DNA of 64,000 nt, from assembly GCA_038087875.1 (NCBI GenBank), contig CM075992.1, positions 6,884,001 through 6,948,000 on the forward strand, read 5' to 3'. Below the pieces are notes generated by a model. The model had not been told where the DNA came from. It did not search any database and saw nothing but the letters and a program-made list of their open reading frames with translations. The DNA comes from Malacoraja senta (taxonomy: Eukaryota). Below, piece by piece: positions 1-64,000 of the stretch (positions are counted from its first letter, which is position 1; every line of letters begins with the position of its first letter). The position numbers and the translations under genes are program-made.

Positions 1-2020
1 AAGTGGACGCTCACATCATTTTGCTCAGGGTAGAGGATTGTAAAACTAGAGGGCACAGGCTTCAGGTGAGAGGGGAGAGATTTAACATAGAGCACAGGGA
101 TGGCCCTTCGGCCCACATTGTTTGCACCAATTATGATGCCATTAAGCTTATATTACCTGCCTGTACATGATCCATATCAAAAAAGCTCAGATATAAACCA
201 TGAATAGATACAATCAGTTCAAACTCAAGTACAATAGGTAGAGCAAAGGGGACGAACGATACAGAGTGCAGAATACTGTATAGTTCTCAGCATTGTAGCG
301 CATCAGGGAGTGAAAGATTTGTTCCTGAGGTCCCATGTGCTCTGTGGAGTAGAGGAGAATATTTCAGTAGTGAAGGAAGGAACTGCAGATGCTGATTTAA
401 ATCGAAGATAGACACAAAATGCTGGAGTAACTCAGGCAGCATCTCTGGAGAGAAGGAATGGGTGACGTTTCGGGTGGAGACCCTTCTTCAGATCAGTCTG
501 AATTGGACAGTACCATGGTTTATGCAAGGACTGTTCAGAATGCCTGATAACAGAGGGGAAGAAGCTGTCCCTGAGCACTTTGTGGCACCTGTATTTTCTG
601 CCAGGTGGGAGCAGGGAGAAGGAGAAAAAGACTGTGCTGGAGTTTAGTTTAGTGATACAGCGCGGAAACAGGCCCTTCAGCCCACAGTGTCCACACCGCC
701 CAGAGATCCCCGCGCACCAACCACTACCCTACACACACTAGGGACAATTTCACATTTACACCAAGCCAATTAACCTACAAACCTGTACGTCTTTGAAGTG
801 TGGGAGGAAACCGAAGATGTCGGGGGAAAAAACCCACGCAGGTCATGGGGAGAACGTACAGACAAGCACCCGTAGTCAGGATCGCACCGGGTCTCTGGCG
901 CTGTAAAGGGCCTGTCCCACTTGGGCCGTCATTTACGCGACATCATTTACGCGTCACGACGCAGTAGCTCTACCGCTGCGCCACCGTGCCGCCCTAAATG
1001 ATGGATTCCCTCGTGGCAAATACCGAATAATCTGAACAATCCCTCACGCCCTCTGTATGTCAGAAGGTCGCCTTATCCTGGAACTAATGGGCACATAAAC
1101 ATCTGGTACGATGCTTTAGCCATCTTGTCCCTCTGTAGGTGCACAAAAATGCTGGAGAAACTTAGCGGGTGCAGCAGCATCTATGGAGCGAAGGAAATAG
1201 GCAACTTTTCGGGCCGAAACCCTTCTTCAGACCCTTGTCCATTGTCCCTATGTAACCCAGCTTCAACGACTCGGCGATTATACGATGCTTTAATGTCACA
1301 TGCACCTAGTGCAGTGAGATGCTTTGTTTTACATCCAACCTGGTAAAACCACACATCAGGTCGCAGCCTCTGATTTTAGTTCAAAACCTGTGAACTCGCT
1401 GCACCAACCACCTCCCCATCCCCAACTACAAATATGTTGGAGTTTACAACTTTCCAAATAACACCTAGAAAACCTAATGCAAATCTCCAGTCTGAAGAAG
1501 GGTCTCGACCCGAAAACGTCAACTGTCCCTTCTCCCTAGACATGATGCCTGACCCGCTGAGTTACTCCAGCATGTTGTACCTATCTTATGTGTAAGACCA
1601 GCATCTGCAGTTCCTTCCTGCACACATCTCCATTGCACCATCCATTCCCTGTCGCTGGTCCTCTTGTGTCAGAGATTCTGGCGTTTGTGCCATTGTTTTG
1701 AACGCTGGTTGGCAAAGATCCATCGATAACCTTTGAAGGATCTCTCAAGCACTTGTCAACAGAATGTTAGAATTCCACAGCCTTTAGCATGCTGGTGTGG
1801 GATATTTCAGAAGACCCAGGAATATAAACAGCAAGCTACTGGCAGGTTTCAAACAGAAATGCGTACTGATAGATTTGTGTCGAGATTTGCTTGTGTTTCA
1901 GTTGGGGGTATTCCTCGAACATTAGGGCTCAGTCTTTGGTTGGTGAGTTGGGTTTGACCCACATCTTCTCCACTTCCATCCAATGTGGTTGACCTGCCCC
2001 CTAACTCCTCACACCTGGAA

Positions 2021-2360
2021 GGGCGGCACGGTGGCGCAGCGGTAGAGTTGCTGCCATATAGCTCCAGAGACCCGGGTTCGGTCCTGACTTCGGGTGCTTA
2101 TCTGTACGGAGTTTATACGTTCTCCCCGTGACCTGCGTGGGTTTTCTCCGGAATCTCCGGTTTTCCTCTCACACTCCGGTAGAGTGGTGCAGGGTTGTAG
2201 GTTAATTGGCTTGGTATAATTGTAAATTGTCCCCAGTGTGTAGGGGATCGGTGCGGACTCGATGGGCCGAAGGGCCTGTTTCCCGCGCTATATCTCTAAA
2301 CTAAACTGAACTAAAACTAAACTGAACTAAACTAAACTGAACTAAATTAATTAAATTAAA
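2021..2360 (+). mobile_element. tRNA-derived SINE, HE1/V-SINE type (representative; more than 25 full or partial copies in the window)
   Basis: A box TGGCGCAGCGG, B box GGTTCGGTCC, V-domain-like ggagttt..gttctccccgtg, CR1-like 3' end and (ctaaa)n tail. Confidence 0.88.
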
Positions 2361-3944
2361 CACCTGCCTCAAATTCTACATGTTTTGTAGATCTTTAACT
2401 AGCAGAAACCCATCAGTCACACTCCTACTAATGTTAGTTTAGATATACAGCGCGGGAAACAGATCATTGGGCCCACCGAGTCCGCGCCAACCAGTGATCC
2501 CCGCACACATACACTATCCCACACACACTAGGGGACAATTTACAATTATACCAAGCCAATATGCCTACAAACCTGCCTGTCTTTAGAGTGTGGGAGGAAA
2601 CCGGAGATCCCGTGGAAAACCCACGCAGGTGACGGGGAGAACGTGCAAACTCCGTGCAGACAGCACCCATAGTCAGGACTGAACCCGGGTCCCTGGCGCT
2701 GTGAGGCAGCAACTCTACCGCTGAGCCATTGTGTCCCACTTTATTTGTGAGAGGGGCAAGTTTTACAGGCGTACAGCTGTACAGGGGTGGTGGTGGAGGC
2801 AGATATGATATTGGTGTTTAAGAGGCTTAGAGAAAGGTACGTGGATGTACAGGGGAGGGGTATGGATCACGTGGAAGCAGATGTAATCAGTTTAACTTTG
2901 TATCATGTTCGGCACAGACATTGGGGGCCGAAGGGCCTGTTCATGAGCTGTACTGTTCTATGCTCTAAAGCTTTAGCGACTGAGAGCGGGCATGAACCGT
3001 TTCCTGGGTTACCTGGGTTAAGGCCTATTCATTAGTAGTATAATCAACTTATACTGGCATCTAAACCATTAATCTTCCAATGGTATTCTTAGCTGTAACA
3101 GAGACTTAATTGACTATAATTATTTGGTTATTTACTGTGCATCTAATACCCAACTATTAAATAACTGGCTTGTGTTACTGAAACTATCCTGCCTCAAAAA
3201 GTTCCTTCTGTGTTATAACAGGAGGGAGTTAGCTTCATAAAGGTGTCATTGATTTGGACCATTGTTGAGGAAAGACTTGGATAAAGTGGCTAAATGTTTT
3301 TGCAATCCCTCCCTTTGATCCCCTTAAAAATAGACACGTTGGAAGTAGGAGAGGGAGTGGGCAAAGTAAGGAGACAAAGCGTCGTCGGAAGTATCAAGTA
3401 TCAAGTATCCTTCAGTGAACGAAACGTTGTGCCTTGCAGTCATAATATAGAATAAAATAATAAAACACACAATAAACACAGATTTAACATCCACCACAGT
3501 GAGTCTACCAGGCCCTCCTCACTGTGATGGAAGGCAAAAGTCTTAAAGTCCTTGTCTCTTCCCTCCTTGAAGGAACTGCAGATGCTGGTTTACCCCGAAG
3601 ATAGACTCAAAATGGTGGAGTAACTCAGCGGGACAGGCAGCATCTCTGGAGACCATGGATAGGTTGGGACCCTTCTTCAACTGTCGCTGGGAGAAGGGTT
3701 CATGGGAGTAGGCCATTCAGCCCCTCAAGCCTATCCCACCCCAGTGCCCTCTGACCCCTTGCTACATCTACTGCTCTGCATATGAGTGCAGAGAAAAGTT
3801 GTGCAGTTTTTAGAAACTTTTCACAACTCGAGGGCTGCTTTCTCTATCAGAGCTGACTTCTGCAAAACTAGTAATAAAGGCAGAACATGTGGAAACACAC
3901 AGGAAGCCAAGCTTCATTCTGTGTTGTGGGGCAGGTCTGACCCA

Positions 3945-4835
3945 ATACTAACATCTCTAAGTTTGCGGATGACACAAAGCTGGGTGGCAGTGAGAGCTGC
4001 GAGGAGGATGCTATGAGGATGCAGGGTGACTTGGATAGGTTGGGTGAGTGGGCAGAAGCATGGCAAATGCTTTTATAATGTGGATAAATGTGAGGTCATC
4101 CACTTTGGTGGCAAGAACAGGGAGGCGGATTATTATCTGAAGGGTGTCATATTAGGAGAAGGGGAGGTGCAACGAGAGCTGTACATCTGAAAGTAAGCAT
4201 GCAGGTACAGCAGGCAGTGAGGAAAGCAAATGGCATGTTTGCCTTCATTGCGAGATAATTTGAGATTAGGAGCAAGGAGGTCCTACTGCAGTTGTACAGG
4301 ACACAGCACCTGGAGTATTGTGTGCAATTTTGGTCTCCTAATTTGAGGAAGGACATTATTGCTATTGAGGTTCACCAGGGACTGACGTATGATGAAAGAA
4401 TGGGTCGACTGGGCTTGTATTCGCTGGAATTTAGAAAGATGAGAGGGAATCTTATAGAAACATGTAAAATTCTTAGAGGATTGGACAGGGTAGATGCAGG
4501 AAAATGTTCCCGATGTTGGAGGAGTCCAGAACCAGGAGTCACAGTTTAAGAACAAGGGGTAGGCCATTTAGGACTGAGATGAGAAAAAAAAAATTTCACC
4601 CAGAGAGTTGTGCGTCTGTGGAGTTCTCTGCCACAGAAGGCAGTGGAGGCCAATTCACTGGATGTTTTTAAGAGTGAGTTAGATTTAGCTCTTAGGGCTA
4701 AGGGAATCAATGGATATGGGGAAAATGCCGGAACGGGGTACTGATTTTGGACGATCAGCCATGATCATATTGAATGGAGGCGCTGGCTCGAACGGCCGAA
4801 TGGCCTACTCCTGCACCTATTTTCTATGTTTCTAT
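3945..4835 (+). mobile_element. Degenerate CR1 LINE 3' part
   Basis: KFADDTKLGG and HLEYCVQFWSP fragments, and a CR1 3' UTR with ttctatg tail. Confidence 0.9.
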
Positions 4836-6897
4836 GACTCCATCTACACTTCACGCTGCCTCAGAAAAGTAGCCAACATCATCAAAGTCTCGTCCCACCC
4901 CGGTCATTCCTTCTCCTCACCCCCCATCAGGGTCTGGCAGAAGGTACAGAAGTTTGAAAGAGCACACCACCAGAGTCATGAACAGCTATGTTATCAGGCT
5001 TCTGAACGCTCCTTCCATAAGCTAGGGTACTGTCCGATTCACCTCTACCTCAATGCAGACATTAGACGTTGTCTCTGGAGCTGATATACTACAATACTGA
5101 GAACTATATTCTGCACACTGTATCTTCCCCTTTGCTCTATCCATTATACTTGAGTTTGAACTGATTGTATCTATGTATGGTATATCTATCTGATCTGCTT
5201 GGATAGTTTGCAAAACAAAGCTTTTCACAGTACCTCGGTACTGGTGACGGTAATAAACCTAAACCTAAACATTCACACTTCCAGAGCACAGTGCTCTTAA
5301 TAAATGGTGGCTGATCTCACTGTGTAAGCTTCACTGATCCATAGTCATAGCGGATGTCACCAGTGGACTGGGACACATCGGGAGATCAGAAATTCCTTCC
5401 GTGTAGCAGTTTAGTGAGATGGGAACAGGCGCACTGTGTTATCCTCAGTGTAACAACAACAGCCAGATTATATTGCCTCCCCTGTGTTTATTTAGGTTTA
5501 GCCTTGGAGAGAGATATAGCATGGGAACGGGCCCTTCGGCCCACTGAGTCCACGTTGAACAGCGATCACCTGTTCACACTAGATCTATCCCACTTTCTCA
5601 TGCACTCCCTGCACACTAGGGGCAATTAACAGAGGGCCAATTAACCTGCAAACCCGCACGTCTTTGGGATATGGGAGGAAACCGCAGGACCCGGAGGAAA
5701 CGCACGCGGTCACGGGGAGAACGTTCAAACTCCGTACAGACAGCACCCGTGGTCAGGATCGAACCCGGGTCTCTGGCGGTGTGAGGCAGCGGCTCTACCA
5801 GCTGTGCCAGCCACAATGGGTGGGGGGGGGGGGGGGGGTTGGGGGGAGAAAATGTAAATGGGGGGTCTCGGGGCATGGCGATGAGTGCAGAGAGGAGGGC
5901 GAAGGAGCAGGGTGGTGGGGGGTTGCAGTGGAAACGGGGAGACGACAGAGGTGCTGCTTGCAAAGCTGACTAACGTTGGAGATCATGGCTTTTTAATGAG
6001 CACGGTAGGTGTGCCAGGTCCAGTGGGTATCAGGGAGATCTGAGCTCCCCTCCCCACCACACCCCTTCCTCTCGCCCCGAGGGGATAATGGAGATCACAT
6101 CACCCCAGCAGCGTGGGGCGGCCCCTCACAAGTATAGGACCACACTTGGAGTACTGTGAGCAGTGCCTGTCGCCTAGCTCCAGGAAGGATGTCAGGAGAC
6201 TCTAGCAGCGACCTTGCCAGAGTCTCTGGGAACTGTCTCGCTGTGATCCTCCACAGCCAAATGCCAGTTGCCTGGCAACCTTCCGAGCCCCGGGCCTGCT
6301 TTGCTTCACGGCTCAACGGAGAAGAATTCATTTTCTGGCTCGGTTCTTCAAAGGGCAGTGGGACAGGGCTGGGGTGCGAGCCTGCGGTGGGGGGGGGGGG
6401 GGGGGGGGGTGGGGGCTTAGCGGAGGGAGGGTCCACCACGGCTGTGAGAGAGGAAAGGAAGATACAAAGTACCGGAGTAACTAAGTTTAGTTTCAAAGCT
6501 CTGAACTACAATAGACTATAATCATTATTGCACTCATTCTTTGTAAGAACCTTAAGGGAATGGATTAAACTAGACAACAATATAGTCAAATCACCTTCGC
6601 TGGACAGTTTTAAGGGAGCACTAACAGCACAACACATCCAAGTTGGTGATATGTAGAGTACTGCCCTGCCGACTACAAATTCAGAAGATTTAGAAGATAT
6701 AATTGTTTGTTTATTGAGTATGTGTGCATGTGTATATATACACATTGAACTTTTTTTTCTCCCGTTATATATTATGTTTACATATTGTGTTGTGCTGCAG
6801 CAAGTAAGAATGTCATTGTTCTATCTGGGACACATGACAATAAAACACTCTTGACTCTTGTTCCTTGTATGTGAATATATTTGGCCAAATAACTTTA

Positions 6898-7810
6898 AGA
6901 AGGTACACAAAAATGCTGGAGAAACTCAGCGGGTGCAGCAGCATCTATGGAGCGAAGGAAATAGGCAACTTCGGGGCGAAACCCTTCTTCAGACTGATAG
7001 GGGGTGGGGAGAAGAAAGGAAAAAAGGAAAAAGGCGGAGGAGGAGCCCGAGGGCTGGGGGAGGGGAGGAGACAACCAGATGGCTGATGAAGGGGAGGGGA
7101 CAGCAAGGGCTAGCAGAATTGGGAGAATTCAATGTTCAAGCCCCCAGGATGTAGACTGCCCAAGCGGAATATGAGGTGTTTTCCTCCAATTTACGGTGTT
7201 GCTCGCTGTGGCCATGGAGGAGACCCAGGACAGAGAGGTCAGATACGGAAGGTCACCGGGAGGTCAGGTTGGTTATTGCGGACCGACCGGAGGTGTTCGG
7301 CGAAACGATCGCCAAGCCTCCGCTTGGTCTCACCGATGTAGATCAGCTGGCATCTAGAGCAGCGGATGCAATAGATGAGGTTGGAGGAGATGCAGGTGAA
7401 CCTCTGTCGCACCTGGAACGACTGCTTGGGTCCTTGAATGGAGTAGAGGGGGGAGGTGAAGGGACAAGTGTTGCATCTCTTGCGGTTGCAAGGGAAAGTA
7501 CCAGGGGAGGGTGTGGTATGGGAGGGAAGGGAAGAATTGACAAGGGAGTTACGGAGGGAGCGGTCTTTGCGGAAGGCAGACATGGGGGGAGATGGGAATA
7601 TGTGGGGAGTGGTGGGGTCACGTTGGAGGTGGCGAAACTGACGGAGGATCACTTGTTGATCCTCCGTCAGTTTCTAACTTTAAGAAGGAACTGCAGATGC
7701 TGGACAATCGAAGGTAGACAAAAATGCTCATTTTTCTTCGAAGGAAATTTCCTTCGCTCCATGGATGCTGCCTCACCCGGTGAGTTTCTCCAGCATTTTG
7801 TCTACCTTGG
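6898..7810 (-). mobile_element. Penelope-like element 3' part: GIY-YIG endonuclease, terminal repeat and an inverted terminal piece
   Basis: ORF 7239..7652, FTCISSNLIYCIRCSRCQLIYIGETKRRLGDRFAEH (GIY-YIG with Cys/His motif). Confidence 0.9.
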
Positions 7811-9224
7811 CCAATAAACATTCATTTATTCATTCGTTCATTCTTTCATTAATTGTTTAGTTTAGAGATACAGCGCGGAAACAGGCCCTTTGGCCCACCG
7901 AGTCCACGCCGACCAGCGATCCCTGCACACTAACCTTAAATACTGGGGACAATTTTACACTTGCACCCAGCCAAATAACCTTCAAACCTGTACGTCTTTG
8001 GAGTGTGGGAGGAAACCGAAGATCTCGGAGAAATCCCACGCAGGTCACAGGGAGAACGTACAAACTCCGTGTTGAACCCGGGTCTCTGGCGCTGTAAATA
8101 GGGCAGTAACTCTATCGCTGCTCCACCGTGCCGTAACCCAGCAACACAATGATGCAGTTGTACAAGTTGTTGGTGAGACAACACTTGGAGTACTGTGTGC
8201 AGTTCCAGTCGCTGAGCTATAGGAAGGTTGGCATTAAGATGTAGAAATAAAGAACTGCAAATGCTAATTTATATATATATAAAAAAAGACAAAGTTGGAG
8301 TAACTCAGCAGGTTCGGCAGCATTTCTGGAGAACATGGATAGGTGATGGTTTGGGTCGGGTCCCTTGCTCTTCATGTAATGGTAGTGGGGAGAGTGGTAG
8401 TGCCGAGGGGGTTCGATTATAGTTATATTGGCATGAGTTTATTAATGACACCCAGAGGAAAGCCACACGGTCACAAGGTGAACGTGCAAACTCCACACGG
8501 ACAGCGCCAGAGGTCAGTCGTTTAGAGATACAGCATAGAAACCGGCCCTTTGGTCCACCGACTCCGTGCTGACCATCGATCACCCGTGCACATTAGTTCT
8601 ATGTAATCTAACTTTCTCATCCACTCCCTACACATAATGGACAATTTACAGAGGGCCAGTTAACCTACAAACCTGTACGTCTTTGGAGTGTCGGAGAAAA
8701 CCGGAGCACACGGAGAAAGCCCACGCGGCCACAGGGAGAACGTACAAACTCCACACAGTCAGCACCTTTAGTCAGGATCGAACCCGGGTCTCCTGTACAC
8801 GTGACAATAAATAAATCAAAACCAAAATCAGATGGTAGCAAAGGGCTCATCCGAGATATTGTGAGCTAAAGTACAGGCAGCCCCAACGCAATGGTCTAAC
8901 CAACATGGGACATATTTCACAGCGGTTACGATACGATTCACCGTCACCATGGAGAAATCAGAATCGATGGTGACTTCTCCATGGAGATGTCTCCATGGAG
9001 ATGAAACCTTCTTATCAGAGGCTTAAGATAGACACAGAAAGCTGGAGTAAGTCAGCGGGTCGGGCAGCATCTCTGGAGAGAAGGAATGGGTGACGTTTCG
9101 GGTCGAGACCCTTCTCCAGAGGCTTATCCGAGTCCCAATCAAGCGTTTCTCAACGTCAACTGCCGAGAATCAGTTCTGATGCCATTGAATTCCCCCCTTC
9201 CCCGGGTCACTGTGTAAACAATAC

Positions 9225-9912
9225 TTTTATTTCCCCACAAAATAAACTTGATTCAGAATAAAAAATATCTACAAAACGTAAAACTGTCCAAAGACTAGTC
9301 TTCCACTGGGTCTCGATCCGAAACGTCACCCATTCCTTCTCTCCAGAGATGCTGCCTGTCCCGCTGAGTTACTCCAGCTTTTGGTGTCTATCTTCGGTTT
9401 AAATCAGCATCTGCAGTTCCTTCTTGCACATCCTCAGCAGCAATACGTTTGTAGGTTAATTGGCTTGGTATAGATGTAAAATTGTCCCTAGTGTGCGTGG
9501 GGTAGTGTTAGTTTGCGGGGATCGCTGGTGGTTGCGGGCTCGGTGGGCCGAAGGGCCTGTTTCCGCACTGTATCTCTAAACTAAACTAAACTAAACATAG
9601 TGTAATAGTCAGTAATGTTCGCGTCTATCTTTAAACCAAGCTCCCTTGCTACTCCTGTGCCCCCCCCCCCCTGTGGGGGGATCTTCCTGCCCTTGTTTGG
9701 GGTGGGGGGTGTCCCCACCACACTCTGCCCCCCAATGTCCAGCAGCGGAAGGACCATAGACTGTGGTCTTCCCCCACCGAGCCTTGGCGTTGGCTGCACC
9801 GAGCTTCAGTCCGTCCCTCAGCACGTACTCCTGCAGCCTGCAGCGGGCCAGTCGGCAACATTCCCCGATGGACATCCCGCTCCGCTGGGAGGTCAGTGCG
9901 AACAATAGCATT
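9225..9912 (-). mobile_element. Tx1-type LINE 3' end, interrupted (same family at 47060-47470 and 57536-57895 on +)
   Basis: ECCRLARCRLQEYVLRDGLKLGAANAKARWGKTTV is shared by three copies. Confidence 0.65.
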
Positions 9913-10156
9913 CGTGGTGGCAGCTCAATTCATAACTAGTCCCCTTCTCCTCCTCCCCTGCTCCGTCTCAGGGTCAGTGCACCCCTCACCCATCACCCGC
10001 TGGCTCCAACCCCCATCACAATGCCTTCAATTTAAAATTATAATCCCTATTGACAAATCCAAATCCCACCCCCACCCCCCATCTCCTGCGACCGTCTGAG
10101 ATCTCACCACCGACTGAATAACCGATAGTTTATTCACCACCGACTGAATAACCGAT

Positions 10157-10790
10157 AGGAGGAGTGGAGAGGAGAGGAGAGGGGAGGAGAGGAGTGGAGA
10201 GGAGAGGAGAGGAGAAGAGAGGAGAGATGGGGAGGAGAGGAGAGGAGAGGGGAGGAGAGGAGAGGAGAGGAGAGGAGAGGAGAGGAGAGGAGAGGAGAAG
10301 AGAGGAGAGGAGAGATGGGGAGGACAGGAGAGGGGAGGAGTGGCGAGGAGAGGAGAGGAGAGGAGAGATGGGGAGGAGAGGAGAGGGGGGGTGAGGAGAG
10401 GAGAGGAGAGGAGAGGAGAGGAGAGGAGGAGAGGAGAGGCGAGGAAAGGAGAGGAGAGGAGAGGAGAGGAGAAGAGAGGAGAGGAGAGATGGGGAGGAGA
10501 GGAGTGGAGAGGAGAGGAGAGGAGAGGAGAGGAGAGGAGAAGAGAGGAGAGATGGGGAGGAGAGGAGAGGGGAGAAGAGGAGAGGAGAGGAGAGGAGAGG
10601 AGAGGAGAGGAGAGGAGAGGAGGCGAGGAGAGGAGAGGCGAGGAAAGGAGAGGAGAGGAGAGGAGAGGAGACGAGAGAGAGAGGAAAGGAGAGGAGAGGA
10701 GAAGAGAGAGGAGAGGAGAGGAGAGGGGAGGAGAGGAGAGATGGGGAAGGGAGTAGATGAGGGGAGCGGCGAGAGGGGAGGAGAGGGAGC
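10157..10790. repeat. (AGAGG)n polypurine satellite with recurring variants
   Basis: Direct reading. Confidence 0.97.
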
Positions 10791-10976
10791 TCCACACCTA
10801 TCAGTGAGGTAGTTGAAGGTACACAAAAATGCTGCAGAAACTCAGTGGGTGCAGCATCAGCTCCATAGATGCTGCTGCACCCGCTGAGTTTCTCCAGCAT
10901 TTTTGTGTACTTTCGATTTTCCAGCATCTGCAGTTCCTTCTTAAACAAAACAGTGAGGTAGTTGAGTTGGGTACTA

Positions 10977-11607
10977 TAAGTCCACCACCGATTTTTCGGC
11001 ACCCTTGATTCCAGATCCTTTCTGGATTAGTATTTAGGAAAGAACTGTAGATGCTGGTTTAAATCGAAAGTAGACAAAATGCTGGAGTAACTCAGCGGAA
11101 CAGGCATCATCTCTGGAGAGAAGGAATGGGTCTGAAGAAGGGTCTGAACCTGAAACGTTACCCATCCTTCTCTCCAGAGATGCTTGTGTCCAGCATTTTG
11201 TGTCCACCTTGGTTTCGGCCCGAAACGTTACCTATTTCCTTCGCTCCATAGATGCTGCTGCACCCGCTGAGTTTCTCCAGCATTTTTGTGTACCTTCCTT
11301 TCTGGATTATCCGTTTTGCCGGAGCAACCAAGGTCAAGGGCTCCGAGCGGAATCCAACGGTACCGGAATGGTCCGCCTCGGCCTCGGAAGTCTTCTGTGG
11401 GAACGGATTTGCCGGCTGGGCGCAGGGGGCAAACCCCGCCGATGGGCCGCGGAAGTCCCGATGAGGTCAAGCTCGGCTGCCTCATCCGGCCTCGGCGCCG
11501 CATTCTCGGGGGGACTTTTGTAGGGGATTTCAAGTGCGCTCCCTTAATTTTGTCCGGATTAAAGCAGGTGCCGGGTCAACAGTTTCCGAAAAATCGGTGG
11601 TGGACCT
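10977..11607. mobile_element. TA-flanked MITE (Tc1/mariner-pogo type), with nested Penelope-derived pieces
   Basis: TIR GTCCACCACCGATTTTTCGG at both ends, inserted at a TATA inside a CR1 3' end. Confidence 0.7.
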
Positions 11608-12099
11608 ATATAACAACTTTTAAAAGACATTTGGAAAGATACATGGATAGGAAAAGTTTAGAGGGCTATGGGCCAAAAGCGGGCAGATGGGATTAATGTC
11701 TTGGTCTGCATGGGCAAGTTGGGTTAAAGGGCTTGTTTCTGTTCTGTATGACTCTGTGACTGCCAGTTAAATCCCCAGTGTTTGGAATCTCCTCTCAAAA
11801 TCCCCCTGAGTTGTTGTGGGAACAGCTGCTCTCAGAGCGACTCGACCTTGACCCTGGCCTCAGGCGCTGTGTGTGTGGAGTTTCCCCAGTGAGAGATGAA
11901 CCACTATAAATGGGATTAGGTGAAGGATTGATGTAAATGGATGCTTGGAGGTTGGCATGGACACAGTGGGCCGAACGGCCTGCTTCTTTATCCGATCAAT
12001 CTATAACCTACAAGAGCCATCGAGAGCCATACAACAGGGAAACTGGCCCTTCAGCCCCTCTTGCCCCTCTTGCCCACGCCGACCAACATATATATATAT

Positions 12100-12677
12100 A
12101 TATATAATAATTACAGCACGGAAACAGGCCATCTCGGCCCTTCTAGTCCGTGCCGAACACTTACTCTCACCTAGTCCCATCTACCTGCACTCAGACCATA
12201 ACCCTCCATTCCTTTCCCGTCCATATACCTACTCAATTTATTTTTAAATTATAAAATCGAACCTGCCTCCACCACTTCCACTGGAAGCTCATTCCACACA
12301 GCTACCACTCTCTGAGTAAAGAAGTTCCCCCTCATGTTACCCCTAAACCTGTGTCCCTTAATTCTCAAATCATGTCCTCTTTTTTGAATCTTCCCTACTC
12401 TCAATGGAAAAAGCTTATCCACGTCAACTCTGTCTATCCCTCTCTTAATTTTAAAGACCTCTATCGAGTCCCCCCTTAACCCTCTGCGCTCCAAAGAATA
12501 AAGACCTATCTTGTTCAACCTTTCTCTGTAACTTAGGTGCTGAAACCCAGTCAACATTCTAGTAAATCTCTTCTGTACTCTCTCTATTTTGTTGACATCT
12601 TTCCTATAATTTGGCGACCAAAATTGTACACCATATTCCAGAATTGGCCTCAACAATGCCTTGTACAATTTTAACAT
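12100..12677 (-). mobile_element. CR1 LINE 3' fragment (second subfamily)
   Basis: ORF 12249..12677, LEYGVQFWSP...FFTQRVVAVWNELP. Confidence 0.9.
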
Positions 12678-12732
12678 GCCCCATCTACACTAGTCCCACC
12701 GGTTGGCCAATATCCCTCTTAACCTTGTGTAG

Positions 12733-12970
12733 TAAGGAACTACATATGCTGGTTTACACTGAAGGTGGACACAAAAAGCTACTGTAGAGTAACTCAGTGG
12801 GTCAGGCAGCATCTCTGGAAAAAAGGAATCAGCGACGTTTTGGTTCGAGACCCTTCTGCACACTCGTCTTCAGTCTGAAGAAGGGTCTCGACCCGAAACA
12901 TCACCTGTTCCTTTTCTCCAGAGATGCTGCCTGACCTTCTGAGTTCCTCCAGCATTTTGTGTCTTTCTTC
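12733..12970. repeat. Penelope-derived foldback element
   Basis: Inverted arms; core at ~12875-12902. Confidence 0.8.
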
Positions 12971-13845
12971 CCTCTAAACTTTTCCTGTCCACGTACCTAT
13001 CCAAGGGAAGTCAGGGCCCAGATAGTGGTGATTTTGACGGGCTGAATGGCCTGCTCTGTGCTGTAAATTCCTTGGTTGAACCTGTGCCATTGAGTGTTGG
13101 ACATGGCAGCCACTCATTCTGCCCCAACCCTTTGCTGATCCCAGCTCTGGGTCCAAGCAACTTCGCTCCGTGGAGCTCTGCTCCCTCTGCTGGTCACTCA
13201 CAGAACAGCCAACCGTACTGGAGAAACAAGAAACCGCACATGCTGGTTTACAAAGGAAGTATATTGTAACTGAGGACCCCACCACCTCAGCCCACCCTCC
13301 CCTCCCTTACAACTCTCACACACTTCAATGGCAATTGCCCATGTGCTGAATGGCAGCTATATTGAAATAAAGCACGAACAAGGACTGATTCATTTTTGCT
13401 GTATTGCAATATGTGGATTACAAAACTCTGATAGATATTTCTGTAAAAAGGATAATACAAAGACACCGAGGAGTAGATCTGGTCTTGATGTTCGGCAGGA
13501 AACATTGATAGCACAACTGCTAACTAGTGGGAGATAGAAGACAGCATCAGCAGAGGAGTGTGTGCCTGTAAATATCAGCAGAGTAACATACACAGGGAAA
13601 CAGCCACTGCGCTGGTTTATATATCAGGGACTGTGCCGGGCACTGTGTACAATCTGGGGCAACACAGTGCACTGATCCCAGTCCAGACCCTCCTCACTCC
13701 CGCTTACAGCAAAACTAAAGGGTGCTTTTAAATTAAGCCTCTTGCACTCTATTAACCAAGGGGATAATGGGGCTTGCAAACTGGCTTCCCAGTTCTAACC
13801 CTCGCGAAGCAAAACACAAGAGAAATTTGATTCCAACCTCAACTG

Positions 13846-14142
13846 CACCGGTGGCACAGCGATAGACTTGCTGCCTTACAGCGCCAGAGACCCGGCTTTG
13901 ATCCTGACTAAGGGTGCTGTCTGTATGGAGTTTGTATCTTCTTCTCGTGACCGTGTGGGTTTTCTCCGGGTGCTCCGGTTTCCTCCCACCCTCCAAAGAC
14001 GTGCAGGATAATTGGCTTGGTGAAATTGTAAATTGTCCTTAGTGTGTGTAGGATAGTGCTATTGTACGGGGTTCGCTGGTCGGTGCGGACTCAGTGGGCC
14101 GAAGGGCCTGTTTCCGTGCTGTATCTCTAAACTAAACTAAAC
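13846..14142 (+). mobile_element. HE1/V-SINE-type SINE
   Basis: Same head, core and tail as 2021-2360. Confidence 0.85.
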
Positions 14143-15299
14143 TGTAGTTAGACACAAAATGCTGGAGTAACTCAGCGGGGCAGGCAGCATCTCTGGTAAG
14201 AAAGAATGGGTGATGTCTCAGGTCGAGACCCTTCTTCAAACTAAACTCTTCCCCTCACCTTCCAATATTTCCATAGCACGGAGATGAGGAGGTGGGTGTA
14301 GGTCCTTCCCTCCCACCCCAAACACACACTGGCGGGTCTGATCCAGAGATGTTACTTGTTGCCCCCCCCCCTTATCTGCATGTCCTTCCTGGTTCCTGGT
14401 GGTTCCTGGCTGTAGGGTCTGTGCATATCCCGGTTAGCTCATCCTCCTGATCTCAGCAACCCAAGAGCTTTCATGGAGATGCAAGCAACTGCAGATGCTG
14501 GAACCCTGAGCAAAACGCAACGTGCTGGAGAAAGTCAGTGGGTCAGGCAGCATCTGTGGAAGGAATGGACAAGCGAGGCTGAAGAAGGATCTCAACCCAA
14601 AACGTCATCTGTCCATTTCATTCCATGGAAACCTGGGTAGAGTCTCTTGCCCAGAGTAGGGGAATCGAGAATCACAGGACATAGGTCTAAGATGAGAGGG
14701 GGGTGGGGGTAACATTTAATAGGAATCTGAGGGGTAACTTTTTCATACAGAGGGTGGTGGGTGTATGGAATGAGGTGCTGGAGGAGGTAGATGAGGCAGG
14801 GAGTACTGCAAGGTTTAAGAAACGATTAGATATGTACATGGATCAGACATGGATATGGGCCAAACGCAGGCAGGTGGGACTAGAGTAGATGGGACATGTT
14901 GGTCGGAGTGGGCAAGTTGGGCCGAAGGGTCTGTTTCCACATTGTATGACAACAGACAATAGGTGCAGGAGTAGGCCATTCGGCCCTTCGAGCCAGCACC
15001 GCCATTCAATGTGATCACGGCTGATCATCCCCAATCAGTACCCCATTCCTGCCTTCTCGCCATGACTCCACAACTCAATGGGAAGTTGGGTAGATGGAAG
15101 TAGAGGGAGGGAATGTGAAAGCAGGAAGAGGGGAGAGGGGCAAACTGATGATAGAAAGAGTAAAGATAGACACAAAATACTGGAGTAACTCAGCAGGACA
15201 GGCAGTATCGCTGGAGAGAAGGAATGGGTGACGTTTTGGGTCGAGACCCTTCTTTAGTAAGAATGAATCTTGTTTTGCTCAAGATTCCAGCATCTGCAT

Positions 15300-15912
15300 A
15301 AATACGTGGTACTCCACCTGCAACTGCTCGGACAGGAAGGCTCTGCAGAGGGTAGTGAGGGGAGCAGAGAAGATCATTGGTGTCTCCCTACCCTCGGTAC
15401 AAGAACTGTTCCAGAGCCGCTGTCGGAAAAAAGCTCAGAGAATTGCTAAGGACAAACTGCACCCCCTCCACATACACCAGGATCTCCAGCCATCAGGCAA
15501 GAGATATCGCAGCATCAAAGCCCAGACTACAAGACTGCTAAACAGCTTCCTGCCATATGCTGTGAGGCTGCTAAACAGCCACTCTGTACTCACAGTCACC
15601 TGATTCTGTGGCTTGGCACGGACACTTTAATAACTGGCACTGGCCACTTCAATAACTGGCACTGGCCACTCAAATCAGCCACCCCGGACATGTTTATGAT
15701 TGGTTTTACTGTATTTTAACGTTGTTTTTACCTACTTTTTAACTATTTATACTGTTCCATCAGGGACTGGATAGTTGTTAGTGTTATTATGTGTGAAATG
15801 TTTTAAATTTCATGTGCGATGCTCCGGTATTCCCTGGGAAACGTCTTTTCATTTTGCACTGTACAACTGTTGCTTGCAAGAAGACAATAAAGGTTGATTT
15901 GATTTGATTTGC
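15300..15912 (+). mobile_element. Rex1/Babar-type LINE 3' fragment
   Basis: DRKALQRVVRGAEKIIG...PSGKRYRSI...NSFLPYAVRLLN and a (gattt)n tail. Confidence 0.8.
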
Positions 15913-16674
15913 TGTCTCTTGTGTCTCTGTCTAAGAGTCTACAGAGGGAGGATATCGGAGGGTAGTTTAGAGTCTGTGTTACTCCACCCTCCACACTCAG
16001 GCCCTCCCGTCCATCTCAGTGTTGGAACCACAGGTGCTGGGTCCATTGTTTGCCCCTGAGAGAGAGAGAGGGAGTGAGAGAAAGAGAGTCAATGCAATAG
16101 ATAATAGACGATAGACAATAGATAATGGTGCCGGCCGACATGTGTCTGGACAGGAAGGTCTGGCTGGAATTCGCTGACTGGCTGCTGGCGTGAGGAGAGG
16201 CCGTGGACCAGAGGCAAGTCCGAATCCGGACATCTTGAGAAACCAGGCAAGATGGGCAAGCCAACTGAGAATGGTGGAAGGAAGGAAGGGAGGGCAGATG
16301 GAGGTGGAGGGAGGGAATGTGAAAGGAGGAAGGTGAGAGAGGGGGAACGCCGATTTTAAGAATGAATCTGGCCAGTCTGAGGCCTCGATGGGCCGAATGT
16401 CCTTTACAGAGCTGATATACTATCTTCATATAAAAAGCTGATGGTTGGCCGGTGGGTTTTCATGCAGGTTCCGGCAGCAGGATTGCACCCGGAGAGTGCG
16501 TGGCAAGAGCTCGCCCCTTGGTCCCAGTCTGGCCTTCCTGGGCTGGTGTGTTCACAGCGTTCTGGTCCTCCGTGGGTTAACGGTGCAGAGCGCCGCAGTG
16601 GCACGGCAGCGCCAGGCGAGGGAGCCGTCGAGCACATCCCGTGGCCGGGCAGGTCGATGACCCCACAGGTAGCC

Positions 16675-16734
16675 CTACACCTGGGCTTCAGGTGGGCAGG
16701 GGTGAGTCGCAGGCTGGGCGGGGGCGGTAGTGCC
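16675..16734 (-). CDS. KANK2: Probable KANK2 terminal coding exon (GTTAPAQPATHPCPPEAQV*)
   Basis: Acceptor ttaac...gttttgcag, phase 0, short ORF to TAG as in KANK last exons. Followed by non-repetitive UTR-like sequence. Poorly conserved, so uncertain. Confidence 0.55.
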   Translation of the reverse strand, partial: GTTAPAQPATHPCPPEAQV

Positions 16735-17339
16735 CTGCAAAACACGGAGGCGGCATGCACAGTTAATAACATTAATCCGCTGCCTCACAGCGCCAGAGAC
16801 CCAGGTTCGATCCTGACCTCGGGTGCAGTCGGTCTGGAGTTTGCACGTTCTCCACGTGACCGCGTGGGTTTTCTCCGGGTGCTCCGGTTTCCTCCCACAT
16901 CCCCAAAGACGTGCGGGTTTGTAGGTTAATCGGCCCTCTGTAAATTGCCCCTAGTGTGGAGGGAGTGGATGAGAAAGCGGGATATCATCGAACTAGTGCG
17001 TGAATGGGTGATCAATGGTCGGCGTGGAATCAGAGGGCCGGAGGGCTTGTTTCCATTCTGTATATGTAAACTAAACTTAAATATAGTTTTTATAAAATCC
17101 ACTTTTCTGCTTGTTATGCTGCTCAAAAAAAGTATGCATGATAAAAAGTTTTTGCATAGAACTAGTGTGAACAGGTGATCGATGGTCGGCGCGGACTGGG
17201 TGGGCTGAAGGGCCCGTTTCCATGCTGTATCTCTAAACTCAACTAAACTAATCCTATCACCGTCACCATCTCTGTTGCTTCAGATATTCCTGCAAACAGA
17301 AACTTCATCCTCTGGGGAGGAGTGATGGAACAGAGGGGG

Positions 17340-17586
17340 GAGGGTCGGGAGGGAGTGGGGTCTCCCTGTCAGTTTGCTCCTGGGCCTGGCCAAGCTGGCT
17401 AGTCGCAAGTCCAGGCAGCGGGCAGTCGGGGGTTCTGCCCGGGTCGTCTGCACGCGGTGTCCACAGGGACTCTGGAGGCCTTCCGTGAACACTGGTTGCC
17501 GCAGGGGGGGGGGTCTTGATTTTGTTACTACTCTGTATGTGTGTATCATTGTATTAAAACATTTTTGTATTATATCAATAAAAAAG
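17340..17586 (+). mobile_element. Tx1-type LINE 3' end
   Basis: LLLGLAKLA..SRQRAV motif followed by AATAAA and an A tail. Confidence 0.6.
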
Positions 17587-18531
17587 GACTGATGGGACTG
17601 TCTCTGAAACTTGTCCCCTCAACCTGGTGGGGGACTTGAATCCACAAATCCTGACAGGAGAGAAAGAGTCAGCAGCTCTTGGGTGGCAGAGTGGTGCAGC
17701 GGGCGGAGTTGCTGCCTGACAGCGCCAGACACCTGGTTCGATCCTGACTACGGGTGCTGTCTGCACGGATTTTGTACGTTCTATCTGTGACCACGTGGGT
17801 TTTCTCCAGGCGCTCCGGTTTCCTCCTACATTCCAAAGACGTACAGGTTTGTAGGTTAATTGGCTTCAGTAAAAATTGTAAATTGTCCCTGGCGTGTAGG
17901 ATAGTGCTCGTGTACGGGTGATCGCTGGTCGGCGCGGACTCGGTGGGCCTGTTTCCGCGCTGTATCTCTGAAGTAAAAGTCTTAAAAACTCATAGTGCGA
18001 AACGTTGATGGACAACAAGCGTGGGATCCAGAGCGATGGGAGGGAGAGGCTGAGACAGAGAGACAGGGGGAGCTGGAGAAAGGATGTTATGTAACAGATG
18101 GAAAGACAAATTACTAGTTGGGAACACGTACAAATGTTGACTTTTCCGGGGGAGGAAATGAACAGAAAAAGTGGGCTGAGAAGAGTGGTGACTCAAAGCG
18201 GACGCGTTTCAGCACCCTGATACCGTGCATCACTGACAGAGTGAGCGGCAGGTGTCACCACAGCTGCTCCAGCTGCAAATGGGAGGACATTAAGAAACAA
18301 AAATAGATGCAGGAGAGGCATTTGCTGCCTTTCCATCGCTTGGTGGCTGCAGCTGATGGTTTGGGCAGGCGTGGCGAGATACATCCAGGAGGGTGTGGTG
18401 GCATACTTTGGACAGGGGATGGTAAGGTACTTTGGGCAAGGGGTGGACGGGGGTGGTGAGATATTTTGGGGAGAGGATTCAAAGTCTAAAGTCAAAGTCA
18501 ATTTTATTCGTCACAATTACGAATAAAATTG

Positions 18532-21490
18532 AAACATAGAAATAGGTGCAGGAGGAGGCCATTCGGCCCTTCGAGCCAGCACCGCCATTTATTGTGATCA
18601 TGGCTGATCATCCCCAATCAATATCCCGTGCCTGCCTTCTCTCCATATCCCTTGATTCCACTAGCCCCTAGAGCTCTATCTAACTCTCTCTTAAATCCAT
18701 CCAGTGATTTGGCCTCCACTGCCCTCTGTGGCAGGGAATTCCACAAATTCACAACTCTCTGGGTGAAAAAGTTTTTTCTCACCTCAGTCTTAAATGGCCT
18801 CCTAAGACTTTATTCTAAGACTGTGGCCCCTGGTTCTGGACTCGCCCAACATTGGGAACATTTTTCCTGCATCTATGGGTGACTTCAATCTACATATAGA
18901 TTGGGTGAATCAAATTGGCAGGGGTGCTGAGGAAGAGGATTTCTTGGAATGTATGCGGGATAGTTATCTAAACCAACATGTAGAGGAACCAACGAGAGAG
19001 CAGGCTATTCTAGACTGGGTATTGAGTAATGAGGAAGGGTTAGTTAGCAGTCTTGTTGTGCGTGCCCCCTTGGGCAAGAGTGACCATAATATGGTTGAGT
19101 TCTTCATTAGGATGGAGAGTGACATTGTTAATTCAGAAACAATGGTTCTGAACTTAAAGAAAGGTAACTTTGAGGGTATGAGACGTGAATTGGCCAAGAT
19201 TGACTGGCAATTAGTTCTAAAAGGGTTGACGGTGGATATGCAATGGAAGGCATTTAAAGACTGCATGGATGAACTACAAAAATTGTTCATCCCAGTTTGG
19301 CAAAAGAATAAATCAGAGATGGTAGTGCATCCGTGAATAACAAGGGAAATCAGGGATAGTATCAAAGCAAAAGATGATGCGTACAAATTAGCCAGAAAAA
19401 GCAGCATACCAGAGGACTGGGAGAAATTCAGAGACCTGCAGAGGAGGACAAAGGGCTTAATTAGGAAAGGGAAAATAGATTATGAAAGAAAACTGGCAGG
19501 GAACATGAAAACTGACTGCAAATGTTTTTATAGATATGTGAAGAGAAAGAGATTAGTTAAAACAAATGTAGGTCCCTTGCAGTCAGAAACAGGTGAATTG
19601 ATCATGGGGAACAAGGATATGGCGGACCAATTGAATAACTACTTTGGTTCCGTCTTCACTAAGGAAGACATAAATAATCTGCCGGAAATAGCAGGGGACC
19701 ACGGGTCAAAGGAGATGGAGGAACTGAGTGAAATCCAGGTTAGTCGGGAAGTGGTGTTGGGTAAATTGAATGGATTAAAGGCCGATAAATCACCAGGGCC
19801 AGATAGGCTGCATCCCAGAGTACTTAAGGAAGTAGCTCCAGAAATAGTGGATGCATTAGTGATAATTTTTCAAAACTCTTTAGATTCTGGAGTAGTTCCT
19901 GAAGATTGGAGGGTAGCAAACGTAACCCCACTTTTTAAGAAGGGAGGGAGAGAGAAAACGGGGAATTACAGACCAGTTAGTCTAACATCGGTAGTGGGGA
20001 AACTGCTAGAGTCAGTTATTAAAGATGGGATAGCAGCACATTTGGAAAGTGGTGAAATCATTGGACAAAGTCAGCATGGATTTACGAAAGGTAAATCATG
20101 TCTGACGAATCTTATAGAATTTTTCGAGGATATAACTAGTAGAGTGGATAGGGGAGAACCAGTGGATGTGTTGTATCTGGACTTTCAGAAGGCTTTCGAC
20201 AAGGTCCCACATAAGAGATTAGTATACAAACCTAAAGCATACGGTATTGGGGGTTCAGTATTAATGTGGATAGAGAACTGGCTGGCAAACAGGAAGCAAA
20301 GAGTAGGAGTAAACAGGTCCTTTTCACAATGGCAGGCAGTGACTAGTGGGGTACCGCAAGGCTCAGTGCTGGGACCCCAGCTATTTACAATTTATATTAA
20401 TGGCCTGGATGAGGGAATTGAAGGCAACATCTCCAAGTTTGCGGATGACACTAAGCTGGGGGGCAGTGTTAGCTGTGAGGAGGATGCTCGGAGGCTGCAA
20501 GGTGACTTGGATAGGCTGGGTAAGTGGGCAAATGTTTGGCAGATGCAGTATAATGTGGATAAATGTGAGGTTATCCACTTTGGTGGCAAAAACAGGAAAG
20601 CAGACTATTATCTAAATGGTGGCCGATTAGGAAAAGGGGAGATGCAGCGAGACCTGGGTGTCATGGTACACCAGTCATTGAAAGTAGGCATGCAGGTGCA
20701 GCAGGCAGTGAAGAAAGCGAATGGTATCTTAGCTTTCATAGCAAAAGGATTTGAGTATAGGAGCAGGGAGGTTCTACTGCAGTTGTACAGGGTGTTGGTG
20801 AGACCACACCTGGAGTATTGCATACAGTTTTGGTCTCCAAATCTGAGGAAGGACATTATAGCCATAGAGGGAGTGCAGAGAAGGTTCACCAGACTGATTC
20901 CTGGGATGTCAGGACTTTCATATGAAGAAAGACTGGATAGACTCGGCTTATACTCGCTAGAATTTAGGAGATTGAGAGGGGATCTTATAGAAACGTACAA
21001 AATTCTTATGGGGTTGGACAGGCTAGATGCAGGAAGATTGTTCCCGATGTTGGGGAAGTCCAGGACAAGGGGTCACAGCTTAAGGATAAGGGGGAAATCC
21101 TTTAAGACCGAGATGAGGAAAACCTTTTTCACACAGAGAGTGGTGAATCTCTGGAACTCTCTGCTACAGAGGGTAGTTGAGGCCAGTTCATTGGCTATAT
21201 TTAAGAGGGAGTTAGATGTGGCCCTTGTGGCTAAAGGGATCAGGGGGTATGGAGAGAAGGCAGGTACGGGGTATTGAGTTGGATGATCAGCCATGATCAT
21301 ATTGAATGGCGGTGCAGGCTCAAAGGGCCGAAGGGCCTACTCCTGCACCTATTTTCTATGTATCTATGTATCTATGTATCTAGCTGGTCCAGTCGTTTTA
21401 TAACTTTATATGTTTCCATAAGATCCCCCCTCATCCTAAACTCCAGTGAATACAAGCCTAGTCTTTTCAATCTTTCCTCTTATGACAGTC
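18532..21490 (-). mobile_element. Antisense CR1 3' fragment split by the 18875-21380 insertion (parts 18532-18874 and 21381-21490)
   Basis: The sequence cctgcatcta|gctggtccagt is continuous when the insert is removed; compare cctgcatctagcttgtccagt at 30890. Confidence 0.8.
18875..21380 (+). mobile_element. Young 5'-truncated CR1-clade LINE: ORF2 with endonuclease C-terminus and full RT, one in-frame stop at 19334-19336
   Basis: GDFN and SDHN endonuclease motifs; RT motifs YLDFQKAFD, GVPQGSVLGP and KFADD. ORFs 18875..19336 and 19505..21277 share one frame. (TATCTATG)n tail. Confidence 0.96.
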
Positions 21491-22264
21491 CTTTGACTTT
21501 GACTTTTGACTTTGAATAGGATTGTGAGATATGTTTGGCAGGGGGTGATGAGGGTGGGTAAGGGGTGGTGAGTGTTGAGTCAAGGCAGTGACATAGTTTG
21601 TGCAGGGGATGATGAGATATGTTGGCAGGGGGTATCAGGGTTACGGGGAGAAGGCAGGAGAATGGGGTTGAGAGGGAAAGGTAGATCAGCCAGAATTGAA
21701 TGGTGGAGTAGAATGGGCCGAATGGCCCAATTCCTCTCCTATAACCTATGAGCTTATGAGATGGGCACAAGTGTTTAGGGTTGGGCAAGGGTAGTGAGAT
21801 ACTGGGCAGAGGGTGGTGAGGGTTGATAGAGGGTGGTGAGATACATTGGGCAGGTTTAGTTTAGAGAACAGCATGGAAACAGGCTGTTCGGCCCATCGAG
21901 TCCACACCGACCAGTGATCGCCGCACATGAACACTATCCCACACACACACTAGGGACAATTATACATTCACACCAAGCCAATTAATCTACAAACTTGTAC
22001 GTGTTGGAGTGTGGGAGGAAACCGAAGATCTCGGAGAAAACTTGAGATGATCAGCCATGATCACATTGAATGGCGGTTATGGCTCGAAGGGCCGAATGGC
22101 CCTACTCCTGCACCTATTGTCTATTGTCCATTGTCCAAAACCCATGCTGGTCACTGGGAGAACATACAGACTCCGTACAGACAGCACCCGTAGTCGGGAT
22201 CGAACCTGGGTCTCTGACGCTGTGAGGCAGCAACTCTACCGCTACGAGGTGGCGAGATACTTAC

Positions 22265-22370
22265 AGTGGAGGGACTTAAAGCCGCTGCCTGATTCAGATG
22301 TTTGTGGAGCAAGGCAGCGATGGTCTTTCTGTCCGGATTCCACTGCAATGGAGAGGGCAGTGCTCCCGTC
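22265..22370 (-). CDS. KANK2: KANK2 last ankyrin exon (DGSTALSIAVESGQKDIAALLHKHLN...SPST) with a +1 indel at 22322-22323
   Basis: Acceptor gtgcag and donor ACT|GTAAGT; 106 nt against 105 expected. Confidence 0.9.
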
Positions 22371-22765
22371 CTGCACATGGGAAAACGTCAAAGCATCACA
22401 ACATGTGAAAACAGCTTGACCGGAGCAGACGTGGCCCGCAGCGGCACGGAGTGGCGGGGCAGCGGTGGAGGACACCGACAGCATCCCATGGCCACGCCGA
22501 CCCTGCACTCCAACCCAGTGCTGGAGTAACTCAGCGGGTCAGGCAGCATCTCTGGAGAGAAGGAATGGGTCGAGACTTCTTCAGACTCGAAACGTCACCC
22601 ATTCCTTCTCTCCAGAGATGCTGCCTGTCCCGCTGAGTTACTCCAGCATTTTGTGTCTATCGATGACAATGACTCTTGCCCAGTGGGTGCTGATCAGATG
22701 GGGGGAGGGGGTCACCACCCATGGGTGCCGTGTTGGGCAGTAGCCTCACTCACTCACTCACTCAC

Positions 22766-22965
22766 ATTGTCTGCCAGTGTTACGTTGCAGGCCGGCGTGG
22801 CGAGCAGGAGCGCGACGATCTCGGCGTGTCCGTGTTCACAGCACACATCAGTGCCGTCGAGCCGTCATCGTCTTGGACCCTGGCATCCGCCCCGCACGCC
22901 AGCCAGGGCCTTCACATCTCCGTGCGGCCGTGGCTGACCGCCAACATCAGTGCCGTCTGACCCGC
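22766..22965 (-). CDS. KANK2: KANK2 ankyrin exon (AGQTALMLAVSHGR...QDDDGSTALMCACEHGH...LADN) with three 1-nt indels
   Basis: Acceptor gggcag and donor AAT|GTGAGT. Conserved text is recovered only with -1 (~22915), +1 (~22903) and -1 (~22841) corrections; 200 nt against 201 expected. Confidence 0.9.
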
Positions 22966-22997
22966 CTGCCCGAGGGGAGAGAAGCACCAGAACGTTA

Positions 22998-23143
22998 AAC
23001 CCGACACCGCACGGTCAGTGGGTATGGAGACCGTACAACATCTCACTGCCTCCCACCAACACCGCTCAACCCGACACCGCACGGTCAGTGGGTATGGAGA
23101 CCGTACAACATCTCACTGCCTCCCACCAACACCGCTCAACCCG
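22998..23143. repeat. Perfect 70-bp tandem duplication
   Basis: Two identical units, aacccgacaccgcacgg...caccgctc. Confidence 0.95.
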
Positions 23144-23167
23144 TTACTGCCTGGGCAGTGGCACGGA

Positions 23168-23555
23168 GACTGAAACATATAAGATTGTTAAGGGCTTGGA
23201 CATGCTAGAGGCAGGAAACATGTTCCCGATGTTGGGGGAGTCCAGAACCAGGGGCCACAGTTTAAGAATAAGGAGTAAGCCATTTAGAACGGAGACGAGG
23301 AAACACTTTTTCTCACAGAGAGTGGTGAGTCTTGTGGAATCCTCTGCCTCAGAGGGTGGTGGAGGCAGGTTCTCTGGATGCTTTCAAGAGAGAGCTAGAT
23401 GGGCTCTTAAAAATAGCAGAGTCAGGGGAGATGTAGAGAAGGCAGGAACGGGGTACTGATTGGGGATGATCAGCCATGATCCACATTGAATGGCGGTGCT
23501 GGCTCAAAGGCCAAATGTCCTACTCCTGCACTTATTGTCTATTGTCTATTGTCTT
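23168..23555 (+). mobile_element. CR1 LINE 3' fragment
   Basis: ETYKIVKGLD...FFSQRVV and a (ctattgt)n tail. Confidence 0.85.
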
Positions 23556-24617
23556 TTGATTGTACAACCCGTATTACGGAGATGTTGCCAGGATTGGAGG
23601 GTCTGAGCTGTCGGGAGAGGTTGATGAGGCTGGGACTCTATCCCTTGCAGCGCAGGAAGATGAGGGGTGATCTTATAGAGGTGTATAAAATCATGAGAGG
23701 AAGAGATTGGGTCTAGACAGAGTCTCCTGCCCAGAGTAGGTGAACCCACCAACACTGTTCCCCCACCACTGGACGGGCAGTGGGCATGGAGATTGTACAG
23801 CGCGGCATTGCCTCCCACAGACACCATTAACTCCATCACTGGCTTGGCCAAGCTGGCCATCCGCCGGTCCTGGCGCCAGGAGGAAGAGGCCTCTTATTAC
23901 ACCTTATCTTGTTCTAAATGTTGTACCCGTTATCCTTTCTCTGTGGACTGGACTATTGTAATGTATAGCCTTGTCCACAACTGATTAGAATAAAGGTAGA
24001 AACAATGAACCGCAGGTGCTGGTTAATACACATAAGGACAGAAAGTGCTGGAGTAACTCAGCTGGTCAGGCAGCATCTCTGAAAAAAACATCTCTGGAGA
24101 ACCAATGACATACTTTTAGAAAAGATATGAGAAGGAATTTCTTTAGTCAGAGGGAGGTGAATTTGTGGAATTCATTGCCTCAGATGGCTGTGGAGGTCAA
24201 GTCAATGGGTATTTTTAAGGCAGAGATTAGCAGATACTTAATTGGTAAGGGTGTCAAGGGTGATGGGGAGAAGGGAGGAGAAGGGAAAGATAGATCAGCC
24301 ATAATTGAATGGAGTAGAATGGGCTGAATGGACTCGATGGGCCGAATGGTATAATTCTGCTCCTAGAACTTATGATTTATTCACCTCTGATAAGAAGAAA
24401 ATAAAGAAAAGAAAAGAAGAAGAAAAGAAGGCTCTCCTCCCGGCCCAAAATGTCACCTATCCATGTTCTTCAGGGATGCTGCCTTACCCGCTGAGTTACT
24501 CCAGCACTTTGTGTCCTTGTGAGCAGAGTAAGGGTTTGCGAAGTGCTGGGCCGGAGACTGACCGCTGGGCGGTGGGGAGGACAGGCGTGGGTGGGCTCGG
24601 CTGGCACTGGGACCCAC

Positions 24618-24760
24618 CTGGCTGGCCTTGGCGTTGACGTTACCCTGGCGGAAGAGTTGCATGACGGTCTGCATGTCGCTGTTGGTCTGCAGGGCAGCGA
24701 GCGATGCCAACATGATGGCGGTGTAACCCGCTTTGTTCTGCTTGTCCAGGTTGCAGGCGC
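24618..24760 (-). CDS. KANK2: KANK2 ankyrin exon ([21 protein letters not shown]...GNVNAKASQ)
   Basis: Conserved QNKAGYT.IML and NAKASQ; 143 nt, phase 1 to 0. Confidence 0.95.
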
Positions 24761-26139
24761 CTGGGGATGGAGAGCGGGCACAGGTTAGCGGGCACAATGC
24801 GCCACCCACCATCAGCACAACATGCTTCAACACGTCACCACCTACATACAAACCCGCGCACCTTTGGGATGTGGGCGGAAACCGGAGCACCCGTAGAAAA
24901 CCCACGCGCTCACAGGGAAAACGTGCAAACTGCACGAAGACAGCAGCAGAGGTCATGATCGAACCCTGGTCTCTGGCGCTCTGAGCCAGTCACTACTTCG
25001 GGGAGGCATGGTGGCGCAGCGGTAGAGTTGCTGCCTTACAGCGCCAGAGACCCGGGTTCAATCCCGATTACGGGTGCTGTTTGTGTGTGGAGTTTGTGCG
25101 TTCTCCTTGTGGCCTCGTGGGTTTCCTCCGGGTGTTCCGGTTTCCCCCAACATCATAAAGAGGTGTGGGTTAGTAGGTTGATAGGCCTCTATAAATTGTT
25201 GCCTAGTGTGTAGGGAGTGGATGAGAAATTGGGATAACATAGAACTAGTGTGAACGGGTGATCGATGGTCGGCATGTTCGGGGGGGGGGGGTGAAGGGCC
25301 TGTTTCCATGCTGTATCTCTAAACAAAAATTAAACTGCACTGAATGTTGCAATATTATCTGCCTCCATCAACTCCTCTGGCAGCTCGCACTGCACATCCA
25401 TCAACCATCTTACCCATCAGATAGGCTTTAATATTTTCATTAAAAATTAGCTTGTCCACATTTTACCCAAAACAGATACAATATAATGAAATCTTAGAGG
25501 TCATCGTCTCACAAGTCCAGAGACCCGGGTTCGATCCTGTCCTCGGGTGCTGTCTGTTTGGAGTTTGCACATTCTCCCTGTGAATGTGGGGGTTTCCTCC
25601 GGGTGCTCAGGTTTCCCACCCCATTCAGAAGACGTGCGGGTTTGGAATCTTCCTTTCTAAATTGCCCCTGATAGTGGAATCTTTAGGAAGATGATGGGTT
25701 TGTTACGAAAGTAAAACGTGTTTAGTGTGCGATTAGGTCAAATATGTATGTTCAATGGCTGAGCTAGTCTTGGTGGGCTGAAGTTCTGGTTTCCATGTAG
25801 TACGGCTCTATAATTTTGGTAAACCTTGAGATTTATTCCAGTTTATCACCAAGTTGGAGTCAGTTGCCTTACTGTATGGCGGGCGGCTGAGAACGGTCGA
25901 GGACATGCCACCGAGAACAAAGAGGGACCTGGAGTGGGGGTGGAGGACGCCGAGAGAATAAAGAGGAACCTGGCATGCGGGTCCACCAAGACAACAAAGA
26001 GGAACCATCGGGACTATATTGAATATTTTTGTAACTTTGTCGGCACCCTTTACATGGCGACTCTTTGCATACTTTGTGTATTGTATGCAAAACAAAGAAT
26101 TTTCACTGTCAAATACATACGACAATAAAACATCGTGCT

Positions 26140-26665
<526 letters not shown>

Positions 26666-26747
26666 TTGCTAAAGGCCGACTCCCACCCTTCCCTCGCTCC
26701 CAATGGAGGGGAACGGTGGAGAAGCAACAGGGAGGTGAGGGGTGTAC

Positions 26748-26967
26748 CTGTGTCCAGCAGGAGCTTGACAATGGGAAAGTTGGAGTGTGAGACGGTGTAG
26801 TGGAGTGTGGTGTTCCCGTTGCCGTCGGCCATGTTGACGATCAGCTCCAGGAGTTTTGGGGACATCGCCTTGAACACGGCCAGGTATCGCCGCACCATCT
26901 CCCCATCTGCTGCCTTGGGGCTGGACACCAGCAGCCACTCCTGCTGCACCGTGAGGTAGCTCACCCT
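26748..26967 (-). CDS. KANK2: KANK2 exon, ankyrin region start (RVSYLTVQQEW...NMADGNGNTTLHYTVSHSNFPIVKLLLDT)
   Basis: Highly conserved KANK sequence; 220 nt, phase 0 to 1; canonical AG/GT. Confidence 0.95.
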
Positions 26968-27187
26968 CTGTTCGGACATTGGAGGGTGAAGACTTCATTA
27001 GAAACATTACAGCGTAACAGCTCCACCCCACCCCATACAGTCTCCCCCCCCTTCAGCAGGTCCAAACCCACCTCGCCACAATTAGCAGAGACCCCAGCCA
27101 GCAATTTGCACACAACACACTACACACCCTCGCCGAGCTCTCCCCTGTAAATCCATAACCAACTGGCCTAGACTACTACAGCTACTC

Positions 27188-27225
27188 CAGTCTGAAGAAG
27201 GGTCTCGACCCGAAACGTCACCCAT
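27188..27225 (+). ncRNA. Minimal type I hammerhead ribozyme-like motif (representative copy of the Penelope terminal repeat)
   Basis: CTGAAGA, then stem II GGGTC-TC-GACCC, then GAAAC and a GTC triplet with palindromic ACGT. Stem I is weak. Confidence 0.55.
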
Positions 27226-28565
27226 TCCTTCTCTCCAGAGATGCTGCCTGTCCCGCTGAGTTACTCCAGCATTTTGTGTCTATCAAAAGGGATAATGTGA
27301 TGGGGTAGGGAGCAAGGGTTTAGATAACATAGTGAGAGGGAACAATCAGGAACGCCCTGCTTCAATAGTAACTGTTAAAATGGAACTAATTACGTGAACA
27401 AACAATAAAAATCTGTAAGATATGGGGTAAGCAGCCACATGGGCGGAAATCGCTTTTAAAACATGGGGGGGGGGGGGCAGCCCCCCGCTCCCCCCCCCCC
27501 GGATTGCCACCAATATAATGAAGAATCATCTACACACCAGTCATTCCCTCTTCTCCCCTCTCCCATCAGGCAGCAGATACAAGAGTATGAAAGCATGCAT
27601 TTCCCACTGTTATCAGACTACTGAATGGATCCTCCCATAAATTAGGGACTAGTCTCCATCTTCCAACCAACTTCATTATGAAGCTTGCGCTTTTTCCACC
27701 TGCACTTTCACTGAAACTGTAACACTATATTCTGCAGTCTGGTATTTTTCCCTTTGTGTACTTGATTGTGCCCATGTATAGTATGATTTGATTTGACTGG
27801 ATAGTCAAATTTGACCAGATAGTCAAAGTATTCGCTCTACGTGACAAAATGTAATTGACACCAAAAACAGGAAGTTTTGGACTGATGGGATCTCTCTTTC
27901 AAAGTTGGACCACTTTTCTTTAATGGTATTCTGGTAATCAGCTGTCTTTCACATTTCACCAGTGTCTATCCACCAGACTCAGGAATAGCTTCATCCCCTC
28001 TGTTATCAGGCTTCTGAACGATCCTTCCATAAGCTAGGCTACTGTCCGATTCACCTCTACCCCGTTGTGGACATTGGACTTTGTCTCTGGAACTGATGCG
28101 CTACAATGCTGAGAACTATATTCTGCACTCTGTATCTTCCTCTTTGCTCTACCTGTTTTACGAATTTTGGTTGATTGTATGTATCTAGGGTATTATCTGA
28201 TCTGCTTGGATTTGCAAAACAAAGCAGTTCACTGTACACGTGAGAATAATAAACCTATAACTGAATACTGGAGATCTGCAGGGGATAGACACAAAATACT
28301 GGAGTAATTCAGCGGGTCAGGCAGCATCTCTGGAGAGAATGAATACATGTAAGTAGTGTTTTGGGTCGGGATCCTTCATCAAGGGTCTCGACCCGAAATG
28401 TCACCTATTCCTTTCCTCCAGAGATGCTGCCTGACCCGCTGAGTTACTCCACCATTTTGTGTCTATCTTCGATGTAAAGCAGCATCTCCTGCACAGATCT
28501 ACTGGGGAGTTGTTCTGATGCCACATCAGCAGGGGGGAGGACTGATAGACAGTGAGAAGCCATAC

Positions 28566-28653
28566 CACGTCTTTGTTCGTGAAGCCGTCTGGATCATTCA
28601 GGTGTTTCTGCAGAGTTACACATGCCGAGACCAAGCCCTCTGTCAGTTCAAAC
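28566..28653 (-). CDS. KANK2: KANK2 exon (FELTEGLVSACVTLQKHLNDPDGFTNKDV)
   Basis: Matches the KANK pre-ankyrin helix (ELS.DL.SAC..L..YL). Acceptor ttgcag and donor GTG|GTATGG; 88 nt. Confidence 0.9.
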
Positions 28654-28779
28654 CTGCAAGAGAGTGAAGAGTGAGTGAGGAGAGACCCCAGCCGTCCCTT
28701 TCCCAAACGCAGCACGCACAGCGACAGCCCGCTCATCATACAGCAACGGCTTTTATTCCCAGGCTCCCACTTTGTGCTG

Positions 28780-29316
28780 GTGTGTGTGTGTGAGAGTGAG
28801 TGTGTGTGTGAGTGTGTGAGAGTGAGTGTGTGTGAGATTGAGTGTGTGTGTGAGTGTGTGAGAATGAGTGTGTGTGTGAGTGTGTGTGTGTGTGAGAGTG
28901 AGTGTATGAGCGTGTGTGTGTGAGTGCGTGTGTGTGAGAGTATGTGTGTGAGTGAGCATGTGTGTGTGAGAGTGAGTATGTATGTGCGAGTGAGTGTGTG
29001 TGAGAGTGAGCGAGTAAGTGTGTAAGAGTGAGTGTGTGCATATGAGTGAGTGTGTGAGAATGTTTGAGAGTGAATGAGTGTGTGTGAGTGAGTGTGTGAG
29101 AGTGAGTGAGTGTGCATGTGAGTGAGTGGGTGTGCATATGAGTGAAAGTGTGTGTGTGAGTGAGTGAGTGAGAATGAGTGAGTGAGTGGGAGTGAGTGAA
29201 TGTTTGAGTGAGTGAGTGTGTGGGAGTGAGTGTGCGCATGTGTGTGAATGAGTGAGTGTGTGGGAGTGAGTGAGTGAGTGAGTGAGTGAGTGAGTGAGTG
29301 AGTGAGTGAGTGAGTG
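28780..29316. repeat. (TG)n/(TGAG)n compound repeat
   Basis: Direct reading. Confidence 0.97.
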
Positions 29317-29632
29317 CATGTACGGGGGCGGCACGGTGGTGCAGCGGTAGAGTTGCTGCATCACAGCGCCCGAGACCCGGATTCAATCCTGACTACAGGT
29401 GCTGCCTGTACAGAGTTTGTACGTTTTGCCTGTGACTACGTGGGTTTTCTCCAGGTTCTCCGGTTTCCTCCCACACTGCAAAGACGTACAGGTTCATAGG
29501 TCATAGACAGTCACAGGTAGAACGTGCAAACTCCACACACAGACACAGTAGAGGTCATGAATTGAACCCGGATCTCTGGCGCTGTGAGGCAGTGTCTCTG
29601 TCCGCTGCGCCACTGTGCCGTTTAATAAGTAA

Positions 29633-29866
29633 AGGGCCTGTCCCACTTAGCACATTTTTCGGCGACTGCCGGCATCATTGACTGACGTATCAGGTCACCG
29701 AAAAATTCGTGGCGTGATGCGGCGTGATGACGTATTGACGCACAGTGTTTTTTCAAGTGTCGCAACATTTTTTTATCGCCGCTGGATTTTGAAATGTTCA
29801 AAATCTTTTGCCGACCCTGATATGATGCCGCAGTCGCTGAAAAAATCGCCATGTGGGACAGGCCCT
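29633..29866. mobile_element. PIF/Harbinger-type MITE
   Basis: TIR AGGGCCTGTCCCAC, flanked by TAA and TTA. Confidence 0.85.
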
Positions 29867-29943
29867 TTACCATGTGTACAGAAAGTTAACAGTTTAAGAT
29901 CTGTGAAGGCGGGGCAAAAGTTAGAAAATGACAATTCACGTAC

Positions 29944-30392
29944 GTGCCGCTGTCTGTTTTCTGCTGCGGGTTCAGTATTTCAGGCTGAGCGATCGTTTCT
30001 GGCTGGCCTGGCCCCGACGTGACTCTTGCCTCTGTTTCACCTCCTGGCACCACCTCCTTCACACGTTCCTCGCCAGTGACATTCCGCACTTGCTTCTCTC
30101 CCTCAGACATGCTCCTGCTCTGCTCCGCTGATTCCCGTACGCTCTCCGTCTCCCGCGCAGGCTCCGGCGGGTTCCCCGAGCTCCCAGCTTCCCGCTGGGG
30201 CTCGGCTGGGACGGGCGGTGGGCTCTGGGTCTCCGGCGCTGAGCCTGCCCCGGGCGTCTCGCTCCCTGCTCTCTCCACCTGCTCTCCGGGCAGTCTCTCG
30301 CTGGCCTCGTGGTAATCACTCTCTGTGCTCTCCCCTCCGACTCACTCGGCCCACTCTCAGTACCGGACTCTTCCGAAGACGTCGACTCGTAC
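29944..30392 (-). CDS. KANK2: KANK2 exon (YESTSSEES...ESDYHEASE...DSGT); 1-nt frameshift at the C4 run 30332-30335
   Basis: Acceptor tgctgtag|G TAC GAG and donor AC|GTACGT. Length is 449 where the phases require 450. Confidence 0.82.
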
Positions 30393-30564
30393 CTACAGCA
30401 AAGAAAACTCACTCTCAGAGACATCTTCCAAGCAAGCCCCCCCCCCCCCCCTTCCTCCATGGCTCATGGGCTCCAGGAAAGGGCGCAGAGAAGATTTACA
30501 AGGATGTTGCCAAGACTCGGGTGCCTGGAGCTGTAGAGAAAGGTTGAGCAGGATAGGACTCTAT

Positions 30565-31081
30565 TCATAGAAACAGAAACATAGAAAATAGGTGCGGGAG
30601 GGGGGCCATTTTGCCATTCATTCTGATCATGTCTGATCATCCACAATCAGTAATCCGTGCCTGCCTTCTCCCCATCTCCCTTGATTCCGCTAGCCCCAGA
30701 GCTCTATCTAACTCTTTTAAATTCATCCAGTGAATTGGCCTCCACTGCCTTCCGTGGCAGAGAATTCCACAAATTCACAACTCCCTGAGTGAAAATGTAT
30801 TTTCTCATCTCAGTTTTAAATTGCCTCCCCTTTATTCTTAGACTGTGGCCCCTGGTTCTGGACTCCCCCATCATTGGGAATTTTTTTTCCCTGCATCTAG
30901 CTTGTCCAGTCCTTTTATAATTTTACGTTTCTATAAGATTCCCCCTCATCCTTCTAAATTCCAGTGAATACAAGCCCACTCTTTCCAATCTTTCCTCATA
31001 TGACAGTCCCGCCATCCCGGGGATTAACCTCATGAACCTACGCTGCACTGCTTCAATAGCAAGGATGTCCTTCCTCAAATT
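30565..31081 (-). mobile_element. CR1 LINE 3' fragment
   Basis: Reverse-complement match to the 3' end of the 18875-21380 element. Confidence 0.85.
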
Positions 31082-31811
31082 ATTCCTTGGAGGGCAGGAG
31101 GATGAGGGATGATCTTACAGAGGTGTATAAAATCATAAGAGGAATACCTGGGGGGAAACGCACAGTCTTTGACCCAGAGTAGTGTCATTGAGTGGTACAG
31201 TGTGGAAACAGGCCCTTTGGCCCAACTTGCACAAACCGGCAGGGGAATCGAGAACCATAGGTCTTAAGGTGAGGGGGGGGAAAGATTTCATAGGAACCTG
31301 AGGAATAACCTGTTCACACAATGGGTGGTGGGTGTATGGAACGAGCTGCCGGAGGAGGTAGTTGAGGCAGGGATTAAGAAACAATTAGAAAGGTACATGG
31401 ATAGGACAGGTTTAGAGGGATATGGGCCAAATGCAGGCAGGTGGGACTAGTGTAGATGGGCATGTTGGTTGGCATGGGAAAGTTGGGCTGAAGGGCCTGT
31501 TTCCACGCTGTATAATTCTAAATGATGCTGCAACTCAAGAGGCACAAGGTGCTGCAATCTGGAGCTATGAAAGGATAGAGCAGGTCAGGCAGTATCTGTG
31601 GAGGGAAATAAGACACATATTGCCAAAGTACCTCAGCGGGTCAGGCAGCATCTCTGAAAAACATGGATTGGTGAAATTTTGGATCAAAGATGAAGGGTCC
31701 CAACCCGAAACATCGCCTGGTCCATATTCTCCAGAGAAGCTGTCTGATCTGTTGAGTTACCCCAGCACTTTGTGTCTTCTTTTGTAAACCAGTGCCTGCA
31801 GTTCCTTGTGA

Positions 31812-32020
31812 AACAAGGAACTGCAGATGCTGGAAAATCGAAGGTAGACAAAAGTGCTGGAGAAACTCAGCGGGTGCAGCAGCATCTATGGAGCGAAGGA
31901 AATAGGCAATGTTTTGGGCCTGAGCGTTCTGAAGAAGGGTTTCGGCCCAAAACGTTGCCTATTTCCTTCGCTCCATAGATTGCTGCTGCACCCGCTGAGT
32001 TTCTCCAGCACTTTTGTCTA
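31812..32020. repeat. Penelope-derived foldback element (second subfamily)
   Basis: Inverted arms ctggagaaactcagcgggtgcagcagc and gctgctgcacccgctgagtttctccag. Confidence 0.8.
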
Positions 32021-33108
32021 CGTCCTTGTTTCACCATCATTGCAGGGAATGGGCAGATGATGTTTCGGGTTGGGATGTTCCTTCAGATTGATGGAGAAGG
32101 GGGGAAGAAAGCTGGAGAACGAGAGGAGAGCAGATGGAGGAAGTACTGAAGTTCGAATATTGAAGGGCTTGGATAGAGTGGATGTGGAGAGGATGTTTCC
32201 ACTGGTGGGAGAGTCTAGGACTAGAGGTCACAGCCTCAGAATTAAAGGATGTTCTTTTAGGAAGGAGATGAGGAGGAATTTATTTTGTCAGAGTGTGGTG
32301 AATCTGTGGAATTCTTTGCCACAGACGGCTGTGGAGGCCAAGTCGATGGATATTTTTAAGGTGGAGATAGATAGATACTTGATAGTACGGGTGTCAGGGG
32401 TTATGGGAAGAAGGCCCGGAGAATGGGTTGAGGTGAGAGAGATAGATCAGCCATGATTGAATGCGGAGTAGACTTGATGGGCCGAATGGCCTAATTCTGC
32501 TCTTATTACTTATGACGTTACGTCAGCGGGTCAGGACGGTTGACGTTTGGGTCAGGACCTTTTCATCCAGATGACGGGTCTTGTCTGGAAATGTTGACAG
32601 TCCACTTCCCTTTACAGGTGAATGGGGTTAATAGAACATAGAACCGTACAGCACAGCACAACATACAACCCAGTGGTATGAACGCTGAATTCTCTAAAAT
32701 TATACAACACTCCCCTCTCTCTCACACTCTTGCCCTCTTTCATCCATTAAAAGACAGTGAACCCAGTTCCAACAACATATTCCTCTTGGGATCACACCAT
32801 CCCGAGACAACAATTGGCATATCAGGGAACTTCCCTACCTGAGGTCACCTGTTGCTGGCCTTGATTTGTCCTGGTCTTTTCCTGTTTCCAGTTCCCCCCC
32901 CCACACCCCTACTACAATCAGTCTGAGGACCCGAAACGTCTCCGATCAATTCTCTCCAGAAATGCTGCCTGACCCACTGAGTCGTTCCAGTACTTTTTGT
33001 CTTTCTATAATGCCGAGCCGAACTGATTTTCAGACTTTAGAGATACAGCGCAGAAACAGGGGCCTATAAACAACTGAGTCTACGCCGACCAGCCACCCCG
33101 CACACTAA

Positions 33109-33302
33109 TGGGCCTGTCCCACTTATGCGATTTTTTTGCCGGCTTTTCGGCACCCGTCATAGTCGCAGCAGGTCGCTGAAATTTTTCAACATGTTGAAAA
33201 TCCAGCGGTGACCAGAAATAGGTACGACTCTTTGGGCGACTACTCACGACCATACAGGCGTCAACTCGCCCCGCGACATGTCGCGTAAGTTGGACAGGCC
33301 CT
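33109..33302. mobile_element. PIF/Harbinger-type MITE inserted in a SINE
   Basis: Same TIR, TAA duplication; the SINE sequence resumes after it. Confidence 0.85.
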
Positions 33303-33601
33303 TAACACTATCCCACATACTAGGAACAATTTTACAATTTAAAACAAAGCCAATTAACCTACAAACCTGCTTGTCTTTGGTGTGTGGGAGGAAACTGGAA
33401 GCACTCCTGGAAAAAACCCACACGGTCTATGAACAACGAATCTCCTGATCTCATCTCAATCTGTCACACTCCAGTTTAAAGAGTTCAACTCAGTGAGGAT
33501 TTCACCGTGGGCCATTTCTACTGAAGGCAGAGGGATCCGGAGGTTTAACATTGGCCAGCGATGCGGGAGGGTATAGGCAGACAGTGGGGTCAGACACTCA
33601 C

Positions 33602-33713
33602 CCGCCATTGACCCCGATGAACTGCAGGCTCTTTTTCGTAGGAGGGCTGTCGAGAAGCGCTCCATTCTCCTTCTTTTTCATGATGGACTTCAGCTGCGCT
33701 CCATGTGGGGAGA
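33602..33713 (-). CDS. KANK2: KANK2 exon (VSPHGAQLKSIMKKKE...SLQFIGVNGG)
   Basis: Conserved KANK motifs LKSIMKK and LQFxGVNGG. Acceptor ctttttctccacag and donor GG|GTGAGT; 112 nt, phase 1 to 2. Confidence 0.9.
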
Positions 33714-33888
33714 CTGTGGAGAAAAAGGGGAAGGCTTCACCATGGAGACTATGTCCACAGTCCATCATCCTGTGGGCAACAATGCACGTGGGCGAATCTT
33801 GAATCAACCCACGTCACCTTAATCCCACCTCAGCAACACTCTTGCACGAACATGGACTAGTGCTCTAAACATATTTTTGCCTTCCACT

Positions 33889-34117
33889 GAAGATAGACAC
33901 AAAATGCTGGAGTAACTCAGCGGGACAGGTAGCATCTCTGGAGAGAAGGGATGGGTGACGTTTCAGCTCGAGACCTTTCTTCAGACTGATCCAGAAGGAG
34001 GGTCTCGACCCGAAACGTCACCCATTCCTTCTCTCCAGAGATGCTGCCTGTCCCGCTGAGTTACTCCAGCATTTTGCCTCTCTCTTCGGTTTAAACCAGC
34101 ATCTGCAGTTCCTTCCG
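33889..34117. repeat. Penelope-derived foldback element (~100-bp inverted arms)
   Basis: The arm aaaatgctggagtaactcagcggg...ttcttcagact is followed by its reverse complement. Confidence 0.85.
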
Positions 34118-34697
34118 ACACACCTTGTTTTTGCACAATCTTCTTTTCACTATCGTATGATTTATGGGATATTTTATGTTTTGTGTGTTATCTTACTGTG
34201 TGCCTGTGATACGGCTTTAGTTTGAGTATTAGAGATACAGCGTGGAAACTGGCCCTTCGGCCCACCGAGTCTGCACTGACCAACGATCCCCGCACGCCAA
34301 CACGATCCGACACACACTAGGGACAATTTACAATTTTACCAAGCCAATTAGCCCATAAACCTGTACGTCCTTGGAGTGCGGAAGGAGACCAGAGCACCCG
34401 GAGAAAACCCACGCAGGTCACAGGGGGAGCGTACAAACTCTGTAAGAGGTGGTGAATCTGTGGAATTCATTGCCACAGAAGATGGTGGAGGCCAAGTCAA
34501 TGGATATTTTTTAAGGCAGAGATTGCTATTTTTGATTAGTATGGGTGTCAGGGGTTATGGGGAGAAGGCAGGAGAATGGGGTTGAGAGGGAAAGATCGAT
34601 CAGCCATGATTGAATGGTGGAGTAGACTTGATGGGCCGAATGGCCTAATTCTTCTCCTAAAACTCATGAACATGAGCACGTCTTGATCGAGTGTTAC

Positions 34698-34910
34698 CTG
34701 GCCTTGTGGAGTCATCCGAGGATGGGTCCGGCTCCCTCAGTCTCACCAGATGCCGACTGCCCTCCTCTGGGTGTTGGTGCTGGGCCGGGCCTGGCCTTGA
34801 GGCGCCCAGTTCGTGCACCGTCTCCGCGCTGGAGGCCGAGACTGCCCGAGGCACCTCAGGGACCCGAGGGGGCTGCACCGGAGCCACAGCCTCGTCGGCC
34901 CCATGAGAAT
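34698..34910 (-). CDS. KANK2: KANK2 internal exon (DSHGADEAV...DDSTRP), low-complexity linker
   Basis: 213 nt, phase 1 to 1, open frame, GC-rich island among repeats. Acceptor tttcaag and donor G|GTAAC. Confidence 0.7.
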
Positions 34911-35216
34911 CTTGAAACAGAAACATCACAACGTGAGGAAACCCCTTCCCATTGCCTGGGGTCCACAACCTTCTGAACTGAAATGTATTCAGACTTTAGA
35001 CCTTAGAGACACAGTGCGGAAACAGGCCCTTCGGCCCATCGAGTCTGCCCCGACCGGCAATGACCCCGACCTATGAACCCGTCAGATTTTTATCTTCCCC
35101 TCCCCCTCTCCACGTAATTCCTTCCTCTGGCTTCACGATTTGTAACTCTTCAATCCTTTTGTCTCACGCCTTCTGTTTTAATTCCAGGCCTTTGTTTCAA
35201 CCATATGCCTTTCAAA

Positions 35217-35770
35217 ACCTGGAGTATTGTGTGCAGTTTTAGTCCCCTAATTTGAGGAAGGACATTCTTGCCATTGAGGGAGTGCAGCGCAGGTTTACAA
35301 GGTTAATTCCCAGGATGGCGGGACTGTCATATGCTGAGAGAATGGAGCAGCTGGGCTTGTACACTCTGGAGTTTAGAAGGATGAGAGGGGATCTCTTTGA
35401 AACATATAAGATTGTTAAGGGCTTGGACACGCTAGAGGCAGGAAACATGTTCCGATGTTGGGGGAGTCCAGATCCAGGGGCCACAGTTTAAGAATAAGGG
35501 GTAAGCCATTTAGAATGGAGACGAGGAAACACTTGTTCACCCAGAGACTTGTGAGTCTGTGGAATTCTCTGCCAGACGGCGGTGGAGGCCGGTTCTCTGG
35601 ATACTTTCAAGAGATAGCTAGATAGGGCTCTTAAAAATAGCAGAGTCAAGGGAAATGGGGAGAAGGCAGGAACGGGGTACTGATTGGGGATGATCAGCCT
35701 TGATCACAGTGAATGGCGGTGCTAGCCCGAAGGGCTGAATGGCCTACTCCTGCACCGATTGTCTATTGTC
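35217..35770 (+). mobile_element. CR1 LINE 3' fragment
   Basis: LEYCVQF..RKDILAIEGVQRRFTRLIP and a CR1 tail. Confidence 0.88.
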
Positions 35771-35860
35771 TAAAACTCTGCCATATTTAGCCGAGTTTTG
35801 CTTTTTGAGCAGTGTATTTCAGTCTGCCCATAGTCAATGAATGTGACTCTGGTTCCCCTA

Positions 35861-36086
35861 AGATAGACACAAAATGCTGGAGTAACTCAGCGGGACAGGC
35901 AGCATCTCTGGAGAGAAGGAATGGGTGACGTCTTGGGTTGAGACCCTTCTTCTGGATCAGACTGAAGAAGGGTCTTGACCCGAAACGTCACCCATTCCTT
36001 CTCTCCAGAGATGCTGCCTGTCCCGCTGAGTTACTCCAGCATTTTGTGTCTATCTTCGGTGTAAACCAGCATCTGCAGTTCCTTCC
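35861..36086. repeat. Penelope-derived foldback element
   Basis: Near-perfect inverted arms; hammerhead-like core at 35962-35989. Confidence 0.85.
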
Positions 36087-36424
36087 TATACATTGCGTCT
36101 GGTACTCCCCACTTGGTTTCTCCAGGATTTCTCAGCGGGATACAAGGAACTCTCACCCACTAGTTTGGGATGGATTTCAGTGCTATTTGGAGAAAGGGAA
36201 CTGAAAGTCTGAAGCCCTGTGGCACAGTCCCTCTCATTATCCCAGTTTAGTGGCAACGGCTGGTAATTGCCTTCAGATGCTTGCGATCCCAGTCCAAACA
36301 TGTAACTACACAAATAAAACCACTTCCTATTCCGCTTCATTCCTGTCCTGATAAACCCAGTCAGTGTACATCCCTGAGCCCATTGCAGAACCTGCCCATC
36401 CCACCTCCTCATCACAGCCACGAC

Positions 36425-37495
36425 TGTGTGTGTCTGAGTGTGAGTGTGAGTGTGTGGGAGTGTGTGTGAATGCGTGGGAGTGTGTGTGAGCATGTGTGAA
36501 TGTGTGGGAGTGTGTGTGAGCGTGTGTGAATGTGTGGGAGTGTGTGAGTGTGTGTGAGTGTGGGGGTGTGTGTGAGTGTGTGTGAGTGTGTGGGGTGTGT
36601 GGGGGGTGTGGGGGTGTGTGTGAGTGTGAGTGTGTGTGGGAGTGTGTGGGGGTGTGTGTGAGTGTGTGTGAGTGTGTGGGGGTGTGTGTGAGTGTGTGTG
36701 AGTGTGTGGGGTGTGTGGGGGTGTGTGTGAGTGTGAGTGTGTGGGGTGTGTGGGGGGTGTGGGGGTGTGTGTGAGTGTGTGAGTGTGTGTGAGTGTGTGG
36801 GGGGTGTGGGGGTGTGTGTGAGTGTGAGTGTGTGTGGGAGTGTGTGGGGGCGTGTGAGAGTGTGTGCGAGTGTGTGAGTGAGTGTGAGTGTGTGGGAGTG
36901 TGTGGGAGTGTGAGTGAGTGTGAGTGTGTGGGAGTGTGTGGGAGTGTGTGTGAGTGTGTGGGAGTGTGTGAGTGAGTGTGAGTGTGTGTGAGTGTGTGGG
37001 AGTGTGTGGGAGTGTGTGGGAGTGTGTGAGTGAGTGTGAGTGTGTGTGAGTGTGTGTGAGTGTGTGGGAGTGTGTGGGAGTGTGTGAGTGAGTGTGAGTG
37101 TGTGGGAGTGTGTGGGAGTGTGTGTGAATGTGTGGGAGTGTGTGTGAGTGTGAATGTGTGTGAGTGAGTGTGAGTGTGTGGGAGTGTGTGGGAGTGTGTG
37201 GGAGTGTGTGGGAGTGTGTGGGGGTGTGTGCGAGTGTGTGGGGGTGTGTGGGAGTGTGTGGGGGTGTGTGCGAGTGTGTGAGTGAGCGTGAGTGTGTGGG
37301 AGTGTGTGGGGGTGTGTGTGCGTGCGTGAGTGACTATTGTGCGAATGTGCGAGGGCAATATTGCTTGTGTATGCGTGAGTGAGTGTAAGTGAGTATCAGT
37401 GTGTGTGCGTGAGTGAGGGTGTGTGAGCGAGGTTGTGTGAACGAGTGTGTGCGAGCAAGTGTGAGCGTGTGTGTGTGAATGAGTGTGTGAGTGAA
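36425..37495. repeat. (TG)n/(GTGTGGGA)n compound repeat
   Basis: Direct reading. Confidence 0.97.
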
Positions 37496-37915
37496 CAAGA
37501 TGACCAGCGGGAGGAGGTTCCCCAACCAGTCCCTTGAATTTCCCCCCAACCCGCAGCGAACCCCTCAAAACCCCTCAGCCCACTCTCCCCACCACTCGCC
37601 GAGACCCCAAACTCCACCCAACCCCCCACCACCCCGCCTCCCCCACCCCCTCCTCCAACCCCCATCCCCGATGCTCCCAAACCTCACTGTCCCCTCCCAA
37701 ATCCCCACCCCAGCCCCCAGCTCACCAACCACCCCCCACCCAAACCCCCAACTCAACTCCCCCAACACCTTCCTCCCCACTGCAACCCCCCACCTCAATC
37801 CCCCGGACTCCCCCAACTTAACTCCCCCAACACCTCCCTCCCCCCCCCAACCAACCCACCAGCCATCCCCCCCTTCCCCTTCCCCCACCCACTTCACCCC
37901 TCAACCCTCCCGTAC

Positions 37916-39427
<1,512 letters not shown>

Positions 39428-39464
39428 TCACGGGTTACCATCTGCGGCAAGTCATAGAACCCAC

Positions 39465-40037
39465 CTGGGGCGGAAATCCCGGGGGGGCCAGGTGGGACAA
39501 GTCCCCCCCCTATTTTGAGAGGTGGGGGACAGTTCCCCCCCCCCCCATTTTTTGTAATCCGGATTTAAAAAACCGGTGAAATCTCCGCTTTCCGTGAGAC
39601 GGTGGGGGTGGGACTGCTGATCGAGGGCGCCGATTGGACGAGAGAGACGTTGGTCAGCAGGCAATGGGTTGGGGACATGATAATTCCGCGTGGTGATTGG
39701 AGGAGGGAGACGTGGCACAGACCTGCGCCTCATCTGCAGCCAGGATCGATCCCGGCTCTCCGGCGCTGTCCCGTCCCCACCCGAGTGTCCCCCCCCCCAC
39801 GCCCGAGCTTACAGTCAGCGAGGAGAAGCAGCGCTGGTGTCCCGTCAGTCCAGGCAGGTCTGTAGGTTAACCCGGCCAGACAGGCAGAGTTGAGCTGCAT
39901 TTAGCGCTGGATTGAGCCTCTGAAGCCTCGAGCGTGTGTGTGTGAGTGTGTGTGTGTGAGTGCGCATGCGCGCGCGGCCGCCATAAATTTGTGTCCCCCC
40001 TTTCCCCTCCATATTTTAATAGCGATATCCGTGCCTG
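39465..40037. mobile_element. Non-autonomous hAT-type element
   Basis: 8-bp duplication GAACCCAC (39457-64 and 40038-45); imperfect TIR CWGGSRCGGAWATC. Confidence 0.75.
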
Positions 40038-40553
40038 GAACCCACCACCAACCCGTTCACACCAGAAAGCATCCTCGATGCATCACAGCTTAGTTTGGGA
40101 ACAGCTCTGCCCAAGATCATAAGGAGCCGGAGATAATTGTGGACACAGCCCAGACCCTCACAAGTCCATTCCATTGACTCCATCTACACCTCACCCTGCC
40201 TCGGCTAGACCAGCAGCATAATCAAGGACCAGTCGCACCCTGGCCACTCCCTCTTCTCCCCTCTCCCATCGGGCAAAAGGTACAGAAGTGTGAAAACGCA
40301 CACCAACAGATTCAGGGACAGTTTCTTCCCAGCTGTTATCACGCAACCAAACCATCTTACCAACAGCTAGAGCGCGATCCTGAGCTACTATCTACCTCAT
40401 TGGAGACCCTTGGACTATCTTTAATTGGACAGTAAATTATAATGTCTCTGTACACTGTGGATTGCAATCTTGTATTGTCTTTCCGCTGACTCGTTAGGAA
40501 GCAACAAAAGCTTTTCAAAGTACCTTGGTACACGTGACAGTAAACTAAACTAA

Positions 40554-40811
40554 AGGGCCTGTCCCACTTGCATGCGATTGCATGCGTTTGGCGCGACCAA
40601 ACGGAAGCAGAGTTCACGCGAAGTTCGCACTAAGTACGCGCAGTATGCTGACCAATCAGCTGGGCAGGAGGCGGGCCGACTGAATTTGGGCGTCGCACGG
40701 CATCGGGCGGTGACGTCATCATGCAACGCGACGCACTAGGCATACGCCATCAAGACGCTGCGTACGACATCAAGATTTGCGAGCCAAGGTCGCGTAAGTG
40801 GGACAGGCCCT
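40554..40811. mobile_element. PIF/Harbinger-type MITE
   Basis: Same TIR and a perfect TAA duplication. Confidence 0.88.
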
Positions 40812-41122
40812 TAAATTAAAGTGAATTCTATCCGCACTATCTGCACTTCACACTACCTCGGGAAAGCAGCCAACATAATCACGGACCACTCAACTACTGG
40901 GTCATCCCCTCTTCTCCCTGCTTCCATTGGGCGGAAGACATGGAAGCAGGAAAGCATGTACCACCAGTTTCACGACCAGCTTCTTCCCCATTGTTATCAG
41001 ACTAATAATGGTCCATCATAAGCTAGGGACTAATCCTGATCTCCCAACCAACCTCTTGCAAACATTGGACGTTTTCTCCAGAATTGTAACACTCCAAACC
41101 TGCAAAACTATGATTAGCTATG

Positions 41123-41431
41123 TTTAGTTTAGAAACACAGCGTGGAAACAGATCCTTCGTCCCACCGAGTCTGCACCAACCAGCGATCCCCGCACATTAA
41201 CTCTACTCCACACACACTAGGGATAATTTACAATTTTACCAAAGCCAATTAACCTACAAACCTGTACGTCTTTGGAGTGTGGGAGGAAACCGGAGCACCT
41301 GGAGAAAACCCACGCGGTCATAGGGAGAACATCGTCAAACTTCGTACAGACAGCTCCCATACTCAGGATCGAACCTATGTCTCTGGCGCTGCAAAGGCAG
41401 CAACTCTACCGCTGCGCCACCGTGCCGCCCT
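41123..41431 (-). mobile_element. HE1/V-SINE-type SINE
   Basis: Full-length reverse copy. Confidence 0.85.
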
Positions 41432-43149
41432 ATCATTAACAACACTTTTGGGATGTTCTGCATTTTGAAACATAGATAGAAACATAGAAACATAGACAAT
41501 AGGTGCAGGAGGAGGCCATTCAGCCCTTCGAGCCAGCACCGCCATTCATTGTGATCATGGCTGATCATCCCCTATCAATAACCCGTGCCTGCCTTCTCCC
41601 CATATCTCTTGACTCTACTAGCCCCGAGAGCTCTATCTAACTCTCTCTTAAATCCATCCACTGATTTGGCCCCCACTGCCCTCTGTGGCAGGGAATTCCA
41701 TAAATTCGCAACTCTCTGGGTGAAGAAGTTTTTACTCACCTCAGTCTTAAATGGCCTCCCCTTTATTCTAAGACTGTGGCCCCCTGGTTATGGACTCGCC
41801 CAACATTGGGAACATTTTTCCTGCATCTAGCTTGTCCAGTCCTTTTATAATTTGGTGTGAAAGCAGGCAGATGAGACTCGCTCAGCAAGGCAACTTGGTT
41901 GGCACTGATGCATTGAGCCGAAGGGTCTGTTTCCGTTCTGTACAACTCAGTGACTTTGTTCACTTTCCTTCATAAGACACTTTCCTTCATAAAACTTTAT
42001 AAAGTTACGGTGAGTCATTGAAAGTGGGACTCATGTTTGGAGGCAAACTAGTTTGAGCAGCATTTTAAATCAGTATGTTATCTTGGCATTGAGTCGACTA
42101 TTCACTCAGTGTCTATAGCTCTATAGTTAGCTCCCCAGAACACATCCGAACAACATGTACTTTAATATATATTCAGGGAAAATATGTATCCTAAATATAT
42201 ATTCCCATGCGTCAGAGACTGGCAGGGTGAGTGGAAGAAAATGAGAATTATTTTACAATCCACTTACTTTCTACAAGTTTAAGGTTAAAAAGTTAAAGGG
42301 CAGCCTGGTGGCACAGTGGTAGAGTTGCTGCCTTACAGCGCCAGAGACTCGGGTTTGATCCTGGCTACGGGTGCTTGTCTGTACAGAGTTTGACCTGCGT
42401 GGGTTTCCTCTGAGAACTTTGGTTTCCTCCCGCACTCCAAAGGAGTACTGGTTTGTAATTTAATTGGCTTGGTATAAATGTAAAAATTGTCCCTAGTGTA
42501 GGATAGTGTTAATGTGCGGGGATCGCTGGACTCGATGGGTTGAAGGGCCTGTTTCCGTGCTGTATCTCTAAACTAAACTAATCTAAAGGTGTAGCCATGG
42601 GTAATCACTTGGGTTCCAGATATACCTGCCTTTTTGTAGAAACAAGGAACTGCAGATGTTGATTAATGCACAAAAAGGCACGAGGTGCCGGAGTAACTCA
42701 GCGGGTCAGGTAGCATCTCTGGAGAACATGGATAGATGACGTTTCGGGACAGAAGGAGGGTCTCAGCCAGAAACGTCACCTATCCGTGTTCTCCAGAGAT
42801 GCTGCCTGTCCCGCTGAGTTGCTCCATGCCTTCCTACCATACGATGAAACTTTATTCATCCCTGGAGGGAAATTGGTCTGCCGACAGTCACAACACACAA
42901 GGTACACAGAAACTTGAAGTTAAAAGTGAAAACAAAAAGGAAAAGACAAGCGACTGTTGGGCTGGCTGCCTTCACTGGAACAAATGAACAAACAAACACA
43001 GACTTACCCCTGAGCAGAGGATACTAAACTAGAGTGCACCCCTCCTCCCCCACACCGGGTCCCCCTTTGTTCCCCCACCGTCGCTCACGGTGGTCCCCCC
43101 ACACAGGGTCCCCGTTGTCTACCCCTCCCCCCTCTCGCTCATTGACCGC

Positions 43150-43280
43150 GAGGCCCCACTGCCACCGAGGTTCCCACTGCCGCCGAGGACCACGTTGGCG
43201 AAGAGGCTCCTGTCGCCGCCGAGGCTCACTGCCGCCGAGGCTCCCATTGCCGGCGAGGCTCACTGCCGCTGAGGCTCCCG
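43150..43280. repeat. GC-rich ~18-21-bp minisatellite (ccactgccgccgaggct) inside a reverse SINE-like element (~42836-43290)
   Basis: About six degenerate units. Confidence 0.8.
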
Positions 43281-44199
43281 CTCCTCTTTGTTGGTCATGT
43301 CGAAACATAAGAGTTATACAGCGTGGAAACAGGCCGTGCGGCCCAACGTGCCCACACCAGCCAATATACACTAGTCCCACCTGCCCACGTTTGGTTGAAT
43401 ATCCCTCCAAACCCGTCCTATCCATGTACCTGTGTAAACATTGGGATACACTCCATTTGGAAGCACTTTGTGTCTTTCTCTGTAAAGCAGCATCCACAGT
43501 TCCTTGTGTCTCAAATCCTTTTATTGCCGTGTTAGTGAGTGAACAACTCATGCCCTCGCAAAAGCATCCTTCTGGGGTCTCTGTGACTTTGAATGTTGTA
43601 ACGCTTTGGTCAGCTCTCAGCAGGAGAGTTGTGTGAAGTTGTGGGCACCATCCGATCGGTAGGATGCTGCAACAGTGGAGAGGTGCTGACGAGATTGGCC
43701 TGGACGTTGCCAGCGACGGGGTGTTTCAGTTATGAGGAGAGACCAGGCCTGTTCATAGTAATGGAGTCACAGAGTTTTATAGCGTGGAAAGAGGCCATTC
43801 GGCCCAACGTGCCCACACTGACCAACATGCCCCATCTACACTCGTCCCACCTGCCTGTGTTTGGCCCATATCCCTCTAAACCTGCCCTATCCATGTACCC
43901 GCCGAACTGTTTCATAAACGTTGCGATAGTCCCTGCCTCAACTACCTCCCCCAGCAGCTCGTCCCAAGTTCTCCTGAGAACACCTGTTCTCCGTGGAGCA
44001 GGGGAGGTGAAGAGGGGATGTGCTTGAGGTAGGGTAGATGCAGGAAGCGTTTCCTCATATCAGAGGTCGATAATATTAAATCACATAGGTACAGGGTAAG
44101 AGCGAACTGATTCAGAAGGAATCAGAAGGGGTCTTTCTCACCCAGAGAGCGTGAGCACTGCACTCTAAACATGGCTCTATCTCAGCAATGATTTACTGT

Positions 44200-44502
44200 G
44201 GACTTTAGACTTTAGAAATACAGCGCGGAAACAGGACCTTCGGCCCACCGCGTCCTCGCCGACCACCGATTACCCCGTACACTAACACTATCCTACACAC
44301 TAGGGACAATTTACAATTTTACCAAAGCCAATTAACCTACAAGCCCTGTATGTCTTTGGAGTGTGGGAGGAAACTGGGGCACCCGGAGTAAACCCACGCG
44401 GTCACAGGGAGAACGGACAAACTCCACACAGAGAGCACCTGTAGTCAGGATGGAACCGCGGTCTCTGGCGCTGTGAGGCAGCAACTCTGCCACCGTGCTG
44501 CC
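44200..44502 (-). mobile_element. HE1/V-SINE-type SINE
   Basis: Full-length reverse copy. Confidence 0.85.
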
Positions 44503-45671
44503 CAGTGTGGCCTTTGTTTTGGTTGCACTCTGGATTTGCACTATTATGGTCTGGTTACCTCATATTATTCATTTATTATACCATTGATCATTGTATATTT
44601 ATTGATGTTTTTGCATCTCGAGGCCTGTAAGGCTGCATCAAGTAAGAATATTGTGTGGCGCAGTGGGACAGCTGGTAGAGCCGATGCCTCACAGTGCCAG
44701 AGACCTGGGTTCGATCCTGACCTCAGGTACTGGTTGTGTGGAGTTTGCACGTTCGCCCAGTGACCGCGTGTGATTTTCTCCCGGGTGCTCCGATTCCCAC
44801 CCACATCTTAAAGACGTGCGGGTTTGTAGGTTAATCAGCCTCTGTAACTTGCCCTGGGGAATGGATGAGAAAGTGGGATCACACAAAACTAGTGTGAACG
44901 GGTGATCGATGGCCGGCACGGCCTCGATGGGCCGAAGGGCCAGTTTCCATGCTGGATCGCTAAACTAAACTAAATTAATTTCATTAATTTGTTACCAGTA
45001 TACCTGACATTTAAACACTGCTGACCACTGAGTGGGTCAAGTGCTGTGATGTGAGTATACTGCGGATGGGTGACTGCTGGTCAGTGTGGACATGCGGGCC
45101 GAATGGCCTGTTTCCGTGTGGTGTGACTGTATGGAACAGGTAGGTACATGGACAGCAAAGGAATGCAGGAATCAGGGCCGAATGCAGGAAATGGCATTAA
45201 TGTGGATAAGCATTCAGCTGGCATGGATGAGTTCAGTTTAGTTTAGAGATACAGCGCAGAAACAGGCCCTTTGGCCCAACAAGCCTGCCCCGACCAGCAA
45301 TCCCCGTACATTAGACCTATCCTACACACTAGGGCCATTTAAAAAAGCTATTTTAGCAAAGCCGATGAACCTATTAACCAACTAACCAATTAACCGGCTC
45401 AGCGGCGCAGCGGTAGAGTTGATGCCTTACAGCGCCAGAGACCCGGGTACGATCTTGACTACGGGTGCTGTCTGTACGGAGTTTGTACGTTCTCCCCGTG
45501 ACCTGCATCCTCTGTAAATTGCCCCTCGTGTGCAGGGAGTGGATGAGAAAGTGGGATAACATAGAACTAGTGCGTGAACGGGCGATCAATGGTCAGCGTG
45601 GACTCGGTGGGCCGAAGGGCCTGGTTCTATGCTCTGTGACTATTTGGCAGAGGCAGGACAGATTCATGGAC

Positions 45672-45962
45672 ATGTTACACCCCAGCGGTATGAATATTGA
45701 CTTCTCTAACTTAAAGTAACCTTTGCTTTCCCTCTCTCTCCATCCCTCCCCCACCCTAGTTCTTCGACCAGTCTGACTGTCCTCCTGATTACATTTCATC
45801 TCTGTATGCTTCATTGTCACATTCCCTAACCTGAGAATGATCTATTCTGCATTTCTTTGTTCCTCATCCCCTTTGATGTCTCATATTCACACCTTACCCT
45901 TCCATATCTCTGTGACTCCCTCTCCCCTGACTGTCAGTCCGAAGAAGGGTCTCGACCCGAAA
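45672..45962 (+). mobile_element. Penelope-like element extreme 3' fragment
   Basis: LHPSGMNIDFSNLK*, pyrimidine-rich UTR and a degenerate hammerhead-like core at ~45938. Confidence 0.75.
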
Positions 45963-46187
45963 GGAATAGAGGAATAACGCTGAAGGGCGGAAATGGGATT
46001 ACTGTGTATAGGCATTGGATGAGTTGGTGCCCAAGGGCCCGTTTCCATGCTGTTCAACACCATAGCAACATGGCTAACAGTTGGAGACATTGAACCAAGC
46101 TGGTGGAGTGCAGCACCAGGCCTGTGCTTTCGTTTCCTGGGCTATTCCAGGGATCGGCTGCCGTCCACCACGAAGGATCAGACTTAC

Positions 46188-46224
46188 CGGAGAAGTTGGT
46201 CTTCATCTGCAGCACGTCCGCCAT
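46188..46224 (-). CDS. KANK2: KANK2 first coding exon (MADVLQMKTNFS-G); exon including 5' UTR part is 46188-46279
   Basis: 37-nt CDS ending phase 1 at G|GTAAGT, with acceptor ttcctgtccacag at 46280. Parallels the KANK2 N-terminus MAQVLH...G and joins in frame to the KN exon. Confidence 0.85.
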
Positions 46225-46310
46225 CTTCACCTCCGATCTTCCGACCAACACTCCGAGACCAGCGGATCACACACCGATTCTGTGGACAGGAAGAGCAAGT
46301 CAGCATGGTT

Positions 46311-46632
46311 ATAACCCTGAACCACGGAGTGAATTAATTCCAAGAGCTCTCCCGAGTTTAAAAAAAATCAAACTCGTGGTAAGCACGGAGAATGAACGTA
46401 GCGGGTACGTCGGAGCTCGGGGACGTCACTTAGCGCTAACGGCAGGTACTCGGGAAGACTCGCTAACGGCAGGTAAGCACGGGAAGACTCGTGAAGATTT
46501 TTCAACATGTTGAAAAATGTCCACGAGAGCCCCGAGTACCGACGGGTGGCCATTACCGTAAATCTCCAAGTTTGAATCAGGGCAAACTCGGGAGAACTCT
46601 TGGAATGAACTCGTACCGTGGGACAGGGGTTT
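46311..46632. mobile_element. PIF/Harbinger-type MITE, degenerate left end
   Basis: Right end GTGGGACAGGGGTT; internal similarity to 62749-63084. Confidence 0.7.
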
Positions 46633-47490
46633 TAGTTTTTAATTTAGTTTAGTTTATTATTGTCACGTGTACCGGGGTACAGTGAAAAGGTTTCACGGAG
46701 GACGTCAGAGAGGATTCTCTTCAACTTCTACAGGTGTACTGTGGAGAGCAAATTGACTGGTTGCATCACGGCCTGGTTCGGCAACTTGAACGCCCAGGAG
46801 CGAAGAAGACTGCTAAAAGTTGTGAACACTGCCCAGTCCATCACCGGCTCTGACCTCCCCACCATCGAAGGGATTTACCGGAATCGCTGCCTCGAAAAGG
46901 GAGCCAGCATCATCAGAGTGTGTAGGATGGAACTGCAGGTGCTGGCTTATGCCGAAGATAGTCACAAACTGCTGGAGTAACTCAGCGGGTCAGGCAGCAT
47001 CTCTGGAGAGAAGGAATAGGTGGCGTCTCTTCAGAGTGAGTCCAACACACACTAGATCACCAACTCGGTGTAAGAGGCTCTTTGTTCTGCGCGAGACTTG
47101 TTGGTGTCCCAGCAGAGCGAGATGTCCGTCGGGGAATGTTGCCGACTGGCCCGGTCCAGCCTGCAGGTGTACGTGCTGAGGGACGCACTGAATCTTGGTG
47201 CAGCCAACGCCAAGGCTCTCTGGGGAGGACTACAGTCTAGGGACCTTCCGCTTCTGGGCATTGAGGGGCAGAGTCCGGTGGGGACACCCCCCAAACAGGG
47301 GCAGGGAAATCACCCCAGGGTGGCAAGAGTGCTTGGTTTAAAGATACGTGCGAACACCACTGAGTACAGCACTATTGAATGTGCAAACACTGAGAATATC
47401 TGAAGAGGTTTTGCACAGTTTGTGTTTTGTGTTTATCTTTGATTCTGAATAAAAGTTTATTTTTTGAAAATAAATTACACCTTGATCAGG

Positions 47491-47835
47491 GTGGCACGAT
47501 GGCGCAGCGGTAGAGTTGCTGCCTCACAGCGCCAGAGGCCCGGGTTCGATCCTGACTACGGGTGCTGTCTGTACGGAGTTTGTACATTCTCCCCGTGACC
47601 GCATGGATTTTCTCTGGGTGTTCCGGTTTCCTCCCACACTCCAAAGGTTTGTAGGTTAATTGGCTTTGTTAAAATTGGAAATATGTCCCGAGTGTGTATA
47701 GGATAGTGCTACTGTAGGGGGATCGCTGGTCGGCACGGACTCGATGGGCCAAAAGGCCTGTTTCTGCGCTGCATCTCTAAATGAAACTGGATTGAAACAA
47801 AGCTAAACTAAAAACTAAACTAAACTAAACTAAAC
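47491..47835 (+). mobile_element. HE1/V-SINE-type SINE
   Basis: A and B boxes, core and (ctaaa)n tail. Confidence 0.85.
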
Positions 47836-47941
47836 TGGACATTATCATCCATCCCCAGAGGTGCTGAGGGGATGGTGCATTGTTAAAGATTCTTTCTTTT
47901 ATGTGGCCTCTAAATCTGCAACTATCGCTGTAACACTATAT

Positions 47942-48395
47942 TAGACAATAGACAATAGACAATAGGTGCAGGAGTAGGCCATTTGGTCCTTCGAACCAGC
48001 ACCTCCATTCAATGTGATCATGGCTGATCATCCCCAATCAGTACCCCGTTCCTGCCTTCTCCCCATATCCCCTGACTCTGCTATTTTTAAGAGCCCTATC
48101 CAGCTCTCTCTTGAAAGCATCCAGAGAACCTGCCTCCACCGCACTCTGAGGCAGAGAATTCCACACACTCACAACTCTCTGTGAGAAAAAGTGTTTCCTC
48201 GTCTCTGTTCTAAATGGCTTACTCCTTATTCTTAAACTGTGGCCCCTGGTTCTGGACTCCCCCAACATCGGGAACATGTTTCCTGCCTCTAGCGTGTCCA
48301 AGTCCTTAACAATCTTATATGTTTCAATGTGATCCCCTCTAAACTCCTTCTAAACTCCAGAGTGTACAAGCCCAGCTGCTCCATTCTCTCAGCAT
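47942..48395 (-). mobile_element. CR1 LINE 3' fragment
   Basis: ORF 48038..48301 ending GYGEKAGTGY, plus a (gacaata)n tail. Confidence 0.88.
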
Positions 48396-48889
48396 ATTCT
48401 GCACTCTTGTGTTTTTCTCAATTATACTGGTGTACTCATGAATGGACAGAAAGTGCTGGGGTAACTCAGCGGGTCAGGCTGCATCTCCGGACAACATGGA
48501 TAGGTGACCTTTCTGGGTCGGGAACCTTCCTCAGACTGAAGATGGGTCCAGAGATGGGTTCTCCACCTGAAATGTCGCCGATCCATGTTCCCCAGAGATG
48601 TTGCCTGACCCGCTGAGTTACTCTAGCACTTCTGTGCATTAGCCAACACCTGCAGTTGTTTGTGCCACACAGTGCCACACAGTGCCACGCAGTGACTGCA
48701 CTTAATGTCAGTGTGGCCTCAGCCTCTGCAGTTCTAGGTTTCCCCAGCAGAGGGCTGCAGTTACACAGCGCTGGGAGATTGAACTGTTGGATGAGTTTCC
48801 GGATCAAAGCTGTACTTGCAAGCGGGATAAATACTTGATTGCTTCAATGGGGGAAGGATGCAGCAGGGGAACAGAGTCCGACATTTACC

Positions 48890-49375
48890 AAGACCGCAAC
48901 AAATTGCGGAGAAGTGTGGACGCAGCCCAGACCATCACACGAACCAACCTCCCTTCCATTGACTCCATCTACACCTCACGCTGCCTTGGCAAGGCCAGCA
49001 GCATCATCAAGGACCAGTCTCACCCTGGCCACTACCTCTCCTCCCCTCTCCCATCAGGCAAGAGGTACAGAAGTGTGAAAACACACACCTCCAGATTCAG
49101 GGACAGTTTCTTCTCAGCTGTTATCAGGCAACTGAACCATCCTATCACCAACTAGAGAGCAGTCCTGAGCTATGATCTACCTCATTGGAGATTCTTGGCC
49201 TATCTTTGATCGGACTTTAATGTGCGAAACATTATTCATATTATTCCCTTCATCGTGTATTTGTACACAGTCGATGGCTCGATTGTGATCATGCATTGTC
49301 TTTCTGCTGACTGGATAGCACGCAACAAAAGCTGATCACTGTACACGTGACAATAAACTCAACTCAACTCAACTC
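48890..49375 (+). mobile_element. Rex1/Babar-type LINE 3' fragment
   Basis: LPSIDSIYTSRCLGKASSIIKD..HP..LPSGKRYRS and a (caact)n tail. Related pieces at ~4835, 40075, 46700, 55800 and 61390. Confidence 0.8.
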
Positions 49376-49391
49376 ACGAGATGTGGCTAGA

Positions 49392-50043
49392 CATAAATGC
49401 TGGAGAAACTCAGCGGGTGAGGCAGCATCTATGGAGAGAAGGAATAGGCGACGTTTCGGGTCGAGACCCTTCTTCAGACCGATGTCGGGGGGGGGGGGGC
49501 GGAAAAAAGAAAGGACGAGGCGGAGACAGTAGGCTTGTGGGAGACTGGGAAGGGGAGGGGAAGGAGGGAGGATAGCAAGGACTATCTGAAATTGGAGAAG
49601 TCAATGTTCATACCGCTGGGGTGTAAACTGCCCAAGCGAAATATGAGGTGCTGCTCCTCCAATATGCAATGGGTCTCACTCTGGCAAATGGAGGCGGCCC
49701 AGGACAGAAAGGTCGAATTCGGAATGGGAGGGCGAGTTGATGTGCTGAGCCACCGGGAGATCAGGTTGGTTAGTGCGAACAGAGCGGAGGTGTTGGGCAA
49801 AGTGATCGCCAAGCCTGCGCTTGGTCTCACCGATGTAGAGAAGTTGACACCTGGAAGAGCGGATGCAATAGATGAGGTTGGAGGAGGTGCAGGTGAACCT
49901 CTGCCTCACCCGGAAAGACTGCTTGGGTCCTTGGATGGAGTCGAAGGGGGAAGTAAAGCAACAAGTGTAGCATTTCCTGCGGTTGCAGGGGAAAGTACCA
50001 GGGGAGGGGGTGGTTTGGGTGGGAAGGGACGAATTGACCAGGG
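49392..50043 (-). mobile_element. Penelope-like element 3' part: GIY-YIG ORF end, then hammerhead-like terminal repeat
   Basis: NLIYCIRSSRCQLLYIGETKRRL, ORF end LHPSGMNIDFSNFR*, and the core CTGAAGA..GAAACGTC at ~49449-49478. Confidence 0.9.
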
Positions 50044-50309
50044 AAGGGACAAATTGACTTTTAGTCAATGTGGCAGTCAGCATCACTGAACATTTTCCAA
50101 TTCCCCTTGAACTCAGCCATTTCAAACCACAGTTAAAAGTTAGCTGGAAACACAAGGAACCGCAGATGCCGTTTTACAAAGAAACGCCACAAAGTGCTGG
50201 AGTAACTCAGCGGGTCAGGCAGTATCTCTGGAGAACATGGATAGGCGACGTTTCAGGTCAGGACCTTTCTACACACACCTATCGCGTTCTCCGTTAAAAG
50301 TCAACGGAG

Positions 50310-50717
50310 CCTCCTAATAGATAAATTTGACCAATTCATAACGAGTTGGTCTCCATTTGTCATCTTTTTGGAAACATATGGTGCAAAACAGGTGTAAAAG
50401 CTAATCCGTGACTGCGGATGGTCAAGATTATAAATGATCTCCTTCTATTTTCTTTTCTTCTTTTCTTTTCATTTATTCTCTTTCTTCTATTTTCTATGTC
50501 TCAACTTTCTTATTTCATTCTTTATTTTTCTTTTTCACACACTATATATCTCACATTTTTCTATTTTTCATTATCTAACTTTTTTCTTTTTCTTCTTTAT
50601 TTCAAAAAATTTAAAAAATAAGAAGCTGTACATAAAAGGTATTATGAAAATATGATTGTATACAATTGTACTTACTTCTAATAAAATAAAAATAAAAAAA
50701 ATAAAAAATAAATAAAA
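50310..50717 (+). mobile_element. 5'-truncated L1-like insertion with poly(A) and a 14-bp TSD
   Basis: TSD AAAAGTCAACGGAG (50296-309 and 50718-31) at a TT/AAAA site. ORF2-end-like FDQFITSWSPF, T-rich UTR, AATAAA and A tail. Confidence 0.75.
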
Positions 50718-51111
50718 AAAAGTCAACGGAGAACGCGGGCTAATTGCCCCGAATGCGCAGGAAGTGGATGGGAAAGTGGGATAACATAGAATTAGTGTGT
50801 GGTAGACACAAAATGCTGGAGTAACTCAGCGCGTCAGGCAGCATCTATGGAGAGGAATGGCCGACGTTTCGGGTCGAGACCCTTCTTCAGACTTCTGCAG
50901 GTTTCTTACGCATAGAATTAGTGTGAATGGGTGATCGATTGTCGGCATGCACTCGGTGGGCCGAAGGGCCTGTTTCCATGTTGTATTTTTCAATGCTCGC
51001 AACAGATCAGGTGGTGGGCTTATCATCCATAGAGAATCGAACCTCTCAGCCCTTTGTGACACCACTCACAAGAATTTTATTGAATGCTTTTGAAAGCTGC
51101 ATAAAAGGGCT

Positions 51112-51685
51112 GTGAAAGGGCTGGCCGTCCTCGGAGCGTGAGGAGCGGTGGTGGCTCGCTGCTGCGGCCCGACTACGGAGCTCCAGCTGCAGCTGCAGAC
51201 CTGTGGACTGTGACATCGGGAGCTCGCGGGTCCGGGTGAGAGACCGCTTTCCGGAGCTCCCGCAACGCAACTTCTCCCGCCCGTGTCGCGGGGTTGGAAC
51301 GACCCGGAGCGGGGCCGTAAATCGCCCGGCGCGGCTTAATGGCCGCGGGACATTCCAGCGCCCGCCGGGGGCTCCAACCTGTGACTTTTGGGCCTGGAGC
51401 GAGGCCGTATACCGCCCAGCGCGGCCTCAAGGGCCGTGGGACTTAACATTGCCCGCCTGGGGCTTCAACATCGGGAGAAGGATGGTGCAGGGGAGAGAAA
51501 AGACTTTGCCTTCCATCACAGTGAGGAGGAGATTCACTGTGATGGATGTTTTTCTGTGGATTGAATTGTTTGTGTGTCGTGTAGGAACTGTTTTGTTTTG
51601 TTTGACTGCAGAAAGCAAATTTCGTTTGAACTTCATTTGAGGTTCAAATGACAATAAATGGTATTGTATTGTATTGTATTGTATA
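51112..51685 (+). mobile_element. CpG-rich SINE-like retroposon with LINE-type tail
   Basis: GC-rich body with an internal direct repeat, then gacaataaa and a (gtatt)n tail. A related reverse tail lies at ~3395-3570. Confidence 0.55.
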
Positions 51686-52064
51686 ATCTGTGAGATCTCC
51701 TTTGTACACTGTGTAATTTGTTGGAGAGATTTGATTAAATTAGTTGTGCCCAGCCGTATCTAAACGCAAGGCAGGTTACCACAATCTAATTATTGCAAAT
51801 GCTCTACCTGATTATGTTTCTCCACATCACCCTGAGAAAACCAGGAGTCCTCTTCACCCCCTAACTCCCCAACTACTGAGCATAGGGACTCCAGCTGGGG
51901 GGCGGCACGCTGGCGCAGCGGTAGAGTTGCTACCTTATAGCTCTTACAGCGCCGAAGACCTAGGTGTGATCCTGACTACCGGTGCTGTCTGCAGGGAGTT
52001 TGTACGTTCTCCTTGTGACCTGGGTGTGTTTTTCCGTGATCTCCGGTTTATAGACAATAGGTGC

Positions 52065-52202
52065 GGGGTGGGAGATTGCAACCTTCACGTGGTCCGCCCT
52101 GTTTCGACTAATGCAATCAACCTGCCGTGCACAATCAAATAAGATCAAATAGAACAAGTTGTCCTACACTTTAGGCTGTGCACGCCATACGCAAGAAGAA
52201 GA
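52065..52202 (+). mobile_element. 138-bp retroposed insertion with (GAA)n tail and a 13-bp TSD
   Basis: TSD AGACAATAGGTGC (52052-64 and 52203-15). Confidence 0.75.
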
Positions 52203-52729
52203 AGACAATAGGTGCAGGAGTAGGCCATTCGGCCCTTCGAGCCAGCACCGCCATTCAATGTGATCTTGGCTGATCATCCCCAATCAGTACCCCGTTCCTG
52301 CCATCTCCCCATATCCCCTGACTCCGCTATTTTTAAGAGCCCTATCTAGCTCTCTCTTGAAAGCATCCAATGAACCCGCCTCCACCACCCTCTGAAATAG
52401 ACATTTCCTCCCACACTCCAAAGATGTACAGGTTTGTAGGTTAATGGGCTTGGTGTAAATGTAAAATTGTCCCTAGTGTGTGTGGGGATAGTGTTCATGT
52501 GCGGGGGTCACTGGTCGGTGTGGACTCGATGGGCCGAACAGCCTGTTTCCATGCTGTATCTCTAAACTAAACCTGCCCAATGTATCTCACCACCCTCCAT
52601 CAACCCTCACCACCCTCTGCCCAGTGTCTCACTACCCCTTGCCCAACCCTCACCACCCGTGCCCATCTCATAAGCTCATATGTTATAGGAGAGGAATTAG
52701 GCCATTCGGCCCATTCAATGGCTTGGGCT

Positions 52730-53090
52730 CACACACAGACACATGCACGCGTACATGCACATACACACATGCACACATACATATGCACGCCCAAACATAC
52801 ACACAGACACACAAGCACACATAAACATACACAAGCACACGCATACACGCGTGCACTCACACACAGATAACCACATCTGACAGGAGCATTCCCACATCAT
52901 TGTAGACACAGGGACAGACACAGACACACACACACACGCCATAACAAAGGGACAGGCATGCTCGCTTGTCTACACTCATACAGACACAGATACAAAGAGA
53001 CAAACACACGACAAGCGCACAGACACACACACACACACACACAATACATACACACACATATACATGCACAAACACACACACACACAAACA
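52730..53090. repeat. Degenerate (CA)n repeat
   Basis: Direct reading. Confidence 0.93.
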
Positions 53091-53105
53091 TAGAAACGGG
53101 CTCAC

Positions 53106-53340
53106 AGAGCAGGACACGTAACTAAAGCTGTCCTCATCTTCAGGGCGTGTGGGTTGGGGTTGAGTGCTGGGCTGGGCTGGGCTGGGCTGGGCTGGGCTGG
53201 CTGCCCCTCTGTCCGTTGTCCTGGGACTGGGACTCTGGCTGAGCTGTGATCTGATCCTCACTCCCACCGCCTCACAGCCAGCGGTGACGGCTCTACAGCC
53301 AATGTGTCTGACGTTCTGTATCATGTGATAATGCTTACAG
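53106..53340 (-). promoter_or_regulatory. Candidate KANK2 promoter and non-coding first exon
   Basis: Unique GC-richer island with a CCAAT box (53299-53303), two TGACG half-CRE sites and (CCCAG)n. A minus-strand donor-like GTGAGC lies at 53105-53100, 7 kb upstream of the ATG exon. Confidence 0.4.
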
Positions 53341-53469
53341 TCCTGGGTTTAATGTTATCCGAAGACTCCCATCCTCACACATCGCTGACCTGCCTTTACT
53401 CTCCTCTCCTCTCATTAACCCCTTCACTGCTGTGTTCTTTTCTCCACATCTTCGACTGATGAATTTCAC

Positions 53470-54200
53470 AAGTTACAGGAGTAGAATTAGGCCGTTCGGC
53501 CCATCGAGTCCACTCTGTCATTCAATCGCAACTGATCTCTGCCTCCCAATCCCATTTTCCTGACTTCGCCCCATAACCCTTGACCCATACAACATACAAC
53601 ATACAGCAAAGGAGCAGGCCTGTTGGACCACAATGCCAGTGTCTAACATGATGCCAACTTAAAGGTGTAGGAAGAAACTTCAGATGCTGCTTTACACTGA
53701 AGATAGACGCGAAATGCTGGAGTAACTCAACTAATCAAGAATTTGTCTGTCTCTGCCTTAAAAACACCCACTGACTTGGCCTCCACAACCCTCTGTAGCA
53801 ATGAGTTCCACACATTAACTACCCTCTGACTAAAGAAGTTCCTCCTCACCTCCTTTCTAAAAGAGCACCCTTTAATTCTGAGGCTGTGACCTCTGGTCCT
53901 AGACTCTCCCACCAGTGGAAACATCCTTTCCACATCCACTCTATCTATGCCTTTCATTATACTGTAAATTTCAATGAGGTCCCCCCTCAACCTTCTAAAC
54001 TCCAGCGAGTACAGGCCCAGTGCTGTCAAGCGCTCATCATATGTTAACCCACTCATTCCTGGAATCAATCTTGGATCAATCAATCAATCCTCTGGACCCT
54101 CTCCAGAGTCAGCACATCCTTCCTCAGATATGGGGCCCAAATGTGCTCACAGTACTCCAAATGCGGCCTGACCAGCGCCTTATAGAGCCTCAGCATTTCA
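53470..54200 (-). mobile_element. CR1 LINE 3' fragment interrupted at 53581-53726
   Basis: ORF 53727..54083, LGLYSLEFRRLRGDLIE. Confidence 0.85.
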
Positions 54201-54871
54201 TCTCTGTCGGGGGTTATGGGCAGAAGGTAGGAGGAATGGAGTTGAGAGGGAACGATAGATCAGCCATGATTGAATGGCAGAGTAGATGGGCCGAATGGCC
54301 TAATTCTGCTGCTAGAACTTGTGAACTGTCCTCACCTTCAGTGAAGGACTGCATCATGTTACAGACGCCCACTGGTCACGTGTGAGCCCAGACCATGCGT
54401 GTCATGGACCGGAGCTTGACCCATACAACATACAACATACAGCAAAGGAGCAGGCCTGTCGGACCACAATGCCCGTGTCTAACATGATGCCAACTTAAAG
54501 GTGTAGGAAGAAACTTCAGATGCTGGTTTACACTGAAGATAGACGCGAAATGCTGGAGTAACTCAACGGGTAAGGCAGCATCTCTGGAGAGAAGGAACGG
54601 GTGACGCTTCAGGTGGAGACCCTTCCTCAGGCTTATCTCCTCTGCCTGGATGTGACCCATATTGTAATTGTAATTAATTTATTAGCCAAGTATGTAAAAA
54701 CATACAAGGAATTTGATTTGACATACACACAGTATCCCTGCATTCCCTGCCGATACATATACCTATCCAAGGTTCAAGGTTCAAGGTTCAAGGTTCACAT
54801 TTATTTGTCACATGCATCAATTAAGATACAGTGAAATTAGTTACCATACCACTGAAAGTCTCTTAAATGCC

Positions 54872-55390
54872 ACTAATTTGAGGAAGGACATTCTTGCTAT
54901 TGAGGGAGTGCAGCGTAGGTTTACAAGGTTAATTCCCGGAATGGCGGGACTGTCATAAGCTGAGAGAATGGAGCGGCTGGGCTTTTACACTCTGGGGTTT
55001 AGAAGGATGAGAGGGTATCTCATTGAAACATATAAGATTGTTAAGGGTTTGGACACGCTAGAAGCAGGAAACATGTTCCCGATGTTGGGGGAGTCCAGAA
55101 CCAGGGCCCACAGTTTAAGAATAAAGAGTAAGCCATTTAGAAAGGAGATGAGGAAACACTTTTTCTCACAGAGAGTGGTGAGTCTGTGGAATTCTCTGCC
55201 TCAGAGGGCGGTGGAGGCCGGTTCTCTGGATGCTTTCAAGAGAGAGCTAGATAGGGCTCTTAAAGATAGCGGAGTCAGGGGATATGGGGAGAAGGCAGGA
55301 ACGGGGTACTGATTGGGGATGATCACATTGAATGGTGGTGCTGGCTCGAAGGGCCGAATGGCCTACTCCTGCACCTATTGTCTATTGTCT
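54872..55390 (+). mobile_element. CR1 LINE 3' fragment
   Basis: ORF 54968..55312 and a CR1 tail. Confidence 0.88.
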
Positions 55391-56574
55391 AGTGTTCTCT
55401 CTGCCTCCACCACCCCTTGCAGCATGCTCCAAGTATTCATCTCTCTCTGTGTAAAAATAACTTTCCCCGCACATCTCCTTTAAGCGTTGCCCCTCTTCAC
55501 ACCTTAAAGCAATGCCCTTTCGACCTAGGAATGAGTTTTTATCCTATCTACGCCTCTCATCATCATATATACCTCTATTAGATCTTCCTTCAGCCACCGA
55601 CGCTCCAGAGAAAACAATCCCAGCTTGTTCAATCTTTCCTGATAGCTAATACCCACTAATCCAGGCAGTGTTCTGGTAAACATCCTCTGCACCCTCTCCA
55701 AAGCCGCCACATCCTTCAGTAAAGGGGCGACCAGAACTGCACAAAATATTCCAATTGTAGCTCGATGAAAATGCTATAAAGCAGCAACTTGATGGTATGC
55801 ATCAAGGACCCACACCATCCTGGCCACACACTCATCTCCCCGCTACCTTCAGGTAGAAAGTACAGGAGCCTGAAGACTGCAATGTCCAGGTTCAGGAATA
55901 GCTACTTCCCCACAGCCATCAGGCTATTAAACTTGGCTCGGATAAAACTCTGAACATTAATAGCCCATAATCTGTTTATTTGCACTTTATCAGTTTATTT
56001 ATTCATGTGTGTATATATATATATAATGGTATATGGACACACTGATCTGTTCTGTATTCATGCCTACTATGTTCTGTTGTGCTGAAGCAAAGCAAGAATT
56101 TCATTGTCCTATCTGGGCACATGACAATAAACTCTCTTGAATCTTGAATGGCTTGTGTGGAGTGCAAACAGCAACTAAAATTGGCCCAAATGGCCACTGT
56201 CCGCTGTATATATTTGCGCGGCACGGTGGTGCAGCGGTAGAGACCATGCTTTACATCGCCAGAGACCTGAGTTTGATCCTCACCACGGGTGCGTGGGTTT
56301 TCTCCGGGTGCTCCGGTTACCCCCCACACTCCAAAGAAGTGGAGGTTTGTAGGCTTATTGGCTTCTGTAAGAATGTCAATTGCCTCTAGTGTGTGTAGGA
56401 TAGTGCTAGTGTATGGGGATCGCAGGTCAAGACCTATTTCCTTCGCTCCATAGATGCTGCCTCACCCGCTGAGTTTCTCCAGCATTTTTGTCTACCTTCG
56501 ATTTTTCCAGCATCTGCGGTTCCTTGTTAAACTAAAACCATGTAATTCTATCTCAGCAAAGTGACGATTGGATT

Positions 56575-56875
56575 AAACAGCCGGCCTGGGAAACGAACTC
56601 AACAGTTACAAAGGCAAACAAACAAGAAACAGAGCAGAGATGCAGAAACAAACGTCAGTGTTTCCAGCGTTAAACCCAGCACATGTTTCTCATTTAATCC
56701 AGTTAAACAAAAATGACTCATGACCGAGCAGCAATTGGTGCAGCCAGGAGGAAGTGAGGAAATGTATCCCTGGGGGAGACCGTTGTTCACGGACGCTCAC
56801 CGTCCACGGCAATCAGGGGGTAGGTCGCAAAACCCAAAACAGAACCGAGAAGGGAGCTCGGCAAGAGTGGCTGAG
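56575..56875. promoter_or_regulatory. Candidate enhancer or alternative first exon with AP-1, ETS and FOX-like motifs
   Basis: TGACTCA at 56714-56720, GGAAGT and GGAAAT at 56750-56763, several AAACA cores, and a minus-strand donor-like ACG|GTGAGC at 56800. Confidence 0.3.
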
Positions 56876-57432
56876 GACAATAGACAATAGACAATAGGTG
56901 CAAGAATAGGCCATTCGGCCCTTCCAGCCAGCACCGCCATTCAATGTGATCAAGGCTGATCATCCCCAATCAGTACCCCGTTCCTGCCTTCTCCCCATAT
57001 CCCCTGACAGCTCTATTTTTAAGAGCCCTATCTAGCTCTCTCTTGAAAGCATCCAGAGAATTCCACAGACTCACCACTCTCTGTGAGAAAAAGTGTTTCC
57101 TCGTCTCGGTTCTAAATGGCTTACTCCTTATTCTTAAACTGTGGCCCCTGGTTCTGGACTACCCCAACATTGGGAACATGTTTCCTGCCTCTAGCCTGTC
57201 CAAGCCCTTAACAATCTTATATGTTTCAATGAGATCCCCCTCATCCTTCTAAACTCCAGAGTGTACAAGCCCAGCTGCTCCATTCTCTCAGCATATGACA
57301 GTCCCGCCATCCCGGGAATTAACCTTGTAAACCTACGCTGCACTCCTTCAATAGTAAGAATATCCTTTCTCAAATTAGGGGACCAAAATTGCACACAATA
57401 CTCCAGGTGTGGTCCCACTAGGGCCCTGTACA
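56876..57432 (-). mobile_element. CR1 LINE 3' fragment
   Basis: ORF 57191..57418, PHLEYCVQFWSP, with the tail at 56876. Confidence 0.88.
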
Positions 57433-57919
57433 GTGCTTACAGGACAGTGCTTGCCCCGTCTCCGATCAGCCGGGGTACAAGAAGGGACACAGAGCCGCCT
57501 GTACTTTTTGAGAAGTCTCCGCTCCTTCAACGTCCAGATGTCCGTCGGGGAATGTTGCCGACTGGCCAGCTGCAGACTGCAGGAGTACGTGCTGAGGGGC
57601 ACACTGAAGCTCGGTGCAGCCAACGCCAAGGCTCTATGGGGGAAGACCACAGTCTAGGTTCCTTCCGCTGCTGGAGATGGGGGGGGGGGGGGGGCAGGGT
57701 GTGGTGGAGACGCCCCTCAAAAATAAGGGAAGGGATTCCACATGAGTGGCAAGGGTATGGGGTAAAATTGTGATTTGAATGTATGTACAGCCTCCGAGAA
57801 TGTCGGATGGTGTTTTGTAAGGATCTTGTATTTTATATAATTATTTTTCGAATAAAGTATATTTTGAAATTAAAAAACAAAACACAAAAAAAAGATGCTG
57901 CAGATGTTCTGCTAATCAG

Positions 57920-58393
57920 TGGTAGCCAGCGCCATCCTCTTCGCTGTTGTGTGCTGGGGCAGCAGTGCAAAGGCCGCGGATGCCAACAGGATTAACAAAC
58001 TCAACAGGAAGGCTGGCTCCGTCCTGGGGGCAGAGTTGGATTCATGGGAGGTTGGTCTTGGAGGGGAGGATGCTCCTCAAACTGTGGAACATCTTGGACA
58101 ATACAGCTCACCCCCTCCATGACACACTGGTCAACCTGAGGAGCACCTTCAGCAACAGACTGGTTTCACCAAAATGCAGCACAGAACGCCACAGGAGATC
58201 CTTCTTCCCTGTGGCTATCAAAGTGTACAACTCCTCCCCCTTCTGTCGTGGGGTAGACTGACTCCCCCACCCCCCTCCCCAATCCTTCCCATTCGTCACT
58301 TTAAATCAATGTTTCATGTATTTTGAGTTTTATGATTAGTGCCAGATCAATTTCCCTCTTGGGATAAATAAAGTTCTATCGTATAGTATCGTA
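57920..58393 (+). mobile_element. Rex1/Babar-type LINE 3' fragment
   Basis: VASAILFAVVCWGSS...HPLHDTL...RRSFFPVAIKVYN. Confidence 0.78.
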
Positions 58394-58786
58394 CAGGACG
58401 GGAAGAGTGGGAATTACCCACTCTGTATTGTCTCCGGTTATATTAACGTGATCATCACTTCTTTCAGCCTGAAGAAGGGTCCCGACCCGAAACGTAACCT
58501 ATCCGCGTTCTCCAGAGCCGCTGCCTGACCCACTGAGTTACTCCAGCACTTCAAGTCAAGAGTGTTTTATTGTCAAGTGCCGCAGGCAGAACAATGAAAT
58601 TCTTACTTGTAGCAGCAAAACAGATAGGTCTGAAGAAGGATCTCGACCCGAAACAGATGCTGTCTGACCAGCTGAGGTTACTCCAGTTTTTTGTGTCTAT
58701 CTTCGATGTAAACATCTCTCTCTCACTCTCTCTCTCTCATATATAGCTATACACACACACACACACATATACTGTATATACACATA

Positions 58787-60403
58787 CAGTGGCTTGCAAA
58801 AATTTTCATACCCCTTGAACTTTTCCACATTTTGTCACGTTACAACCACAAACGTAAATGTATTTTATTGGGATTTTATGTGATAGACCAACACAAAGTG
58901 GTGCATAATTGTGAAGTGGAAGGAAAATGATACATGGTTTTCAAATTTTTTTACAAATAAAAAACTGAAAAGTGTCGCGTGCAAAAGTATTCAGCCCCCC
59001 GAGTCAATACTTTGTAGAACCACCTTTTGCTGCAATTACAGCTGCAAGTCTTTTGGGGTATGTCTCTACCAGCTTTGCACATCTAGAGACTGAAATTTTT
59101 GCCCATTCTTCTTTGCAAAATAGCTCAAGCTCAGTCAGATTGGATGGAGAGCGTCTGTGAACAGCAATTTTCAAGTCTTGCCAGAGATTCTCAATTGGAT
59201 TTAGGTCTGGACTTTGACTGGGCCATTCTAACACATGAATATGCTTTGATTTAAACCATTCCATTGTAGCTCTGGCTGTATGTTTAGGGTCGTTGTCCTG
59301 CTGGAAGGTGAACCTCCGCCCCAGTCTCAAGTCTTTTGCAGACTCTAACAGGTTTTCTTCCAAGATTGCCCTGTATTTGGCTTCATCCATCTTCCCATCA
59401 ACTCTGACCAGCTTCCCTGTCCCTGCTGAAGAAAGGCATCCCCACAGCATGATGCTGCCACCACCATGTTTCACAGTGGGGATGGTGTGTTCAGGGTGAT
59501 GTGCAGTGTTAGGTTTCCACCACACATAGCGTTTTGCATTTAGGCCAAAAACTTCAATTTTGGTCTCATCTGACCAGAGCACCTTCCTCCACATGTTTGC
59601 TGTGTCCCCCACATGGCTTGTGGCAAACTGCAAACGGGACTTCTTATGGCTTTTTTTCAACAATGGCTTTCTTCTTGCCACTCTTCCATAAAGGCCCGAT
59701 TTGTGGAGTGCACGACTAATAGTTGTCCTGTGGACAGATTCTTCCACCTGAGCTGTGGATCTCTGCGGCTCCTCCAGAGTTACCATGGGCCTCTTGGCTG
59801 CTTTCTCTGATCAATGCTCTTCTTGCCTGGCCTGTCAGTTTAGGTGGACGGCCATGTCTTGGTAGGTTTGCAGTTGTGCCATACTCTTTCCATTTTCGGA
59901 TGATGGATTGAACAGTGCTCCGTGAGATGTTCAAAGCTTGGGATATTTGTTTATAACCTAACCCTGCTTTAAACTTCTCCACAACTTTATCCATGACCTG
60001 ACTGGTGTGTTCCTTGGGCTTCATGATGCTGTTTGTTCACTAATGTTCTCTAACAAACCTCTGAGGCCTTCACAGAACAGCTGTATTTATACTGAGATTA
60101 GATTACACACAAGTGGACTCTATTTAATAATTAGGTGACTTCTGAAGGCAATGGGTTGCACTGGATTTTATTTAGGGGTATCAGAGTAAAGGGGGCTGAA
60201 TACTTTTGCACGCGACACTTTTCAGTTTTTTATTTGTAAAAAAATTTGAAAAGCATGTATCATTTTCCTTCCACTTCACAATTATGCGCCACTTTGTGTT
60301 GGTCTATCACATAAAATCCCAATAAAATACATTTACGTTTGTGGTTGTAACGTGACAAAATGTGGAAAAGTTCAAGGGGTATGAATACTTTTGCAAGCCA
60401 CTG
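58787..60403 (-). mobile_element. Full-length Tc1-family DNA transposon (Passport-like, IR/DR type), 1617 bp
   Basis: TA on both sides (58785-86 and 60404-05), ~210-bp terminal inverted repeats starting CAGTGG, and a transposase gene inside. Confidence 0.97.
59004..60024 (-). pseudogene. Tc1 DD34E transposase with a single +1 frameshift at the T run 59802-59804
   Basis: ORFs 59716..60024 (paired-like HTH, GRPPKL) and 59004..59786 (WSDETK, QQDNDPKH, SPDLNPIE; 34 residues between the second D and E). Confidence 0.92.
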
Positions 60404-60479
60404 TATATCTGCATATATAACACACAGATTGTCAAGCTAATAGGACTTGATGTTTCAATCCCTGTAGTAATTCGGCACT

Positions 60480-60745
60480 CTTGCTATTTGCGGTGGGATT
60501 GGAGTGGTGAAAGGTAGGGTAGATACGTCATCGGGGTCATCAGGTGGGCACCCTCCTTCTTTGATGTTTCATTGATAAGCCCACAACGTCTCCAGAGGGC
60601 TCAAAGGTAATACCTGGCGTCCCAGGTACACCCCCCTCAATTCCATACCCTCCTGTCTTCATCTTGCAGCCCAATTGTTGTCATTCCTTTTGATCCAAAG
60701 CCAATTGCTGCTTTTTTTCTGCAGAATTTGCATCTTTCCTTGGTA
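60480..60745 (-). mobile_element. Possible HERO/R2-group non-LTR element 3' end
   Basis: C-terminus ..AEKSSNWLWIKRNDNNWAAR* (needs one indel), recalled as typical of REL-endonuclease elements. Confidence 0.4.
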
Positions 60746-62649
60746 AGACAATCTGCCGTTTTCCTTGTTTCTACATTTGGGCAGTGTGTCATGTTGAACT
60801 GCCTGGAGTCCATTTGTCATCAAAGATGCAGTAAAGCTATACAGCTCCCTAGCTGCCTCCTTGATGTACTCCCCTATGTTGGTTATTCTAACATAACCCC
60901 GTCCTGTCAATGACCCTCAGAAACACAAGCCAAGCCCAAGAAACAAAATTCCGTACAAATGTAGAAGTTGCGATATGCAGGCACTTGGTAATGTGTAGAC
61001 AATGTGCAGGAAGGAACTGCAGATGCTGGTTTAAACCGAAGATAGACACAAAAAGCTGGAGTAACTCAGCGGGGCAGGCAGCATCTCTGGAGAGAAGGAA
61101 TGGGTGATTTTCAGTCTGATGAAGTGTCCCGACCCGAAACGGGTCGGGACCCTTCTTCAGACTGAAAATCAGGGGAGACTCAGTGGAGAGTCGATGTCGC
61201 GCATCGCAAACAGAGACCCTCCACTGTGTTCATTCTTTACCAGACTTCGAATCTTCCAGACCTGCTCCCAGCCTCTCTGTATATATATATGAACTCTGTT
61301 GCCGCACCCACAGCATATCGCAAACACTGTGGTGACCCACATCACCGCCAGTCTTTACCAGAGAGTGTTACAGCCCCTCGCGCCTCCCTGTTATATAAAC
61401 CCACACCCTGGCCACGCTCTCATTTCACTCCCACCATCAGGAAGAAGGTACAGGAGCCTGGGAACCGTGACCTCCAGGGTCAAGAACAGCGTCTTCCCAG
61501 CAAACCATTAGATTCTCGAACACCACACAAGAGGGGGTTAGATTTAGCTCTTGGGGCTAAAGGAATCAAGGTATATGGGGGAGAAAGCAGGAACGGGGTA
61601 CTGATTGTGGATGATCAGCCATGATCATATTGAATGATCATGGCTGGCTCGAAGGGCCGAATGGCCTACTCCTGCACCTATGTATCTATGTTTCTAACAC
61701 TAACCTCAGCAAGTTTTAACTTCTATGGACTGTTTTTAGTTGTACTATGAAGTTTCATTTTTCTGCACAAAAGACCCATATTGGACTGGACCAGAATTAG
61801 ACCACATTGGAGCAGATTTAGGCAATTCAGCCCATAGAGTTGACTCCGACATTCAATCATGGCTGATCTATCTTTCCCTCTCAACCATTCTCCTGCCTTC
61901 TCCCCATAACCCCTGACACCCTTACTAATCATGAACCGATCAATCTCCTATTTAAAAATATCCATTGTCTTGGCCACCATAGCCATCTGTGGCAATGAAA
62001 TCCACAGATTCATAACCCTCTCGCTAAAGAAATTCCTCCTCATCTCCATTTTGAAGGTACGTTCTTTTACTCTGAGGCTGTGTCCTCTGGTACAAGACTC
62101 TCCCTTTACTGGAAATATCCTTTCCACGTTCATTCTATCCAGGCCTTTCCTTATCCTATAGGTTTCAAAGATATCCCCCCTCACCCATCGGGAGGGTTTG
62201 CGGTTATTAATCTTTTGACATTATTGTTTATTATATATTATCTATGTGTATTGTGTTTATAAGCGGCATGGTGGCGCAGCGGTAGAGTTGCTGCCTTACA
62301 GCACCAGAGACCCGGGTTTCTCCCTGTGACCACGTGGGTTTTCTCCGGGTGCTCCGGTTCCCCCCTACATTGCAAAGACATACAGGTTTGCAGGCTAATT
62401 GGCTTCTGCAAATTGTCCTTAATGTGTAGGATAGTTCTAGTGTATGGGGTGATCGGTGGCCAGCATGGACTCGATGGGCTGAAGGGCCTTATCTCTAAAA
62501 GGCTAAAAGTAAAGTCTGTTAAGCTGCTGCAAGAATGTCATTGTTTTGTTGTCTGTCCATGCAACAATTAAACACTCTTGCCTTTTATTTCAAAAGAGCC
62601 CTGGCAATGTGCAATAAAGGGGAAGGCTTTGTTAGGGGCATCCCAACAA

Positions 62650-63556
62650 TGGGCCATTGTCTACCCCGTTCCTGCTCTTTCCCCATATCCCTTGATTCCT
62701 TTACCCCTAAGAGCAAAATCTCTTTACCCCTAAGAGCTAAACCCCTAAAGGGCCTGTCCCACTGCACGAGGTAATTCAAGAGTTCTCCCAAGTTCTCCCC
62801 TGATTCGAGCTCGTGTAATGTACGTAGCAGGTACGTAGGGGCTCGTACGAGTAAAAAGTTTTTTTTAATTTCATCACGAGTATTTTTTTACTCGTGGACA
62901 TTTTTCAGAGTGTTCAAAAAACATCACGAGTTTACCGGATTTCCCGAGTACCTACCGTTACTCGTACGAGCCGCTATAGGACATCCACGAGCTCCTACAT
63001 ACCCGCTACGTACATTACACGAGCACGAATCAGGGGAGAACTCGGGAGAGCTCCTGAATTACCTCGTACAGTGGGACAGGCCCTTAACTCTCTCTTGCAA
63101 ACATCCAGTGAATTGGCTTCCACTGCCTTCTGCGGCAGAGAAATCTACAGATTCACAACTCTCTGGGAGAAAACGTTTTTTCTCATCTCCCAACATCGGG
63201 AACATTTTTCCTGCATCTAGCCTGTCCAATCCTTTAAGAATGTTATATGTTTCTATAAGATCCCCTCTCATCCTAAATTCCAGTGAATACAAGCCCAGTC
63301 GACCCATTCTTTCATCATATCTCAGTCCCGCCATCCTGGGAATTAACCTGGTGAACCTACGCTGCACTCCCTCAATAGCAATAATGTCCTTCCTCAAATT
63401 AGGAGACCAAAACTGCACACAAAACTCCAGATGCGTCTCACCAGGGCCCTGTACAACTGCAGTAGGACCTCCTTGCTCCAAAACTCAAATCCTCTCGCAA
63501 TGAAGGCCAACATGCCATTAGCTTTCTTCACTGCCTGCTGTACCTGCATGCTTACT
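62650..63556 (-). mobile_element. CR1 LINE 3' fragment interrupted by a Harbinger MITE
   Basis: ORF 63059..63481. Confidence 0.8.
62749..63084. mobile_element. PIF/Harbinger-type MITE with ~100-bp inverted arms
   Basis: TIR and TAA duplication; long subterminal inverted repeat. Confidence 0.88.
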
Positions 63557-64000
63557 TTCTTTTGTTCTGGCCTATTCTTGCCGCCACCTCACCCTCCATC
63601 TTTCAGTCTGAAGAAGGGTTCCAACCTGAAAGGTCACCCTTCCATAGAGAGACACAACCAGCTGGAGTAACTCAGCAAGTCAGGCAGCATCTCTGGAGAA
63701 AAGGAATTGGCGACGTTTCGGGACAAGACCCTTCTTCGGACTGAGAGTCAGAGGAGAGGGAAACGAGATATATGAAAAGGTACGTGGAGCAAATGAATGA
63801 AAGGTATGTAAAAGGACAAATCAATGTCAGCACCTATCCATATTCTCCAGAGATGCTGCCTGACCCGTTGAGTTCCTCCAGCATTTTATGTAAGAAGGCG
63901 TGGCTGGAGGGCGATCCTAAAAACACGGCGATGCTAACAAGCTGTATCAACAAAGTGTGTAGACCTTCAGAAATGCACACTCCCTGAAGCACACACATAC

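What the first reader, a model, noticed from the sequence alone, without database searches (positions are those of the whole stretch)
27188..27290. Abundant Penelope-derived repeat carries a minimal hammerhead ribozyme core
Seen: the motif CTGAAGA-A-GGGTCTCGACCC-GAAAC-GTC, or close variants, recurs across the window. Plus-strand copies lie at ~1492, 11132, 12875, 27192, 35962 and 58468, and minus-strand copies at ~463-492, 49449-49478 and 50863-50892. It lies on the sense strand just 3' of GIY-YIG ORF ends (49582, 45718 and the 7239 fragment). Stem II varies between subfamilies (GGGTTTCGGCCC, GGGTCCCGACCC) while keeping the GGG/CCC pairing. Established: CUGANGA, GAAA and NUH form the hammerhead core, and Penelope-like elements carry minimal type I hammerheads with a palindromic ACGT that can act as dimers. 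Inference: this genome has amplified a short non-autonomous ribozyme-bearing retroelement, and several copies are transcribed inside KANK2 introns. Stem I is only 2-3 bp in most copies, so activity is uncertain.
Basis: partly seen in the sequence, partly recalled or inferred. Interest (0 to 1): 0.7.

Follow-up and report, generated by a model that had tools for sequence, protein, structure and literature searches.

The report
Skate Penelope retroelement hammerhead stubs
The repeated motif is real: it is the small self-cutting-RNA signature at the tail end of a known kind of jumping gene (Penelope-like), scattered here as dozens of short, decaying stubs in a skate or ray genome, and the copy in question faces the wrong way to be read as part of the KANK2 gene.

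Summary
Confirmed: 27192-27219 (+) is a minimal type I hammerhead motif at the start of a 97-nt repeat with 57 hits in the window. The repeat is the 3' end (pseudo-LTR plus optional tail) of an endonuclease-bearing Penelope-like retrotransposon, Neptune-type by its linker motif; best protein hits are elasmobranch. Related elements carry the same motif after the ORF stop (24 of 56 loci; 0 antisense) with strong covariation between families. A model built only from them ranks this copy second. Within the window the copies decay neutrally: core no better conserved than tail, no two-sided stem II change. Helix I is 2 bp and the monomer is predicted to misfold. KANK2 runs on the minus strand, so this copy is antisense; 0 of 9 sense intronic copies pass the descriptor. 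Twelve tight head-to-head palindromes, with the tail on one arm in 11 of 12, match the published Penelope insertion pattern. Verdict: new member of a known kind (Cervera and de la Pena 2014); cleavage untested; independent non-autonomous element not shown.

The parts
27188..27284 (+). Solo 5'-truncated Penelope-like stub (pseudo-LTR end without tail), in a KANK2 intron, antisense to the gene; no target-site duplication found
27190..27191 (+). Helix I 5' strand (2 bp with 27220-27221)
   Evidence: family majority letters
27192..27199 (+). [quoted passage not shown]
27200..27211 (+). Helix II, 4 bp with a 4-nt loop, G10.1-C11.1 at the base
27212..27219 (+). GAAA, palindromic 15.2-16.2 in place of helix III, and GUC; predicted scissile bond between 27219 and 27220
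   Evidence: numbering from PMC4209133
49388..50044 (-). Longer 5'-truncated copy: broken GIY-YIG ORF remnant (stop 49584-49582), pyrimidine-rich spacer, the best-formed hammerhead of the window (C3 at 49477, helix I 3 bp)
6899..7680 (-). Second endonuclease-linked copy (stop 7112-7110; hammerhead with 2-nt deletion), with a 40-nt fold-back at its 5' end and a further small palindrome upstream (7682-7808)
45676..45962 (+). ORF end (stop 45717-45719), spacer and broken hammerhead 5' half of a third subfamily
32664..33006 (+). Fourth copy joined to an ORF-end remnant; helix II deleted
35857..36088 (.). Head-to-head palindrome of two stubs (96-nt arms, 95% complementary), tail on the right arm only, inside KANK2
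33886..34116 (.). Head-to-head palindrome with the same junction as the 35955 pair in opposite orientation
22250..39412 (-). Host gene KANK2, coding span (9 exon blocks); holds 18 of the 57 hits, 9 sense and 9 antisense

Best explanation
The unit is the 3' terminal 95-127 nt of a C-terminal-endonuclease Penelope-like element (Neptune type) that has been very active in skates/rays. Shown: the motif sits 105-220 nt after the GIY-YIG stop, is kept with covariation between related families, and the stubs have two 3' end classes about 30 nt apart. Inferred by analogy with the anole element PAc (PMC11167929): the element's protein nicks DNA and starts reverse transcription at one of two internal sites downstream of the hammerhead; synthesis usually stops early, mostly at or just past the hammerhead, and often folds back or is joined head to head to a second short cDNA, giving palindromes with the tail on one arm. 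The hammerhead is under selection only in the active master elements, where it probably cleaves weakly and only with help (dimer through ACGU or the element's protein), because the naked monomer prefers another fold. Most templates were uncleaved when copied. Once inserted, the stubs are passengers that decay, first at CpGs; the copy at 27188 is antisense to KANK2 and has no evident function.
For: Endonuclease remnants match RT-plus-GIY-YIG proteins, 64-71% to shark and ray proteins, with the CX4CxxC linker that marks Neptune/Nematis (PMC8557442, passages). Motif after the ORF stop in 24 of 56 related loci, 0 of 56 antisense, 0 of 65 ORF controls; L006 has it on both sides of a 902-aa ORF. Core-only search: 27 of 56 loci, helix II pairs 26,26,27,26 of 27 and helix I pairs 27,25,27 of 27 without pairing being demanded. 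Twelve chosen representatives: 98.8% paired, 38 two-sided changes, 0 of 500 shuffles, slid controls 21-43%. Model from 10 non-window loci: this copy E=2e-6, 30 of 31 hits are family copies. Tail in 23 of 49 copies; on exactly one arm in 11 of 12 tight pairs, p about 0.003; 13 head-to-head pairs within 30 nt against 1.5 expected; arms more alike than unrelated copies, p=0.005 for 11 pairs. Neutral decay: non-CpG core 378/402 vs tail 1842/2028, p=0.82; G12 lost in 11 of 45. Monomer: helix II probability about 0.001, active fold -3.9 vs -12.1 kcal/mol. 44 of 57 hits cover the scissile position.
Against: No full-length element or RT is in the window and no genome was available, so clade rests on a motif and on homologs, not on an RT tree. 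The pile-up of 5' ends at the motif (40 of 57; references began at -5, so partly a floor; largest listed loose-end pile in all four runs at 49479) is sharper than random truncation predicts and is not explained by published work I read. One junction recurs at independent loci, which fits re-mobilised palindromes. The PAc mechanism comes from the Poseidon clade. The 12 rows were picked by me and are related, which inflates the shuffle test. The active dimer could not be scored (one search returned no valid energy).
Confidence: 0.8

Rival explanations
1. A separate non-autonomous mini-element (solo or palindromic) with its own master copies, starting at an initiator-like TCAGT just before the core and mobilised in trans by the Penelope-like protein; in the palindromic form either strand offers the priming signals.
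For: 40 of 57 5' ends at -5..+10; only 7 of 17 examined upstream flanks are pyrimidine-rich and 4 reach the ORF end; summed contig depth over the stub is several times that over most of the endonuclease region in all four runs (not a copy number); junction pattern found 4 times vs 0.38 expected, two exact at 33979 and 35955 with the tail on different arms, one hit being an ordinary element end. The initiator consensus is recalled, not tested.
Against: 5' ends are spread over 15 nt, junctions of the other pairs all differ, at least three sequence types match those of endonuclease-linked copies, and the one-sided tail plus inverted 5' copy is the published signature of ordinary insertions.
Confidence: 0.2
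2. The intronic copies act as ribozymes that cut or regulate KANK2 pre-mRNA.
For: 18 hits lie inside the KANK2 coding span, 9 on the transcribed strand; 33989(-) keeps all core bases.
Against: Both descriptor-passing intronic copies are antisense; 0 of 9 sense copies pass (Fisher p=0.47); 33989(-) has a broken helix II and is locked in a -173 kcal/mol hairpin; core decays like flanks; minimal monomers showed no cleavage in PMC4209133.
Confidence: 0.02
3. A non-LTR retrozyme: tandem hammerhead repeats processed to circular RNA.
For: Retrozymes derive from pseudo-LTRs and were reported in one chondrichthyan (preprint 10.64898/2026.07.22.740005).
Against: Only 3 same-strand neighbours within 250 nt and none with two intact motifs; neighbours are mostly inverted; the motif is minimal, not canonical.
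Confidence: 0.04
4. The motif is a chance match within a purine-rich repeat end.
For: No Rfam hammerhead family hits the window even at E up to 10; no within-window covariation; the strand does not fold better than shuffles (z=0.38).
Against: Same motif, place and strand in distant relatives with full covariation; the L001 family matches the Acropora Neptune hammerhead listed in the supplement of PMC4209133.
Confidence: 0.01

Closest known systems
Minimal hammerheads (min-HHR) in pseudo-LTRs of metazoan Penelope-like elements (Cervera and de la Pena 2014, PMC4209133)
   Same: Core, extra nucleotide after A9, G10.1-C11.1, no helix III, palindromic 15.2-16.2, helix I of 2-3 bp (2-6 bp in their Fig. 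S3), position after the endonuclease ORF, mostly solo truncated copies, some in opposite-strand pairs.
   Different: No cartilaginous fish among the rows of their Table S1 and Fig. S3 as I read them; density here is far higher (57 hits in 64 kb against 4,000-9,000 motifs per genome in coelacanth and Xenopus, though those were descriptor hits); about half the copies are in tight palindromes.
Neptune clade of Penelope-like elements (Craig et al. 2021, PMC8557442)
   Same: C-terminal GIY-YIG with CX2-5CxxC linker; 5' truncation; inverted 5' copy; 30-40 bp tail at one end.
   Different: Nematis shares the linker and no RT tree was built; no microsatellite targeting was tested; copies are extremely short.
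PAc, Poseidon element of the green anole (Frangieh et al. 2024, PMC11167929)
   Same: Hammerhead followed about 95-125 nt later by two 3' end classes; uncleaved RNA as main template; predicted misfolding of naked RNA fits a protein-assisted ribozyme.
   Different: Other clade (no linker); in PAc the ORF starts in helix II, which could not be checked here; activity there is measured, here not.
Non-LTR retrozymes (PMC7229834; preprint 10.64898/2026.07.22.740005)
   Same: Non-coding, hammerhead-bearing, related to pseudo-LTRs.
   Different: Retrozymes are head-to-tail arrays of 170-400 nt units, mostly with canonical hammerheads; this family is dispersed or inverted, about 100-130 nt, minimal.

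Membership tests
Minimal type I hammerhead of PLEs | CUGANGA, GAAA and NUH core | tested here: met
   14 of 32 core-spanning copies intact
Minimal type I hammerhead of PLEs | Helix II with G10.1-C11.1 and a nucleotide between 9 and 10.1 | tested here: met
   (36 of 39 paired at 10.1-11.1)
Minimal type I hammerhead of PLEs | No helix III; palindromic 15.2-16.2 | tested here: met
   C-G in this copy; 30 of 42 window copies and 25 of 27 relatives complementary
Minimal type I hammerhead of PLEs | Short helix I | tested here: met
   2 bp here and in the family majority; 2-bp cases are listed in Fig. S3 of PMC4209133
Minimal type I hammerhead of PLEs | Compensatory change between families | tested here: met
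   (6 of 7 pairs with two-sided change)
Minimal type I hammerhead of PLEs | Compensatory change or excess core conservation among this genome's copies | tested here: not met
   expected for dead copies, so it speaks against function of the copies, not against the family
Minimal type I hammerhead of PLEs | Self-cleavage (dimer or protein-assisted) | not testable with these tools
   only contigs were available; weak hint from 3-5 of 15 truncated 5' ends near the scissile bond
EN+ Penelope-like element | GIY-YIG endonuclease C-terminal to a PLE-type RT | tested here: met
   endonuclease remnants in window (below or at Pfam cut-off); RT only in homologs
EN+ Penelope-like element | Hammerhead in the terminal repeat on the sense strand | tested here: met
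EN+ Penelope-like element | Optional 30-40 bp tail and inverted 5'-truncated copy | tested here: met
Neptune clade | CX2-5CxxC linker | tested here: met
   shared with Nematis
Neptune clade | RT phylogeny with named references | not tested
   no reference set was available as stored sequence; indirect: relatives carry the motif listed for Acropora Neptune
Non-LTR retrozyme | Head-to-tail arrays with two or more intact hammerheads | tested here: not met
   (window only)
Canonical hammerhead (Rfam) | Match to a curated model (helix III, loop-loop contacts) | tested here: not met
   0 hammerhead families among 40 matches at E up to 10
Independent non-autonomous PLE derivative | Fixed own 5' end and lineage separate from autonomous subfamilies | tested here: inconclusive

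The most novel reading that the evidence does not exclude
Skate/ray genomes hold a self-propagating palindromic mini-retroelement made of two head-to-head hammerhead-plus-tail units, mobilised from either strand by a Neptune-type protein, whose 5' boundary is set by the hammerhead itself (a stop for reverse transcription or a start of transcription), with a minority of copies starting exactly at the scissile bond as fossils of cleavage in vivo. At very high copy number it would be a natural mutational scan: strand bias of intact versus broken motifs in introns, and 5' ends at the cleavage site, would test whether minimal hammerheads cut in vivo.
Probability: 0.2. Interest if true: 0.5.

Novelty: new member of a known kind. 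Interest (0 to 1): 0.2.

Why it matters
As it stands it extends a known association (minimal hammerheads in Penelope-like terminal repeats) to a very abundant batoid family. Its use is practical: what these hammerheads do is still open (PMC8557442, PMC11167929), and a family this dense allows genome-scale tests of in vivo cleavage and of how inverted 5' copies arise. The long intronic hairpins may also be a source of double-stranded RNA. Nothing here points to a role in KANK2.

Tried and rejected
No own genome held, so all counts are for one 64-kb window. Exact or degenerate motif scans found nothing in metagenome contigs or viral contigs; the protein scan of viral contigs found no relative. 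Rfam: no hammerhead. Expression: no RNA holder listed; the runs laid are contigs and cannot show RNA ends, strand or level. Intron idea: the family majority shows GT at the ORF stop and a pyrimidine tract plus AG just before the core (places 49585 and 49480), like the D. virilis intron ending at helix I, but the predicted 107-nt skip is not among the 15 joints shown (289 not shown); a 101-nt skip in one contig fits microhomology as well; none of 17 upstream flanks looks like a spliced copy; left open. Dimer energy evaluation failed. Automatic subfamily sorting failed, all rows fell in one class; subfamilies are by eye. The per-column labels part B were shifted by one and were redone. No target-site duplication over 4 nt at 27188. 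Literature: 7 searches showed no paper describing this batoid family's hammerhead; the little skate genome paper has 0 occurrences of 'Penelope' in its main text; subscription journals, Repbase and Dfam were not searchable, and the 2026 preprint's supplements (one chondrichthyan sampled) were closed and may list it. Earlier-finding look-ups by sequence and by seven words returned nothing.

Full report
Observation. The motif stands at 27192-27219 (+). An HMM from 20 window copies finds 57 hits; with the long fragments the family covers about 11% of the window. A strict minimal descriptor passes 11 sites, 6 of them with 2 bp or more of helix I, against none in 30 simulated windows. No Rfam hammerhead model hits, as expected for a motif without helix III.

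What it belongs to. Four copies continue upstream through a pyrimidine-rich spacer into the end of a GIY-YIG ORF (49477-, 6992-, 45939+, 32923+); only 49477 has an intact core. The remnants hit GIY-YIG weakly in Pfam and match 66 longer proteins, 64-71% to shark and ray proteins, many with RT domains. The alignment shows a Penelope-type RT, a C-terminal endonuclease and the CX4CxxC linker, which marks Neptune and Nematis rather than Poseidon (PMC8557442, passages). KANK2 hits point to a batoid, probably a skate. In 80 related loci from metagenomes, 24 of the 56 with enough sequence have the sense motif 70-294 nt after the stop, none antisense, none in 65 ORF controls; L006 has it on both sides of a 902-aa ORF. 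Searching for the core alone gives 27 of 56, and pairing then appears unasked in nearly all helix I and II positions, with NUH in 25 of 27. Twelve representatives that I chose give 38 two-sided changes and 0 of 500 shuffles, with slid controls at 21-43% paired; relatedness inflates such tests, but the pairs flip among G-C, C-G, A-U and U-A. The commonest relative matches the Acropora Neptune motif in the supplement of PMC4209133. A model made from 10 non-window loci ranks 49477 first and this copy second; 30 of its 31 hits are family copies.

State of the copies. Among window copies the non-CpG core is 378/402 conserved against 1842/2028 in the downstream part (p=0.82), G12 is lost in 11 of 45 and CpG sites stand at 329/418; helix II shows only a one-sided U-A to U.G change (6 of 42) apart from two A-U cells at the base pair. 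So the copies decay neutrally and selection acts on master elements. Contigs of four runs, coded as four organisms, show the same family majority: A at the third upstream position in about 95% and A1.1 in about 70%, so helix I is 2 bp. The monomer is predicted to pair its purine-rich core with the downstream pyrimidine tract; helix II has probability about 0.001. This fits the report that minimal monomers do not cleave and dimers cleave weakly (PMC4209133, parts 1-2 and supplement read) and that the anole ribozyme needs the element's protein (PMC11167929, parts 1-2 read).

Architecture. 3' ends fall in two classes near +90-96 and +123-127; 23 of 49 copies have the tail. Thirteen head-to-head pairs lie within 30 nt against 1.5 expected; in 12 tight pairs the tail is on exactly one arm 11 times and arms resemble each other more than other copies. 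Inverted 5' copies, junction palindromes and a one-sided tail are described for Penelope-like elements (PMC8557442 and PMC3846280, passages), and the two end classes mirror the two internal RT start sites of PAc. Such palindromes fold into hairpins of -173 to -195 kcal/mol that bury the motif; they are not the active dimer. 40 of 57 5' ends lie at -5..+10 (bounded by my references), and the largest listed loose-end pile is at that place in all four runs, although divergent spacers of other subfamilies add to it. Of 15 copies truncated further down, 3 start at +28/+29 and 5 within +27..+29 by my reading of the junctions (p=0.012 and 0.0006 against a flat 60-nt range): a weak hint of cleaved templates, confounded by helix I microhomology. 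One junction recurs at 33979 and 35955, with a related one at 491, the only sign of re-mobilised palindromes.

KANK2. Exons map from 39412 to 22250 on the minus strand. The copy at 27188 lies between the exons at 28661-28485 and 26967-26746 and is antisense. Of 18 hits in the coding span, 0 of 9 sense and 2 of 9 antisense pass the descriptor (p=0.47). Whether upstream copies lie in a 5' intron is unknown.

Mechanism and verdict. Shown: identity, position, between-family conservation, decay, orientation, insertion pattern. Inferred: nicking and internal priming by the element's protein, early stop near the hammerhead, fold-back or twin priming, assisted cleavage only in master RNAs. Not shown: any cleavage or transcription. 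It works like, and by every tested feature is, a minimal hammerhead of a Penelope-like pseudo-LTR; it is not a retrozyme array. Seven literature searches showed no description of this batoid family; other papers seen: PMC7229834 and PMC10115646 (passages), PMC2377424 (abstract), the 2026 preprint (parts 1-3; supplements closed). An earlier scan note on another genome reached a like reading; it is not independent support. New member of a known kind; interest 0.2.

Noticed in passing
window 49585 and 49480 (-); 45716 and 45938 (+): The spacer between ORF stop and hammerhead looks like a spliceosomal intron in the family majority (GT at the stop, pyrimidine tract, CAG one base before the core), as in D. 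virilis Penelope; no spliced form was seen.
   Followed up: partly
window 22843 and 22330 (-): The last two KANK2 coding exons each show a frame change against skate homologs P0067/P0068: assembly errors or real lesions.
   Followed up: no
proteins P0014 and P0049: RTP3-like proteins of a skate and of a sevengill shark both end in a piece of this Penelope-like endonuclease; annotation artefact or an old exonised fusion.
   Followed up: no
protein P0007: A shark read-through model ends in a peptide resembling the translation of this motif, suggesting the same hammerhead at the same place in sharks; inference only.
   Followed up: no
L002:126 (+): A different hammerhead-like motif with a longer helix II region and 6-bp helix I upstream of a related ORF.
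   Followed up: no
window 50798-50925 (-) and 9022-9130 (-): Copies flanked by 10-15 nt direct repeats like target-site duplications; the first also has an inverted tail remnant at its 5' end (by eye).
   Followed up: no
window 61008-61178 and 63599-63782: Three-armed structures in which a hammerhead 5' half is folded back on itself near GAAAC.
   Followed up: no
window 59004-60036 (-): Tc1/mariner-type transposase in two overlapping ORFs.
   Followed up: no
window 19337-21277 (+): Uninterrupted 646-aa LINE reverse transcriptase frame; CR1-like by recall.
   Followed up: no
window 44390-44775, 24844-25178, 2250-2488, 29349-29599: Inverted pairs of other repeats with 130-180 nt spacers.
   Followed up: no
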